A stretch of DNA of 64,000 nucleotides from an uncultured Gemmatimonadota bacterium (lineage in GTDB: Bacteria > Blakebacterota > Blakebacteria > Blakebacterales > Blakebacteraceae). Numbering within the stretch: position 1 is the first letter of the stretch; every line of letters starts with the position of its first letter. The notes beneath the pieces were generated by a model, which did not search any database, was not told the origin of the DNA, and worked only from the letters and a program-made list of their open reading frames with translations. The stretch covers positions 62,001-126,000 of the forward strand of contig CAZNUA010000001.1 in the NCBI GenBank assembly GCA_964576115.1, read 5' to 3'. The translations under genes and the position numbers were made by a program. Positions 1-64,000 of this stretch are shown here, piece after piece.

Positions 1-1313
1 AGGGTGCGCCACATGTCCACCCGATGGGCCCGCTCGACTCCGAGCCGCTGTTCCCGGTACTCCTGGTCGCCTGTAATATCGGGCTGCATCGAAGCGATCA
101 TCCCGAGTTCGGCAAAGCGGGCGGTGTCCTCCACGAGCATCACCGTGCCGTGCTCGACCCGGTGGCGCAGGCCCTTCACCCCATGGGCCTGCTGGGCACG
201 CTCGACCGCGTTCAGAACCCAGTGCACGGCCCGGTCGCCGATGGCGTGCACGCCGACCTGGATCCCGGCCGCGTGGAGGCGGTCAACCAGGGCGTAGAAC
301 TCCTCCTCGCTCATCTGGGCCAGGCCGCGGTTGCCCGGCTCTTCGGCGAAATCCTCGAAGAGAAAGGCAGTCCGCACCCCGATTGTGCCGTCGAGGAAGA
401 GCTTGAGCATGCCGGTGCGGATCATGTCATCGCCCTGATCGTGCCGTATGCCCCGTTCGATGCACTCGTCCACCTCCCACGACCCGAGCCAGCCGCAGAT
501 CCGCAGGGTGAGTTCGCCTGAATCGGCCATCTCGCGGTAGATGGCGCGTTGTTCGTCGTTCGCGGAGGTGCCGGCACAGGTCACGCCGACCCGGCGGGCG
601 TAGGCGACCGCCTCCTCGATGAAATCGCGTGTAGTCCAGGGCATCGGCACGCGCAGCAGGCTCGCGGCGGCTTCTTTGAGGATGCCGGTCGGCTCCCCCG
701 TGGCGGGGTCGAGTACGATCTCGCCGCCGTAGGGCACCTCACTCTCAGCGGTGATCCCGGAGATTTCGAGGGCTTTCGAATTGACCCAGACGGCATGCCC
801 GCCGCTGCGCTGGATAACCACCGGATTGTCGGGCGAGACCGGATCGAGCAGCTCCCTGGTCGGCCAGCCCAGGCCTTCGAAGAGATCGGTGCTCGGGAAG
901 GAGGCGGTGGCATACACTGCCTGTCCGGCCTGAATCCGGGCGATCTCTTCGGTCAACCGGGCGCGGATCGTCTCGGCCGTACCGCCCCGCAGGTCGATCT
1001 GGTTACGGGAATACCCGCCGGAGGGCAGGTGGCAGTGGGCATCGATGAAACCGGGCAGGACCAGGCGACCGCCGGCATCGAGGACGTCGGTCCGGCGGTT
1101 GATGTACCGCCTGACCTCCCGTTCGGTGCCCACGGCGATGATCCTTCCCCCGGCCACCGCGATCGCTTCGGCCCGAGGATGGGCTTCGTCGACGGTCCAG
1201 ATGTTGGCGTTGACGACAGCGAATTCGGCCCGCTGGGGCTGGGCTGAAGCCCCGGCCGGCGGTAGACACGCCAGGGCGCAGAGCGAGAAAAGCAGAAGCC
1301 GGTATCGACGCAT
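1..1313 (-). CDS. Secreted amidohydrolase (YtcJ / amidohydro_3 family), 3' end runs off the window
   Basis: Absent from the ORF track. Manual translation from ATG 1313 gives signal peptide MRRYRLLLFSLCALACL, then VVNANIWTVD, LVLPGFIDAHCH (HxH), GHAVWVNSKAL, KLFLDG, VHAIGDRA, RHRVEHG and ASMQP; no stop seen before position 1. Confidence 0.9.
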   Translation of the reverse strand, partial: MRRYRLLLFSLCALACLPPAGASAQPQRAEFAVVNANIWTVDEAHPRAEAIAVAGGRIIAVGTEREVRRYINRRTDVLDAGGRLVLPGFIDAHCHLPSGGYSRNQIDLRGGTAETIRARLTEEIARIQAGQAVYATASFPSTDLFEGLGWPTRELLDPVSPDNPVVIQRSGGHAVWVNSKALEISGITAESEVPYGGEIVLDPATGEPTGILKEAAASLLRVPMPWTTRDFIEEAVAYARRVGVTCAGTSANDEQRAIYREMADSGELTLRICGWLGSWEVDECIERGIRHDQGDDMIRTGMLKLFLDGTIGVRTAFLFEDFAEEPGNRGLAQMSEEEFYALVDRLHAAGIQVGVHAIGDRAVHWVLNAVERAQQAHGVKGLRHRVEHGTVMLVEDTARFAELGMIASMQPDITGDQEYREQRLGVERAHRVDMWRT

Positions 1314-1315
1314 CC

Positions 1316-2440
1316 CTACCGGCCCCGGCGCAGGTGGACGGTGCCGTTGGTGGTGCGGATCCGGATCAGGTGCTCGCCCCCGCCGGTGGCGAGTCGGCCG
1401 AAACGGATCTTGCGGGGGGTACCCTGAGAGTCGTCCCATTCTTCGCTCTCGCTCATCTCTATGCCGATATCGTCGATGATCCGGGCATCCCGTTCATGGC
1501 CGCGGGTGAAGGCGGCTTCGATCTCGACCCGCATCGAGAGCCCGTCGGGCACCGTCAGCCAGACATCGCCGTAGCCCGTGAGCAGGGTAACACCCCGCTC
1601 GCCCTCGGCCGGATCGCCGACCATCGTCACCCGGATGTCACCGGCACCGGTCGTAGCTTCGACCCGGCCGTCGATCGAGTTGATCCGTATGTCGCCTCCT
1701 CCGGTGTGAGCCTCCGCGTACGAGCCGGCCGAACCGATCCAGATGTCGCCCCCGCCGGTACGCACATCGGCCCCGGCCGGGGCCTCGTCGACATCGATCG
1801 AGCCGCCGGCGTTGCGGATGTAGACGGCATCGGCGGGATAGATCCGGTGCGGAGTCCGGACGTTCACGAAGCGAACCTCACCCCCACCCGAATGGGCCTC
1901 GATGTCACCGGTCACGTTCTCGACCAGGACCGGCCCGCCGCCGGTCCGCACGTATCCGTCCAGTTCGCTGTCGCGCAGGGTGATCCGGCCCCCGGCCGTG
2001 CGCAGTGCGATCCTGCCGTGCAGGTCGCTCAGGGTGAGTTCACCGCCGGCGGTGCGGCCGCGGATATCGCCCTCGATCCCCGCCAGGGTGATGCCTCCGC
2101 CGTTGGTATTGAGATCGAGATTGATCTGCTGCGGCAGTCTGATCTCGACCTCGATGTCGACCTTGCGGACAGGCCGGAGCCTCCGCGAGGAGACAATCAG
2201 GGCCTGCCCCTGCTCCTCGAAGGTGAAATCGAAGGCATCGGGATCGGTGTCATGAAACCGGACCGTGACGGCCGCCAGGTTCCCACTGCCACCACGGATG
2301 TCGATCTCGCCGGCGCCGCGCAGGTCGACCTCCAGCCGGGTGATACCTTCAACCTCGAACTGCCGCTCGATTGTCTCCTGACCCTGCAGCGGCAGAGCCA
2401 GCAGCAGGAGGGGAAGGATTGCACACAGGTATCGCATCAT
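1316..2440 (-). CDS. Secreted DUF4097-like beta-strand repeat (putative adhesin) protein
   Basis: Signal peptide MMRYLCAILPLLLLALPLQG and repeated TxGGxIxL/V units. Start moved from 2506 to ATG 2440. Confidence 0.8.
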   Translation of the reverse strand: MMRYLCAILPLLLLALPLQGQETIERQFEVEGITRLEVDLRGAGEIDIRGGSGNLAAVTVRFHDTDPDAFDFTFEEQGQALIVSSRRLRPVRKVDIEVEIRLPQQINLDLNTNGGGITLAGIEGDIRGRTAGGELTLSDLHGRIALRTAGGRITLRDSELDGYVRTGGGPVLVENVTGDIEAHSGGGEVRFVNVRTPHRIYPADAVYIRNAGGSIDVDEAPAGADVRTGGGDIWIGSAGSYAEAHTGGGDIRINSIDGRVEATTGAGDIRVTMVGDPAEGERGVTLLTGYGDVWLTVPDGLSMRVEIEAAFTRGHERDARIIDDIGIEMSESEEWDDSQGTPRKIRFGRLATGGGEHLIRIRTTNGTVHLRRGR

Positions 2441-2502
2441 TTTCTCCGTTTCCCGTGGACCGGGGCACCCCTGCCGGCCGGGACCTGCTCTTGATCCGGC
2501 CC

Positions 2503-3345
2503 TCACTTACGCTTGATCGTGATCCGCATCTCCATATCCATGGGGATGTCCATGCCCTGAGCGGAGATGCCGCCGCCCATCTTGATTACACCCTCGGACT
2601 CGAGGAGCATGCCGGTCATGGCGTCGATGATGGCGGTTCCCTCGCTCGATCCGGCCATGGCCAGATCCATGATGGCACCCATCACCTCGCCACCGCCCGA
2701 CATGGCATTCTGAGTGGTCGAGGCGATCTTCAAAGCCGGTACCCCCTCGTAGGTCAGCGCTTCGGTGCAGACGTAGGCATCCTGGTTCGAGAAATCGAGC
2801 CCGATCCCTATGATGTTGAAGGGGTAGGTGTACTCCCGGTTCCATTCCTGCCCGACCTCGAGGGTTCCTTCAACCGGCAGGTACTGGAAGAGAACCTGCA
2901 GCGACTGCTCGGCAAAAGCATCGGCACCCATGAAATCGACATACGGGTTACCCTCGAAACCGCTGTTCTCGACGATCAATCCCTGCTCGTCGAGAGTGAC
3001 CGTCCCTGAGGATCCGATCAGGTCGGTTGCTTCGGGAACCATACCCATGGACATATCGGTCGGTGCATCGGATGTGACATCGACCACGCTTACCTCGAAA
3101 GTGCGCGGACCGGCGGCGGCGACCTCGAAGGTCATCGAGCTGGTCGAGGGCATCGACTGGTCACCCTGGCCGGGGACCGAGATCATCATGGTCTGGTTGG
3201 TCACCATCTCGTATGTGACAGTTGTGCCGGAAGGCCAGCTGTGGAATGCTGCACGGCTGCCTGCCATCCCGCCGGCGCAGGCTGTGACGAGCAGCAGGGC
3301 GGCGGAGAGCAGTCCCAGAGTACCAAGGCGTGTCTTGCGCTTCAT
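2503..3345 (-). CDS. Hypothetical lipoprotein, beta-rich (DUF6263-like)
   Basis: Lipobox LVTAC, RBS GGGGAGGA, alternating beta-strand pattern. Confidence 0.7.
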   Translation of the reverse strand: MKRKTRLGTLGLLSAALLLVTACAGGMAGSRAAFHSWPSGTTVTYEMVTNQTMMISVPGQGDQSMPSTSSMTFEVAAAGPRTFEVSVVDVTSDAPTDMSMGMVPEATDLIGSSGTVTLDEQGLIVENSGFEGNPYVDFMGADAFAEQSLQVLFQYLPVEGTLEVGQEWNREYTYPFNIIGIGLDFSNQDAYVCTEALTYEGVPALKIASTTQNAMSGGGEVMGAIMDLAMAGSSEGTAIIDAMTGMLLESEGVIKMGGGISAQGMDIPMDMEMRITIKRK

Positions 3346-3625
3346 GTCATCCTCCCCATCAGGTCAGAGAACAAACGGCTGACGTCGGTTGAGCTTCTCA
3401 CAGTATATCCGGATCAGCCTGCGCACGCACGCTCCCCGGACGGGCCGCTTCCCGGGCACTTCTCCCGAGAGGACTCGGGCTCTCTCCTCTCGTGAAGAAC
3501 TGTGATATATGAGAAGCTTATGTGTCAGGGTATACGTCGATTCCCCGCCCGGGTTTCACACCGACTGGATTCAAAATGTCGGACGATTCCGGTTGTGACC
3601 GAATCTGCGTAACGGTCGCTGACGT

Positions 3626-5128
3626 TCAGAACCCGGGCGGCGGTCCCGGCGGAACCGGTGGCTCCTGGCCGGGCGGGAGGGGACTGACGTACGGATTATC
3701 GGCTGTCTTACGCTCGAATTCAGCCCGGGCCGCGTCCACGATACCGGGCGAAACCATCAGTTCGACCGCCGCCGCGCCGAGCACCCTGGCCGCCATCAGC
3801 ATCCCCTTGTGGCCGATACTCATCCCCGAACAAACCACTATCGGCCAGGAGTGACCGGGTGAGCCGATCGGCCAGCAGGAGGTGTTGATCTTGCCGGTCG
3901 GGGTCAGCCGGCTGACCTCGGCCACGTCGGTCGAACCGCCTCCGGCCGGCTGCTCTTCGGCCGGCATGTCGCGGATATCGGTCGCCAGGCCCACTTCCGG
4001 TCGCCCGAGAGAGTTCTGGATGGCGCGGGCGAAGACCTGTTCCTCTTCGGTCCACTCCACCGGCCCGATCTCGTGCAGGATCTCATCGAGCATCTCTGAG
4101 AGCGGCCGGTTCAGCAGATAGGAGTGCACCCCGGTCGTCAGGGTCACCTGGTGGGTTGTCTCGGTGGCCAGAGCGGCGGCTTCGGCGCATTTGAGGACCC
4201 AGGCGTAGGTCTTCTCGACCCCGTCGCGCTCCATGTCGCGCACGTAGTACCAGACCTTGGCGTACCCCGGCACAACGTTCGGCGCTCCTCCCCCGTCGGC
4301 GATGACATAGTGGATACGGGTCGTGGTCGGCACGTGCTCGCGCAGCATATTCACGGCGTGGTTCATCAGTTCGACCGCATCGAGTGCGCTGCGGCCGTTC
4401 CAGGGATCCCCCGCCCCGTGAGCGGTCTGACCGAAGAACTCGACCGTGAAGTTGTTCAGGGCCCGGCTGCTCGAGAACCCGACCGCGTTGCCGCTCCCCG
4501 GATGCCAGTCCAGACAGCAGTCGAGGCCGTCGAAAACGCCGTCCCGGGCCATGTAGACCTTCCCGACCACGGTCTCCTCGGCCGGGCAGCCGAAGAGCCG
4601 GATCGTGCCCTCGAGACCGCGCGCCTCCATGACCTCCTTGGCCGCCACGGCCGCCCCCACACTGCCTGCTCCGAAAATGTTGTGCCCGCACCCGTGCCCC
4701 GGTTCCCCCTCGTTCAGGGGTGTTTTTTCGGTCGCAACCTGGTAGCTCAGGCCAGGCAGGGCGTCGAACTCGGCCAGGATACCGACCACCGGCCGCCCCA
4801 CTCCCCATTCGGCCACGAAAGCGGTCGGCATGCCGGCCACTCCCCGTTCGACATGGAAGCCCTGGCCTTCGAGATAAACCGCCAGCTCCTCGGAGGAGCG
4901 GTATTCGGTCAGGGCCGTTTCGGCGTAGTGCCAGATAGCGTCGCCCAGGGCGATCAGTTCCCCGGCGTGCCGGTCGACAGCGTCCCAGGCCTCTTGATGC
5001 AATCGCGTCACCCGCTGAGCCTCGGCGGTAGACGGCATCAGCAGACCGGCCGCCAGTGAGGCCGCAAGGATCAGAAAAAAACCGGCAGGAAAAAAACGCG
5101 TGTGCGGAAGACGGTTGTGCGCTGACAT
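3626..5128 (-). CDS. M20 family amidohydrolase (AbgB-like), probably exported
   Basis: EFDALPGL, GHGCGHN, GCPAEE, DWHP, GRSALDAVELM and GGSTDV motifs; N-terminal signal sequence. Confidence 0.9.
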   Translation of the reverse strand: MSAHNRLPHTRFFPAGFFLILAASLAAGLLMPSTAEAQRVTRLHQEAWDAVDRHAGELIALGDAIWHYAETALTEYRSSEELAVYLEGQGFHVERGVAGMPTAFVAEWGVGRPVVGILAEFDALPGLSYQVATEKTPLNEGEPGHGCGHNIFGAGSVGAAVAAKEVMEARGLEGTIRLFGCPAEETVVGKVYMARDGVFDGLDCCLDWHPGSGNAVGFSSSRALNNFTVEFFGQTAHGAGDPWNGRSALDAVELMNHAVNMLREHVPTTTRIHYVIADGGGAPNVVPGYAKVWYYVRDMERDGVEKTYAWVLKCAEAAALATETTHQVTLTTGVHSYLLNRPLSEMLDEILHEIGPVEWTEEEQVFARAIQNSLGRPEVGLATDIRDMPAEEQPAGGGSTDVAEVSRLTPTGKINTSCWPIGSPGHSWPIVVCSGMSIGHKGMLMAARVLGAAAVELMVSPGIVDAARAEFERKTADNPYVSPLPPGQEPPVPPGPPPGF

Positions 5129-5381
5129 GAGGTGCGCTCCTTGGATGTCATTGGATCCACAGGGAATCGGTGCCCGGCTCGGCTCCGGACCGGCCGACGG
5201 CTTCCCCCACCCCGCACAGTAGCAGGAGACCGGAAAGCGTGCCAGTGCCGACTAGGCATAGCGGCGGCTATGGCGAGGAGGCACAACGCCGCCGGTCGGG
5301 ATGCGGGGTCGCTTGAATGCGACATTCGTTGCGTGACAGGACACTAGGTCAGATCCGGGGACCGGCCTATATTGAACCGTC

Positions 5382-5759
5382 ATGCACGAACTGCCGATCA
5401 CCCAGAGCATTCTCGACCTGGCCCTGAAGCACGCCGCCGAGGCCGGCGGCGGGCATATCACCGATCTCTATCTGGTGGTGGGTCAGCTCTCGGGGGTCGT
5501 GGACGCCTCGGTGCAGTTCTACTGGGACATACTGACCGAGGACACCCCGGCCGAGGGGTCGCAGCTGCATTTCCGCCACACCGTCATGGAGATGGAGTGC
5601 CGCGAATGCGGGACGACCTTTATACCGGAAGAGCCGGTTTTCATCTGCACTGCCTGCGGGAGCCCTTCGGTCAAGGTCATCGCCGGTGACGAGTTCCGAC
5701 TCGAGGCGATCGACCTGAAACCGACCGACGGCTCGGGCGAGTTGGAGAGCGACCGATGA
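5382..5759 (+). CDS. hypA: Hydrogenase nickel metallochaperone HypA
   Basis: N-terminal MHE and two CxxC motifs. Confidence 0.97.
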   Translation: MHELPITQSILDLALKHAAEAGGGHITDLYLVVGQLSGVVDASVQFYWDILTEDTPAEGSQLHFRHTVMEMECRECGTTFIPEEPVFICTACGSPSVKVIAGDEFRLEAIDLKPTDGSGELESDR

Positions 5760-6412
5760 GCGAGCGGATACCTGTTCAGGAAAAGATCACCAGCCAGAAC
5801 GATATCATCGCGGCCGAAAACCGCGCCCGGATCGATGCCGCCGGCATTTTCTCGATCAACCTCATGGCTTCACCGGGGGCGGGCAAGACGTCGCTGATCG
5901 AGCAGACCGTACCGCGCCTGAACGACCGTTTCCGGATCGGCGTGATCGACGGCGACCTGGCCACCAGTTTCGACGCTGACCGGGCCGCCCGGGCCGGTGC
6001 GGTGAGTGTGCAGATCAACTCCGCTTCGTGCCACCTCGACGCCCCGATGGTCAGCCAGGGCCTCGACCGGCTCGATCTCGAAGCCCTCGATTTCCTGATC
6101 GTCGAGAACGTCGGCAATCTGGTCTGCCCGGCGGGCTGGCAGCTCGGCACGCACGCCAGCGCCCTGGTAGCCTCGATCCCCGAGGGGGACGACAAGCCCT
6201 TCAAGTACCCGGGGATGTACCGCGGAGTGGATGTGCTGGTCATCAACAAGATCGATCTCATCCCCTACCTCGCCTTCGACATGGACCGCTTCCGACAGGG
6301 AGTCGAAGCCCTGAACGAGGGGGTGGCCACCTTCCCGCTCTCCTGCACCACCGGCGAGGGGATCGAACCCTGGCTGGAGTGGGTGATGAACCGGATCGCC
6401 GGCCGGAGCTGA
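5756..6412 (+). CDS. hypB: Hydrogenase nickel incorporation GTPase HypB
   Basis: SPGAGKT, CHLDA, ENVGNLVCP, EGDDKP and NKID motifs. Confidence 0.97.
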   Translation: MSERIPVQEKITSQNDIIAAENRARIDAAGIFSINLMASPGAGKTSLIEQTVPRLNDRFRIGVIDGDLATSFDADRAARAGAVSVQINSASCHLDAPMVSQGLDRLDLEALDFLIVENVGNLVCPAGWQLGTHASALVASIPEGDDKPFKYPGMYRGVDVLVINKIDLIPYLAFDMDRFRQGVEALNEGVATFPLSCTTGEGIEPWLEWVMNRIAGRS

Positions 6413-6426
6413 ACCGGGAAGGCCCT

Positions 6427-8790
6427 GTGGACGGCCGTCGTATTCACATCACCGGGATCGTGCAGGGGGTCGGTTTCCGCCCCTACGTGCACCTGCTGGC
6501 CGAACGGCTCGGTCTGACGGGGTGGATCCGCAACTCTTCGTCGGGGGTCGAGATCGAGATCGAAGGTCCACCTGCGGCCCTGACCGCTTTCGAACAGGAC
6601 CTGCGCGGCGGCGGCCCGCCGCGGGCGCATATCGAGCAGATGACGGTCGAGAGCGCCGGCCCGTGGGGGCACGAGGGTTTCGAGATCGTCGAGTCACGGG
6701 CCGAGGCGGGGGAGTACCTGCCCGTCTCGCCCGACATCGGGATCTGCGCCGACTGCCGGCGCGAAATGAGCGACCCGGACGACCGGCGCTTCCGCTACCC
6801 CTTCATCAACTGCACCAACTGCGGCCCCCGCTTCACCATCATCCGCGACATTCCCTACGACCGGCCGCAAACCACCATGGCCGGATTCGCACTGTGCCCC
6901 GACTGTGCGGCCGAGTACGGCGAACCGCGCGACCGTCGCTACCACGCCCAGCCGGTGGCCTGCCCGGTCTGCGGGCCACAGGTCCGGCTCGAACGGGGAG
7001 GTACCGGCGAGGGAGACGTCGGAGAACGGCTGGCCGAACGCGAGACGGCTATCGCTCGAACGCGGGCCCTGCTCGCTGCGGGAGGGATCGCGGCCGTCAA
7101 GGGTCTGGGGGGCTTTCACCTGGCCTGCGACGCCACCTCGGCAGAGGCGGTGGCCGAACTGCGGCGGCGCAAGCAGCGCGACGACAAACCCTTCGCCCTG
7201 ATGGCCGCCGATCTGGCTACGATCGAGAAATATGTCGAGGTCAGCGCCGAGGACCGGGCTCTGCTCGAAAGTCCCGAGAATCCGATCGTGCTCATGCCGC
7301 GACGCCCGGAAGAGCAGGCGGGGGTCGACACAGGGACCGACTCCCCTCCGCTGGCCCCCGACGTAGCTCCCGGACTGAACCGGCTGGGGTTCATGCTTCC
7401 CTACACCCCCCTGCACCACCTCCTGCTCGAACCCGAACCGGGCTACCCGCCGGTGCTGGTCATGACCAGCGGGAACCTGAGCGACGAACCGATCGCTTAC
7501 GACGACGAGGACGCGCGCTCGCGGCTGGCCGATTATGCCGACGCCTTCCTGATGCACGACCGCCCGATCCACATGCGCTGCGACGACTCGGTTGTGGCCG
7601 ATTTCCGGGGCGGCCCCTGTTTTTTCCGCCGCTCCCGGGGGTATGCCCCCTTCCCCATCCTGCTGCCCGTCGCCACCCCACACCTGCTGGCTACCGGAGG
7701 GGAGTACAAAAACACCTTCTGCTGCGTGCGCGACGAGCGCGCCTTCGTGAGCCACTTCATCGGCGAGATGGCTTCCCTGGAAGCCAACCGCTCCTTCGGC
7801 CGGGCGGTGGCCCACTACGAGAAACTGTTCCGCATCGAGCCCGAACTCATCGTCCACGACGCCCACCCCGACTATCAGGCCACCCGGTACGCCGAATGGC
7901 GGGCGCAGGACCAGGGGTTGAAGACCCTCTCCGTCCAGCATCATCACGCCCACATCGCCTCGGTCATGGCCGACAACGCCCTTGGGCTCGAACGGCGGGT
8001 CATCGGGGTCGCCTTCGACGGTACCGGCTACGGGACCGATACCGCCATCTGGGGGGGGGAGTTTCTCATCGCCGGCTACGACACCTTCGTGCGGGCCTTT
8101 CACCTCGTCTATACCCCCCTGCCCGGAGGCGATGCCGCCATCCTCAATCCCTGCCGGGTAGCCCTGGGCTGGCTGCGTCAGGCCGGGCTCGAGTGGTCGG
8201 AGGATTTCGAGCCGGTCCGCAACACCGATGAGGAGGAACGGAACGTGCTGGCGGCGATGTTCGAAAACAACATCAACACTCTGCCCACCTCGAGCATGGG
8301 GCGGCTCTTCGACGCCGCCGCGTCCCTGGCCGGAGTACGCCAGAGGATCGCGTACGAGGCCCAGGCGGCGTGCGAGTTCGAAGCCCTGGCCGATAGGGAT
8401 GCCGAAGGCGCGTACCGTTTCGCGATTCATTCCGGTTCGACGCCCACGGCCCGTTTCGGGCTCATCGATCCGACCGGGGCAATCGCCGAACTGGCGGCCG
8501 ACGCCCGGGCAGGCACCGGGCCCGGCACGATGGCCATGCGCTTTCACCGCGGCATCGCCGCCATGGTGGTCGAGGTCTGCGGCATCCTGCGCTCCGAAAC
8601 CGGTCTGGAAGAGGTCGCCCTGAGCGGCGGTGTGTGGCAGAATATGTTGCTTCTCGAGCTCACAGTCGCCTTACTCGAAGAGAGGGGTTTCACCATCCGG
8701 GTCCACCGCCGGGTGCCGGCCAACGACGGGGGCCTCTCGCTCGGACAGGCTGCGGCCGCGGCGGCTCTGCTGGCCGCCCGCACGGGATGA
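6427..8790 (+). CDS. hypF: Carbamoyltransferase HypF
   Basis: GIVQGVGFRP acylphosphatase domain, zinc fingers, QHHHAH, DGTGYG and NDGGLSLGQ. Start set at GTG 6427, just after the hypB stop. Confidence 0.96.
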   Translation: MDGRRIHITGIVQGVGFRPYVHLLAERLGLTGWIRNSSSGVEIEIEGPPAALTAFEQDLRGGGPPRAHIEQMTVESAGPWGHEGFEIVESRAEAGEYLPVSPDIGICADCRREMSDPDDRRFRYPFINCTNCGPRFTIIRDIPYDRPQTTMAGFALCPDCAAEYGEPRDRRYHAQPVACPVCGPQVRLERGGTGEGDVGERLAERETAIARTRALLAAGGIAAVKGLGGFHLACDATSAEAVAELRRRKQRDDKPFALMAADLATIEKYVEVSAEDRALLESPENPIVLMPRRPEEQAGVDTGTDSPPLAPDVAPGLNRLGFMLPYTPLHHLLLEPEPGYPPVLVMTSGNLSDEPIAYDDEDARSRLADYADAFLMHDRPIHMRCDDSVVADFRGGPCFFRRSRGYAPFPILLPVATPHLLATGGEYKNTFCCVRDERAFVSHFIGEMASLEANRSFGRAVAHYEKLFRIEPELIVHDAHPDYQATRYAEWRAQDQGLKTLSVQHHHAHIASVMADNALGLERRVIGVAFDGTGYGTDTAIWGGEFLIAGYDTFVRAFHLVYTPLPGGDAAILNPCRVALGWLRQAGLEWSEDFEPVRNTDEEERNVLAAMFENNINTLPTSSMGRLFDAAASLAGVRQRIAYEAQAACEFEALADRDAEGAYRFAIHSGSTPTARFGLIDPTGAIAELAADARAGTGPGTMAMRFHRGIAAMVVEVCGILRSETGLEEVALSGGVWQNMLLLELTVALLEERGFTIRVHRRVPANDGGLSLGQAAAAAALLAARTG

Positions 8791-8820
8791 GATGACCGGC
8801 AGGCAGGAAGGGTAACGACG

Positions 8821-9084
8821 ATGTGTCTGGGGATACCGGGGAAGATCGTTGAGACCTGGGAGAAAGACGGTCTCAAGATGGGACGGGTGGATTTCGGGGG
8901 AGTGACCCGGGAGGTCTGCCTGGCATACGTACCCGAGGCCGAGGTGGACGACTATGCCATCATTCATGTCGGTTTCGCCATCAACCTGCTCGACGAGGAG
9001 GAGGCCCGCTCCACTCTGGAGATGCTCCACGAACTGGGTGAGGTGGAGAGCGAACTGGGCCTCGAATCGGCTTCTTCCCCATGA
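8821..9084 (+). CDS. hypC: Hydrogenase chaperone HypC
   Basis: MCLGIPG and HVGFA motifs. Confidence 0.97.
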
Positions 9085-10166
9085 AATATCTCGACGAGTA
9101 CCGGGACGGCGATCTGGTACGCCGGGTTCTGGCCGAGATCGAGGTCGCGGTGACCCGTCCCTGGACGCTAATGGAGATCTGCGGCGGTCAGACCCACTCG
9201 ATCGTGCGCAGCGGACTCGATCGCCTGCTACCCGACGAGATCACCCTGGTCCACGGCCCCGGCTGTCCGGTCTGCATCACACCGCTGGAAAAGATCGACC
9301 GGGCCCTGGCGATCGCCTGCCGCAAGGATGTGATTTTCACCAGTTACGGCGACATGCTGCGCGTGCCCGGCTCCCGTTCCGATCTGTTCAGCGTGCGCGC
9401 GGCCGGAGGTGACGTGCGGGTGGTCTACTCCCCTCTCGACGCGCTCACCATCGCACGAGACAACCCGGATAAAGAGGTGGTCTTCTTCGCCATCGGGTTC
9501 GAGACTACCGCTCCCCCCAACGCCATGGCCGTGCTGCAGGCCGACCGCCTGGGTCTGGAGAACTTCTCGGTCATCGTTTCCCATGCCGCCGTGCCCCCGG
9601 CCATACGGGCCATTCTTTCCTGGCCCGAAAATCTGGTGCAGGGCTTCCTGGCCGCCGGGCATGTCTGCGCCGTCATGGGCTACTGGGAGTACGAACCGCT
9701 GGCCGCGGAATTCGGCATCCCCATCGTCGTGACCGGTTTCGAACCGCTCGACCTGGTCCGGGGGATCGCCGCCGCCGTCCACCAGCTCGAGGCAGGCCGC
9801 ACCGAAGTGGAGAACGCGTACGGCCGGGCCGTGAGCCGCGAAGGGAACCGCTCGGCTCAGGACCTGATCGCCCGGGTCTTCGAACCGTGCGACCGCACCT
9901 GGCGGGGGATTGGCGCCATCGCGCAGAGCGGCTTGACTCTGCGCTCCGAATTGGCCCGTTTCGATGCCGAAACGCGCTTCGACGTGGGCGAGATCGAGAC
10001 CGCCGAATCGGATATCTGCATCGCCGGCGAGATCCTGCAGGGCCGCAAGAAACCGGTCGACTGCCCCGCCTTCGGGACCGAATGCACCCCCGAGAACCCC
10101 CTGGGCGCCACCATGGTCTCCTCCGAAGGAGCCTGCGCCGCTTACTACAAGTACGGCCGGGAGTGA
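9081..10166 (+). CDS. hypD: Hydrogenase formation protein HypD
   Basis: [18 protein letters not shown] and MVSSEGAC motifs. Confidence 0.97.
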
Positions 10167-10176
10167 GGGCGCGCCG

Positions 10177-11319
10177 GTGAGCCGATCACACCACAGGAAA
10201 CCAGCCGAGACCGGATCCGGCGGCGGCGAGAACCACGCCTCGATCGACGAGACACACACCGGCGGTCCCGAGCTCAGCTGCCCGATGCCGCTTTCGCACC
10301 GCGAGGGGATCGTCCTGGGACACGGCAGCGGGGGCAAGCTGACCGCCGAACTGATCGAACGCATCTTTTACCCCGCCCTGGAAAACCCCCTGCTGCTGCG
10401 CGGCGATGACGCCGCCGTGGCCGAGCTGCCAGCCGAACTGACCGGCGGCGGCCGCCTGGCCCTCTCGACCGACGCCCATATCGTGCGCCCCCTTGTCTTT
10501 CCCGGGGGCGACATCGGCCGCCTGGCCGTCTGCGGCACGGTCAACGACCTGGCCATGGTCGGCGCCCGTCCGCTGTGGCTGACCGCCAGCTTCGTACTGG
10601 AAGAGGGACTCGAGACCGAGGTGCTCCAGCAGATCGTGGCCTCGATGCAGACCGCAGCCGCCGAAGCGGGCATTACGGTCGTAGCGGGAGACACCAAGGT
10701 GGCCGAGAAAGGGCTGGCCGACGGCTTGTACATCTCCACCACCGGGATCGGGGTGGTGCCGGCCGGACGGGAGACCGGCGGCGCCGGGGCCCGGCCGGGA
10801 GACGCCGTGCTCGTCTCCGGCACCCTGGGCGATCACGGCATCGCCGTGCTGGCCGCCCGGGGCGAGCTGGCCTTCGAAACCGCCATCGTGTCGGATGTGG
10901 CCCCGCTCAACGGCCTGGTCGAAGCGCTCTATGAGACCGGCGCAGAGGTGCACACCCTGCGCGATCCCACCCGCGGCGGAGCGGCCGCGGCCCTGAACGA
11001 GATCGCCCGGCAGAGCGGTGTGGCGATCGTCCTGGAAGAGGGTTCGCTGCCCATCCGCCCGGCCGTGGCCGGGGCCTGCGAGATGCTCGGCTTCGACCCC
11101 CTGCACGTGGCCAACGAGGGCAAGCTGATCGCGATCGTCCCGGCTTCGGACGCCGAGCGGATCCTCGACGCCATGCGGGCCCATCCCCATGGAACCGAAG
11201 CCCGCCTCATCGGCCGGGTCGAGGCCGAACCGGCGGCCCGGGTTCTGCTCCAGACCGGCATCGGCGGCACCCGCATCGTGGACATGCCCACCGGCGAGCT
11301 GCTGCCCCGGATCTGCTGA
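10177..11319 (+). CDS. hypE: Hydrogenase maturation protein HypE
   Basis: HGSGG, GTVNDL, GDTKV, RDPTRGG and C-terminal LPRIC. Start uncertain (GTG 10177 or a later ATG). Confidence 0.95.
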   Translation: MSRSHHRKPAETGSGGGENHASIDETHTGGPELSCPMPLSHREGIVLGHGSGGKLTAELIERIFYPALENPLLLRGDDAAVAELPAELTGGGRLALSTDAHIVRPLVFPGGDIGRLAVCGTVNDLAMVGARPLWLTASFVLEEGLETEVLQQIVASMQTAAAEAGITVVAGDTKVAEKGLADGLYISTTGIGVVPAGRETGGAGARPGDAVLVSGTLGDHGIAVLAARGELAFETAIVSDVAPLNGLVEALYETGAEVHTLRDPTRGGAAAALNEIARQSGVAIVLEEGSLPIRPAVAGACEMLGFDPLHVANEGKLIAIVPASDAERILDAMRAHPHGTEARLIGRVEAEPAARVLLQTGIGGTRIVDMPTGELLPRIC

Positions 11320-11411
11320 GAACCTCTCAATCGCAGTGACAGATCACCCCGGGTTTCCGTTACGCAACGGGAGACCTTTGCCTCCCGGAACCGACGGGCT
11401 CCGAGCAGCGA

Positions 11412-11819
11412 CTATATGGGCCAGGGGTGGATGATCACCGGATCAGAGGTCTGGATCGAGTACCTGTACGCTCCTTTGCCTCGATGGCCGATCGCGGTGA
11501 TCTCGACATGGTTGAACTGCGCCAGAACGTAGGAGCCGTCATCCAGCTGGTAGAAGACGATGAGCTGAAAGTACGTGCCGTTCTGATAGTGCTTCCCGAA
11601 CATCTCACATTCGGTATGGGTGATGATCTTGCCGAGCGTCACTCCCGATCTGGTGACATGGAAATTGAAGGTTTGAAAGCCGTGGATTTTTTCACCGTCG
11701 GCGAGGAACTCGACGATCTCGCCTCCCGGCTTGTGTTCAATCGCATAGACCGGTGCCACGGCCATCAGGACCGCAACAATCAGGGTTGCCGTCAGCAGCG
11801 TCTTCCGAATCCGATTCAT
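11412..11819 (-). CDS. Small secreted hypothetical protein
   Basis: RBS CAGGAGG before ATG 11819; signal peptide MNRIRKTLLTATLIVAVLMAVAPVYA. Confidence 0.75.
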   Translation of the reverse strand: MNRIRKTLLTATLIVAVLMAVAPVYAIEHKPGGEIVEFLADGEKIHGFQTFNFHVTRSGVTLGKIITHTECEMFGKHYQNGTYFQLIVFYQLDDGSYVLAQFNHVEITAIGHRGKGAYRYSIQTSDPVIIHPWPI

Positions 11820-11953
11820 ACGACCTCCTGCGTGATCGGGCGGCGCAACCCTCCCGATGCCCTGGCCCGTTCTCAGAGTTCCGACCTCGTCCCCCCGGAG
11901 CGAATCCATCGTCTTCCCGGAGGCATTCTTACAGAAGCCGACCAGGGCGGCAA

Positions 11954-12904
11954 CTAGAGACCGTCCTCTCCGGACGCCTGGGCAGCTGAAATGATACTGT
12001 TCGTCGGCTGTCTGTTTTTCCTGTAGCGGGCATTCCACTGTCTCGATCGCCCCGTCCGGTTCCTCCCGACGGCCATCTGGAAATCGGTCACAAGTTCCCG
12101 GGGAGAAAAGATGTAATCCCGCAGATAGTCCTTTCCTACCCGCCCGATATCCTCGACCTCTTCCAGAATGCGTCCCTGCCTGGTTACGGCGAGGATCGAA
12201 TACCCCTTTTCGCGGATCAGCTCACAGATCTGCCGGGCTCGATCTTCGCGTTCGCCATCTCCTCCGGTAGCCAGAATCTCACAGAAGATGTAGGGTCTAT
12301 AGGTATCTATCGTGCGCACGAGGCCCCGGAGAACTTCGAGTTCGCCTTCCTCCACATCGATCTTGATAACGGCAATCTCGCTCAGGTCGAGGGAATAGAC
12401 CACCTCGTCACCGATTGCGAAGTAGGCTTCAAAAGAATGGACCAGGTTCGTGTCCGGTCGATAGGAAGCACGAACCGAGCCTCGTTTGGAGCCCCTCCCG
12501 CCCGCGTAGAGCATCCCTACTCCCTGGTGATCCGAGAAAACGAACGGGAGAATCATTGTCTTCCCGAAACCGTTGAGACGAATCAGCTCCTGCAGGTAGA
12601 AATTGCACGCATGGTTGGGTTCCACTCCATAGTACGCCACCTCCCGGGAGAGCACCCTGAGCTTGACCAGGTACAAACCCACATTCGATCCGACGTCGAT
12701 GACACACCCCTTCCTGGTCGTGATGAATGCTTCCAGGCACTCCGACATCCAGAGCTCTCCGGGCACGAGATAGCCACCGCTGACGATGCCGTAAATCGTC
12801 GGTGAAACCAACCGCATACCGAAGTAATTGGTTGTGACTCGCTTGAGACCGATCCGGGAAAGGGCGACGACGACCTCCCGCTGGATGATCTGCAAGGCTC
12901 TCAT
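11954..12904 (-). CDS. FkbM family SAM-dependent methyltransferase
   Basis: IDVGSNVG, GVEPN and IKIDVEEGELEVLRG motifs. Confidence 0.9.
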   Translation of the reverse strand: MRALQIIQREVVVALSRIGLKRVTTNYFGMRLVSPTIYGIVSGGYLVPGELWMSECLEAFITTRKGCVIDVGSNVGLYLVKLRVLSREVAYYGVEPNHACNFYLQELIRLNGFGKTMILPFVFSDHQGVGMLYAGGRGSKRGSVRASYRPDTNLVHSFEAYFAIGDEVVYSLDLSEIAVIKIDVEEGELEVLRGLVRTIDTYRPYIFCEILATGGDGEREDRARQICELIREKGYSILAVTRQGRILEEVEDIGRVGKDYLRDYIFSPRELVTDFQMAVGRNRTGRSRQWNARYRKNRQPTNSIISAAQASGEDGL

Positions 12905-13085
12905 GTCTCAGTCTCCCGTGAGGTGGAAGTACTACTTCAGAGTATGTGGCACTCTCTCCCGGTCGCCGGGCTCCGACCAGGGGTCGACAGGCTGCTCTCT
13001 GTCGATCTCCCACACCCGACCATTGTAGACGATCGAGAAGCCGGTACAACGACACGACGATGACCATTCGGGACCGAAGCGAACT

Positions 13086-14273
13086 CTACCTCCCGCCCTG
13101 TGTGCTGGCGACCCGGACACATTCCTGGGGCGGCACCTCTCCGGTGAGAATCCCGCGCAGCATCTCCACCCCGCCGCCGCGTACCAGACGGCCCTCGGGA
13201 TCGACCAGGGCTTCGAAGTACCCCAGCGTACCGAAGGCTTCCCAGGTGGCGTTGGCGCCGTCGAAGAGGAAGGGAAAGGGCAGGCGGCGGCCCTGCCAGT
13301 ACCGCTCGGCAACGCCTCCGTTGGAGTAGAAGACGCTGTCCACGTCGGCCAGGTTCGCGACGACAGGATGCCGGGCATGCATGAGCAGGACCGTGAACTC
13401 ATCCCGTCGGTCGGCGAAGGTCTCGTGAAGCTCGAGGATCGCAGGCACCCGGCTGCGCACGCACTCTTTTCAGGTGTATGCGAAAAGGTAGAAGAGGACC
13501 CACTTACCCCGCCACGTCTCCCAGGTAAAACCGGGTTCGACCCCCCGGGCGTCGGTATAGGCGAGCGGCGGCGGCTCTGTGCCGTAGTACCGGGCGATGT
13601 TGGTAACCCCCAGGTCGAGCCGGCCCAGTGCCAGTCGCTCCCCGGCCCGGACCGTAAACGAGCCGTCCCGACGGCGGTATTCGATGCCGGGGGCATAGAG
13701 GTTGTAGAAGTAATCCCCCGGCGGCAGCAGGAAGCGGAAATCGGCCCTCTCGCCCGGCTCGGCGTGCACCAGACGGGCGGGCAGACCGCCGGGTATGGGA
13801 AGCATGACCGACACATAGCTGTCGGTCGGTTCTTCCTCGAAGAACGCGCAATAGACCGTGCCGGTCACCTCGGCCAGGGGCGCGAGATCGAGGCGCACCT
13901 CACCGGCCCCGGCCGAAGTCGCGATCAGGGTCACCGCTCCGCGGGTCCGGGTCGAATCGACGGCCATGACAGCTACCGCCCGCCCGGTGAAAGTCAGCCC
14001 GTCGAACCGCCCGCCGGCAACGGTACGGACCGGCTCCTCGGCCCGCAGGCCCTCCGGTTCCATGACCCAGGTCAGGGCGACCTCGGCGCCCGCCACCGGC
14101 TCGCCTCGTTCGTCGACCACCACCCCCTCGATCGGGACCTGCTGCTGTCCGGACACCCCTGTCGACCGGTTACCGAACGGATCCGCTGACACAACCAGAC
14201 CCGCGAGAACCACCAGGCTCAGACCAACAGGGCGGATGGGGAACCGACGCCGGGATAGACGTCGTCCGGGCAT
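13086..14273 (-). CDS. Putative selenoprotein: carboxypeptidase-regulatory-like domain plus C-terminal TlpA/thioredoxin-fold domain with UxxC (Sec at TGA 13470-13472)
   Basis: Track ORFs 13470..14780 and 13086..13460 share a frame and are separated only by TGA, in RGKWVLFYLFAYT-U-KEC. ATG 14273 overlaps the upstream stop (TGATG). 395 aa with read-through. Confidence 0.8.
13440..13457 (-). promoter_or_regulatory. Bacterial SECIS-like hairpin
   Basis: CGCAG-CCGGGUGC-CUGCG stem-loop starting 12 nt 3' of the in-frame UGA. Confidence 0.55.
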
Positions 14274-15046
14274 CAGACCAGACTCCCTCCGCGCTTTTTC
14301 CGCAGGTTCTCGAGAAAACCCTTGCCGAGGAAGCTCTCCTCGCCGATCGAGCAGAGCCGTTCGAACATCGGGACCGTGACCGTGAAGGCCAGCAGGTCGG
14401 GGGGCACACAGTGACGCATGGCCATATCGGTCGAGCCCAGGGCCGCCAGCGGCCGGTCGAGATCCTCCAGGGAGACCACGAGTTCCATGCATCCCGAACC
14501 GAAGGGAGCGATGAAGGGGGGCGGCGAGCCCCACCGGTGATGGTAATAGACCCCGTAAGTGAGCACGCTCAACTGGTCGGGATTGATCCAGAAGGTCACT
14601 GTCTTCAGGTACCGGTATTGCTCGGATTTCAGAGGCCCGATCAGGATCTGGTCGTGTTCCATCTCGTAGACCGAACCGCGGTCGATCCACTCGGCCATCA
14701 TCTCGCGGGTGGCCTTGAGGCCCTCGTCGCGCCAGAGGAAGTCGATGAAGTCGTCGCGCGAACGCGTCTGTGACCCGCACAGCGCCCGCCCCGCCCCACC
14801 ACAGCCGTAGTTCTCGCGGGTCAGGATCAGGGTCTGGCCCTCCATCCAGCTGGTGAAGAAATCGAACACGCAGGGCCCGCGGCCGGCCCCCGGTCTGGGC
14901 CCTGTGAGCGGTTCGAAGGGGGCCGGATCGGGGGCGTCGTAGAAACCGATCAGGGGCCGGGTGTAGTCGAGCCTGTCGAGCAGATAGGCGGGATCGGGAC
15001 TGGTTCGCGAGCGGTCGCCCGTCTCGGTGGGTCGAGGGTCGGCCAT
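14273..15046 (-). CDS. DUF169 domain protein
   Basis: YGCGGA, INPDQLSVL, APFGSGC and ALGSTDMAMR motifs; RBS GGAGGA before ATG 15046. Confidence 0.8.
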   Translation of the reverse strand: MADPRPTETGDRSRTSPDPAYLLDRLDYTRPLIGFYDAPDPAPFEPLTGPRPGAGRGPCVFDFFTSWMEGQTLILTRENYGCGGAGRALCGSQTRSRDDFIDFLWRDEGLKATREMMAEWIDRGSVYEMEHDQILIGPLKSEQYRYLKTVTFWINPDQLSVLTYGVYYHHRWGSPPPFIAPFGSGCMELVVSLEDLDRPLAALGSTDMAMRHCVPPDLLAFTVTVPMFERLCSIGEESFLGKGFLENLRKKRGGSLV

Positions 15047-15225
15047 CGCATTGTCCTCCGGGATCGGCATGATGTGGGAGAGCAACCTGAGCTGCTTATC
15101 GGATCGGGGCTATCATACCCTCCCGGGACGGTGAGCCGCCAGTCAGCACAAGATCGACCGGTTGAATACGTCAAGGAGAGGAAGAAAGGGAATATTGGTG
15201 GCGGCAATAATGGCAACGCATTCTC

Positions 15226-15244
15226 CAAATTGAGTCTCATTATG
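15226..15244 (-). promoter_or_regulatory. Fur-family-like box overlapping an extended -10 (TGCCATAAT) upstream of the DUF169/selenoprotein pair
   Basis: Minus-strand CATAATGAGACTCAATTTG matches 13/19 of GATAATGATAATCATTATC, in an AT-rich patch. Confidence 0.45.
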
Positions 15245-15315
15245 GCATCAACGATTCCTCTTTACAGGCATCGAGTGCACGATCCGTCACGCATTTGAGG
15301 ATCTGTCCCCGGCGT

Positions 15316-16287
15316 CTATCGGGAGCAAATGCGCCCGAGCACCTGCGAGAGAACTTCCTCGACCGGATCGGAGGTCCACATCACGAAGAAGTGGATCGCC
15401 GGCACGCCCCGGGCCATCAGTGCCTCGACCTGGGCCGCCGCCCACTCGATCCCGATCTGCTGCACCTCGGCCTGTGAGGACGCCCTCTCGAGACGGTTCG
15501 AGAGTTCGACGGGAATGGTGGTATTGAACCGCCCCGGCAGGGTCTCGAGCTGGCGCCGGTCGTGGATGACCTTGAGCCCGGGCACGATCGGCACCGTAAT
15601 GCCCGCTGAACGGCAGGCTGCCTCGAACCGGAAGAAGGCTTCGGTATCGAAACACATCTGGGTCACGATGTAATCGGCCCCGGCCTCGACCTTCTCAAGC
15701 AGATGACAGATATCGGTCTCGAGGTTGGGCGCCTCGGGGTGACGTTCGGGATAGCCCGCCACACCGATGCAGAAATCGGTCGGGGTGGGATAGAGAACAT
15801 CCTCGACATAACGGCCGCGGTTCATGTCGCGGATCTGCCGGACCAGATCGACGGCGTGACGCGGACGGCCGTCGGCCGCCGTACCGTTCGTCCGACGCGG
15901 TTCCCCCCGCACGGCCAGGATGTTCCTGATCCCGAAGTAGTCCAGAGCGAAGAGGAAATCCTCGGTCTCGGTCGGGGTGAAACCGCCGGCGACGACATGC
16001 GGCACGGCGTCGATGCCGTAGCGGTCCTGGATCAACAGGGCGATCCCTTCGGTGCCGGGCCGCTTGCGTACGATCCGGCGCTGCAGCCCTTCCGGGGTCT
16101 CCTCGTACAGCACCTCAGCGGCGTGGCTGGTGACGTCGATGAAGGGCGGGTTCCAGGCCGCCAGCCGTTCGATGAGGGCGGTGAGTTCGGTGAAACTCCC
16201 CCCCCGCTTCGGCTGGACGATCTCGAAGCTGATCAGGGTCCGCCGGTCCGCAGCCGCCGAAGCCAGGTGCTCACCGACCGTCTTCAT
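15316..16287 (-). CDS. metF: 5,10-methylenetetrahydrofolate reductase
   Basis: SFEI, FIDVTSH, RKRPGT, VPHV, LAVRGE, IGVAGYPERHPEAP and ADYIVTQ motifs. Confidence 0.93.
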   Translation of the reverse strand: MKTVGEHLASAAADRRTLISFEIVQPKRGGSFTELTALIERLAAWNPPFIDVTSHAAEVLYEETPEGLQRRIVRKRPGTEGIALLIQDRYGIDAVPHVVAGGFTPTETEDFLFALDYFGIRNILAVRGEPRRTNGTAADGRPRHAVDLVRQIRDMNRGRYVEDVLYPTPTDFCIGVAGYPERHPEAPNLETDICHLLEKVEAGADYIVTQMCFDTEAFFRFEAACRSAGITVPIVPGLKVIHDRRQLETLPGRFNTTIPVELSNRLERASSQAEVQQIGIEWAAAQVEALMARGVPAIHFFVMWTSDPVEEVLSQVLGRICSR

Positions 16288-17129
16288 CGGTACAGCTCCA
16301 GCAGCAGGGAGAGTCGTTCGAAGCCCTCGGCGTCAAGGATCGCCCGCAGAGCCGTCAGGACGGGATCGTCCTCGGGCAGGGTCCGGTACGCCCGGGCGGG
16401 ATCGCCGATGATGGTGTCCAGTCCGCGGTCCGCGGCCAGGCTCAGGAAGGCGTTCTGCAGGGGCAGGCGCACCGCGGAGGGCAGGTGGTGAGTCAGGTTC
16501 GAGATCCCGACCAGGCGGTGGGTGCCGGCCAGGACCGGGTTGCCGCCGATTTCTTCGAGAACATCGAGGACGACGTTGAGTCGACCTTCGGCATCGCCCG
16601 CCACCGGCGGCAGGCCGGGATCGAAGTAGAGTTCTGCGGGTTCGAAGCCGTTCTCCCGGGCCTGTTCGAACAGAACCGACGCGGTCTGCAGCATCTGTGC
16701 GGTCGTCTCGTTGAGACGCACCCGGCCGCTCTCCGAGCGTTCCGACAGGAGCAGGACCGCGCCGAAGACCGCTTCGCGGCGCCGGGGCAGGATCGCCGGT
16801 GCCCGGGCCGAGGTCACGGAATTGAGCAGGGGGGGCGGGCCGGTGCCGTTCCCGGTCAGCAGTTCGAGGCCGAGCAGAAGTCTGGCACTGTCGTCGGAAT
16901 CGACACTCAGCGGCACCTCGACCGCTCCCCGGACGGCGCCGATCGCGTCGATCAGCACGTCGTCGGGCAGGGAGCCGACGTTGATATCCACGGCCCGGGC
17001 GCCGGCCCGGACCTGTTCGGCGGCCAGGCGGGCCACCTCGTTCCACTGCCCCCTTTCGAGCAGTTCTCCAATCCCCGGTACCGAAGCGTTGATCCGCTCC
17101 CCGATGATCGTCAGGTCTTCAACACGCAT
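16284..17129 (-). CDS. Stand-alone pterin-binding methyltransferase domain (MetH folate domain / AcsE-like)
   Basis: IIGERINAS, GARAVDIN, PLSVDS, LLNSV, YFDP and VGISN motifs; RBS GGGGAG before ATG 17129; 4-nt overlap with metF. Confidence 0.85.
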   Translation of the reverse strand: MRVEDLTIIGERINASVPGIGELLERGQWNEVARLAAEQVRAGARAVDINVGSLPDDVLIDAIGAVRGAVEVPLSVDSDDSARLLLGLELLTGNGTGPPPLLNSVTSARAPAILPRRREAVFGAVLLLSERSESGRVRLNETTAQMLQTASVLFEQARENGFEPAELYFDPGLPPVAGDAEGRLNVVLDVLEEIGGNPVLAGTHRLVGISNLTHHLPSAVRLPLQNAFLSLAADRGLDTIIGDPARAYRTLPEDDPVLTALRAILDAEGFERLSLLLELYR

Positions 17130-17192
17130 GGTGGTGACATCTCCCCGTTCTGGCGGGCCCGGAGCCCGGGCATCCTCTGTTCGGTACAACGG

Positions 17193-17223
17193 AAAAGCCC
17201 CGCGACGGGGATCGCAGGGCTTT
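17193..17223 (-). terminator. Intrinsic terminator / attenuator hairpin (segments 3:4)
   Basis: AAAGCCCUGCGAU-CCCC-GUCGCGGGGCUUUU: 13-bp stem with two G-U pairs, ending in UUUU, located between the promoter and the first gene. Confidence 0.75.
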
Positions 17224-17246
17224 CGAGGACAGCGCCGGGCGGCGCC

Positions 17247-17318
17247 TCAGCCCGCGAACCCCTCCCGGGGCCGGGGCATGGCCATACAGTGATGCTTTCG
17301 CCGGGGCGCACGCGACAT
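17247..17318 (-). CDS. Putative 23-aa leader peptide MSRAPRRKHHCMAMPRPREGFAG
   Basis: SD GAAAGGA 6 nt before the ATG; Cys-Met-Ala-Met codons directly precede a GC hairpin; stop lies 23 nt before the terminator. Confidence 0.65.
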   Translation of the reverse strand: MSRAPRRKHHCMAMPRPREGFAG

Positions 17319-17349
17319 GATCGATCCTTTCCGGGTACGATGAACCAGA

Positions 17350-17378
17350 ATCTGACTCTCCGTCGGGCAGCTTGTCAA
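17350..17378 (-). promoter_or_regulatory. sigma70-type promoter for the leader/methyltransferase/metF transcript
   Basis: Perfect TTGACA, 17-nt spacer, weak -10 (TCAGAT/CAGATT). Confidence 0.55.
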
Positions 17379-17521
17379 TCACCGTCTGGTGACGACTCCC
17401 GAGCGGAGACGATCGATAGGAACCGGTTTGAAACCGGAGAGCGTAAACAGAGCCCGGGAGAAAACGTTAATTATTAGGAATACTTACTGTTAATGAAGGC
17501 GCGAAGACGGGGACGGATCCG

Positions 17522-18568
<1,047 letters not shown>

Positions 18569-18586
18569 GGGCTCTCGGGGTGTTCC

Positions 18587-19105
18587 TTACGCCTTGCGTC
18601 CGCACTTCGGACAGCGACCGTCCTGGGGCGGACCCAGATAGCCGCAACGGCAGTTGATCAGGCCACGGGGATTCGTGAAAGCGCTCCGCCGGACGGTTTT
18701 AGTCACCTTCTTTCGATTCCGTTTCTCCTCCTTTTCGACCCGGACCTCCCGCGAGGCTCCGGCCAGCGCCCTGTTGAACTCCTCCCTCATCTCCTCCGGC
18801 AGGCTCTCGAACACCTGCTGCGGCTCTCCCGAGAAGGTGCGCGTTTCGATCACATCGTTGGCGTGCAGCGACATCGACATGCTGCCCTCAGCCTCGACCA
18901 GTTCCCGGATGATCTCCTCCCGCGTGCCCTCCATGTTTTCGGAGATCAGGTCGATCATCTGCAGGAGCTCGGAGAAAATCTCGGCGTAATTGTCCAGGAA
19001 ACGCTGCTTACAGGCCCGCAGGATCGCCTCTTCGATATCTTCACCCGGGCCGACGTCGGACAGAGCCATGGCCAGCAGTTCCTTGGCGTCGATCTGGAGA
19101 TCCAC
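18587..19105 (-). CDS. Hypothetical protein with C-terminal zinc-ribbon-like motif
   Basis: RBS AAGGAGG; C-terminal CRCG-x8-CPKC. Confidence 0.7.
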   Translation of the reverse strand: MDLQIDAKELLAMALSDVGPGEDIEEAILRACKQRFLDNYAEIFSELLQMIDLISENMEGTREEIIRELVEAEGSMSMSLHANDVIETRTFSGEPQQVFESLPEEMREEFNRALAGASREVRVEKEEKRNRKKVTKTVRRSAFTNPRGLINCRCGYLGPPQDGRCPKCGRKA

Positions 19106-19118
19106 CGGCGGGCCTCCT

Positions 19119-20384
19119 TCAGGGATATTCCAGCCCCTCGATCAGCGGTACGATCCGGCCGACCAGAAGCTGGTATTCATCGGTATCGGGAGGGGTCCAG
19201 GTGCACAGCAAACGGTCTCCGGTAAGTGTGAATCTGAGACCGTACGGAACCCGCGTATCACCCAGGTACTCGCCGGCCGGGCTGAGGACGCGGTAGAGGT
19301 ATCCCCCGCCCGCGGCTTCCCGATCGGCGCTGTGCTCTACTATCTGGAGCCAGAGATACCCCCGATCGCTGACGACCACCTGGCGCCAGAACGGCCGGCA
19401 GTCGGGCATCTTCATCGCCTTCAGTTCAGCCTCATAGAACTCGGCCATCATGGTCTGACCGGACTCCCGGGCGTCCTCGATCTGTTTCTGAAACCGTGCC
19501 CTGGTCTTCGCCAGATCCTCGCCGGTCAGAGGTACCGGCTCAAGTTCGATCCTGACCTTCCGGGTCAATCTGCCTGTGGTACCATACCAGAGCAATTCGG
19601 GTTCGAGGCCGTCGCTGACGATGATTCCGTGGATCGGGTGGATGTGAATCACGGCCATACCCGAAAAGGGCATGCTGAAACTGAGCATGCCCCCGGACGG
19701 CAGGGTGGTCGTCTGCGACGTCTGCATCACCGGTGTGTCGATGCTCCAGAGTGTATCGTGCGCGGTCGAAAGGGCCAGAACCCGCATCTGCGAGAACTGA
19801 CCCAGGTCATCCTCGCTCATGAGACTCTGGGTCAGGAGCATGGTGCCGTCATCGAGGATGTGCATATCACGCACTATCCCCTGTCGCCGGTCGATCACAC
19901 CACCGGGAACCGTCGTCATATCGAGGAGTGTTCCGCCGGTCCGGAAGCGGGTTGTCCGGTTCAGCTGTGCATCGTAGACATGAATGATACCGTTGTGGAC
20001 CTGCAGATTCGAGAGTCTGGAGAACTCGCCCGGCCCCTGACCGCTCCGCCCGATTCTTCTGAGGAACCGGCCGGCCGGATCGAAGACTGCGATACAGGCG
20101 TCGCCGCTGTCGATAACGTAGAAATATCCCCTCTCATCTGCCGTGATCATCCCCGGCCGGTTCAGAAGCGATTCCTCGTTGGCGGGATCTTCCTGCAGGA
20201 GGAGCGCCTCTTCGTACAGGAAGAGCTCCCCCCGGTAGCGGGGTCCCCCGCGGGTGACGGCTGTTTCAGTCCCATCTTCCACCGTCGTCATGAACGAGTA
20301 CCCGATCTCCTCACTGTTTTCTTTCGAACAGGCGGTGGAGAGTAAAAGAAAGACGAGTGCCGTCATCATGCCGGCTCGATACAC
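19119..20384 (-). CDS. 6-bladed beta-propeller (NHL-like) lipoprotein
   Basis: Lipobox STAC; FDPAGRFLRRIGRSGQGPGEF motif. Confidence 0.85.
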   Translation of the reverse strand: MYRAGMMTALVFLLLSTACSKENSEEIGYSFMTTVEDGTETAVTRGGPRYRGELFLYEEALLLQEDPANEESLLNRPGMITADERGYFYVIDSGDACIAVFDPAGRFLRRIGRSGQGPGEFSRLSNLQVHNGIIHVYDAQLNRTTRFRTGGTLLDMTTVPGGVIDRRQGIVRDMHILDDGTMLLTQSLMSEDDLGQFSQMRVLALSTAHDTLWSIDTPVMQTSQTTTLPSGGMLSFSMPFSGMAVIHIHPIHGIIVSDGLEPELLWYGTTGRLTRKVRIELEPVPLTGEDLAKTRARFQKQIEDARESGQTMMAEFYEAELKAMKMPDCRPFWRQVVVSDRGYLWLQIVEHSADREAAGGGYLYRVLSPAGEYLGDTRVPYGLRFTLTGDRLLCTWTPPDTDEYQLLVGRIVPLIEGLEYP

Positions 20385-20555
20385 GGGGCTTCCTCCATAC
20401 GGATAGCGGGGCCCTGACAGGGCTCCATTGTATCAGGCGAAGATGCTGATTTCGAGCGAACTCACCCCGGTTTGTTCTCCGTCTCGGGATCGGTTGGTGG
20501 AACCGATGGAGTGAAACCTCGTTCCGTCTCCCGGCGTATATCGAGGAGGTGTTGA

Positions 20556-20570
20556 CCTAAATCATTTAGG
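20556..20570. promoter_or_regulatory. Palindromic operator, likely the PadR autoregulatory site
   Basis: Perfect inverted repeat CCTAAAT-C-ATTTAGG overlapping TTGACC, 16 nt before the padR start. Confidence 0.65.
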
Positions 20571-20586
20571 CCATAAGCGAGGCTCC

Positions 20587-20919
20587 ATGACACAGGAACG
20601 ATACAGTGTGATCTCGGGCACGCTCGAACTCCTGGTGCTCAAGACCCTCGAGGCGGCAGGTGAACTGCACGGCTTCGAGATTCTGGAGTGGATCACCGCC
20701 CGTACCGGCGGCGCCTTCGCGATCGAGGAGGGTGCTCTCTACCCCGCTCTGCACCGGCTCAAGGAGCGCGGCTGGCTCACCTCCCGCTGGGCGGTCTCGA
20801 GCCGGGGCCGGCGGGCGAAGTACTATCGCCTGACCGCCGAGGGAGAACACTCGCTGCGAACCGAAGAGAGCCGATGGCTCGGTTACGTCGAAGCCATGGC
20901 GGAGGTCCTCAAAGCATGA
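20587..20919 (+). CDS. PadR family transcriptional regulator
   Basis: GTLELLVL, HGFEI, GALYPALHRL and RRAKYYRLT motifs. Confidence 0.95.
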   Translation: MTQERYSVISGTLELLVLKTLEAAGELHGFEILEWITARTGGAFAIEEGALYPALHRLKERGWLTSRWAVSSRGRRAKYYRLTAEGEHSLRTEESRWLGYVEAMAEVLKA

Positions 20920-23603
20920 CCCGGGGCAAATCGAACCGGAAAGGACAGAATCGGGATGGACCGAGTCGCAGCCGGGCCCGGGACGCGGCGGTCCGGCCCA
21001 GCCGCAGCCCGCGCGACCCGATCGCCGAGGAGATCGCACACCACCTCCGGGAACGGACAGACCGCCTGATCGCTCGCGGGCTCACTCCCGAGGAGGCTCA
21101 TCGGGAGGCCCGCTCGACATTCGGCAATCCCGACCGCTACGAGGACCGGTTGCGCATGAGAGAGAAAAAAAGAAACGGCTGGCGCCCCTCGGGCAGATGG
21201 ACGGCGGCGGTGTGGAACGAGTGCCGCTTCCTGCCCCGTTCGCTCCGGCGCAGCCCGCTCACGAGCCTGGCGGTCATCGCCGTCATGGCCCTGGGGCTAG
21301 GCGCGGGTATTACCATCTTCACCATCGCGGACAACGTGTTGCTCGAACCCCTCCCCTTTCCCGAATCCGACCGGCTGGTCGTGATCCAGGAGCGCATCGA
21401 GGCAGATACCGAGAGCCTCAGCCGTATCTCTCCGGCCGCCTTCGGCGTCTGGCGCGAGAGCAGCACGGCCGTTTTCGAGGGGCTGTCGGTTCTCTCCGAA
21501 CTGGGTTTCGAACTCATGGCAGGCAGCGAACCGACCGAGATCCACGCCGCCGCGGTCGCCCCCGACTACTTCTCGATCTTCGCCCTGCCCCTGAAACGGG
21601 GACGGACTTTCACGGCCGGCGAGACGAGCGCGGACGGCAATCAACCGGTCGTCATCAGTGAGGCCCTCTGGCAGCGTCTCTTCGGCGCCGATCCCGCCGT
21701 GCTGGGGACGACCATCCAGCTCAGCGGCCGGGATCACACCGTCATCGGGGTGTTGGCGGACAGTCCCGCCTGGCCGGCCGACTTCGAGGCCTGGGTGCCG
21801 ATCGAACCGTATATCGCCGAGCTGCTCAATGGTTCGTGGGGAGCCCGCTACCTGATCGCCCTGGCCCGGCTGCAGCCGACGACCACGCTGGCCGGAGCCG
21901 CCGAACATCTGACCCGGATCATGCAGGAGCACGAAACCGCCGGCGGTCTGGCCGCGGTCCTCACGCCTCTGCGGACCTATCTGACGGGCGAGATCAGACG
22001 CCCCCTGCTGCTGCTCATGGGAGCGGTTCTGCTGGTCCTGCTTGTCGCCTGCGCCAATGTCGGCAACCTGCTGCTCAGCCGCAGTCTGAAACGCTGGCAG
22101 GAAACCGGAGTGCGGGCGGCTCTGGGCGCGGGGCGCGGGCGCCTGCTCATCAGCCAGGTGCTGGAGGGGGTGGCCCTGGTTCTGGCCGGAAGCCTGCTGG
22201 GCCTGGTCTGTGTCGCCCTGGGTATCGATGCCCTTTTCGCCCTGCTACCCGACGATCTGCCGCGCGGAGCCGAGATCGCGGTCGACGGCCCGGTCGTTCT
22301 CTTCGCCGTCGTGCTCGGGATCGTGACCGGTATCCTGGCCGGCCTGCTGCCCGGCCTGCGGGCCGCGTCCACCTCGGGATTGGCCGGACTGCTGCGCGAG
22401 GGCGGCCGGGGGGTATCGAAAGGACGGGCCGGGCGGCGCCTGCTCAACGCCATGGTCGCGGCCGAGATCGCCCTGACCATGGTCCTGCTCACCGGAGCCG
22501 CCCTGCTCGGTCACAGTTTCTGGCGCACGGTGAGCCGGGAGCGGGGTTTTGATCCCGACGGCGTGGTGCTGGTGCGCTTCCAGACCCCCGAGTTCCGCTA
22601 CCCCTCGCTCGAAGACCGGGACCTCTTCTTCGACCGGCTTCTGGAGCGGGTGCAAACCCTGCCCGGGGTCACCGCCGCGGCCCTGAGCAACGCCAATCTG
22701 CCGATGGGGGGCAGCACCTGGACCTCGGGTATCGCACGCGAGGGAGAGCCCTTCGATCCCGAGCTGCCCCAGGTGCAGCTCGTCGGCATCACCCCCGGGT
22801 ACTTCCGGGTCTTCGGGATCCCGATCGCCGAAGGGGAGGACCTGACCCGCGAGGCCCTGGCCCGTACCGACCCGGTCATCATGGTCAACGAGCGTTTCGC
22901 CGAGATCTTCTACCCCGGCGAATCCGCCCTCGGACGCCGGGCCCGCTCCTTCTTCACTTCGGACTTCGCCACCATCACGGGCGTGGCGGCCGATGTGCTG
23001 CAGCGCAGTCCGACCCGGGACGCTCCTGCGATCCTTTACCAGCCGATCACCGACCTCTCGGTGCGATTCGCCGTCCTGCTGGTGCGCACCGAACTGCCCG
23101 TCTCCTCTCTCTACCGGCCTCTGGCCGACGCGATGCACGAACTGGATCCGCAGATGCCCCTGACCTGGATGGCGTCGATGCGCGAGGTCGTCTCGAGGGC
23201 GGTGGCCCGCCCCCGCTTCTATCTGATCCTGATGGGGGCTTTTGCGGCCCTGACCCTGTTGCTCACGATCGTGGGCTACTACGGAGTGGTGTCGCAGAAT
23301 GTCACCGGTCGGGCTCACGAGATCGGGGTGCGGATCGCCCTGGGAGCCGATCCGCGGCAGATCACCGCTCTGGTCTTCGGTCAGGGCATGCGTCTGGTCG
23401 CCGGGAGTATCGGGGCGGGTATCGTGCTGGCCCTGGCTGCGACCCGGCTGCTCTCGAGCCTGCTGTACGGCATCACCCCGCTCGATCCGCTCTCGTTCGC
23501 GGCCGGCGTGATCGTCCTGCTGGCGCTGAGCGCGCTCGCGATGTTCCCCACCCTGCACCGGACCGTGCGGACCGACCCGGTGGCGGTGATGCGCGACGCT
23601 TGA
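20916..23603 (+). CDS. ADOP-type duplicated MacB-like ABC permease with permease-prefix domain
   Basis: EIAHHL...EARSTFG prefix, two FtsX/MacB halves (LVACANVGNLLL, EIGVRIALGA); ATGA overlap with padR. Confidence 0.92.
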   Translation: MTRGKSNRKGQNRDGPSRSRARDAAVRPSRSPRDPIAEEIAHHLRERTDRLIARGLTPEEAHREARSTFGNPDRYEDRLRMREKKRNGWRPSGRWTAAVWNECRFLPRSLRRSPLTSLAVIAVMALGLGAGITIFTIADNVLLEPLPFPESDRLVVIQERIEADTESLSRISPAAFGVWRESSTAVFEGLSVLSELGFELMAGSEPTEIHAAAVAPDYFSIFALPLKRGRTFTAGETSADGNQPVVISEALWQRLFGADPAVLGTTIQLSGRDHTVIGVLADSPAWPADFEAWVPIEPYIAELLNGSWGARYLIALARLQPTTTLAGAAEHLTRIMQEHETAGGLAAVLTPLRTYLTGEIRRPLLLLMGAVLLVLLVACANVGNLLLSRSLKRWQETGVRAALGAGRGRLLISQVLEGVALVLAGSLLGLVCVALGIDALFALLPDDLPRGAEIAVDGPVVLFAVVLGIVTGILAGLLPGLRAASTSGLAGLLREGGRGVSKGRAGRRLLNAMVAAEIALTMVLLTGAALLGHSFWRTVSRERGFDPDGVVLVRFQTPEFRYPSLEDRDLFFDRLLERVQTLPGVTAAALSNANLPMGGSTWTSGIAREGEPFDPELPQVQLVGITPGYFRVFGIPIAEGEDLTREALARTDPVIMVNERFAEIFYPGESALGRRARSFFTSDFATITGVAADVLQRSPTRDAPAILYQPITDLSVRFAVLLVRTELPVSSLYRPLADAMHELDPQMPLTWMASMREVVSRAVARPRFYLILMGAFAALTLLLTIVGYYGVVSQNVTGRAHEIGVRIALGADPRQITALVFGQGMRLVAGSIGAGIVLALAATRLLSSLLYGITPLDPLSFAAGVIVLLALSALAMFPTLHRTVRTDPVAVMRDA

Positions 23604-23646
23604 GTGTGAACCCTCCGGCGCTCCTCAGGCGCCCGGCCACACCGGC

Positions 23647-27916
<4,270 letters not shown>

Positions 27917-27966
27917 CGCCTCACGATCCTGGCAGGAGTGAATACCAGATCTTACTGGAATAAACT

Positions 27967-28323
27967 TCACGGCACCATGACGGGCGGAGGCTGACCTTCG
28001 ATCATCTCGATGAAGGCCTGCAGGAAAAGAGCATTCAGCAGAAAGGTCGGGTCGGGCGGAGTCCATTTCCTCCCGGCCCGGGAAGACTGATAGATCGCCT
28101 GGTCTACCTGACGGTCGTTGAGGAACATCGGATTCTTCGTCAAGGCCGTGTTGTAGGCATACATCGACCCCTCGAAATTCTCCCGTTGATTTCTGATCGC
28201 CCCCAGTCCGCACCAGGGCAGAGGATTATCGGGCTCGCGTTGAGTCAGCCGCCGCCAGGCGGCTTCGGTTTCGGCATAGATGACAAGGAATTCTTCGTGC
28301 GTCATGTCATTCAGATTGAGCAT
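27967..28323 (-). CDS. Small TPR-like hypothetical protein
   Basis: PDNPLPWCGLGAI...AYNTALTKNP TPR pattern. Start uncertain (28374 TTG or 28323 ATG). Confidence 0.6.
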   Translation of the reverse strand: MLNLNDMTHEEFLVIYAETEAAWRRLTQREPDNPLPWCGLGAIRNQRENFEGSMYAYNTALTKNPMFLNDRQVDQAIYQSSRAGRKWTPPDPTFLLNALFLQAFIEMIEGQPPPVMVP

Positions 28324-28410
28324 CCGCTGCTGTTCGGCCTGCCATTGTACCCTGTTGATGAACGCTATGATCAAGGTCTATCAGACATGATTTTTCCCTC
28401 TGTCAGAACC

Positions 28411-30027
28411 ATGACTGTCCGGGGACTGTGCCGGCGGATGCTTCTTCCCGCAGGCGGATCCGGTCTGCTCCTTCTGGTCGCTTTTCTGCCGGCCTGCTCG
28501 CCTCGACCGTAACTGTCGTTCGAGAGCACAGCCGCAGTCACCCTGAGCGGCTCGCAGGCAGCCATCGACGAACTCGATGACGCCGAATATCTCACCTACG
28601 TCAAACAGTCCATCGCCCGGGTCGTGGAAGGGCATCCCGAGGGCGAGGGATTGCTGAACTACCTCGAGGAACGGGCTGTCGCCATCGAATACCGGCGTCT
28701 GCAGCAGACCCGTACGTCACCACCCGGTCGCGGATTCTGGTTCTCGACGACACGGCCCGAGCCCGGGGGCCCCCTTTTCTATTTCACGTTCGAACCATGG
28801 GCTTTCATCGTCCCGCGGATCGCCATGGGGCGTGATTTTCTGGGGCTGATCGCGGCTCATGAGTTGCGCCATGCCCGGGATCAGGAACGATGGCAGGAGT
28901 TGATGGATCTGAACAGCTTCCATCACGTGATCATGGAGCAGACGGCCTACCAGCTGACAGTCGACCTGGCGGATCACTGTACCGACGGTACCTTTTCGCG
29001 CCTCGTGAACGAGGGTCTCGCTCATCGCGAATACAAAAAGGAGAATCGGCTGGTTCTCGTGCCCAAGCGATCTCTGACCTTCCGTTTCGACGCCCTCTTC
29101 GGCCCCCCCTCTCCCTGGGAAATCAGCCTGCGCACGCCGTGTTACATCCTCAGCCTGACTTATGCCACCTGTTCCAGTCAACTCGAACGGATCTATGCCA
29201 CCTGGGCCTTCCTGAACTGGGCGGGATATCGTCTGGATCCGCCGGGTTTCGAATGGTTTACCGAAGTAAACCACCAGGGTATCGACCTGCGACGTGCAGC
29301 CGACGAAACGATCACGTCCCCTCTCTTCGCACGGGTGGAAAGGCTGATAGAAGACATTGCCGGAGGGACATCCTGGCAGGGTCTGGTGCTCTCGGGGATC
29401 GGGTCGGACATGTCTGCGACAGTCCGTATTCTGGGAATCGAACCGACCGTCTCACCCGGGCAAACCGTGAATATCGGGGATCAGATCGGCCGGGTACAGA
29501 AAGCCGAGAGAATCTTCAAGAACATCGATCCCCACCTGCACGTCGAACTCTACCGTCACGGCACACGCGAGAACGCCGACGCCACATTGGCTTTCCTGGA
29601 AAAGCGCTGGGATGACCGCCGACCCATCACCCACGGCCTCTACCTGTATTTTCAGAGTCATCGAGGTTTGAAGATGCTCCGCAAGGCGTTCCGGCATGAA
29701 GCCGATCGCAAATACGATCAGGCCGCGGCCCTGTTCGAGAGAGCCCGCACCGAACCCTGGTGGGATATCTCTCCGGTACCGATCGATCACTACCTCGCCC
29801 GGGCTCATGCCGCGGCCGGCGACTTTCAGGCCGCCGCAGCAGTCCAGGAGGAGTTCATCGACGAGCTGGTACTACTCCTGGCTTACAGCCGGGGTTCTCC
29901 ACCGGGTACGGAACTGGGAACGATCGGGACCTGCGCCCCTGAGATCCTGCTGGCAACCAGGTTGAACCACCAGCGCGAGAATCTCGAGGCCTACCGTCGG
30001 GGAGAGGACACGATCTGGGTGTATTGA
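28411..30027 (+). pseudogene. Lipoprotein with zincin HExxH, LECT2-like M23 and TPR-like regions, interrupted by in-frame TAA 28510-28512
   Basis: Lipobox LPAC then SPRP-TAA; the frame stays open into ORF 28624..30027; HELRH, HQGID and HLHVE motifs. Confidence 0.55.
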
Positions 30028-30067
30028 CGAACGTCCGGCAGCCCCTTCGGGGCCGGGAATATATTGC

Positions 30068-31006
30068 TCAGTGCACTTTCACCAGATCGCCCCGGCCGAT
30101 GCCTGTCCCTTCGAGGATGAGGCATTTCGAGGCCTGCCCCTCTCCGATCGAGGGATCGACGATCTGGATGGTGGCGATCCGCCGGGTCTCGGATCCCAGG
30201 ACGATCCCGGTGTCGGGATCGATCAGCTCCTCACCCTCGCGATAGACATAGAGAATATTGCCGATGACAAGCCCGGCCTGGGCTCCCGGCTTGATATAAC
30301 AGTAGGGTCCGTCGGCGGCGACACTGAGCACGGTGCCGTGCCAGGCGGTATTGGTCACCCTCTCGGCGGCATATCGAGCCACCTTGCCGGTGACTTCCTC
30401 GGCCGCCCTGCCCATGCGGGTATCGCCCCAGGTTTCAACACTCGAGAAATCGAGATTGCCCGGTCCGGTGTCGAGCCCGAGTTGCGATTCGGCTCCCTCG
30501 TGCGACTGGGCATACACGATCTCACCGGTCGTGGTATCCACAAAACGCACATCCACCACCACCCGGGCCCGCTTCCGGTTCACGGCCAGCCGGCCGATTC
30601 CCACGCGTCGAACCTCCTCGCCGAATTCAGTGATGGTTCCGAATACGGCCAGCTCCACCCCCAACAACTCTCCCACCCGGGCAGCCTGAGCGGGAGTGAC
30701 GGCACCGGCCACCGCCAGGCCCTGTTCGGCCATGATGCTCTCGAGTTCCTGTCGCTCGATGACCGTGAAACGGCCGGTCTGCACCAGCTGGGTGATGACC
30801 ATGTCTGCGATCCCCCGCCCCGCCTCCTGAGGACCATCGGCACCCATCTCGAAATCGAAGACGGCGACACTCTGCTTCAGATCGGTGACCGGTACCTCGG
30901 GGGGGGGATCCTGCACGGACGCATCGACACCCTGAGCACGGGTGACAGCGGGCAGGTAGAGCAGGCACAGTACCATCAGGAAGGATGTCATCCGGACTCG
31001 ACGCAT
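30068..31006 (-). CDS. CsgG/HfaB family protein with C-terminal FlgT-like domain
   Basis: VAVFDF, GRFTVIERQEL, GTITEFG, VDTTTGEI and ELIDPDTG motifs. Confidence 0.85.
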   Translation of the reverse strand: MRRVRMTSFLMVLCLLYLPAVTRAQGVDASVQDPPPEVPVTDLKQSVAVFDFEMGADGPQEAGRGIADMVITQLVQTGRFTVIERQELESIMAEQGLAVAGAVTPAQAARVGELLGVELAVFGTITEFGEEVRRVGIGRLAVNRKRARVVVDVRFVDTTTGEIVYAQSHEGAESQLGLDTGPGNLDFSSVETWGDTRMGRAAEEVTGKVARYAAERVTNTAWHGTVLSVAADGPYCYIKPGAQAGLVIGNILYVYREGEELIDPDTGIVLGSETRRIATIQIVDPSIGEGQASKCLILEGTGIGRGDLVKVH

Positions 31007-31083
31007 GGATTCTTCTCCCGAATCGGACTCGAAGGCTCATTCTACGCCGTCGGACCGCACTCGGGCAAGGATGGCCCGGCCGC

Positions 31084-32004
31084 TCACTCTTCCTGTCTCG
31101 CTTCGTCGAACAGCGGGGTCGAGAAATAGCGTTCGCCGCGATCTCCGACAATGAAGACGATCCGGCCGTGTCTGGTCCGCCGGGCGAGTTCGACCGCAGC
31201 ATACGCGGTGGCGCCCGAGCTGATGCCGGCCAGGATACCTTCCCGCTGAGCCAGGAGCCGGGCGTACTCCAGGGCTTTGTCATCTGACACCCGGACGACC
31301 TCATCCATCAGGTCGGCATCCCAGATGGGAGGCATATAGCCTTCATCGGAATACTTCAGCCCATCGATGCGGCTGATGGCCGTGGTCGGTTCCACGCTGA
31401 TGAGAGCAGCCGCAGAACCGGCGTCGCGCAGGGCCCGCCCCACGCCCATCATGGTGCCGCCGGTGCCGAAGCCGCCCACAAAGGCATCGATCCGGCCGCC
31501 GGTCTGCTCGACGATCTCGGTCCCGGTGCCATGGTAGTGGGCCAGGACGTTGTCCTCGTTCTCGTTCTGGTCGAGGTAGTAATACTCGGCCGGCGCCTTG
31601 TTGATCATCTCCTTGGCCCGCCAGATATGCGAGTCTGCATCCTCGGCCGATGTCAGGGTCAACCGGGCGCCCCAGTAGCGGAGCATGAATCGGCGTTCGA
31701 GCGACTTCGACTCGAGCATGAGCAGATTGCACGGATACCCTTTCACCGCGCAGACCATGCCCAGGGCGATTCCGGTATTGCCGCTGGTGGCCTCGATGAC
31801 GGTGCGGTGCGGATCAGCCGGATCGAGTTCGCCCCGCTGCTCGGCTGCTTCGATCATATAGAGGGCGATCCGATCCTTGAGCGATCCGGTCGGATTGTGC
31901 GATTCGAGTTTGGCCCAGAGCTCCACTCCGGGGTGCGGCGCGAGGTGCCGCAGCCGAACGAGAGGAGTGTCGCCAATCTGGTCGAGAATGGTCGGGTCGG
32001 GCAT
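31084..32004 (-). CDS. PLP-dependent cysteine synthase family protein (CysK/CysM)
   Basis: IGDTPL, NPTGSLKDR, EATSGNTG, GTGGT and GISSG motifs. Confidence 0.92.
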   Translation of the reverse strand: MPDPTILDQIGDTPLVRLRHLAPHPGVELWAKLESHNPTGSLKDRIALYMIEAAEQRGELDPADPHRTVIEATSGNTGIALGMVCAVKGYPCNLLMLESKSLERRFMLRYWGARLTLTSAEDADSHIWRAKEMINKAPAEYYYLDQNENEDNVLAHYHGTGTEIVEQTGGRIDAFVGGFGTGGTMMGVGRALRDAGSAAALISVEPTTAISRIDGLKYSDEGYMPPIWDADLMDEVVRVSDDKALEYARLLAQREGILAGISSGATAYAAVELARRTRHGRIVFIVGDRGERYFSTPLFDEARQEE

Positions 32005-32315
32005 GGGCTGTTCTTTCCGGTTGGAACAGGGATGGTCATCCGCTTTTGCTGGAGGGACGTATCGGCGGGGAGATCCCGCCCGGGTTCGCAGCACAGACGC
32101 CTGGAAAGAGACGATGTTCCCCCGAAGTTGCGGAATATCCTGTACTTACGGCATCCGGGTTACATTGAGAGAACGGCGGTAGGCGGTTCGGGCCTCCCCC
32201 TCGGAGCTGCCGGCGGCACCGCCCGATAATTATCCTGCGTCAATCGCCCCATGTTGTTCATGTGGACTCCTCAGCAGATTTTTTGCTTTTCAGGTCGAAA
32301 ACTCCGGATTAGCCC

Positions 32316-32344
32316 TTGACGTCCTTCTTCGAGCGTGGTAGACA
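32316..32344 (+). promoter_or_regulatory. Putative sigma70 promoter of the hydrogenase operon
   Basis: TTGACG-N17-TAGACA with an extended TG. Confidence 0.45.
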
Positions 32345-32551
32345 GATGCGAACCCCGACCGTACGCGGGCATGGGAGGGGTGAAAAAGCGAGCACCNNNN
32401 NNNNNNNNNNNNNNNNNNNNNNNNNNNNNNNNNNNNNNNNNNNNNNNNNNNNNNNNNNNNNNNNNNNNNNNNNNNNNNNNNNNNNNNNNNNNNNNNACAG
32501 ATGCGAACCCCGACCGTACGCGGGCATGGGAGGGGTGAAAAAGCGAGCACC
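32342..32551. other. Scaffold gap (100 N, 32397-32496) flanked by an identical 55-bp duplication
   Basis: 32342-32396 equals 32497-32551, as expected for an unmerged contig overlap. Confidence 0.9.
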
Positions 32552-32575
32552 ACCAGCCTTTCGTGGAGAACAAAC

Positions 32576-34384
32576 ATGAGTGAAGCAACGGGTTCCCCCG
32601 CTGCGGATGCTGTACGCATAGGCGTATTCATCTGTCACTGCGGCGGCAATATTTCAGATGTCGTAGATGTGGAGCGGGTCGCACAGGAGATCGGGACACT
32701 TCCCGATGTGGTTTTCTCGGTGACCGAACGGTTCACCTGCTCCGATCCCGGCCAGGCCCGGATCGAGGAGGCAATCAAGGAGCAGAATCTGAACCGGGTC
32801 ATCGTTGCGGCCTGTTCCCCCACCCTGCACGAGATGACTTTCAGACGCTGTGTCAATCGGGCCGGCTTGAATCCCTACCTCTTCGAGCACGTCAATATCC
32901 GGGAGCAGGTCTCCTGGGTCATCGAAGACCACGAGGCCGCCACCCGCAAGGCCACCCGCCTTCTCAGCGCCTCGGTGGGACGCATCAGGCATCTGGAGCC
33001 GCTGGAGAAGAGGAACATCCCGATCCACAAGGCGGCCCTGGTCATCGGCGGCGGCCTGGCCGGATGCAAAGCCGCCCTCGACCTGGCCCGGCGGGGTGTG
33101 GATGTCTTCCTGATCGAGAAGAGCGACCGGCTGGGGGGCCGCTTCCTCGAGCTCTACGAGGTCTTCCCCACCGGCGAGAAGGCAGCCGACATCATCGGCC
33201 CCCTCGTCACACAGGTCCAGGAACATCCCCGCATCACGGTCCATACCGAAGCCGAACTCAGAGACACGACCGGCAGCGTGGGCGACTTCCACACCACCGT
33301 GGCCGTCAACGGCTCCGAAGTCGAGATCCACTCGGGGGTGATCATCCTCGCCGTCGGCCTCGATCTCTACGAGCCCCGGGCGGGCGAATACGGGGCGGGA
33401 ACCTCTCCGGCGGTCATCAGCCTGCTCGAGCTGCAGAGCATGCTCGATCCCGAGGGCCCGACCGGCGGCCGTCTCGAGGTCGAGGGGCGCCCGGTCCGCA
33501 ACGTGGCCTTCCTGCACTGTGTCGGCAGCCGGCAGTGGGCCGACGTACACGAAGCGGGCGAAGACGGCAAGGTCAACGACTACTGCAGCCGCTACTGCTG
33601 TACCGCCATCATGCATTCGGCGGTGGAGATCAAGAAGCGCTGGCCCGAGGTCAACGTCTTCGACTTCTTCGAGGACATCAGGACCTACGGACGGGGACAT
33701 GAGGAGTACTATACCGAGGCGGGCGAGCGCGGGGTTCTCTTCCTGCGCTTCGATCCTCACCATCCGCCCGTGGTCGTCCCCGATCCGAAGGGGGAATCTC
33801 CCCTGACGGTGACCTGCCGCGACCGTTGGACGCTCGACGAAGAAATCGAAGTGCCTGCCGACATGGTCGTCCTGGCGACCGGTTTTGTGCCCACCGACAT
33901 GTCCACCCTGATCGACCTGTATCGCTGTTCGCGCGGTGCCGACCGTTTCCTGCTCGAAGCCCACCCGAAACTGCGGCCGGTCGAGCTGGCCAGCTTCGGT
34001 CTTTTCCTGGCCGGCTCGGCCCAGGGCCCGATGGACGGCACCGAGGCCTCGGCTTCGGCCTCGGCTGCAGCCTCGAAGGCCGCCGCTCTGGTAGCCCGCG
34101 GATTCATCGAGCTGGATCCTTTCATCGCCAAGGTGAACGAGGATCTCTGCACGGGGTGCGAGACCTGTCTGAACATCTGTCCCTTCGACGCCATCACCAA
34201 GGACGAGGAAAAGGAAATCGCAACGATCAGCGAAGCACTCTGCACCGGCTGTGGAACGTGCGCTGCAACCTGTCCGAGCAGCGCCATCCAGCAGCTCGGT
34301 TTCAACGATGCCGAGGTGATGTCCGAGGTTCTGGCTCTGCTCGGTGTCCTCCACACCGAGCAAGAACCGGTCACCACCGGCTGA
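32576..34384 (+). CDS. hdrA: HdrA-family flavoprotein (QmoB-like: N-terminal domain, FAD domain, C-terminal 2[4Fe-4S])
   Basis: IGVFICHCGGNI, AACSP, NIREQ, IGGGLAG, HCVGSR, YCSRYCC and two C-terminal CxxCxxCxxxCP. Confidence 0.93.
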   Translation: MSEATGSPAADAVRIGVFICHCGGNISDVVDVERVAQEIGTLPDVVFSVTERFTCSDPGQARIEEAIKEQNLNRVIVAACSPTLHEMTFRRCVNRAGLNPYLFEHVNIREQVSWVIEDHEAATRKATRLLSASVGRIRHLEPLEKRNIPIHKAALVIGGGLAGCKAALDLARRGVDVFLIEKSDRLGGRFLELYEVFPTGEKAADIIGPLVTQVQEHPRITVHTEAELRDTTGSVGDFHTTVAVNGSEVEIHSGVIILAVGLDLYEPRAGEYGAGTSPAVISLLELQSMLDPEGPTGGRLEVEGRPVRNVAFLHCVGSRQWADVHEAGEDGKVNDYCSRYCCTAIMHSAVEIKKRWPEVNVFDFFEDIRTYGRGHEEYYTEAGERGVLFLRFDPHHPPVVVPDPKGESPLTVTCRDRWTLDEEIEVPADMVVLATGFVPTDMSTLIDLYRCSRGADRFLLEAHPKLRPVELASFGLFLAGSAQGPMDGTEASASASAAASKAAALVARGFIELDPFIAKVNEDLCTGCETCLNICPFDAITKDEEKEIATISEALCTGCGTCAATCPSSAIQQLGFNDAEVMSEVLALLGVLHTEQEPVTTG

Positions 34385-34396
34385 CGGAGGAGAGGA

Positions 34397-34903
34397 ATGA
34401 GCGAAGAGGTCATCACACAGGATGTGCAGACGGTACCGGAGAACTGGGAACCGAAGATCGTCGGATTCCTCTGCTACTGGTGCTCGTACTCCGGAGCCGA
34501 CGGCGCCGGCACAGCCCGGATGAAGTACGCCCCCAACGTGGACATCATCAAGGTGATGTGCAGCGGGCGGATCGATCCCGAGCTGATCACCACGGCTTTC
34601 GCCAACGGTGCTGACGGCGTCATGGTCGCGGGGTGCCATATCGGCGACTGCCACTATATGACGGGCAATCACAAGACCATGGCCCGGATGCCCCTGCTCA
34701 AGCGGATCCTGGACGAACTGGGTATAGAGGCCGACCGGTTCCGCCACGAGTGGATCAGCGCCGCCGAAGGGGCCAAGTTCGCCGCGACCGTCTCCGACCT
34801 GACCGAGAAGGTTCGCGCCCTCGGCCCGCTGAACTGGCCCGAGCTCATGCATGAACGGGGAGTCGGCCACGGCCACGACCTCAAGCCCTGGGGTGAAGAG
34901 TGA
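34397..34903 (+). CDS. mvhD: Methyl-viologen-reducing hydrogenase delta subunit ([2Fe-2S])
   Basis: FLCYWCSY, VMCSGRID, GCHIGDCHY and WISAAEG motifs. Confidence 0.96.
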   Translation: MSEEVITQDVQTVPENWEPKIVGFLCYWCSYSGADGAGTARMKYAPNVDIIKVMCSGRIDPELITTAFANGADGVMVAGCHIGDCHYMTGNHKTMARMPLLKRILDELGIEADRFRHEWISAAEGAKFAATVSDLTEKVRALGPLNWPELMHERGVGHGHDLKPWGEE

Positions 34904-35889
34904 TGAGTGAAAACGACACCGGCACGACACAGCAGAAGCTCAAGGTCGGGATGTACTGGGCGGCCAGCTGCGGCGGCTGCGACATCTCCCTGCTCGAAAT
35001 CGGTCCTCACATCCTCGAGCTGATCGAGATCGCAGACATCGCCTTCTGGCCCTGCGCCGCCGATTTCAAATATCAGGATGTGGCGAACTACCCCGACGAG
35101 TACATCGACGTCTGTTTCTACAACGGCGCCATCCGGACCAGTGAACAGGAACAGATCGCCCGGCTGCTCAGGCAGAAGAGCAAGTCGCTGATCGCGTACG
35201 GGGAGTGCGCGGTCGACGGCGGGATCCCGGCCCTGGCCAACCTGAAGGACGTGCCGGGGATCTTCGATGCGGCCTACCACACCAATCCGTCGATCGACAA
35301 TCCCGAGGGCACCGAGCCGCTCCCGATCTCCGAATGCGAGCAGGGCGAGCTGGAAATTCCCGAGTTCTACGATCAGGTCCTGCGCCTGCAGGATGTCGTT
35401 CCGGTCGACTACGTCATCCCGGGCTGCCCGCCGCAGGCCGAACGGGTCTGGGAGGCGATCGTGGCCGTGACCGGCGGTGCGGTGCCGCTGAAAAATACCA
35501 ACGTCCGGGTGGCGGTCTTCGACAAGTCGGTCTGCGACGAGTGCCCGCGCGAGAAACGGCATGAGAAGATCACCGGCTTCAAGCGCCCGCACGAGGTCCG
35601 TCCCGAACCCGACTGGTGCCTGCTCGAGCAGGGTCTGATCTGCATGGGACCGGCCACCCGCAGCGGTTGCGGCGCGCTCTGCATCAAGGGGGGCCTGCCC
35701 TGCCGGGGCTGTTACGGTCCCTCGGGCGAGGTCGAGGACCAGGGTACGGCCATGGTCAGCGCCATCGCCTCGATCCTGGATGCCACCGACGAGGAGACCG
35801 CCCGGGAAATGATCGCCCAGATCGTCGATCCGGCCGGCACGTTCTACCGGTTCAGTATGGCTTCGAGCCACATGAAAGCACGCAAGTAG
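34903..35889 (+). CDS. mvhG: Group 3c [NiFe]-hydrogenase small subunit
   Basis: ASCGGC, GECA, PGCPP, VCDECP, CLLEQGLICMGPATRSGC and CRGCYG motifs. Confidence 0.95.
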   Translation: MSENDTGTTQQKLKVGMYWAASCGGCDISLLEIGPHILELIEIADIAFWPCAADFKYQDVANYPDEYIDVCFYNGAIRTSEQEQIARLLRQKSKSLIAYGECAVDGGIPALANLKDVPGIFDAAYHTNPSIDNPEGTEPLPISECEQGELEIPEFYDQVLRLQDVVPVDYVIPGCPPQAERVWEAIVAVTGGAVPLKNTNVRVAVFDKSVCDECPREKRHEKITGFKRPHEVRPEPDWCLLEQGLICMGPATRSGCGALCIKGGLPCRGCYGPSGEVEDQGTAMVSAIASILDATDEETAREMIAQIVDPAGTFYRFSMASSHMKARK

Positions 35890-35902
35890 AGGTGGGTGTG
35901 AG

Positions 35903-37417
35903 ATGACGACTCCACATGTGAAGACCAAAGAGGGTTACCGGCGGATCAGCATCGATCCGATCACCCGGCTTGAAGGACACGGGAAGATCGACATCTTCCT
36001 CGACTCAGCGGGCGAGGTGGCCGATGTCTACTTCCAGGTGCCCGAACTGCGCGGCTTCGAGAAGTTCTGCGAAGGCCGGCCGGTGGAGGAACTGCCCCGG
36101 ATCACGACCCGTATCTGCGGCGTCTGTCCCGAGGCTCACCTCATGGCCTCGGCCAAGGCGTGCGACGCCGTCTATGACGCCGAATTGCCCCTGACGGCGA
36201 AGATGCTGCGCGAACTGCAGTACAACATCTTCTACGTCACCGACCACACCACCCACTTTTATGCTCTGGGGGCACCCGATTTCGTGATGGGCCCGGATTC
36301 CGATCCGGCCCTGCGCAACCTGATCGGGGTGATCGGCAAGGTCGGACTGGAGATCGGCAGCAAGGTCATCCAGTGCCGGCAGTGGGGTCATGAAGCCGCG
36401 TCGATTTTCGGCGGCAAGCCGGTCAACCCGATCAACGCCATTCCGGGGGGCATGTCGAAGCCGATTTCGGCCGAGGAGCGCGACCGCCTGGATGAGATCT
36501 GCTCCTTCATGGTCGAATTCGGCGAATTCACCATCCAGTTGCTCAAGGATGTGGTCCTCGCCAACGAGGCCTATGTCGACCTCATCCTCAACGGGCCTTA
36601 CTACCACGAGACCTACTCGATGGGCCTGGTGGACGAGAACAACCGGGTCAATTTCTACGAGGGTCAGGTGCGGGTGGTCGACCCCGAGGGCAAGGAGTTC
36701 TGCAAGTACGCCCCGGCCGACTACGCCGAGCACGTGGCCGAGCGGGTCGAACCGTGGAGCTACCTGAAGTTCCCCTACCTGAAAAAGGTGGGCTGGAAGG
36801 GCTTCGTGGATGGCATGGACTCGGGGGTCTACCGGGCTACGCCACAGTCGCGCCTGAACGCCTCGAACGGCATGAACAGCCCCAAGGCGCAGGCAGCGTA
36901 CGAGGAGTACTTCGAGACCCTGACCGGCGACCGGAACGGTTCGAAGCCGGTCCATCACACCCTGGCCATCCACTGGGCGCGGGTAGTGGAGCTGATGAAC
37001 GCCGCCGAGCGCTCCCTGGAGCTGATCCGGCATCCCGAGATCACCGACCCCGAGAACTACCGGGTCGTCTGCGACAAGACCCCCTCGGAGGGGGTCGGGA
37101 TCGTCGAAGCCCCGCGCGGCACGCTCACCCACCACTACGTGACCGATTCGAACGGCATCGTGCAGAAAGCCAACCTGATCGTGGGCACCACCAACAACAA
37201 CGCCCCGATCTGCATGTCGGTCAAGAAAGCCGCCCAGGGATTGATCACGAAAGGGACCGAGATCACCGAGGGCGTGCTGAACATGGTCGAGATGGCCTTC
37301 CGGGCTTACGACCCCTGTTACGGCTGCGCCACCCACTCCCTGCCCGGCCAGATGCCGATGATCGTGCGGCTGCGCGATGTCGACGGCACCGTTCTGGAAG
37401 AAGCCCGGCGGGACTGA
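35903..37417 (+). CDS. mvhA: Group 3c [NiFe]-hydrogenase large subunit
   Basis: TRLEGH, L1 motif RICGVC, L2 motif DPCYGCATH with a cleavable C-terminal extension. Confidence 0.96.
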   Translation: MTTPHVKTKEGYRRISIDPITRLEGHGKIDIFLDSAGEVADVYFQVPELRGFEKFCEGRPVEELPRITTRICGVCPEAHLMASAKACDAVYDAELPLTAKMLRELQYNIFYVTDHTTHFYALGAPDFVMGPDSDPALRNLIGVIGKVGLEIGSKVIQCRQWGHEAASIFGGKPVNPINAIPGGMSKPISAEERDRLDEICSFMVEFGEFTIQLLKDVVLANEAYVDLILNGPYYHETYSMGLVDENNRVNFYEGQVRVVDPEGKEFCKYAPADYAEHVAERVEPWSYLKFPYLKKVGWKGFVDGMDSGVYRATPQSRLNASNGMNSPKAQAAYEEYFETLTGDRNGSKPVHHTLAIHWARVVELMNAAERSLELIRHPEITDPENYRVVCDKTPSEGVGIVEAPRGTLTHHYVTDSNGIVQKANLIVGTTNNNAPICMSVKKAAQGLITKGTEITEGVLNMVEMAFRAYDPCYGCATHSLPGQMPMIVRLRDVDGTVLEEARRD

Positions 37418-37471
37418 GGGGAAACGACCGGAGAAAGAGCCTGACGCACCGTCAGAGATGAGGGAAAGAGC

Positions 37472-38770
37472 ATGGCAGAGTCAGACAAGCAGTACGACGC
37501 AGTGGTGATTGGCGGGGGCATCGCCGGCATGCAGGCCTCCCTGGACCTGGGCGATCAGGGCTACCGCGTGCTGCTGGTGGAGAAGGAGCCTTCCATCGGC
37601 GGAGTCATGGTGGGTCTGAACAAGGTTTTTCCCACCCTGGACTGTTCGAGCTGCATCTGTACCCCCCGGATGGCCGAGACCGCCCACCACGAGAACATCA
37701 CCCTGCAGGCCTACACCGAGGTGAAGAAGGTCTCCAAGAACGGGACCGGCTTCCATGTGGAACTGATCGAGAAGCCGCGCTATGTAGACGCCGAAGCCTG
37801 CATTGGCTGCGGCCAGTGCGAACTGGCCTGCCCGGTGGACGTGCCGCACGAGTTCGACTACGGGCTAGGGGCGCGACGGGCGATTTACATCCCCCACGCC
37901 AACGCCATCCCGCAGGTCGCCACCCTTGATGTGGAGCACTGCACCTTCTGCGGCAAGTGCGCCACGGTCTGTCCCGTCGAATGCGTTGATTATCTGCAGC
38001 AGCCCGAAGAGGTCACGATCGAGGCCGGGGCCGTTATCGTCACCACCGGGCTCGAACTGATCCCGATGGAAGACAAGCAGGAGTGGGGCGGCGGGAAGCT
38101 GATCAACGTTCTCAATCCCCTGGCGGTGGAGCGGATTCAGTCCTCCGACGGTCCCTACGGGCACATCATGCGACCCTCCGACGGCAAGGTGGCCACTTCG
38201 ATCGCCTATGTGCAGTGCGCCGGCAGCCGCGATCAGTCGATGGGCTACCCCTACTGCTCGCGGGTCTGCTGCATGTACGCTCTGAAACAGGCCATCCTGA
38301 CCAAGGGCTACGGCGATGTGGAGATCACCATCTACCACATGGACATCCGGGCTTTCGGCAAGGGCTTCGAGCAGTTCTACCGGCGGGCGATGGACGACGG
38401 CATCAGGATCGTGAACGGCAAGGTGGCGCGGATCACAGAGGATGCCGATCACAACCCGGTGCTGCGGGTCGAGCTGCTCGACGAGGGCGGTCAGGTCGTC
38501 GAGCGCACCTACGACATGGTCGTTCTCTCGCAGGGTCTGCGGGCCGGCTGGCACCCGGAGGGTGTGCTCGGCGCCCGCGAGGACGAGGACGGCTTCTTCG
38601 AGATCCCCAACCTCAAACTCTACCCGACAGTGAGCTCGATCGAGGGCGTCTTCGTGGCCGGCGTGGCCGCCGGTCCGAAGGATATCCCCGACGCCATTGT
38701 CGAAGCAGGATCGGCCGCCATGGAAGCGGCCAACTATCTGGAGGCGACCCGCACGGTGGCCGCCACCTGA
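37472..38770 (+). CDS. hdrA: Second HdrA-family flavoprotein (QmoA-sized, inserted ferredoxin, no N- or C-terminal extra domains)
   Basis: IGGGIAG, KVFPTLDCSSC, two inserted CxxCxxCxxxCP, QCAGSRD, YCSRVCCMYALK and GPKDI. Confidence 0.92.
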   Translation: MAESDKQYDAVVIGGGIAGMQASLDLGDQGYRVLLVEKEPSIGGVMVGLNKVFPTLDCSSCICTPRMAETAHHENITLQAYTEVKKVSKNGTGFHVELIEKPRYVDAEACIGCGQCELACPVDVPHEFDYGLGARRAIYIPHANAIPQVATLDVEHCTFCGKCATVCPVECVDYLQQPEEVTIEAGAVIVTTGLELIPMEDKQEWGGGKLINVLNPLAVERIQSSDGPYGHIMRPSDGKVATSIAYVQCAGSRDQSMGYPYCSRVCCMYALKQAILTKGYGDVEITIYHMDIRAFGKGFEQFYRRAMDDGIRIVNGKVARITEDADHNPVLRVELLDEGGQVVERTYDMVVLSQGLRAGWHPEGVLGAREDEDGFFEIPNLKLYPTVSSIEGVFVAGVAAGPKDIPDAIVEAGSAAMEAANYLEATRTVAAT

Positions 38771-38797
38771 GACACGAACCCGGGCATGAGGTCGATC

Positions 38798-39082
38798 ATG
38801 GCTGAGAAAGAACAGACACCGATCCAGATTTTCCGCGAGCGACAGGGCGGGATAGCCCCCGAACTGAAGGAATACGTGAAGGAGCAGAACACCGCCCGCA
38901 AGGTCATCCGCAACGCCCTGGGCTCGGGTGCCAGAACGGTTCCGGAGATTGCGAGTGAAAGTGGACTGGATTCCAGCGCCGTAATGTGGCACGTTATGGC
39001 CATGAAGAGATACGGCGAGGTACTCGAAGCCGGACGCGAGGGCGACTACTACACGTACCAGCTGAAGGGAGATGGCCGATGA
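38798..39082 (+). CDS. Small winged-helix protein within the hydrogenase operon
   Basis: TVPEIASESGLDSSAVMWHV HTH followed by a beta wing; ATGA overlap with the next gene. Confidence 0.8.
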   Translation: MAEKEQTPIQIFRERQGGIAPELKEYVKEQNTARKVIRNALGSGARTVPEIASESGLDSSAVMWHVMAMKRYGEVLEAGREGDYYTYQLKGDGR

Positions 39083-40233
39083 GTTCCCGGGTCGACACAC
39101 AGGTGGTCAAGGATCTGGCCTCCTACGGCGGCGACACGGCCACCGAATGCTTCAACTGCGGCAACTGCACCGCAGTCTGCGGACTGACTGACAACGACGC
39201 CAGCTTCCCGCGTAAATTTATCCGTTACATCCAGCTCGGCCTCAAAGACAAGATGAAGAGTTCGATCGATCCCTGGATGTGTTACTACTGCGGCGAGTGC
39301 AGCGACACCTGCCCGCGGGATGCCGAGCCGGGCAAACTGATGATGGCCGCCCGCCGCTGGCTGACCGCGGCCTATGACTGGACCGGCATCAGCCGCCTCA
39401 TGTACCAGAAGGAATGGACCGAATTCCTCTTCCTGGGAATCGTGGCGGCGGTCGTGGTGGCCCTGTTCACCATCCCCGCCAACTTCGGGTTCAACCTGCT
39501 GGCCCAGCATCCTGAAGCGCGCGAAACGGTGATGCTCCATTCTTTCGCGCCCAAGGAGATCGTTCACGTCGGCGACCTCATCCTGGCCGGCCTGCTGTCT
39601 TTCTTCCTGCTCACCAATGCCGCCCGCATGGTCAGCTGGACCATGAAGGGCTCGGGGGCCGGGCTGGGTTCCTACGTGGCCGAGTTCAAGGAGATGGTCA
39701 TCCACGGCCTGACCCAGAAGCGGTGGTCCAAGTGTGAGACCAGCTCGGGCAAGCACTGGATCAGGCACATCTTCCTGGTGACCGGTTACGGCACCATGTT
39801 CCTGCTGGTCGTGGCCCTGTTGCCGATCTTCCAGATCGAGGACGCCAGCTTCCACTGGACCTCGCTCCTCGGCTATTACGGCACCCTGGTCCTGCTTGCC
39901 GTCTCCACCTGGCTGCTGATCGACCGGGCCCAGGGCAAGGACCAGATCCACAAGGATAGTCACCTTTCGGACTGGCTCTTCCCGATCCTGCTGCTGCTGA
40001 CTGCCCTTTCGGGGATCATGTTGCACCTGTTCCGGATCTTCGACCAGCCCATGCCGGCCTATGTCATGTACGTGGTGCACCTGGCCATCGCGGTGCCGAT
40101 GCTGGCCGTGGAGGTGCCCTTCGGGAAGTGGGCCCACCTGCTCTACCGGCCCACCGCCGCCTATCTCAGCGCGGTGCGGAAGCGCGCGGAGGCCACCGCC
40201 ACCCAGCCCGCTCTGCAGCCCGAAGCCGCCTGA
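39079..40233 (+). CDS. QmoC-like membrane protein (HdrC-type 2[4Fe-4S] plus cytochrome-b-like TM domain)
   Basis: CFNCGNCTAVC and PWMCYYCGECSDTCP, about 6 hydrophobic segments with His residues, YVVHL and KWAHLLYRP. Confidence 0.85.
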   Translation: MSSRVDTQVVKDLASYGGDTATECFNCGNCTAVCGLTDNDASFPRKFIRYIQLGLKDKMKSSIDPWMCYYCGECSDTCPRDAEPGKLMMAARRWLTAAYDWTGISRLMYQKEWTEFLFLGIVAAVVVALFTIPANFGFNLLAQHPEARETVMLHSFAPKEIVHVGDLILAGLLSFFLLTNAARMVSWTMKGSGAGLGSYVAEFKEMVIHGLTQKRWSKCETSSGKHWIRHIFLVTGYGTMFLLVVALLPIFQIEDASFHWTSLLGYYGTLVLLAVSTWLLIDRAQGKDQIHKDSHLSDWLFPILLLLTALSGIMLHLFRIFDQPMPAYVMYVVHLAIAVPMLAVEVPFGKWAHLLYRPTAAYLSAVRKRAEATATQPALQPEAA

Positions 40234-40263
40234 TTTCGGGCCTCGACAGTCTGTCACGCGAAC

Positions 40264-40297
40264 CGCCCGCCTTGCCTTCGGACAGGGCGGGCGTTTT
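40264..40297 (+). terminator. Intrinsic terminator after the qmoC-like gene
   Basis: CGCCCGCC...cUUCGg...GGCGGGCG followed by TTTT. Confidence 0.7.
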
Positions 40298-40411
40298 CCT
40301 GCCGGGATTTGGATTCGATCCGTTCCGGTCACAGCAGGCCGCAGGGAGAAGGGGCAGGGTTCGAGGGAAAGAACGTGATGAGCGGGAGAGCGATATGAGC
40401 GGAAAAAGGTC

Positions 40412-40897
40412 ATGAGCGGCAGACGGATCGCCGTCCTCGGTCTGGGCAATCCCATTCTCAAGGACGACGCCGTGGGGCTGAAAGTGATCGAAGAACTGGA
40501 CCGGATCCTGGCCGCCGAGCCCAGCCCCGGTGTCGAACTGCTCACCAGCCAGAGAGCGGGATTCGAAGTAATCGATCGGCTCTCGGGCTATGACGAGGTC
40601 ATTATCGTCGACGCCTTTCAGGCCCCCGACACCCGACCGGGCCGGATCAGGCAGGTCGAGATGAGCGAGATCGCCGGGAGCGCCCGCTTGATGTCGGTTC
40701 ACGAGATCGGGCTCGAGGCAGCTTTCGAACTCGCCCACACCCTCGACATCCCGATGCCCGATACGGTTTCGATCATCGGTATCGAAGCCGACGACGTGTA
40801 TGAGTTCGGGGAGGAAATGAGTCCCGAGGTCGCGGCGGCCGTCGGACCGGTCGTGGAGGACATCATCGCCCGCCTGAGGAGCCTAAATACCCCCTAA
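40412..40897 (+). CDS. Hydrogenase maturation protease
   Basis: LGLGNPILKDDAVG, IIVDA and SVHEIG motifs. Confidence 0.95.
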   Translation: MSGRRIAVLGLGNPILKDDAVGLKVIEELDRILAAEPSPGVELLTSQRAGFEVIDRLSGYDEVIIVDAFQAPDTRPGRIRQVEMSEIAGSARLMSVHEIGLEAAFELAHTLDIPMPDTVSIIGIEADDVYEFGEEMSPEVAAAVGPVVEDIIARLRSLNTP

Positions 40898-40937
40898 AAA
40901 AAGCCACCCCCTGCACCGGAGAGGTGAAGGGGGTAGC
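40896..40937 (-). terminator. Intrinsic terminator acting on the minus strand
   Basis: GCUACCCCCUUCACC-UCUCC-GGUGCAGGGGGUGGC-UUUUUUU. Confidence 0.8.
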
Positions 40938-41150
40938 AACCCGAACGGATACCGGTGCGAGCGCGAGGAGGTACGGCTGTCCGTTCAGGTATCAGGACTC
41001 TGGTGGACCAGAGAGTGCCCACCCGTTTTGCATTCGGCTCTGCCTTGCCGACCCTGGTGTCACCGTCGTCCCGATGCTCTGTCGTTCTCAAAGAAGGCGT
41101 CGCGCGCCCCGGGATTCAGTCGCGCGTGCTGCGGGGGCGCCCGACTGACA
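40896..41150 (-). ncRNA. Putative structured non-coding RNA (~250 nt), family not recognised
   Basis: Minus-strand-oriented terminator with a 7-U tail and no credible minus-strand CDS feeding it; several helices; AT-rich promoter-like region at 41150-41215. Confidence 0.5.
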
Positions 41151-41307
41151 TACAATAAGCTAAAGTCCCCCTCCGACCGAGAAAAGGATAAAAAGGCCCG
41201 ATTTTCAATTTTTTCCCGGCCGGGATTTCAGGTGGCTCCTCGAAGGAGGGAAGAATAGAGTGGAGGAAGCCGCAAGCCCCGCTCCCCGATGAGGAGAGAG
41301 AGTCGCC

Positions 41308-42900
41308 ATGATCCGAACCAGCGCCCGTTTCCCGAGCCGCCGTTCCCACTCCCTTACCTGCGTTGCGGTCCTCGCCGCCGGCACCCTGCTGCTGGGCTGT
41401 GCCGTTCCCGGGACCGCGCTCTCCCAGACCCGCACGCGACAGACCGATCCCCCCGTCGCCGAACAGCGCCGCCACGAACCGGACGCCTCTTTCATGCGGG
41501 CCGCCCTGGGATTGCCCTTCATCGAGGAAGCACAGCTCGAGGAGATGATCTACGAACTCGCCTCGCCCGCTTTCGCCGGACGGCTGACCGGTACGGCCGG
41601 ATACGATCTGGCGGCCCGCTTCGGCGTCGAGCACATGCGGGCCGCCGGCCTGCAGCCGGGAGGGCCGGAGGGGACCTGGCTGCAGCCCTTCACGGTCGAA
41701 ACCAATCTGATCACCGGCCCGATGGAGCTGCGGGTCGAGCACGAGGGCTGGCGCGGCGCCCCCTACCGTTTCGGCCGCGACTACGTGGCCCGCGGTTTCA
41801 CGGGCAGCGGCCGGATCGAAAGCGCTGAAGTCGTCTTCGTCGGTTACGGCCTGGTCGACAATGAGGGCGATTGGGACGACTATGCCGGGATCGATACCCG
41901 CGGCAAAGCGGCCCTGATGTTCATGGGCGCGCCCCGCAACGGCGTCGACTGGGGCGAGCGGAGCCGGCCGCGCTACAAAGCCACCGTGGCCAAAGAGCGT
42001 GGAGCGGTGGCGATCCTGCTCATCGACGATCCCGGGGACGGGGTCCTCAGCCCGATCGTGAGTGTCTATCACGGCATGGTGGGTTCACAACAGACCGATC
42101 TGCCGCAGCTCTCGATCCGCAACCGCATTGCCGACGACCTGCTCTACGGCCTGCCGCACACGGCCGTCAATTTGCGCCGCGCGATCAACGAATCTGGCGG
42201 CTCCCATTCGATGGAGCTGAACACCCGGGTGACCATCGAGGCCCACGCGGAATACACCGCCGAGGCCCAGACCTGGAACGTGGTCGGCTGGATCGAAGGC
42301 AGCGATCCAGCGGTGCGCGACGAATGGGTGGTCGTGGGCGGTCATCTCGACCACGTCGGTCAGCAGGCCGACATGCTCTGCGCCGGAGCCCAGGACAACG
42401 CCTCGGGTTCGGTCATGGTCCTGGGCATGGCTGCGGCCATGGCCCGGGCTCCGGTCAAACCGCGCCGCAGCGTCTGCTTCGTGCTCTTCGCCGGTGAAGA
42501 GCTCTTCCTGCTCGGTTCGGAGTACTTCGCCTCGGATCCCCCCCGTCCGATCGAGAACTGCGTCGGGATGATCAACCTCGACATGGTCGGTACCGGCCCC
42601 CGTCTGGCGATGGATGGCGGCGCCACGACACCGATCTTCCAGGAGTTCGTCGAACAGGCCGACCGGTACTACGGCGGGCTGGGGATCGCCGAGCGCGATC
42701 CGACGCAGATCAGGGCCGGGGCGAGCGATCACTCGGCTTTCGTGAACGCCGGCGTGCCGACGGTCTACTTCCACTCCAGCGGGGCCAGGGGGCGGGCTCA
42801 CACCCCCGAAGACGTGCCTGAAACGATCGATTACGACGCCTTCTACCGTACCACCCGGGTCGTCTACATGACCCTGTTCCAGATGGCCGACCGACCGTAG
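41308..42900 (+). CDS. M28 family peptidase with PA domain, secreted
   Basis: GRLTGT, VFVGYG, GGHLDHVG, GAQDNASG, FAGEE, NLDMVG and SDHSAF motifs. Confidence 0.93.
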   Translation: MIRTSARFPSRRSHSLTCVAVLAAGTLLLGCAVPGTALSQTRTRQTDPPVAEQRRHEPDASFMRAALGLPFIEEAQLEEMIYELASPAFAGRLTGTAGYDLAARFGVEHMRAAGLQPGGPEGTWLQPFTVETNLITGPMELRVEHEGWRGAPYRFGRDYVARGFTGSGRIESAEVVFVGYGLVDNEGDWDDYAGIDTRGKAALMFMGAPRNGVDWGERSRPRYKATVAKERGAVAILLIDDPGDGVLSPIVSVYHGMVGSQQTDLPQLSIRNRIADDLLYGLPHTAVNLRRAINESGGSHSMELNTRVTIEAHAEYTAEAQTWNVVGWIEGSDPAVRDEWVVVGGHLDHVGQQADMLCAGAQDNASGSVMVLGMAAAMARAPVKPRRSVCFVLFAGEELFLLGSEYFASDPPRPIENCVGMINLDMVGTGPRLAMDGGATTPIFQEFVEQADRYYGGLGIAERDPTQIRAGASDHSAFVNAGVPTVYFHSSGARGRAHTPEDVPETIDYDAFYRTTRVVYMTLFQMADRP

Positions 42901-42963
42901 AGATGCGGTCGGACGAATCGGTTCGGCGGCACTGAAGAGGACCGTTTCGACGCCTGAAGCGGT

Positions 42964-43980
42964 TCAGGGAGTCAGGATCACTTTACCCCGGTTGCGCCGA
43001 TCCTGGATGTAGTGGTGGGCCGCTGCAGCCTCGGCCAGGGGAAAGGTGCGATCCACGATCGGATCGAACACGCCCTGCTGGAGCAGGGGCAGCATCTCGG
43101 CGAACTCCCCGGCCAGAAGGTCGGGCCGGTGCCAGAGGTGACCGATATGCACCCCGGCCACGCCGCGGTTCTTGATCATCATCCGGATGGGACTGAAACG
43201 TGGCGTGCGCAGGTAGTTGACGAAGGCCCGGAGCAGATTGCGTTTCTTGGCGGGCGCGCCAGAGGAGATCCCGAACAGGATGAGCCGGCCGGTATGGGCC
43301 AGAAGTTCGAAGTCGCGCTTGAGGCCGGGTCCGCCGAGAGGATTGAGGATCATCTCCACCCCCTCGCCTCCGGTCCGCTCGCGCAGCTCTTCCTCCCAGC
43401 CCTCGGTGCGGTAATCGAAAAGGTGCTCGACACCCAGCGAACGCAGGAAATCGTGCTTGCCGGCCGAGGCGGTACCGTAGATCTCGGCCCCGTGGTGGCG
43501 GGCGATCTGCACCGCCGCCGTCCCCACGCCGCCGCCGGCGTTCTGGATCAGCACCCGCTCGCCGCGATGGATGTTCCCGATATAGACCATGGTGTGCCAG
43601 GCGGTGATATAGGTGACCGGGAAAGCCGCTGCGGCCACGGCGTCGAGCCGGGCGGGCCGAGGCAGAAGAAGATCGGCGGAGGTGACGACGGTATCGGCAT
43701 AGCAGCCGAAATTGCGCATGCCGATGACCTCATCCCCGGGAGCGACCGCAGTCACTCCTTCTCCCACGACATCGACCGTTCCGGCGAACTCGTAGCCGGT
43801 GACGAAGGGGGGCTTACCCGAATCGGGGTACAGCCCCATCCGGGCGGTGATATCGGCGAAGTTGACCCCGATGGCGGCCGTCCGCACCCGGACTTCGCCG
43901 GGACCGGGTACGGGATCGGGCAGCTCGAGATACTCGAGGACCTCGGGGGCTCCAAAACGGGGCACGCGAACGGTATGCAT
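42964..43980 (-). CDS. MDR family NADPH:quinone oxidoreductase (VAT-1-like)
   Basis: GVNFADI, GYEFAG, NAGGGVG and RNRGKVIL motifs; RBS GGAGGAG. Confidence 0.92.
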   Translation of the reverse strand: MHTVRVPRFGAPEVLEYLELPDPVPGPGEVRVRTAAIGVNFADITARMGLYPDSGKPPFVTGYEFAGTVDVVGEGVTAVAPGDEVIGMRNFGCYADTVVTSADLLLPRPARLDAVAAAAFPVTYITAWHTMVYIGNIHRGERVLIQNAGGGVGTAAVQIARHHGAEIYGTASAGKHDFLRSLGVEHLFDYRTEGWEEELRERTGGEGVEMILNPLGGPGLKRDFELLAHTGRLILFGISSGAPAKKRNLLRAFVNYLRTPRFSPIRMMIKNRGVAGVHIGHLWHRPDLLAGEFAEMLPLLQQGVFDPIVDRTFPLAEAAAAHHYIQDRRNRGKVILTP

Positions 43981-44053
43981 GACTCTCTCCTCCACATGCT
44001 GTAGTGTATCATAGTTTGCAGCTCGGACCGCTTCCTGTCTGCGGAGAAATGCA

Positions 44054-45217
44054 ATGTCCTTTCCCCGCCTCATGACCCTCGTCTGTCTGGGAGCCGGATT
44101 GCTGGCCGCCTGCGGTGCAGAGCGGGCCCCGCGCCGGGAAGAGATCGACGGGGTGGAGTACGTGCATAACCACGTCCGGCCTCTCGATGGCGATCCCCTG
44201 CCCGCTCCCGGGCCCGCCCGCGACCTGCTCGTTCTCGAAGCGGGCAGCAATGACATTCCCCCCTTCACGGCGATCAGGGACGTCCAGGCCGGTCCCCACC
44301 GCACCTGGGCCGCGCTCGATCTGCATCGCAATGAGATCGCCTGGTTCGACCCTGACGGCCTGATCACCCTGCGAATGGATCTGAGCGATCCCACCCTGGG
44401 CTTGACCAGCCCGGTCGGTCTGGCGCTGCTTCGTTCGGGGGGGCTCTGTATCGACATGGCCCTGCGCCGGGCCGTCATTTTCTCCAACGCGGGCGAGCTG
44501 GAAGGTACCGTTGACCTCGAACCGGGGATTCCGCTCGATATCGGGCTGGGCACCCGCAGCGATTTCTTCGTCCTGACGAGTCTGCGGAGCCCGGACGGTC
44601 AGGAAGAGCTGACCCGCGTCAGGCGTTTCGACTTCTCGGGGCGCAGTCACCCGATCGCCGGCGCCGACAGTCTGCTGCTCGATCGGCGACGCACCGCCGG
44701 GATCAGAACCCCACTGCCGATCAGCCTGGCGGTGGCCGATGACGGCACCCTCTGGGCGGCGGCTCTCGACTACACCCTGCATCAGGTCCTGCCCGACGGC
44801 CGGCACCGGGTCGTGACCCGTTCTCCCCGCGAGAACCGTGTTCCCGACTGGCTGCTGGAGGAACGACGACGGCTGATGCGCTTCCGGGTCAGCACCCAGC
44901 GCCAGAATGTTCCTATCGTGGAGCCGACCCGGATCCACGCCCTGCTCGCACTCGATGATACCGGCTGTCTGGTACAGACCACCGACTGGCACCCCGAACT
45001 GCTCGACCGCCGCTATGCCGGACGGCAATCCGTCCTTCTCCTCGACCGCTTCGACCCGGATGGTGCGTACCTGTACCGCTACGCCGTCGAACTGCCCCTG
45101 CCGCAGATGGAGATAACTCTGACCGATGCCGCCGACGGATTGATCTACGGGTACGCCGAGCCGCTGCACGGAGAGAGAGCCGTCGCGGTCTTCCGTTTCG
45201 CCCTGCCCCGGCGCTGA
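44054..45217 (+). CDS. Beta-propeller-like lipoprotein
   Basis: Lipobox LAAC; EEIDGVEYVHN N-terminus resembling 46484..47668; DRFDPDGAYL. Confidence 0.75.
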   Translation: MSFPRLMTLVCLGAGLLAACGAERAPRREEIDGVEYVHNHVRPLDGDPLPAPGPARDLLVLEAGSNDIPPFTAIRDVQAGPHRTWAALDLHRNEIAWFDPDGLITLRMDLSDPTLGLTSPVGLALLRSGGLCIDMALRRAVIFSNAGELEGTVDLEPGIPLDIGLGTRSDFFVLTSLRSPDGQEELTRVRRFDFSGRSHPIAGADSLLLDRRRTAGIRTPLPISLAVADDGTLWAAALDYTLHQVLPDGRHRVVTRSPRENRVPDWLLEERRRLMRFRVSTQRQNVPIVEPTRIHALLALDDTGCLVQTTDWHPELLDRRYAGRQSVLLLDRFDPDGAYLYRYAVELPLPQMEITLTDAADGLIYGYAEPLHGERAVAVFRFALPRR

Positions 45218-45280
45218 CATTTTCTGTCACCCTTCACCGTCCTGTGATCCGGTACCGGACGGGACTCGAACCCGAGCCCA

Positions 45281-45700
45281 TCATTCCCCGATGATCTTGA
45301 CCAGCACCCGCTTGCGCCGCCGGCCGTCGAACTCGCCGTAATAAATCTGCTCCCAGGGGCCGAAGTCGAGTTCGCCGCCGGTCAGGGCCACGACGACCTC
45401 GCGTCCCATGATCTGGCGTTTGAGGTGAGCATCACCATTGTCTTCACCGGTGCGGTTGTGCCGGTAGTGATCGGTCGGTTCGTGCGGAGCCAATTCCTCG
45501 AGCCAGTCATCGTAATCCTGCAGCAGACCGGGTTCGGCATCATTGATATAGACACTGGCCGTGATATGCATCGCATTCACCAGGCAGAGACCTTCCTGGA
45601 TGCCGCTTTTCTGCACACATTCCTTTACATTACGGGTGATATTCAGATAGTCCCGACGGTGTGGGGTTTCGAACCAGAGATATTCGGTGAAAGATTCCAT
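45281..45700 (-). CDS. yjbQ: YjbQ / UPF0047 family protein
   Basis: MHITASV, NGDAHLK and [13 protein letters not shown] motifs. Confidence 0.93.
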
Positions 45701-45768
45701 TTTTGCGACTCCTTTCATGCCGAACAGAGTAGAAGCGCCACCGGATAATGACAACATATCCGGCTACG

Positions 45769-45786
45769 GGTAATATTTGTATTACC
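45769..45786. promoter_or_regulatory. Inverted repeat in the AT-rich divergent promoter region
   Basis: GGTAATA-TTTG-TATTACC. Confidence 0.4.
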
Positions 45787-45920
45787 AATCGTTTCCCAAA
45801 TGATAATCTGTATGGAATATAAACGTATATTTTGTATTATGAACTTGCTGTTCTTCATGCCGATCATATTTTAAAACCTGTCCTATACAAGAAACCCACA
45901 GTCTCTGGAGGCAGACGTCC

Positions 45921-46178
45921 ATGGCAAAGTTCGAACACATCACCGGTGGCGAAGCCGACAAGCGTTTCGCCAAGAGTCGCGTGCATAACGTCACCCGCGA
46001 GTACATGACCTACCTCGACACCCTGTCGGGTCAGGGCGGCGTCGGAGTTCTGAAGCCGGGCCGCGGGGAGAGCCTGACCACCCTGCGTAACCGGGTTCGC
46101 CGGGCCGCCGACCTGCTCGAGATCAAAATCAAGACGCAGAAAGACGGCGAGGACCTGCTGGTCAAAGTTCTGAAGTAG
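45921..46178 (+). CDS. Small basic hypothetical protein (85 aa)
   Basis: RBS GGAGG, high-GC3 codon pattern, own downstream terminator. Confidence 0.8.
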   Translation: MAKFEHITGGEADKRFAKSRVHNVTREYMTYLDTLSGQGGVGVLKPGRGESLTTLRNRVRRAADLLEIKIKTQKDGEDLLVKVLK

Positions 46179-46274
46179 TTCGCCGGGCCGGGTTCTGTCC
46201 GGATCCGTCACCGGCTGTAGCCGGAAAGAACGATCGGAACAGACAACCGGCCGGGTTCGCCCGACGACAGGAGG

Positions 46275-46307
46275 AAAGGCAGCTCCAAGGAGCTGCCTTT
46301 TCTGTTT
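46275..46307 (+). terminator. Intrinsic terminator
   Basis: AAAGGCAGCTC-CAAG-GAGCTGCCTTT followed by TCTGTTT. Confidence 0.85.
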
Positions 46308-46483
46308 GAAGCTGTCACGGTTCCCCGGACACCGCACTGTGCCCGGCGGTGCCGGGGAGTCCGGCGATATTGTCGTGAAAAAATGAGCGGCCGGGGCCGT
46401 ACTGTGTTTCATAGAGAGGCCGATAAGCCCATACTGTCCGTTCATACCCGACGGCCCGTACCCGAACCGAGGTGGTACCAGAC

Positions 46484-47668
46484 ATGTCGACGCACGCGAA
46501 CCACGGCCTGAGAGGCCTGACCATACTGTCCTTTCTCATCCTTCTGGTTGTCACAGCCTGTTCGGGACAGCGGGCCACCACCCAGATGATCGACGGGGTG
46601 CTGCACGTCATCAACGCCGAGGAGCCTCTGCGTCCAAACATGGAGATCGGCTTCGAGGAACTCTTCCGCATCGGCGATGACGAGAACGCCGGGGACGAGT
46701 ACATCTTCACCGGCATCGGCGGCATCGCGGTCAGCGAGAACCACGACATCTACATCCAGATCGTCCGGGAAGACATCGTCCGCGCCTTCGATAGCGAGGG
46801 GCAATTCATCCGCACCATCGGCCGGCAGGGCCAGGGGCCTGGTGAGATGTACCTGGCCCAGGGCGTCAGTTTCGGTCCCGACGGGAACATCTGGGTTCCG
46901 AGCGCCGGTTCGGTCCGCATCGTGGTCTTCACGCCCGAAGGTGAGTTCGTCAAGAACATCCCCTTCGGTCAGGTTCCCCCGATGCTCATCCAGACCACCG
47001 CCGACGGCTTCATGGGGATCCATGTCGAACCCCGTCCCATCGGAGACGGGCAGGTCGAACTGAGCTATCTCCTGCGCCGCTTCAACGCCGACGGCGACAC
47101 CCTGAACACACTCTTCAAAGCCACTTTCCAGATGGACATACAGGACCTGCAGCTCGGCGGGTTGCAGGAGAACGTGCCGCTCTACACCCAAGACAGCGAG
47201 AGCCGTATCTGGCAGTGCCGGCCCCGCTCCGACGTCTACCAGATCACCGTCTGGAACAGCGACGGCACCACGAACATGGTGGTCGAAAAGGACGTCCCCC
47301 CGATCCCGAAATCGGAGCAGGAGATCGAAGAGGAACGCGAGACTGTCTTGAGCATCATCGAGCAGCAGTCCGGTGGCCAGCTGCCTCCCGACTTCACGAT
47401 CGACTATGAGCCCGACCCCCACCGGGCCTTCCTCGGCCTGCTCTACTACGACCCGGCCGGCTACATCTGGGCCCAGGTCAGCCAGGAGGGCACCCACAAC
47501 GGCAACGCCTTTGATATCTTCGATCTGCGCGGTCAGTTCATGCAGCGGATCTTCATCGAGGGAGTGAACAACCCGGCCTTCCTGCAGTTCGTGGGCGACC
47601 GGCTCTATCTGGTCGAGGCCGATCCAATGGAGATCCCGATCGTGATCGCCTACCGGCTCGACCGGTAA
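46484..47668 (+). CDS. 6-bladed beta-propeller lipoprotein
   Basis: Lipobox VTAC; FDSEGQFIRTIGRQGQGPGE and FDIFDLRGQF motifs. Confidence 0.85.
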   Translation: MSTHANHGLRGLTILSFLILLVVTACSGQRATTQMIDGVLHVINAEEPLRPNMEIGFEELFRIGDDENAGDEYIFTGIGGIAVSENHDIYIQIVREDIVRAFDSEGQFIRTIGRQGQGPGEMYLAQGVSFGPDGNIWVPSAGSVRIVVFTPEGEFVKNIPFGQVPPMLIQTTADGFMGIHVEPRPIGDGQVELSYLLRRFNADGDTLNTLFKATFQMDIQDLQLGGLQENVPLYTQDSESRIWQCRPRSDVYQITVWNSDGTTNMVVEKDVPPIPKSEQEIEEERETVLSIIEQQSGGQLPPDFTIDYEPDPHRAFLGLLYYDPAGYIWAQVSQEGTHNGNAFDIFDLRGQFMQRIFIEGVNNPAFLQFVGDRLYLVEADPMEIPIVIAYRLDR

Positions 47669-47711
47669 CAGAACCGCATTTCAGAGCACGAATGCAGCCT
47701 GGGGAAAATGT

Positions 47712-48080
47712 TCAGCTCTTCAGGCTGCGTTCGAAGACCGATACCAGCTCGCCGATCTTCTCTGCCCGATCGGCCTCGGAGCCGCCGGTGAAGGCGGCAT
47801 AGACGCAGTGGTTGACGTGCGCTTCGAGCAGGCGGGCGGCCACCTTACCAAGAGCGCCGCGCACCGCCGAGATCTGCTGGAGCACGTCGACGCAGTACAC
47901 CTCTTCCTCGACCATGCGCTGAATGCCGGCCAGCTGGCCCGAGAGGCGGGCCAGACGGCGCCGGATCTCCTCTTTGACCGCCGGCGTGTGCAGGCTGCCC
48001 GTTCCCGATTCCGAACCGGTCCCGCGGCCGGTTCCGCGGTCGGTTCCGGAGGGCTCCTTTTTCTCGACGCTCATTCTCAT
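47712..48080 (-). CDS. csoR: CsoR family metal-sensitive transcriptional repressor
   Basis: RLARLSGQLAGIQRM, YCVDVLQQ and HVNHC motifs; lies downstream of copA. Confidence 0.9.
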   Translation of the reverse strand: MRMSVEKKEPSGTDRGTGRGTGSESGTGSLHTPAVKEEIRRRLARLSGQLAGIQRMVEEEVYCVDVLQQISAVRGALGKVAARLLEAHVNHCVYAAFTGGSEADRAEKIGELVSVFERSLKS

Positions 48081-48135
48081 TCTCCTTCAGCGAAGGGACG
48101 CAGGCCTGGTCTGTCCGGATCGTATGAAATGTGTC

Positions 48136-50439
48136 TCACGGCACATCGGCCGAGATGTCGGCCCGGCGCAGCCGGGCGCTGTTGGAGACCACATTGATAC
48201 TCGAGAAAGCCATGGCGGCTTCGGCGATGAGGGGATGGAGCAGACCCAGAACCGCCAGCGGAATGGCCACCAGGTTATAAATGAAAGCCCAGAAGAGATT
48301 CTGGCGGATTTTCCGGAAAGTCGCCCGGGAGAGTTTGACGGCCCTGATAACGGTCCTCAGTTCCCCCTGCACCAGGGTGATGTCGGCTGATTCGATGGCG
48401 ATGTCGGTCCCTGTGCCGAGGGCGATCCCCACATCGGCCGCGGCCAGAGCCGGGGCATCGTTGATGCCGTCGCCGACCATGGCCACGACCTGTCCGGCGG
48501 CCTGCAGGCGGGTTACTTCTTCGCTCTTGGCTGCGGGCATGATGCCGGCCAGCACCCGCTCGATCCCTGTCTGAGCGGCAACAGCCCGTGCGGTACGCTC
48601 GTTATCGCCGGTGATCATGACCGGTTCGAGTCCCAGCCGGCGCAGTCCGGCCACGGCCTCGGCGGCATCGGGCTTGAGGGTATCGGCCACCGCGATCGCG
48701 CCGAGAATGCACTCAGCGTCGGCCAGAGCCACCACCGTCTTTCCCTGTTCCTCGAGTTCGGCAAAGACGATCTCGCCGGCCGTCGTGTCGAGCCCCGCCC
48801 CGTTCAGAAATTCCCGCGAACCCGCCAGCATCGTCCTCCCCGCCAGCCGGGCAGTGATCCCGTGACCCGGCACGGCTTCTGCGTCTCGAACATCGCTGAG
48901 GGACAAACCGCGCTCGGCCGCAGACTCCGCAATGGCCCGGCCCACCGGGTGCTCGGAGTCCTGTTCGATCGAGGCTGCCAGGCGTAGCAGTTCGTCGGCG
49001 GTGATTTCGGGTACGAGCGGTACGAGATCGGTCACGACCGGTCGACCGACTGTCAGGGTGCCGGTCTTGTCGAGCAGGAGAACGTCCACCTCGCCCAGAC
49101 GCTGGATCGCCTCGCCGCGGCGGATGAGAATGCCCTTCTCGGCGCCCATACCGCTGCCCACCATCAGGGCGGTGGGAGTGGCCAGACCGAGAGCGCAGGG
49201 ACAGGCGATGACGAGCACGGCGATAGCTGCAAACAGAGCCAGGCTGAACGTTCCCCGCCCCGGGTCGACCCAGGGCAGGAAACCGGCGGCCCAGGCCGCC
49301 ACGGCCTGCATGACCCCGGGCAGCAGGAGCCAGAGAGCCAGGGTGAGGGCGGCCAGAGCAATCACGACCGGCACGAAGAGAGCGGTGACCCGGTCGGCGA
49401 AGAGCTGGATCGGCACTTCGCTGGCCTGGGCCTGCTCGACCAGGCGGATGACCTGGGCCAGAAAGGTGTCCTCTCCCACGCCGGTGGCCCGAACCCGCAG
49501 AACCCCCTCGCCGTTGATCGTGGCGCCGATCACGCGCTCGCCCGCCGTACGGACGACCGGCAGCGATTCGCCGGTGGCGATCGATTCGTCCACGTTCGAG
49601 GTCCCCTCGACCACCTCGCCGTCGGTGGGGATCTTCTCCCCCGGACGGACGATCATCACGTCCCCGACCCGGACCTGCTCGATCCCCACCTCCATGAGGC
49701 GGCCTTCCCGCTCGATACGGGCGGTGCGGGCTTCAAGGGTGAGCAGTGTGCGGATCGCACCCGAGGCTCGCCCGCGCGAGCGGGCTTCGATGTACCTCCC
49801 GGTCAGGTGAAAGGCCATGATCATCGCCCCCACCCCGGCGTAGTTCAACACATGGGAGGCCGCGGTCAGGTGACTGAAAAGGGCGGAGATACCGGTCAGC
49901 AGCGATGCGCCCGAACCCATGGTAATGAGCACATCCATGTTCGGAGCCAGGTTCAGGGTCGATTTCCAGGCGCTTCGCAGAGTCGGGAAGCCGGCGACGG
50001 TGACGACCGGCAGGGCGAGCGCTACCATACCCAGATGGAAGAAAAACGGCGTGGGCCACATGAGGCCGAAAAACATTTCGGGAATCATCCAGAGCATGAT
50101 CGGCACCGAGAGACCCCACGCCAGAAACATGCGGCGACGGGCTTGAGCCACTTTGTGCCGATCGGCTTCGAGCAGTTCTTCCCGCCGCTCGGTATCCGAC
50201 GCGGGGGCCTTGAGGACGAAACCGGCCCGGTCGACGGCGTCAGCGAGCGCGCCGAACTCGGGAGCCTGCGTGGCCAGGTCGATATAAGCCTGCTCGGTGG
50301 CCAGGTTGACCTTCACGTCAGCCACGCCGCTCACGCCTCGCAGCGCCTTCTCCACGCTGGCCACGCAACCGGCACAGTGCATACCCTCGACCGTGCAGGT
50401 CAGTTGCGTATCGGTTCGACCCGCTTTCTCGTCACCCAT
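48136..50439 (-). CDS. copA: Cu(I)-translocating P1B-1 ATPase
   Basis: GMHCAGC, TGES, CPC, DKTGT, SEHP, GDGIND, YN and MxxSS motifs. Confidence 0.95.
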
Positions 50440-50482
50440 GACCCGTCCTCCTCACGCACCCGACGAACGTTTCACACACACG

Positions 50483-50506
50483 TATACTATACTGGTGTAT
50501 AGTATA
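50483..50506. promoter_or_regulatory. Putative CsoR operator
   Basis: Perfect 10-bp inverted repeat TATACTATAC-TGGT-GTATAGTATA 43 nt upstream of copA. Confidence 0.75.
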
Positions 50507-50647
50507 TAACATGGGCGGGCGGCCGCCTACAGAGATCGGGCTCGCCCGAGCTGCCGGTTGCGCCCGCCGCCGGCACGCAGCATCATCCTCACGGCACGTC
50601 AAGCGGACGGAACGGAAGGCCTCCGCAGGCGGAGGAGCAGGACGCTG

Positions 50648-51946
50648 GTGACTGATGAACCGGAACAAGCGGGTATGATGCAGAGCGGCGGAGCGGGTTC
50701 GTCGGGAAGCGACCGACGCGGCACCCCGGAGGAAATCCGGGCAACCGGAGGACGCCGGTCTCCACTTTTCGTCGTCATGACGACCGTCTTCATCGACCTG
50801 GTCGGTTTCAGCATCATCATCCCCATCCTCCCCTTCTACGCCCGGGACTTCGGAGCCAGCGAGTTCATCATCGGACTGCTCTTCGCCTCGTACAGCCTGA
50901 TGCAGTTCTTTTTCTCGCCGGTCTGGGGCCGGGTCAGCGACCGGATCGGCCGTCGGCCGGTGCTGCTGCTCTGCCTGGCCGGCACGGCGGTCGCCTTCCT
51001 GCTTTTCGGACTGGCGAAATCCCTCGTTCTGCTCTTCGCCGGCCGCATCCTGGCCGGCCTGTTCGGCGGCGTGATCACGACCGCCTACGCCTATATCGCC
51101 GACGTGACCGGACCCCAGGAGCGGGCCGGAGGAATGGGTCTGGTCGGCGCGGCTTTCGGACTCGGATTCATCCTCGGGCCCTTCATCGGAGGCCTCATGG
51201 CCGAGGCCTGGGGCTATGCCGCCCCGGCTTTTTTCGCCGCCGCCCTGGCCCTGGCCAACACCATCCTGGCCCTCTTCGTCCTGCCCGAGACCTGGCCTCC
51301 CGAGGCCCGCCGGCGGGCCCGGGCCGGGAAAAGCAGCGGCGGGCTGTTCGGCAGCCGCCGACTGCTGGCCGCCCTGAGACTGCCCGAAGTCGGGATCCTG
51401 CTCTTCCTGCACTTCCTGATCACCTTCGCCCTGGCCAACATGGAATCCACCTACGCCCTGCTGACCGCTCACCTCTTCGGTTGGGGCGCCGGAGCCAACG
51501 GGCTCGTCTTCGGGTACTTCGGGATCATCATGGTGATCATGCAGGGGGTACTCATCCGCCCCCTCGCCCGCCGCTTCGGAGAACGACGGCTGGTCATCAG
51601 CGGTACGGCTCTGCTCGTTCCCGCTCTCGGACTCCTGCCCTTCAGCCCGGGAGTGGCCGTCCTGCTTCTGATCAGCGGGGTGATGGCGGTGGGCAGCGGT
51701 CTGACCATCCCCAGTCTCTCGAGCCTGATTTCGCGGGGAGTCGGCCCTTCCGAACAGGGCGGGATCATGGGCGTGAACCAGAGTCTGGGCAGCCTGGCCC
51801 GCGTGCTCGGGCCGCTGTGGGGGGGATTCACCTTCGGCGCCCTCTCGCCGAGTTCCCCCTACTGGACCGCCGCCCTGCTCATGGCTGGAGCCGCCCTGCT
51901 GGCCCGGTACCTGCTCCGGGAGACAAATCCGGCGCCCGCCGGTTGA
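50648..51946 (+). CDS. MFS transporter (TetA/DHA1-like)
   Basis: GRVSDRIGRRPVL motif A, GFILGPFIGG motif C, 12-TM pattern. Start uncertain. Confidence 0.92.
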   Translation: MTDEPEQAGMMQSGGAGSSGSDRRGTPEEIRATGGRRSPLFVVMTTVFIDLVGFSIIIPILPFYARDFGASEFIIGLLFASYSLMQFFFSPVWGRVSDRIGRRPVLLLCLAGTAVAFLLFGLAKSLVLLFAGRILAGLFGGVITTAYAYIADVTGPQERAGGMGLVGAAFGLGFILGPFIGGLMAEAWGYAAPAFFAAALALANTILALFVLPETWPPEARRRARAGKSSGGLFGSRRLLAALRLPEVGILLFLHFLITFALANMESTYALLTAHLFGWGAGANGLVFGYFGIIMVIMQGVLIRPLARRFGERRLVISGTALLVPALGLLPFSPGVAVLLLISGVMAVGSGLTIPSLSSLISRGVGPSEQGGIMGVNQSLGSLARVLGPLWGGFTFGALSPSSPYWTAALLMAGAALLARYLLRETNPAPAG

Positions 51947-52003
51947 AAGACCTGATCGCAGCCGCCGGGCCGCCGGGATACGACCACACCGTGGGAGGTG
52001 ACG

Positions 52004-52543
52004 ATGACAATCGAGTATCACGACCTGCAGATCGAGTGCGTGCGGGGCGACATCGCCGCTCAGGAGGGCTTCGATGCGGTCGGTAACGCCGCCAATGCGG
52101 CCCTGATGCCCGGCGGGGGAGTGGCCGGCGCCATTCACCGGACCGCCGGCCCCGGCCTGGCCGCAGAATGCCGGCCCCTCGGGCCGATCGAGCCGGGCGA
52201 GGCCGTGATCACCGGCGGTCATGACCTGCCGAATCCGCATGTGATTCACTGCCTCGGACCGGTCTACGGCCGTGACACGCCCTCCGATGAGCTGCTGGCG
52301 AGCTGTTATGCGCGGGCGCTCGAACTGGCCGAGGAGGCGGAGCTGACCTCACTGGCGATGCCGGCCATCAGCACCGGGATTTTCGGCTACCCGGTGCGCG
52401 AGGCGGCCCGGATCGCTTTTTCCATCATCCGCGACACCGCTCCCCGACTCGCGTATCTCAGACGTTTCCGGTTCGTTCTGTGGTCACAGGAAGATCTGCG
52501 GACGCACGTCGAGGTCATGCAGGAGATCTTCGGTCGGGGGTGA
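52004..52543 (+). CDS. Macro domain protein (YmdB / O-acetyl-ADP-ribose deacetylase-like)
   Basis: GDI, NAAN, GGGVAGAIH and PAISTGIFGYP motifs. Confidence 0.93.
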   Translation: MTIEYHDLQIECVRGDIAAQEGFDAVGNAANAALMPGGGVAGAIHRTAGPGLAAECRPLGPIEPGEAVITGGHDLPNPHVIHCLGPVYGRDTPSDELLASCYARALELAEEAELTSLAMPAISTGIFGYPVREAARIAFSIIRDTAPRLAYLRRFRFVLWSQEDLRTHVEVMQEIFGRG

Positions 52544-52677
52544 CGGCTATCCTGTTCATCCTCTACCCTGAAGGGTAGCGTTCCGTATCCAGGGTGTTCC
52601 GCGATCGCTCCTGTCCGGAACCGGCCGCCGGTCAGACAGCCGGCCGGAGGGAGCCAATACCGGGAGGACCGGATCCT

Positions 52678-54675
52678 ATGGCGCGCAGGAAACCGTCGCC
52701 CGATGAACTCTGCCTGAATGCCATCCGCCTGCTGGCGGCGGACATGGTGGAGGAAGCCGCCTCGGGGCACCCCGGAGCTCCGATGGGCGCCGCGCCTCTG
52801 GCCTATGTCGTCTGGCAGAGATATCTCAGGCACAACCCGGCTGACCCCGACTGGCCCGACCGGGACCGTTTCGTGCTCTCGATGGGCCACGCCAGCGCCC
52901 TCCTTTACGGTCTGCTTCACCTGACCGGATACGATCTGCCGCTCGAAGAGCTGCGGCAGTTCCGCCAGTGGGGAAGCCTCACCCCCGGTCACCCCGAATA
53001 CGGACTGACGCCCGGCGTGGAGGCCACCACCGGACCGCTCGGTCAGGGGGTCGGCATGGCGGTGGGACTGGCCCTGGCCGAACGCATCCAGGCCGCCCGC
53101 TGGAACCGCCCGGGCCTGAAACTCTTCGATCACTATACCTGGGGACTCTGCTCCGATGGGGACCTGATGGAGGGAGTCGCTTCCGAAGCCGCCTCGCTGG
53201 CCGGCCACCTGCAGCTCGACAAGCTCATCCTCCTGTACGACGACAACGGAATCACAATCGACGGCTCGACCGGGCTGACATTCACCGAAAATGTCCGGCG
53301 CCGCTTCCAGGCCTACGGCTGGCACGTCCCCAATACCGTCGACGGTCTCGACCTGGAAGCCCTCGACGCCGCCATCATCCGGGCCCGCCGGGACCGGCGT
53401 CCTTCGCTCATCCCCTGCCGGACGACCATCGCCTGGGGCAGCCCGAACAAGGCGGGGACGGCCGGTGCCCATGGCGCCCCACTCGGGGCCGAAGAACTCC
53501 GGCTCACAAAAGCGGCCCTGGGCTGGCCTGAAGACGAATCCTTCCATATCCCCAACGATGTGCGCGATCACATGGACGCCCGCCCGCGCGGCCGCGATCT
53601 CCAGAATGCGTGGCAGACGCTCCTCGAGCGCTACCGCACGTCCTATCCCGAGCAGGCCGAAAGGCTGAAAGAGGAACTCGCCGGAGTACTTCCGGAGGAT
53701 TGGACCGGCGCCCTGCCGGTCTTCGACGCCGGGGCCAGACCGATTGCAACCCGGAGCGCGTCGGGAAAGGTACTCAACGCCCTGGCGGGAGTGGTGCCGA
53801 ACCTGGTCGGCGGATCGGCCGATCTGGCGCCCTCGAACAAGAGTCTCATGGAGAACCTGGCCGATCAATCGCATGACGAACCGGGGGGGCGCAACCTGCG
53901 CTTCGGCGTGCGCGAACATGCCATGGGAGCCATCTGCAACGGCCTGGCCCTGCACGGCGGACTGCGCCCGTATGCGGCCACCTTCCTGGTTTTCAGCGAT
54001 TACATGCGTCCCAGCCTGCGGCTGGCTGCGATGATGGGACTGCCCGTCATTTATCTCTTCACCCACGATTCGATCGCAGTCGGTGAGGACGGTCCGACTC
54101 ACCAACCGGTCGAACACATCATGAGCCTGCGGCTCATTCCCGGTCTGCACGTGATCCGGCCCGCCGATGCCAACGAAACCGCCCGGGCCTGGGAAATGGC
54201 GCTCGGGCGTCAGGACGGCCCCACCGCCCTGATCCTGACCCGCCAGAACCTGCCCGTCATCGATCCGGCGCGGGCGGCCGGCACACGGCACGGCGGCTAC
54301 GTGCTGAGCCGCACGCTGGGACAGCGTCAGGTGGCCCTCATCGCTACCGGCTCAGAGGTCCCGCTCGCGCTCGAAGCCAAAGCCCTGCTCGAAGCCGAGT
54401 CGATCGGTACCCGGGTCGTCAGCCTTCCCTGCTGGGATATATTCGACGAACAGAGTCTCGAGTACCTCGAGGATGTTTTACCGGCCGGGAGCCTGAAGAT
54501 TGCGATCGAAGCGGGTGTCACATCGGGATGGGAGCGCTGGGTCGACAGACCGACTCACGTGCACGGGCTGAACCGTTTCGGCGCCTCGGCTCCGTACGAG
54601 GTTCTCTATCCCCGGATGGATTTTACCGCCGAGGCCGTCGTGGACCGTGTGAAAAAACTGCTGGAGGAACGATAA
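52678..54675 (+). CDS. tkt: Transketolase
   Basis: SGHPG, TGPLGQG, DGDLMEG and [16 protein letters not shown] motifs. Confidence 0.97.
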
Positions 54676-55121
54676 TGCGTGTTGTCATAGCCTGTGATCA
54701 TGCCGGTTTCGCGTTGAAAGCTGCGGTTGCGAAGGTTATCGCCGACCTCGGTCACGAGGTGATCAACCTGGGAACCGATTCCCCCGATGTGAAGACCGAC
54801 TATCCCGATGTGGCCCAGGCGGTGGGCAAAGTCATGCAGCTCGAGGAAGCCGACCGGGGCATCCTGATCTGCGGCAGCGGGGTAGGCACCAGCATCGCCG
54901 CGAACAAGATGAAGGGTATCCGGGCTGCAGTCTGTCACGATACCTATTCGGCCGCCCAGGGAGTGGAACACGACGACATGAACGTGCTCTGCATGGGCGG
55001 CCGGGTCATCGGCGTCGCTCTGGCCACCGAGCTGGTCAGGGCTTTTCTCTTCGCTTCCTTCTCGAACGAGGAACGCTTCGTGCGCCGGCTCGACAAAGTC
55101 AAACAGCTGGAACAGGAATAG
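54675..55121 (+). CDS. rpiB: Ribose-5-phosphate isomerase B
   Basis: DHAG, DYPD and CGSGVG motifs; TAATG overlap with tkt. Confidence 0.96.
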
Positions 55122-55132
55122 GCCCGGCCACA

Positions 55133-55627
55133 TTAGCTCAGCTTTAAAACACTTCTCAGGAATTGCTCCGTCGTCGCTGCTGCGCCGGGCCGCTTGCTCT
55201 CGCGCGGCCCGGCCACATTCAAAACCCGGATGTTGTGGGTGCGGATCCAGGTTCGGATCCGCTCACTCTCACTTTCCAGATGCTCGGAAGAAGCGGCGAT
55301 CCGTTCCAGATCGACCACGGCCCAGGGACGACCGTACTGCTCGATCTGATAGAGAGTGTAGGCCGTGCCTCCGGCGGGAAAGGGAGGCGCGATCACCAGG
55401 GTGGCATCGCTGTCACGGACATTGAATTCGGTCCGATCTTCATACCGTTCGGTCATGGTTTCCTGCAGGGGATAGCGGGAAGCGATCGGGCCGTCTTCGG
55501 CCCGGCGCCCCCGCGGACACCATCCGCCGCAGGAAATACCCGCGGCCAGAGCGGCATCGAGAGCGCCCCGATCCACCCCGCTCTGCCCGCCGGATACGAT
55601 TTTCTCGATCGGCAGCGGTCCGCTCAT
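55133..55627 (-). CDS. SLOG superfamily 'putative molybdenum carrier' protein
   Basis: SGGQSGVDRGALD, RTEFNVRDSDAT and LNVAGPRES motifs. Confidence 0.9.
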   Translation of the reverse strand: MSGPLPIEKIVSGGQSGVDRGALDAALAAGISCGGWCPRGRRAEDGPIASRYPLQETMTERYEDRTEFNVRDSDATLVIAPPFPAGGTAYTLYQIEQYGRPWAVVDLERIAASSEHLESESERIRTWIRTHNIRVLNVAGPRESKRPGAAATTEQFLRSVLKLS

Positions 55628-56151
55628 TCCGGCCGGTTTCCCTCCCAGGTCTCGAAGCGCACGATCTCGTCGAGCTCCAGACGCCCCCGTGGGTTTCCGG
55701 TGGCCGAGGCATACCCGAGTGTCAGAAGCTGCACGACTTCGATTTCATCGGGAATACCCAGAACGTCCCGGACCTGATCGGCGGAGAAGGATCCGACCCA
55801 GCAGGTTCCCAGCCCCAGTTCGTGAGCCGCCAGGGTCATGTGGTCGATCGCGATCGCTACATCGATCGGATAAGCCAGCTGACCGCAGCGCATCGTCCGC
55901 CGGTCGGTCTCGGCACAGCAGGCGATGACGACAGGCGCCTCGCCCACGAAGCGCTGCCCGTTGGCCGCAACCACGAGCTGCTGCCGCAGGCCGGCATCGC
56001 GCACGACCACGAAGCGCCACTCCTGCTTGTTATTGGCCGAAGGAGCCAGACGTCCGGCCTCGAGCACGGCCAGGAGTTTTTCCTCCTCTACCGGCTCATC
56101 GCGGTACGAGCGGATGCTGCGACGGTTTCGAATGGCTTCGGCAACGGTCAT
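55624..56151 (-). CDS. Nitroreductase family protein
   Basis: RRSIRSY, APSANNKQEW and LGLGTCW motifs. Confidence 0.93.
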   Translation of the reverse strand: MTVAEAIRNRRSIRSYRDEPVEEEKLLAVLEAGRLAPSANNKQEWRFVVVRDAGLRQQLVVAANGQRFVGEAPVVIACCAETDRRTMRCGQLAYPIDVAIAIDHMTLAAHELGLGTCWVGSFSADQVRDVLGIPDEIEVVQLLTLGYASATGNPRGRLELDEIVRFETWEGNRPE

Positions 56152-56972
56152 CAGGGACCTCCAGGTTCGAGAATGACCAGGAGCGGGCGGTGATCCGAGG
56201 CGATGTCTTCTTCCAGAACCCGCACCTCGACCACCCGCCAGGCGCCGGCGGGACGTACGAGGATGTAATCGAGGCGGCGCTGCGGATCGCGGCTCGGGAA
56301 AGTCGGCTCTTGCCGCACGGGCGAGGTGTCCTGCCACTGCTGTGCCAGTACGAGCATCGGCTCGCTGTCCGGGAGAGCATTCAGATCGCCGGCCAGAATC
56401 TGGAGTTGAGGGTCGTACCCAAGGGCAAGATCGTTCAGGAGTACGGCCTGTTCGATCCGATCGGTCGGGTCGCCGGTGTGATCCAGATGGGTGCCGATGA
56501 AAACCAGGCGCGGGCCTCTGCGCCAGGCTCTGACCGTCACGGCCAGGGCGGCGCGCGGTTCGTGCCCCGGACTCGCGGCCAGCGGGTGGGTCGTGACGTC
56601 GAGGACCTTCAAGCGGGTCAGGACCGCCTCGCCGTATCCCCCACCCCGGTATGGCATCGCCTCGCCGAAGAAAGCCTGCATCCCGGTCAGGCGGCCGAGT
56701 TCGGCTGCCTGGTCGACTCCGCTCGAACGTTCGGTGGCCCGGTCGACCTCCTGGAGAGCAACGAGATCGGGCTCGACAGCGGTGATGACCCGGGCCAGGC
56801 GTTCCAGATCGAACGAGCCGTCGACCCCTTCCCCGTGATGGATGTTATAGGTCAGAACCCGTAGCCTGACCGGGTCGCCGACCCGGGACAGAGAGGTACA
56901 GGCCGCCAGAGCGAGAACGGCGAACAGAAGAACGGCAGCGGTTGTCCCGAGACGGGATCGGGGCCGGGTCAT
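56151..56972 (-). CDS. Endonuclease/exonuclease/phosphatase family lipoprotein
   Basis: TYNIH, LQEVD, THLD, GDLN, LDYI and SDHRP motifs; lipobox LAAC. Confidence 0.92.
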   Translation of the reverse strand: MTRPRSRLGTTAAVLLFAVLALAACTSLSRVGDPVRLRVLTYNIHHGEGVDGSFDLERLARVITAVEPDLVALQEVDRATERSSGVDQAAELGRLTGMQAFFGEAMPYRGGGYGEAVLTRLKVLDVTTHPLAASPGHEPRAALAVTVRAWRRGPRLVFIGTHLDHTGDPTDRIEQAVLLNDLALGYDPQLQILAGDLNALPDSEPMLVLAQQWQDTSPVRQEPTFPSRDPQRRLDYILVRPAGAWRVVEVRVLEEDIASDHRPLLVILEPGGP

Positions 56973-58186
56973 GAACCGAACCGCCGCTCGATATAGTCGT
57001 CGAGCAGGTGCAGGAACTGCCCGGCGATATCGTCTCCCGCGAGGGTGGCGTGGAGGGCACCGTCGACATACACCGGGGCTTTCGGTTCCTCGGCCGTGCC
57101 GGGCAGGCTGATCCCGATATCGGCGTGGCGGCTCTCGCCGGGTCCGTTTACCACACACCCCATGACGGCGATCTCGAGCTCCTCGACACCGGGGAAGCGC
57201 CGGCTCCACTCCCGGCTCATCTCGGCGATATGCTTGCGAACCCGGTCGGCGAGAGCGAGATAGGCGGTGCTCCCGGTCCGGCCGCACCCCGGGCAGGAGA
57301 CGACCTGGGGTTCGAAGCGGCGCAGGTCGAGACTCTGCAGAAGCTGACGAGCCACCTGCACCTCCCGGGTGCGATCACCGTCGGGTTCGGGAGTCAGGCT
57401 CACCCGGACGGTATCGCCGATTCCCTCGACCAGCAGGATTCCCGACCCGACCACGCTGCCGATGATCCCCCGGTCCCCACCGCCGGCTTCGGTGAGCCCG
57501 AGGTGAATCGGATAGGAACAGGAGGCGGCCAGTTCGCGATTTACCGCAACGAGTTCGGGAACGTTCGAGACCTTGATGGAGACCACGATCCGGTCGGGTT
57601 CCAGCCCGAGTTCCTCGGCCCGGCGGGCCGAGGCAAGGACGCTTTCAAGCAGGGCTGTACGCACGACTTCGCGCGGGGGCCGGGCGTCTGCGCCAACCGC
57701 GTGCTGCTCCATCAGCCGGGCCTGCAGGTCGGCATCTACACTGCCCCAGTTGGCCCCGATCCGCACCGGCCGGCGGTGGGCGATCGCCCGCCCGATGATC
57801 GCCGCGAAATTGTCGTCCCGCCCCACCCCGACCCCGACGTTGCCGGGATTGATCCGGTACTTGGCCAGGGTGTCGGCACAGGCGGGATGTTCAGCGAGCA
57901 GAAGATGGCCGTTGTAGTGAAAATCCCCGATCAGGGGCACTTCACATCCGGCGCGGGCGAGGGCGTCGGCGATCGCCGGTACGGCCTCGGCGGCCTGACG
58001 GGTGTTGACGGTGAGACGGACCAGTTCGGAACCGGCCCGGACCAGGTCGCAGATCTGGGCAACCGTCGACTCGACATCGGCGGTGGGGGTGTTGGTCATC
58101 GACTGCACCGCAATCGGTGCGTCCCCTCCTATACCTACTCCCCCGACATCGACACTCGCCGACCTTCTGCGCTTCGCCGGAGCCAT
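56969..58186 (-). CDS. ispG: (E)-4-hydroxy-3-methylbut-2-enyl-diphosphate synthase
   Basis: VQSMTNT, RINPGN, HLGLTEAG, CPGCGRT and MGCVVNGPGE motifs. Confidence 0.97.
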   Translation of the reverse strand: MAPAKRRRSASVDVGGVGIGGDAPIAVQSMTNTPTADVESTVAQICDLVRAGSELVRLTVNTRQAAEAVPAIADALARAGCEVPLIGDFHYNGHLLLAEHPACADTLAKYRINPGNVGVGVGRDDNFAAIIGRAIAHRRPVRIGANWGSVDADLQARLMEQHAVGADARPPREVVRTALLESVLASARRAEELGLEPDRIVVSIKVSNVPELVAVNRELAASCSYPIHLGLTEAGGGDRGIIGSVVGSGILLVEGIGDTVRVSLTPEPDGDRTREVQVARQLLQSLDLRRFEPQVVSCPGCGRTGSTAYLALADRVRKHIAEMSREWSRRFPGVEELEIAVMGCVVNGPGESRHADIGISLPGTAEEPKAPVYVDGALHATLAGDDIAGQFLHLLDDYIERRFGS

Positions 58187-58193
58187 GAGACAG

Positions 58194-60896
58194 TCAGTCT
58201 CCGGCGGCGATCAGCCGTCGCAGCACGTAATCGAGGATACCGCGGTGACGGTAGACCTCGACTTCGAAGGGGGTGTCGAGACGCACATCAAGGGCCGCCG
58301 AGCCGCTCTGTCCGTCGACTGCGGTCCATTCCAGAATGATCTCACCACCCGGTTTCAGTTCCGAGTCCAGGCCGCCGATCCGGAACTCTTCACTCCCGTC
58401 CAGCCCGAGACTTTCATGTGAGTCGCCCGGCTTGAACTGCAGCGGCAGAACCCCCATGCCGACCAGGTTCGAGCGATGGATCCGCTCGAAGCTGCGGGCC
58501 GCGACAACCTGCACTCCGAGCAGCCGGGTTCCCTTGGCGGCCCAGTCGCGGCTCGAACCGGTGCCGTAGTTGACGCCGGCCAGAACGATCAGCGGTACGC
58601 CTTCGTGTTCGTACTGCACCGCGGCATCGTACACGCTCATCTCCTCACCGTCGGGGAAGTGGCGGGTAAAACCCCCTTCGGTGGGCGACACCAGCTGGTT
58701 CTTGATCCGGTTGTTCGCGAATGTGCCCCGGATCATGACCTCGTGATTGCCCCGCCGCGAACCGTAGGAATTGAAATCGCTGGGCTCGACACCCCGTCCG
58801 GTCAGGTAGGTCCCGGCGGGGGTCGACTCGGCGAAAGCTCCGGCTGGGGAGATGTGGTCGGTGGTGATGTTGTCGCCCAGAACCAGCAGGGCCCGGGCGC
58901 CTTCGAGATCGGTCACCGGCGGTGGAGAGTGCGGATCGAAGTCGCCGGTGAAATAGGGCGGCTCCTGGATATAGGTGCTCTCGCGATCCCACTCGAAGAG
59001 CGTCCCGGTGGGAGCTTCCAGAGCGTTCCACTCCTCGGCCTGAGCCTCGATGTCGGTATACCTGGTCCGGAACGCTTCCGGGCTCAGACCGATGGCCAGA
59101 GCCTCGCGGATCTCTTCGGAGCAGGGCCAGATATCCTTCAGGTACACCGGTTCTCCATCGGTTCCTTCGCCGATCGGATCGCGGGTCAGATCCCGGCGGA
59201 CCGATCCGGCCAGGGCGAAAGCCACTACCAGCGGCGGCGAGGCCAGGTAGCTGGCCTTCACATCGGGATGTACCCGGGCCTCGAAATTGCGATTGCCGCT
59301 CAGCACGCTGGCGCAGACCAGGTCGGAGTCCACGATCTGGGCCCGGATCTCTTCGGGCAGGGGCCCGGAGTTACCGATGCAGGTCGTGCATCCGTACCCG
59401 ACCACATGGAAACCGATCTGTTCCAGGTAGGGGAGCAGGCCCGATTTTTCGAGATAATCGGTGACCACCCGGCTGCCCGGGGCCAGCGACGTCTTCACGT
59501 GCGGCGGAACCTGCAGCCCTTTTTCGACGGCCTTTTTCGCCACCAGGCCCGACGCGAGCATGACCATCGGGTTGGAGGTGTTGGTACACGACGTGATGGC
59601 GGCGATGACCACATCGCCGTCCTGCAGGCCGTCGGCCGCCGCTGTGATCGAATCCGAATCGCGGCCGAAGCCGCCCTCGGGAACCGGCTGGGCCAATTGC
59701 CCGGTGAACGATCCCTGCAGATCTCCCAGAGAGATCCGGGCCTGCGGCAGGCGGGGACCGGCCACGCTGGGTCCGACACTTCCCAGATCGAGTTCGAGTT
59801 CGGTCGAGTACTCGACCTCGCCCGCTTTGGGGATGCCGAACATACCCTGGGCTTCGAAGTACGCCCGCACCAGGGCAACCTGCTCTTCACTGCGGCCCGA
59901 AAAACGGTAGTATTCCAGAGTCTCCTCATCGATGGGGAAAAAGCCCATGGTGGCGCCGTACTCCGGACTCATGTTGGCGATGGTGGCACGATCGGGCAGG
60001 CTGAGGGCTTCGACTCCCTCGCCGAAATACTCCACGAACTTGCCCACCACTCCTTCGCGCCGCAGGATCTCGGTCACGGTCAGGACCAGATCGGTGGCGG
60101 TCACGCCCTCGGCCAGTTTGCCGTTCATGCGGAAACCGACCACTTCGGGAGTCAGGAAGACGACGGGCTGGCCGAGCAGGGCGGCTTCGGCCTCGATGCC
60201 GCCGACCCCCCAGCCGACCACGCCGATTCCGTTGATCATGGTTGTGTGCGAATCGGTCCCGACCAGAGTATCGGGGTAAGCAATGGTCCGGGCCCCGGCC
60301 TCGCTGGCGAAGACACCCCGGGCCAGGTATTCGAGGTTGACCTGGTGGATGATGCCGATCGCCGGCGGAACCACATCGAAATCTTCGTACGCTCCCTTGG
60401 CCCATTTCAACAGCGTATAGCGCTCGCTGTTGCGCTCGAATTCGAGACGGGTGTTGATCGAAAACGCATCGGGGGAACCGAACGCGTCGACCTGAACGGA
60501 ATGGTCCACCACCATATGGACCGGACAGAGGGGATTGATCAGTTCGGGTTCCTTCCCCGCCCGGGCCATGGCCGCACGCATGGCGGCCAGATCGACCACG
60601 GCCGGAACCCCGGTGAAGTCCTGCATGACGATCCGTGCGACCGTAAAGGGAATTTCGGCCGGGGCGGGGTCGTCGGCCCGCCAGCCGGCCAGATTGCGCA
60701 CGTCATCCGCAGTGACCTTTTCGTCATCAAGATTGCGCAGTACGCTCTCGAGGACGATCCGCAGGCAGACCGGCAGACGGCTGATATGCCCCACCCCGGC
60801 TTCCTCGAGAGCCGGCAGGCTCCAGTAGGTGTATTCGGTATCGTTGGCAGTGAATGTCCGGACGGCGCCGAACGGGTCGCTGGCGATGCTGTTCAT
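58194..60896 (-). CDS. acnA: Aconitate hydratase A
   Basis: [38 protein letters not shown] and GSSRDWAAK motifs. Confidence 0.97.
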
Positions 60897-61071
60897 GTCG
60901 TTGTCCCCCGATGCGGTCTCTAAGTCCCTAGCGCGTCAGAATGCAGAGCTGCTGTACCTGTGTCGCAGTGATGTGATACGATACATTCTTCATCGGGCGG
61001 TACGCGAGGAGAAGATGCACCGCCTGAGTTCACCCGCACCCTGATCGGAAAACGGAGGGGAGCAAAAAACA

Positions 61072-61284
61072 ATGAGGATGTATACCTTCGGCGCCACTGC
61101 CGCCATCATCGGCCTGCTCTCGGTCCTCTATGGTCTGATCCTTTCGATCGGCATCATCCCGAGCGGCGCGATCCTCGGGATCACTGCCGGAGGAGCCCTC
61201 CACGGGGCCGAGGTCTTCTTCCTGATGGCGATCACGTTTTTCCTCTGGAAACCACACGGCACGGACGTCAGCCATCACGAGTAA
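61072..61284 (+). CDS. Small two-helix membrane protein
   Basis: RBS GGAGGGGAG; two hydrophobic segments. Confidence 0.7.
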   Translation: MRMYTFGATAAIIGLLSVLYGLILSIGIIPSGAILGITAGGALHGAEVFFLMAITFFLWKPHGTDVSHHE

Positions 61285-61367
61285 CTCACATCAGCGGTAT
61301 CTGCCGGTGCGCCCGACCACCGGTCGGCACCCTGCCTGACAGAGTCTGTCACCCGCCTTGTCTGACA

Positions 61368-61740
61368 ATACATGGCAACTTTTGTTTTATTATGGTGTAT
61401 TTAAGATTATTTAAGGCTAATAATATATTATAGCATATTATTACACCTACCAAGAATGTAAATACAACTATTTCTATATTCTAGGTTTTCCAATAATATT
61501 TACAGCTAATATACGTGTAATATTAATTAATAGTGTACATCTAGCTGTTTTAACGTTGCTTTTCATGCACAATAATATGTGCTGATACCATTCAGGCATT
61601 ACAATGCTTTATATTCTTTTATTAATACACACAATGAACATTAATATATACATATATGAACAAAACATACACACACACTTCCCCAAATGGGGTTATTAAC
61701 TACTTATTATATCTTATACTACTTTATTGTTTATTATTTT
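61368..61740. other. Very AT-rich non-coding island; candidate replication origin (oriC-like)
   Basis: Only 10 G+C in 61381-61440 and 14 in 61681-61740; degenerate DnaA boxes and a trinucleotide-repeat tract. Confidence 0.45.
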
Positions 61741-62989
61741 AGTTCCCTGCTGCTTTTTCCACCTCCCTGAATACCCGCAGCAAATTACCGCCCCAGAATT
61801 TATCGAGATCCCGGGCCGTGTAGCCGCACCGAATGAGTTCGACGCTCAGGTTGGGAAGCATCGAGATATCGTTCAGGCCCTCCACCCCGCCCCCGCCGTC
61901 AAAGTCGGAACCGAAACCGACATGGTCGATCCCGATCAGGTTCACCACGTAATCGATGTGCTTGATGAAGTCGTCGATGGTGGCCGGCGGGGTCGGGTAC
62001 TGCCGGCGCAGGGTCCGGTACTCCTGCATGAAGGCTGCCTGCTGTTCCTGGCTGAGGGATTCGATATCGCCGTACTTTTCCTGCAGGGCCGCTTCGGCGG
62101 CTTCGCGCTCGGGATTGGGAACCTCACCCCTGATGAACGAGTCGAGCGGGATGAGCTGGATACAGCCGCCGATCTCGGCCAGGCGGTAGAGCATCTCGTC
62201 GCTGAAGTTGCGGGGATGATCGTTGATCCCGTCGACGCCCGAGTGGCTGGCGATGACCGGGGCACTCGACATCTCGGCCACGTCGAAGAAGGTCTGATCG
62301 GAGACGTGGGAACAGTCGATCATGACTCCCAGGCGGTTCATTTCAGCCACGACCTGGCGGCCGAAGTCGGTCAGACCGAAGTCCTCCCGCTCCTCGCGGT
62401 GGGTGCTCGAGGCACAGATCTGGTTATCAGAGGAGTGCGAGAGGGTCATGTAGCGCATGCCGCGGTTGTAGAAATCCTCCACGTTGGAGAGATCGGGCCC
62501 GATCGGGTAGCCGTTTTCCACCCCGATGAAGATGGCCCTCGTGCCCGCCCGATGCAGGCGCAGGGCATCGGCCACGCTCAGAGCCAGCTCGGCATCGGGG
62601 CTCGCTTCGGCCTGGGCGTGAACCCAGTCGAATGCCGCGATTGCCCTCTGGTGGACGTTGGCGTACCCCTCCTCGGTGAGCGGCCCCTGCTCGGTGTACA
62701 CGGCCAGAAAGACGGCGTCTACATCACCCTCGATCATGCGGGGGATATCCCACAGGCCGCCTCCCCCCCACGTCTCCAAGTCGTGCCGGTCATTGGCGCT
62801 CCACTCGGGATCGCGCACGTGCAGGGGGGAGTCGAGATGGGTATCGGCGACCCAGGCTTTCACGTGGGCTCTCTCGGCCCGGGCCACGATCTGCTCTTCG
62901 GTCAGTTCTCCGGAACAGGCAGCCATCACGACGATGGCGGCGGCCGGCAGCAGCAGGGCGATTCGGCGCATCGGTGTCACTCTCCTCAT
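61739..62989 (-). CDS. Membrane dipeptidase (peptidase M19) lipoprotein
   Basis: DTHLD, GVENG, IDCSH, ASHSG, HPRN and GSDFDG motifs; lipobox MAAC. Confidence 0.93.
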   Translation of the reverse strand: MRRVTPMRRIALLLPAAAIVVMAACSGELTEEQIVARAERAHVKAWVADTHLDSPLHVRDPEWSANDRHDLETWGGGGLWDIPRMIEGDVDAVFLAVYTEQGPLTEEGYANVHQRAIAAFDWVHAQAEASPDAELALSVADALRLHRAGTRAIFIGVENGYPIGPDLSNVEDFYNRGMRYMTLSHSSDNQICASSTHREEREDFGLTDFGRQVVAEMNRLGVMIDCSHVSDQTFFDVAEMSSAPVIASHSGVDGINDHPRNFSDEMLYRLAEIGGCIQLIPLDSFIRGEVPNPEREAAEAALQEKYGDIESLSQEQQAAFMQEYRTLRRQYPTPPATIDDFIKHIDYVVNLIGIDHVGFGSDFDGGGGVEGLNDISMLPNLSVELIRCGYTARDLDKFWGGNLLRVFREVEKAAGN

Positions 62990-63074
62990 TCATGTCCCTC
63001 GGGTCACGTCCTCGCGGATCATCTGCCTTCGTTACACTCACTCTGCGACCGGCATTCAGACCGACCGTATCTCG

Positions 63075-63851
63075 TTACCGGGCGCAGGTCTGATGCCGGC
63101 CGCCGTCGATGGCGATCGTCTCCCCGGTAATCCAGCCGGAGTTCGGCGAGACCAGGAAGGCGATCAGGTCGGCGATTTCCTCGGGCCGGCCCACCCGCCC
63201 GAGAGGATGGGTCGTTTTCGAGTGCTCCAGGAAGGTGGCGTAGCGTTCCTCATCCATGCCCCCCGCCCGGTGCAGGTTGGTCACGGTCACCCCGGGATTC
63301 AGCCCGTTGACCCGCACCCCGTGCGGCGCCAGTTCCATGGCCAGGCAGCGGGTGAGCTGATCGACTCCGGCCTTGCTGACGCAGTAGGCCAGCACGCCGG
63401 GGAAGGCCCGCAGACCCGTCACGCTCGAGACGTTCACGATCGTTCCCTGCGAGACGAGCAGGGAGGGGATGCAGAGCCGGGTCAGGGCGAAAAGGGAGCG
63501 GAGGTTGATATCCATCATGATATCCCAGTCCTCCAGGGTGGTGCTCTCCCAGTCGGCGCTGGCGATGATCCCGGCGGCGTTGACCAGAGTGTCGAGCCCG
63601 TCGAATTCGCTCAGAGCGGTCTCGACCAGTTCGGTCCGGAAGGCGTCATTGGTCAGATCGCCGGCCAGAACATGGATGCTGCCCGGGGCCGGATCGAGGG
63701 CGGCGGCGAGTTCGGCCAGGGCTTCGGATCGGCGGCCGGTGGCGCAGACCCGGGCGCCGGCCCGGACAAAGAGTTCGGTCGCGGCCCGACCGATGCCGCT
63801 GCTCGCCCCCGTGATGAGAGCCCGTTTACCACTGAAATCCCATGTCGCCAT
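63075..63851 (-). CDS. SDR family oxidoreductase
   Basis: TGASSGIG, NAAG, YCVSK and DGG motifs. Confidence 0.95.
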   Translation of the reverse strand: MATWDFSGKRALITGASSGIGRAATELFVRAGARVCATGRRSEALAELAAALDPAPGSIHVLAGDLTNDAFRTELVETALSEFDGLDTLVNAAGIIASADWESTTLEDWDIMMDINLRSLFALTRLCIPSLLVSQGTIVNVSSVTGLRAFPGVLAYCVSKAGVDQLTRCLAMELAPHGVRVNGLNPGVTVTNLHRAGGMDEERYATFLEHSKTTHPLGRVGRPEEIADLIAFLVSPNSGWITGETIAIDGGRHQTCAR

Positions 63852-64000
63852 GACTGCATCCCTTCCTGTTCGTCGCCTCTCTCCGGTTCATGCGTTTCCC
63901 GCGTCCGGACCCCGACAGTATCACCTCCGGCCCCGGCAGGGAAAGGGCGGCTCAACGGTTCGGATCCGCAGGTCGGTGCAACCCGGCAGGCGCGAGAATC

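Follow-up and report, generated by a model that had tools for sequence, protein, structure and literature searches.

Methionine is, to our knowledge, usually missing from accounts of ribosome-mediated attenuation, whose classical leader-peptide transcription attenuators are trpL, hisL, thrL, leuL, and pheL of Escherichia coli. Here, we asked whether a short ORF with two internal Met codons, lying upstream of a methyltransferase-metF operon in the window (the whole stretch of 64,000 nucleotides under analysis), belongs to a switch of this kind. The initial annotation had proposed from the letters of one genome that a Met-codon leader ORF is coupled to a terminator and an antiterminator before methionine-pathway genes, and this much is borne out, with ORF, codons, structures, and target class shared by four genomes. 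A translation-coupled, Met-codon attenuator is in our judgment quite probable. That it senses methionine before the methyltransferase-metF operon and allows read-through by default is a reading that we favor with less assurance. Since a conserved two-Met mini-gene overlaps a switchable terminator before methionine genes, the ribosome likely reports methionine shortage at this site.

The Leader Locus

The Shine-Dalgarno (SD) sequence, the 23-codon ORF, both hairpin segments, and the U-tailed terminator are all present as first described, on the minus strand, where the remaining leader features given here also lie. The SD GAAAGGA (17325..17331), which has SD-like counterparts before the start in all four copies, leads an ORF (17247..17318) encoding MSRAPRRKHHCMAMPRPREGFAG, with the control codons Met12-Ala13-Met14 at 17277..17285 (Met12 at 17285, Met14 at 17279). 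Segment 1 (17267..17277), the 5′ side of the 1:2 hairpin, carries GGCCCC at 17272-17267, and segment 2 (17249..17266), the 5′ arm of the antiterminator, consists of a tetraloop and a G-rich arm (17262-17249) ending at the stop codon. An inner spacer hairpin that closes the antiterminator (17225..17248) is followed by the intrinsic terminator of segments 3 and 4 with its U tract (17193..17223; 13 bp, −21.0 kcal/mol), the tail of which has just four U, then CC. The promoter that had been claimed is upheld in part: the −35 box TTGACA lies at 17373..17378, and TTGAC boxes are also found 5′ of the three homologous leaders, but the candidate −10 box CAGATT (17349..17354, 18-nt spacer) is weak, with three matches out of six, and was not called in a promoter scan of the region.

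The fold of this region alone is near chance (z −1.91; 6/200 shuffles equally good), and two terminator-like sites occur in it against 0.7 ± 1.1 expected. Genome-wide, the source genome has 399 terminator-like sites, 46 of them upstream of an SD-led long ORF; an SD-led short ORF accompanies two of these 46, one being antisense to a real gene, and solely the leader locus has an internal Met. With the single-locus signal barely above chance, it is the comparison across genomes that supports the leader.

On one side of the leader, a second short ORF (17173-17111, minus strand) with a small 5′ GC hairpin starts just past the terminator and, in another frame, runs over the start of the methyltransferase gene; its ATG directly follows GAGG, without SD spacing, and it was set aside. 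Divergent from the leader is an msrBA fusion (methionine sulfoxide reductase; 17522-18568, plus strand; PRK05550 above cut-off), which is not next to the leader in relatives.

Homologous Leaders in Related Genomes

Ten genomes of the phylum were sampled, the source genome (G000) plus nine others, and a DNA search retrieved the leader from three of these nine, G001 (E 6e-8), G002 (E 0.004), and G008 (E 6e-4), each time with an SD-led ORF, Met-x-Met, hairpins, and terminator. The exact core pattern occurs once each in four of the ten genomes, next to one match with three mismatches in G007 and one control match, and a sequence-only model returned the four copies at E < 1e-21, the next best match standing at 3.8e-4. 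The five weak matches of this model that were inspected lie within genes and were rejected as leaders.

The four peptides, MSRAPRRKHHCMAMPRPREGFAG, MRRASAERLFCLMAMPRPQEGIGG, MLIIVAKRTTLFMAMPRPPEGCRG, and MPGTPGTSYMSMPRPPEGS, are encoded by ORFs of 23, 24, 24, and 19 codons, with SD and frame kept throughout; by chance, an in-frame SD-led ATG is expected at 1.1% per site. Ahead of the first Met there are 11, 12, 12, and 9 codons, a 5′ part that has diverged in sequence and by whole codons. Both AUG of the M-x-M motif are unchanged in all four copies while the codon between them differs, the residues P-R-P-x-E-G are kept in all four, and the stop codon holds the same position in three copies as TGA, TAG, and TAA. 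In G002, two synonymous changes preserve Ala and Arg, one at the cost of a 1:2 pair. Across 107 alignment columns about 50 nucleotides are invariant. Such retention of frame, SD, and stop position despite divergence suggests that the leader behaves like a translated ORF, and the ORF and Met codons that the original reading required in relatives are kept by every homologue. The four copies, all from one phylum, are not four independent trials, since the genomes are kin. The neighboring His-His-Cys codons, once offered as an added or replacement signal, fared differently: His-His occurs in one copy of four and Cys before the Met pair in two, within the genus only, so they are not a conserved signal and His/Cys sensing was dropped.

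In a generic scan, 245 loci (1.03 Mb) were examined for an SD-led ORF combining a Met cluster with a terminator, and just the four leaders came up. A relaxed peptide pattern applied to 401 genomes matched 29, and the 29 loci inspected gave no SD-led ORF with a terminator beyond the known leaders; four further matches came without a locus, and these genomes are a thin sample. Contigs from sequencing runs yielded no leader variant, only two partial matches of 36-38 nt with unrelated flanks.

Target Operons

The conserved control codons lie upstream of methionine-pathway genes in all four genomes, in three cases the HcyBio operon and in one the pterin methyltransferase-metF pair. In the source genome, the first gene is a stand-alone pterin-binding methyltransferase of 281 aa (16284..17129, minus strand; PF00809, with PRK07535 below cut-off), the stop of which is overlapped by the start of metF, a methylenetetrahydrofolate reductase of 323 aa (15316..16287, minus strand; PF02219, E 6e-62). 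No other pterin-binding methyltransferase was found in this genome, where the remaining MetH domains occupy three adjacent genes on another contig (C48; L041:4677-7000): the reactivation (PF02965), B12-binding (PF02607/PF02310), and homocysteine methyltransferase (PF02574) domains. Judged from these domain assignments, MetH is likely split, with the pterin-binding enzyme as the piece that binds folate. Its assignment to methionine synthesis, as an otherwise orphan methyltransferase, is supported by the leader, which precedes different genes of one pathway. AdoHcyase is also present.

An MTTB-family methyltransferase and a second corrinoid protein are encoded elsewhere in this genome, beside transporter-like genes (C77; L042:555-2683). 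The MTTB route would need the same single enzyme to pass methyl to folate; thus the pterin methyltransferase may also serve the MTTB-corrinoid pair, and the operon need not be purely biosynthetic. A DUF169 gene (14273-15085, minus strand) follows metF after 230 nt and may be co-transcribed with it, as neither a terminator nor a promoter was called between the two. Among distant pterin methyltransferases of Planctomycetota, Verrucomicrobiota, and others (L047-L058, L062-L084), the neighbors, judged from ORF starts, are on one side a gene that is either activator-like or metF-like, the latter with an N terminus rich in Cys, and on the other an amidohydrolase-like gene.

The leader had been presented as a feature of the methyltransferase-metF operon, a view that orthologous operons contradict. 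In the nearest of them, that of G004 (58% and 76% identity), a TTGACA lies about 70 nt before the start and there is no leader, and more distant methyltransferase-metF pairs have intergenic spaces of 60-80 nt or overlapping genes. Orthologue loci from two alignment scans (16 and 80 loci; 36 inspected upstream, all included in the generic scan) held no leader either, and a single-protein scan of genome contigs for methyltransferase orthologues found nothing. Alone, these leaderless operons would count against the finding.

The conserved partner is instead the homocysteine operon. In G001, G002, and G008 the leader sits 5′ of UPF0280-HcyBio homocysteine genes (UPF0280 identified by PRK04334 models, just under cut-off), and PF01837 was found in three of the ten genomes, precisely those with the leader in this place. 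We take UPF0280 to be COG2122 and HcyBio to be DUF39. Homocysteine synthesis in Desulfovibrio vulgaris depends on DUF39 and COG2122 proteins (PMC5764234). In G002 the operon extends to Asd and a two-piece aspartokinase. The latter appears at the operon end as two ORFs 17 nt apart (L169:5472-6772), an N-terminal kinase part and a kinase end with ACT domains, either a split gene or an assembly error. Neither HcyBio nor Asd was found in the source genome (93.66% complete). Where G001 has leader and HcyBio operon between rplM and a GMC oxidoreductase, the corresponding interval of the source genome (C46:19511-20140) measures 630 nt on a contig without N and contains neither. At 31 HcyBio loci of other phyla, a thin sample made up of 30 from 61 matching genomes plus one more, no such leader was seen up to 330 nt from the first gene that matched.

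One leader thus stands before two different methionine-pathway operons, orthologous methyltransferase-metF operons are leaderless, and the source genome lacks a detectable HcyBio; from this we infer that the leader likely changed operons in the source lineage, with relocation as the simplest reading. Ancestrally, the same comparison suggests, it would have been part of the COG2122-HcyBio homocysteine operon.

Predicted Folding and Ribosome Position

The 1:2 hairpin is predicted in all four copies (−19.9 in the source genome, then −19.7, −16.2, and −15.2 kcal/mol), its core CCCC-NGGA-GGGG is invariant, and in the predictions no other structure forms earlier. The terminator aligns over 10 pairs with 97.5% of cells paired. 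The antiterminator is predicted as one long hairpin in which segments 1 and 2 pair with segments 3 and 4, closed by the inner hairpin, itself predicted in all four copies from divergent sequences. Within it, GGCCCC of segment 1 pairs with the terminator 3′ arm (six pairs, 100% of cells paired, five never varying) and the terminator 5′ arm and loop are bound by the G-rich arm. Segment 2 therefore does pair with segment 3, as had been described, but the pairing is longer, adding GGGG with the terminator loop and GGCCCC with the 3′ arm. In the alignment, 93.5% of antiterminator cells are paired versus 43-72% when the arms are slid. Covariation, which had been named as a check, is seen in part: two terminator pairs changed on both sides, a score equaled by 27/500 shuffles, whereas the antiterminator does not rise above its shuffle control (330/500, n = 4 sequences). 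When duplexes were compared across genomes, the native 2:3 pairing was the best in its row for two of four, with G000 a near tie and G001 not best.

At equilibrium, the long antiterminator is more stable than 1:2 plus 3:4 in all four copies, by 3.4, 8.9, 12.8, and 7.1 kcal/mol, and without a ribosome the probability of the terminator is 0.10, 0.21, 0.00, and 0.36. Once the terminator loop is transcribed, 2:3 is the best fold in three of four; findpath barriers are 2-7 kcal/mol, as rough values. Of the trp/his/thr-like layout first proposed, the 1:2, 2:3, and 3:4 segments are thus predicted throughout, but the untranslated default favors the antiterminator, and the strict trp-type state, with 1:2 plus 3:4, is not the favored one at equilibrium in any of the four.

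A ribosome occupies 6-9 nt past its A site, and it was modeled in silico by masking 6-9 nt beyond the A site, in four footprints. At the first Met, the terminator has a probability of 0.01 or less in all four copies under all four footprints. At the second Met, it remains at 0.00-0.03 with 6 nt masked, and reaches 0.95, 0.68, 0.00, and 0.93 in the full transcript with 9 nt masked; the same four values are obtained one codon further on with 6 nt masked, and with the ribosome at the stop codon the probability is 1.00. The switch point is hence the second Met or one codon later in three of four, and four to five codons past the second Met in G002. In transcripts ending before the 3′ arm, a ribosome at the second Met leaves the 5′ arm sequestered in all four (0.97-1.00), the cut G001 transcript refolding into a different structure. 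The dependence of terminator probability on ribosome position indicates that a stall on Met holds the ribosome upstream of the antiterminator and that onward movement unzips it. The initial annotation held that stalling at Met12/Met14 must mask segment 1; this does not hold in the predictions, where the antiterminator is favored without any ribosome in all four copies and GGCCCC of segment 1 belongs to it. On these folding models, read-through is the predicted default in all four copies, with the terminator freed only by a ribosome that passes the Met codons.

Proposed Mechanism and Alternatives

In the mechanism that we propose, segments 1 and 2 would pair with 3 and 4 as the long hairpin when no ribosome is present, and transcription would continue. 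A ribosome waiting at a Met codon would let this antiterminator persist, again with read-through, while a ribosome past the second Met would strip GGCCCC and the G-rich arm, such that the terminator folds and transcription stops. By analogy with the trp model, the 1:2 hairpin may be a pause hairpin letting the ribosome catch up. Default read-through would suit methionine, because shortage presumably blocks both initiation, through fMet-tRNA, and the internal Met codons, with the switch ON in either case. A lineage without the homocysteine operon would have the leader on its remaining methionine-forming step, namely methyl-THF supply and transfer to the split MetH. Against this mechanism stand the small set of four related sequences, the antiterminator covariation no higher than in shuffles, the footprint sensitivity of the second Met, the late switch point in G002, the presence of just two Met codons, and, in the source genome, the weak −10 box and short U tract.

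The same elements could follow trp-type logic, in which 1:2 forms first and protects the terminator, 2:3 becomes possible when a stall at Met14 covers segment 1, and absence of translation leads to termination. The trp model established for E. coli would agree with this, and such a route could be favored kinetically, as the 1:2 hairpin, with its invariant core, is conserved in all four copies and forms first. Yet 1:2 plus 3:4 is the less stable arrangement in every copy, 2:3 is the best fold in three of four as soon as the terminator loop is out, and with a ribosome at the first Met, which leaves most of segment 1 unmasked, the antiterminator is still predicted; in addition, failure of initiation under methionine starvation would presumably terminate transcription, which is the wrong sign. 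We therefore regard trp-type logic as unlikely, though the most credible of the alternatives.

Three other accounts appear much less probable. Plant CGS1 is a SAM-responsive arrest peptide, and MxMPRPxEG could likewise be a ligand-dependent arrest peptide, for instance responsive to SAM, whose arrest over segment 2 promotes termination at high end product. The retention of P-R-P-x-E-G in all four copies speaks for it, as do the synonymous changes of G002, which retain Ala and Arg, one losing a 1:2 pair; but the N-terminal residues that would fill the exit tunnel are not conserved, and the conserved codons hardly vary at the nucleotide level, which base pairing explains, so that we hold arrest to be improbable. 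An undescribed metabolite riboswitch or protein-binding RNA with an incidental ORF, marginally less probable again, would fit the many invariant nucleotides and a place before methionine genes where SAM or SAH might be sensed. However, the pre-Met sequence varies, and so does the stop codon, without loss of frame, SD, or stop position; simple helices account for the invariant bases; and Rfam matches none of the copies. A Rfam search of 16000-18500 at E up to 10 gave just a chance match inside metF, and six related loci had no match at gathering score; SAM-I was not found in the source genome nor in five relatives (among up to 150 scored candidates per genome), and T-boxes were not found in five genomes. 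A likeness of the leader ends to SAM-III, seen by eye, was discarded, RF01767 having no match at the locus. The structure, for which a known riboswitch had been raised as a competing explanation, accordingly has no SAM/SAH riboswitch or T-box match. The least probable account, to which we give very little weight, is a leader functional in relatives and vestigial in the source genome, where it arrived with a borrowed promoter and lost its regulation. The weak −10 box, the four-U tail, and orthologous operons that manage without a leader are compatible with decay, but despite diverged flanks and 5′ codons nothing of the SD, the frame, the two Met codons, the stop position, or the two structures has been lost, and the operon newly served once more belongs to the methionine pathway.

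Returning to the default read-through attenuator, we tentatively suggest a wider reading, for which the balance tips slightly toward doubt: a portable attenuator with an inverted default, reading through unless a ribosome, having initiated with fMet-tRNA, gets past two Met codons, then re-wired, where de novo homocysteine synthesis was absent, from that pathway to folate-dependent remethylation, and possibly reporting one-carbon status via formylation. If true, the inverted default offers a way around the block that methionine starvation imposes on initiation as well.

Comparison with Known Systems

The mechanism is likely textbook attenuation. In the literature searched, no methionine leader-peptide attenuator was found, and the comparative surveys (Vitreschak 2004; Lopatovskaya 2010) could hold predictions. 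SAM-II is the subject of PMC1273637. Like SAM-I (RF00162), other SAM/SAH riboswitches, and Met T-boxes (RF00230), the leader addresses methionine genes with the same predicted output, a stop when methionine is plentiful; unlike them, its predicted signal is charged tRNA read by the ribosome, and neither the locus nor its homologues matched Rfam. With respect to the genes served, the methionine synthase that Phaeobacter inhibens makes in three parts has separate PF02574, PF00809, and B12-binding genes (PMC5764234), and the source genome is split alike. It differs in that metF partners the pterin piece, away from the contig of the remaining pieces, and in that a PF02965 reactivation gene accompanies the other two.

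With the classical attenuators and the Corynebacterium ilvB-II uORF motif (PMC10272879), the leader shares a short ORF led by an SD and containing codons for the end product of the pathway. Further points in common are a stop codon placed within the antiterminator arm, a predicted antiterminator that excludes the U-tailed terminator, and biosynthetic genes downstream. It departs from them in that the control amino acid is methionine, with just two control codons, and in that the predicted ribosome-free default is read-through via the 1+2:3+4 hairpin rather than 1:2 plus 3:4; nor does any leader family in Rfam match it in sequence. The family, in its present scope of four genomes from one small phylum, puts the same cis-regulator in front of differing genes of a single pathway among sister genomes, and offers a compact test case of 130 nt, for which a start-codon mutant is predicted to be ON whereas trp-type logic predicts OFF.

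Follow-up and report, generated by a model that had tools for sequence, protein, structure and literature searches.

A 'Mvh-Qmo-Hdr' gene cluster occurs in Ca. Methanoglobus nevadensis and Ca. M. hypatiae and is highly expressed in the latter, according to the accessible portions of two bioRxiv preprints (10.1101/2022.12.01.518715; 10.1101/2023.09.08.556235). Type II QmoABC, made of HdrA-like QmoAB and QmoC, is found in genomes with or without Apr/Dsr and has an uncharacterised role (Neukirchen et al. 2023, PMC10504309); the term "mvh" has no occurrence in the main text of that paper. Flavin-based bifurcation with menaquinone as the high-potential acceptor is described for EtfABCX/FixABCX in the available part of PMC10734219, and EtfD/EMO combines an HdrC-like domain with a NarI-fold membrane domain carrying one bis-His haem b beside menaquinone (PMC13083937).

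The window, that is, the whole 64,000-nucleotide stretch of DNA analysed, contains eight same-strand ORFs in series (Table 1). The predicted order hdrA'-mvhD-mvhG-mvhA-hdrA''-wHTH-qmoC-like-protease was confirmed by ORFs, domain matches and tight spacing, with successive gaps of 12, -4, 13, 54, 15, -4 and 178 bp. A terminator-like hairpin separates the qmoC-like and protease genes. Upstream, the promoter scan gave nothing above chance, and the sequence is interrupted by an assembly gap 80 bp before hdrA1. The hypABFCDE cluster is accessory and stands outside the operon. The order of the genes is not due to chance, since the identical order recurs at six other loci (L018, L021, L177, L179, L180 and L189). 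Among 80 MvhA loci, it was kept in full in four and in part in three, and it was likewise conserved in L017, L018, L021 and L055; the mvhA/G matches of L062 belong to a separate opposite-strand hydrogenase and were left out of the counts.

Table 1. Features of the hydrogenase operon and its surroundings, in window positions.
Feature	Positions	Strand	Description
hypABFCDE maturation cluster	5382..11319	+	~21 kb upstream of the operon
hdrA1	32576..34384	+	602 aa; Fe-S, FAD/TrxR and 2x[4Fe-4S] domains
mvhD	34397..34903	+	[2Fe-2S] subunit
mvhG	34900..35889	+	hydrogenase small subunit
mvhA	35903..37417	+	[NiFe] large subunit
hdrA2	37472..38770	+	432 aa; FAD/TrxR domain with inserted ferredoxin domain
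wHTH	38786..39082	+	98 aa, winged-helix-like
qmoC-like (QmoC')	39079..40233	+	HdrC-type domain and membrane domain
Terminator-like hairpin	40264..40293	+	11 pairs, 9 G-C, T tail; consensus match only
HycI-family hydrogenase maturation protease	40412..40897	+	last of the eight genes

The cofactor ligands of MvhAGD are intact. MvhA keeps the RICGVC and DPCYGC motifs and has a C-terminal extension, and its best solved match is 5odc_F (373 bits, against 355 for 7t2r and 304 for Hox). MvhG scored 213 bits with the MvhG 9sw2_E and 80 bits with the 7t2r small subunit. In MvhD, residues C29, H81 and D84 correspond to C16, H68 and D71 of the M. marburgensis protein, the equivalence being set by a 13-residue offset to 9sw2_D. 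The operon thus has an MvhA-like large subunit with Ni-binding CxxC motifs, a full MvhG, and linked MvhD and HdrA; on PDB matches and gene context it was provisionally assigned to group 3c (Mvh).

The features of a bifurcating HdrA are distributed unequally over the two paralogues. HdrA1 consists of an N-terminal Fe-S domain, an FAD/TrxR domain and a C-terminal 2x[4Fe-4S] domain; it has no inserted ferredoxin domain and no DCxxC pair, and His347 occupies the position of Lys409, a residue that adjoins N5 of the bifurcating FAD in the portion of PMC10734219 available. HdrA2 lacks both arm domains; a 2x[4Fe-4S] ferredoxin domain is inserted in its FAD/TrxR domain, and it has E220, the Cys pair C58/C61 and K272 (the Lys409 equivalent), so that the bifurcation-linked lysine and DCxxC pair occur in HdrA2 and are absent from HdrA1. 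In a 32-row alignment, from which L123 and L124 were left out, K272, C58 and C61 were present in 32/32 HdrA2 rows and E220 in 31/32; the eight ferredoxin-domain cysteines were all invariant, and none of the 32 HdrA1 rows had a lysine at the K272-equivalent position. The lysine asymmetry is not universal, as HdrA1 has this residue in L123/L124 and in the Bacteroidota Mvh type. In the available parts of PMC12350162 and PMC13580544, the HdrA arm serves the FAD', Cys pair, HA4' and HA5'/HA6' of its partner. Because HdrA2 keeps the set served in this way, it is likely the bifurcating half, and HdrA1 is likely the arm donor carrying MvhD. One predicted bifurcating half-site is divided between HdrA1 (arm domains) and HdrA2 (FAD lysine, Cys pair and ferredoxin exit). 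A role of the HdrA2 Cys pair as ligand of the partner's arm cluster was considered and dropped, since PMC13580544, in the part available, locates these cysteines between MvhD and FAD'.

The original prediction called the module Qmo-like. The pair is not QmoA and QmoB: in a quick tree both proteins fell outside the canonical QmoA/QmoB clades, and they correspond to type II Qmo. QmoC' joins an HdrC-type 2x[4Fe-4S] domain to six predicted transmembrane helices of NarI/EtfD fold. Its structural model (pLDDT 89) matched HdrC (Z 12.1, rmsd 2.3, 99 aligned), EtfD (Z 10.4, rmsd 4.9, 219 aligned) and NarI (Z 9.7, rmsd 5.4, 182 aligned) in the wide VIA search, while no Foldseek hit to the PDB reached E <= 0.001 and a sequence search for a solved QmoC returned HdrC only. 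H230 and H353 are conserved in 98/98 members of the QmoC family and H334 in 94/98; Asn replaces H334 in four Elusimicrobia homologues. The three histidines are common to 10/10 type I QmoC sequences and, being of haem type, are putative haem b ligands. At the fourth NarI-type haem position QmoC' has Met240 and all 10 canonical QmoC have Leu; H213 and H69 of type I QmoC are Gln and Tyr in QmoC'. The protein scored 188 bits on NF038018, below the cut-off of 300, and was split from the type I clade by a branch of 1.26 (SH-aLRT 100), with the QmoC of Ammonifex (L035) on its own side; the QmoC and HdrA trees are quick LG+G4 trees with SH-aLRT support only, in which the type I outgroup is not one side of a branch. 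Judged from these sequence relationships, the operon is a type II Qmo-like module and not canonical QmoABC. TusA/DsrE genes occur at 57/80 QmoC' loci, with no linked hydrogenase by gene maps, and hdrB at none of the 80. The operon nests among the TusA-linked modules and, therefore, the hydrogenase probably joined this Qmo-type module independently; two further Mvh-Qmo lineages were seen in the QmoC and HdrA trees.

The small winged-helix protein had no Pfam or NCBIfam match. Its gene lies beside qmoC in 72/80 loci, within 100 bp in 65 of these 72. In 13 Bacteroidales loci the protein is a fused extension of the HdrA1 C-terminus, a count that leaves out L053 and L095 (frames without an HdrA match) and L071, where the fusion partner is a GltD-like flavoenzyme. 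A complex with the HdrA2 inserted ferredoxin domain was modelled with a score of 0.90 (best control 0.00), contact agreement between runs of at least 97% and a partner pLDDT of 87; the score mark for complexes was reached by 116/157 solved and 2/215 mismatched pairs, and within the operon the scoring covered the wHTH interface only. In this model, the hydrophobic recognition helix is buried in the interface, W68, Y76 and Y88 are predicted to contact Y229 and the PSDGK loop of HdrA2, and one of the clusters in the ferredoxin-exit domain lies beneath the protein. Interface positions are modestly more conserved than the rest (0.52 vs 0.43) and include 7 of the 13 most conserved; the PSDGK loop also occurs in methanogen HdrA and hence is not specific. 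Because of the qmoC adjacency, the fusions to HdrA and a flavoenzyme, and the modelled position on the ferredoxin-exit domain, the protein is likely an enzyme subunit and not a regulator. That it instead regulates transcription of the operon in the manner of ArsR appears improbable. Atlas neighbours are named ArsR automatically, and in some clusters 12-46% of the members carry HTH_5/HTH_20. However, the mid-operon position close to qmoC, the fusions and the hydrophobic, apparently buried helix all speak against regulation, a divergent LysR gene belongs to the second module, and no shared dyad was detected upstream of 32 TusA-type modules (best 5/32, shuffles 3-6). The name "ArsR regulator" is thus probably a mis-annotation, and expression constructs would need the wHTH gene.

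The genome is 93.7% complete. The predicted lack of aprAB and sat in the window extends further, as aprA, sat and dsrA were found nowhere in it. The predicted lack of HdrB stands for the operon, where profile searches found no CCG domain in any of the eight proteins, and the genome-wide CCG search gave no match on the operon's contig (C1). It does not stand for the genome, where two further clusters (C55 and C23) contain HdrB-type genes. One of the grounds named for rejecting the proposal, an hdrB partner encoded elsewhere, is thus half borne out, but each copy has its own hdrA and hdrC; the C55 cluster has no MvhD. A de novo menaquinone pathway was not found in the assembly: menD, menF and menC were not detected, and the futalosine marker was seen neither in the genome nor in any of 10 genomes of the order. 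Two MenA-like genes, both below curated cut-offs, and one UbiE/MenG homologue are present, and quinone would probably come from DHNA salvage. Among 27 module-bearing genomes, 12 have MqnA/D and 3 MenB; of the other 12, 10 have MenA or a MenA-like gene. No AhbD match reached the cut-off in the genome, and hemB, not found in the assembly, is present in a same-genus genome. Complex I with NuoH/NuoCD, Sdh/Frd, Rnf, a Hox-type hydrogenase on a separate contig (C25) and a 634 aa EtfD/EMO-like membrane CCG protein (C3) are also encoded.

The reading we favour, with somewhat better than even confidence, is that MvhAGD, HdrA1, HdrA2, wHTH and QmoC' form one membrane-anchored complex bifurcating H2 electrons at the HdrA2 FAD to menaquinone and ferredoxin. 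MvhAGD would oxidise H2; after bifurcation, the high-potential electron would pass through HA4, the QmoC' clusters and haem b to quinone, and the low-potential electron through the arm shuttle cluster and the ferredoxin domain inserted in HdrA2 to ferredoxin, for whose reoxidation Rnf is a candidate. As modelled, the wHTH protein would be either a structural subunit or a docking adaptor seated on the ferredoxin-exit domain. The complementary HdrA domains, with the lysine and Cys pair confined to HdrA2, point to bifurcation, and the fusion of an HdrC domain to a membrane domain with conserved histidines suggests the quinone link. With published potentials, 2 H2 + MK + 2 Fd yields -59 kJ at standard H2 and -15 kJ at E(H2) = -300 mV. 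The predicted coupling of H2 to ferredoxin and menaquinone is partly supported. It fits every residue-level test applied; the missing de novo quinone pathway and hemB, the want of an evident quinol sink, the two HdrB-containing clusters, Met240 and the exceptions to the lysine asymmetry weigh against it. Flow is presumed to be towards H2 uptake rather than confurcating H2 production. The same complex working mainly in reverse, confurcating menaquinol and reduced ferredoxin to H2 during fermentation, seems unlikely. The assembly yielded no bd oxidase, COX1 or NrfD, the EtfD/EMO-like protein and complex I could supply quinol, and the reaction is near equilibrium at low H2 (-5 kJ at E(H2) -300 mV, Fd -500 mV); it is, however, strongly endergonic at moderate H2, the Hox-type hydrogenase can already take NADH, and a same-genus genome has COX1.

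We give little credence to separate complexes, in which MvhAGD would work with the C55 or C23 HdrABC and the HdrA pair with QmoC' would be a type II Qmo with another donor. The HdrB-type genes, the C55 cluster without MvhD, the hdrB gene adjoining mvhA in 11/80 MvhA relatives and the many TusA/DsrE loci would accommodate such a division. Against it, the two hdrA genes flank the mvh genes at a spacing of 12-54 bp, the order is conserved, HdrA1 retains its C-terminal arm domain, and the operon MvhD has all cluster ligands, unlike the MvhD' of TusA modules, which lacks the canonical cysteine pattern. Equally hard to favour is a non-bifurcating H2:quinone oxidoreductase, or a membrane subunit that hands electrons to some partner other than quinone, the host having no quinone pool. 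The missing quinone pathway and hemB agree with it, as do the Asn at H334 in Elusimicrobia and a wHTH protein that, as modelled, might block the ferredoxin exit; yet the HdrA2 lysine, Cys pair and eight cysteines are invariant, and a marker of de novo menaquinone synthesis is present in 7/9 genomes that carry Mvh-type modules. If the favoured complex exists, a [NiFe] hydrogenase would conserve energy by sending electrons from H2 to both the quinone pool and ferredoxin. Residue-level predictions concern K272 and C58/C61 of HdrA2, H230/H353 of QmoC', and W68/Y76/Y88 of wHTH against Y229/PSDGK of HdrA2.

More tentatively, HdrA1/HdrA2/wHTH/QmoC' may be a widespread plug-in bifurcation core with one half-site and swapped inputs, whose repurposed wHTH protein, docked at the low-potential exit, recruits or tethers partners. 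Such inputs would be TusA/DsrE in most genomes and, more than once independently, Mvh hydrogenase. In the genus, the one membrane anchor may also serve a second TusA module that lacks qmoC. Bifurcation linked to H2, a sulfur carrier and quinone would then be built from interchangeable parts.

No biochemical test of H2 coupling to quinone and ferredoxin was found in the literature searched. As had been suspected, similar clusters were already noted: in the available text of the two preprints, both the gene set and the idea of H2 electrons passing to ferredoxin plus menaquinone are in print for Ca. Methanoglobus. That text shares with our locus MvhAGD, two HdrA homologues, an HdrC-QmoC fusion, the lack of HdrB and AprAB, and an identical bifurcation proposal; it makes no mention of a wHTH gene or a split half-site. 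The host here is, in contrast, bacterial and non-methanogenic, and the likeness, resting on gene content, is possibly convergence. The new element of this analysis is the wHTH protein as a likely enzyme subunit; the original prediction had offered no interpretation of it. Like type II Qmo, the module has a QmoC' grouping with that of Ammonifex and an HdrA pair outside the type I clades; what sets it apart from the type II Qmo described in PMC10504309 is its link to a [NiFe] hydrogenase and the presence of wHTH. EtfABCX/FixABCX and EtfD/EMO have unrelated donor modules (NADH/ETF), with CCG domains in EtfD. Canonical QmoABC shares the two HdrA paralogues, the MvhD domain and the HdrC/membrane subunit with H230, H334 and H353, and differs in that MvhD is a separate gene here, AprAB is absent, and the QmoC and QmoA/B clades are distinct. 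With methanogen MvhADG-HdrABC (PDB 5ODC, 8RVU, 9SW2) the operon has in common MvhA/G/D, HdrA and HdrC domains, Lys409 and the Cys pair. There, however, a single full-length HdrA forms a homodimer, whereas here its features are split over HdrA1 and HdrA2, which complement each other as a heterodimer predicted to have one bifurcating site; MvhB is absent, and a membrane domain, fused to HdrC, takes the place of HdrB.

The operon comprises eight genes on a single strand, with intergenic gaps of 12, -4, 13, 54, 15, -4 and 178 bp. Its gene content, order and coordinates were as first noted, as confirmed by open reading frame positions and by Pfam and NCBIfam assignments (HdrA, FlpD/MvhD, MvhG, [NiFe] large subunit, a second HdrA, QmoC-like protein and HycI protease). 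The 98-aa winged-helix protein (hereafter wHTH) had no Pfam or NCBIfam match, and the QmoC-like membrane subunit (QmoC') scored 188 bits against NF038018, for which the cut-off is 300. Among solved structures, methanogen MvhAGD is nearest to the operon hydrogenase, whose Ni-binding motifs are intact. The closest related locus, L017, shows 87% identity in QmoC. We conclude that the operon is real; it represents, in a form new among bacteria, a kind of system that had been noted before and is uncharacterised. The identical sequences flanking a scaffold gap just before the operon are probably overlapping contig ends and the promoter region is uncertain.

Compared with methanogen HdrA, HdrA1 matches in the N-terminal, FAD and C-terminal domains and has no inserted ferredoxin domain, while the match of HdrA2 is confined to the FAD domain and the inserted ferredoxin domain. 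Both proteins were aligned over 32 rows, representing loci with a free wHTH (L084, L086, L088, L123 and L124 omitted). HdrA2 carries the equivalent of methanogen Lys409 (K272) and the C58/C61 pair in every row, and the equivalent of Glu356 in 31 rows. HdrA1 has Lys at the first position in none and Glu at the second in 12, the operon protein having His347 and Gln287, respectively. Exceptions are the HdrA1 of L123/L124 and of the Bacteroidota Mvh type, which retain the Lys. Lys409 is described as adjoining FAD N5 (PMC10734219). Cryo-EM reports describe an arm, made of MvhD together with HdrA's N- and C-terminal domains, that serves the partner subunit's FAD', Cys pair and Fe-S clusters HA4' and HA5'/HA6' (PMC12350162, PMC13580544). 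The alignments indicate that HdrA1 and HdrA2 are one split bifurcating half-site, in which one complete path is kept because HdrA1 would provide the arm and HdrA2 the partner set that it serves.

Of the 72 loci with a wHTH gene, 65 have it ending less than 100 bp from where qmoC begins. In Bacteroidales, 13 loci and one fragment encode the protein joined to the C-terminal end of HdrA1, fusions that probably reflect few events. It is also fused C-terminally to a GltD/Nfn-like FAD/Fe-S protein (L071:8361-9995), whose gene separates hdrA1 from qmoC in a module of the TusA type (HdrA pair and wHTH with tusA/dsrE, no linked hydrogenase). An HdrA cluster of the Atlas aligns with the wHTH as well. 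Its recognition helix is hydrophobic, and a search for a shared operator upstream of 32 TusA-type modules found none. When modelled in four chains (HdrA1 core, HdrA2, QmoC' Fe-S domain and wHTH), the wHTH scored 0.90, 0.89 and 0.90 (best control 0.00). Among solved pairs 116 of 157 attained the score mark, as against 2 of 215 among mismatched ones; these rates are only a rough guide for a four-chain job with custom alignments. At least 97% of contacts agreed between runs, with a partner pLDDT of 87. All confident modelled contacts fall on HdrA2, in its inserted ferredoxin domain (residues 104-175) and in the stretch 228-242; the wHTH face of the predicted interface includes the conserved P53, W68, R75, Y76 and Y88. 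At the position of HdrA2 Y229, all 32 wHTH modules have Tyr or Phe, but Thr is found there in six Bacteroidota HdrA2 that have no wHTH, as it is in the HdrA of contig C55. We know of no solved complex of the wHTH-HdrA type, and our literature search found no paper on a role of wHTH in HdrA binding. The model supports binding of wHTH to HdrA2. Since MvhB is described as docking on the equivalent inserted ferredoxin domain in methanogens (PMC13580544), the wHTH may act as a dock or clamp where the low-potential electron leaves.

The AlphaFold2 model of QmoC' (mean pLDDT 89, pTM 0.87) best matched the folds of HdrC, EtfD and NarI, with Z values (12.1, 10.4 and 9.7) that are moderate for a helical protein, and hydropathy gave six transmembrane segments. 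All 98 QmoC-family sequences have H230 and H353, and 94 of them have H334. By NarI numbering, the proximal haem would presumably sit on H230/H353. Asn replaces H334 in the Elusimicrobia homologues L049, L056, L065 and L066, in whose genomes MenA-like was the sole match among three quinone markers searched. The fourth ligand position is occupied by Met240 here, and by Leu in each of the ten type I (canonical Qmo) QmoC, so QmoC' may hold either one haem or two. A single haem (on H230/H353) would mean no redox loop, whereas a second one (on H334 with M240 or H163) might allow a loop. QmoC is stated to have two quinol-reducible haems (PMC3333476). EtfD operates with a single bis-His haem beside menaquinone (PMC13083937), an arrangement read as transfer without energetic coupling (preprint 10.64898/2026.08.18.745454).

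The absence of aprAB and sat noted for the window extends to the source genome (G000), where aprA, sat and dsrA were searched for and not found, at an assembly completeness of 93.7%. The noted lack of HdrB holds for the operon and not for the cell, because HdrB-type genes occur on contigs C55 and C23. Eight CCG matches fell in four proteins: two HdrB-type, each clustered with its own hdrA and hdrC, an HdrD-like one in the C23 cluster and an EtfD/EMO-like membrane protein on contig C3. G000 also encodes complex I, Sdh/Frd, Rnf and a Hox-type hydrogenase; bd oxidase, COX1 and NrfD were not found in it. Since G000 has a homologue of UbiE/MenG along with two MenA-like genes, both of the latter under the cut-off, and searches of it found neither futalosine markers nor menD/F/C, we infer that the host obtains its quinone by DHNA salvage. 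In the G000 assembly hemB was not found, and two multihaem c-type candidates were seen; the same-genus genome G001 has hemB and COX1. Among 27 genomes drawn from module loci, whose unknown completeness and non-independence limit the counts, MqnA/D was found in 12 and MenB in 3, and the other 12 had MenA or MenA-like (10) or none (two). A de novo menaquinone marker was present in 7/9 Mvh-type module genomes.

Locations of the operon and of other features in the window and in G000
Feature	Location	Strand	Remarks
Operon	window 32576-40897	+	
hypABFCDE cluster	same window as operon		
Scaffold gap, 100 N	window 32397-32496		identical 55 bp on each side (window 32342-32551)
MTHFR-family gene	window 15316-17189	-	overlaps pterin-binding methyltransferase gene
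Second module (L011)	C1:190267-195327	-	tusA-mvhD'-hdrA2-hdrA1-wHTH-dsrE, no qmoC
C23 cluster (L009)	C23:33400-45400		2-oxoacid:ferredoxin oxidoreductase-like genes, then tandem double-HdrA, mvhD, hdrD, hdrA-mvhD, hdrC, hdrB
C55 cluster (L008)	C55:9470-14040		thioredoxin reductase-like, hdrA, glutaredoxin-like, hdrC, hdrB; no mvhD or hydrogenase
Hox-type operon (L012)	C25:29319-34465		NAD-linked [NiFe] hydrogenase, with protease
HydABC/NuoEFG-like cluster	C12:17405-22053		next to glutamate-synthase-like gene
Multihaem c-type candidate	C1:35886-37376		5 CxxCH
Multihaem c-type candidate	C22:38781-40310		4 CxxCH

In Chloroflexota-type related modules, qmoC lies between wHTH and dsrE, whereas the second module of G000, which shares its contig with the operon, is without it. 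A LysR gene follows dsrE on the opposite strand, and the wHTH-dsrE junction recurs in G001, likewise with no qmoC (L257). This second module may be soluble, or may share the operon's QmoC'. In both HdrA genes of the C23 cluster, an in-frame TGA stands where DCxxC would have its second Cys, and G000 has tRNA-Sec, so these HdrAs are likely selenoproteins.

The genome scan gave 141 candidate stretches; 99 were confirmed, and the 80 that were kept come from archaea and a wide range of bacterial phyla. Counts among these 80 QmoC' loci are lower bounds owing to contig ends: wHTH 72, tusA or dsrE 57, linked mvhA/G 8 and hdrB 0. Another 80 loci, collected from metagenomes by MvhA, showed the full operon order in 4, part of it in 3 and a different hdrA2-qmoC-hdrA1 order without wHTH in 5; 11 had hdrB. 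In quick trees, the operon QmoC clade was split from type I QmoC (branch 1.26, SH-aLRT 100), with the operon QmoC interleaved with those of TusA modules. Both operon HdrAs fell within clades of wHTH/TusA modules, supported at SH-aLRT 98-99 and distinct from QmoA/B as well as from the Bacteroidota Mvh type. This nesting among TusA modules, apart from the Bacteroidota Mvh type, suggests that the hydrogenase link probably arose more than once. The same-family relatives G004 and G002 (L128-L131, L162) each have two canonical-type qmoABC sets, one of which adjoins aprA pieces in G004; part of this family may perform APS reduction or oxidation.

The mechanism that best fits the gene set, and that we consider fairly probable, is H2-driven bifurcation, in which electrons from H2 would be split at HdrA2 between menaquinone and ferredoxin. 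The idea of H2 feeding quinone and ferredoxin is already in print. Work on Ca. Methanoglobus nevadensis and on Ca. M. hypatiae has put forward the same cluster and bifurcation hypothesis (bioRxiv 10.1101/2022.12.01.518715; 10.1101/2023.09.08.556235), type II Qmo is described in genomes lacking Apr/Dsr (PMC10504309; noted in PMC8477390), and hydrogenase-Qmo confurcation has also been proposed (PMC3333476); PMC7380581 has no bearing on the cluster. What our analysis adds to the published cluster is that the half-site is split and that the wHTH is predicted to play a structural part.
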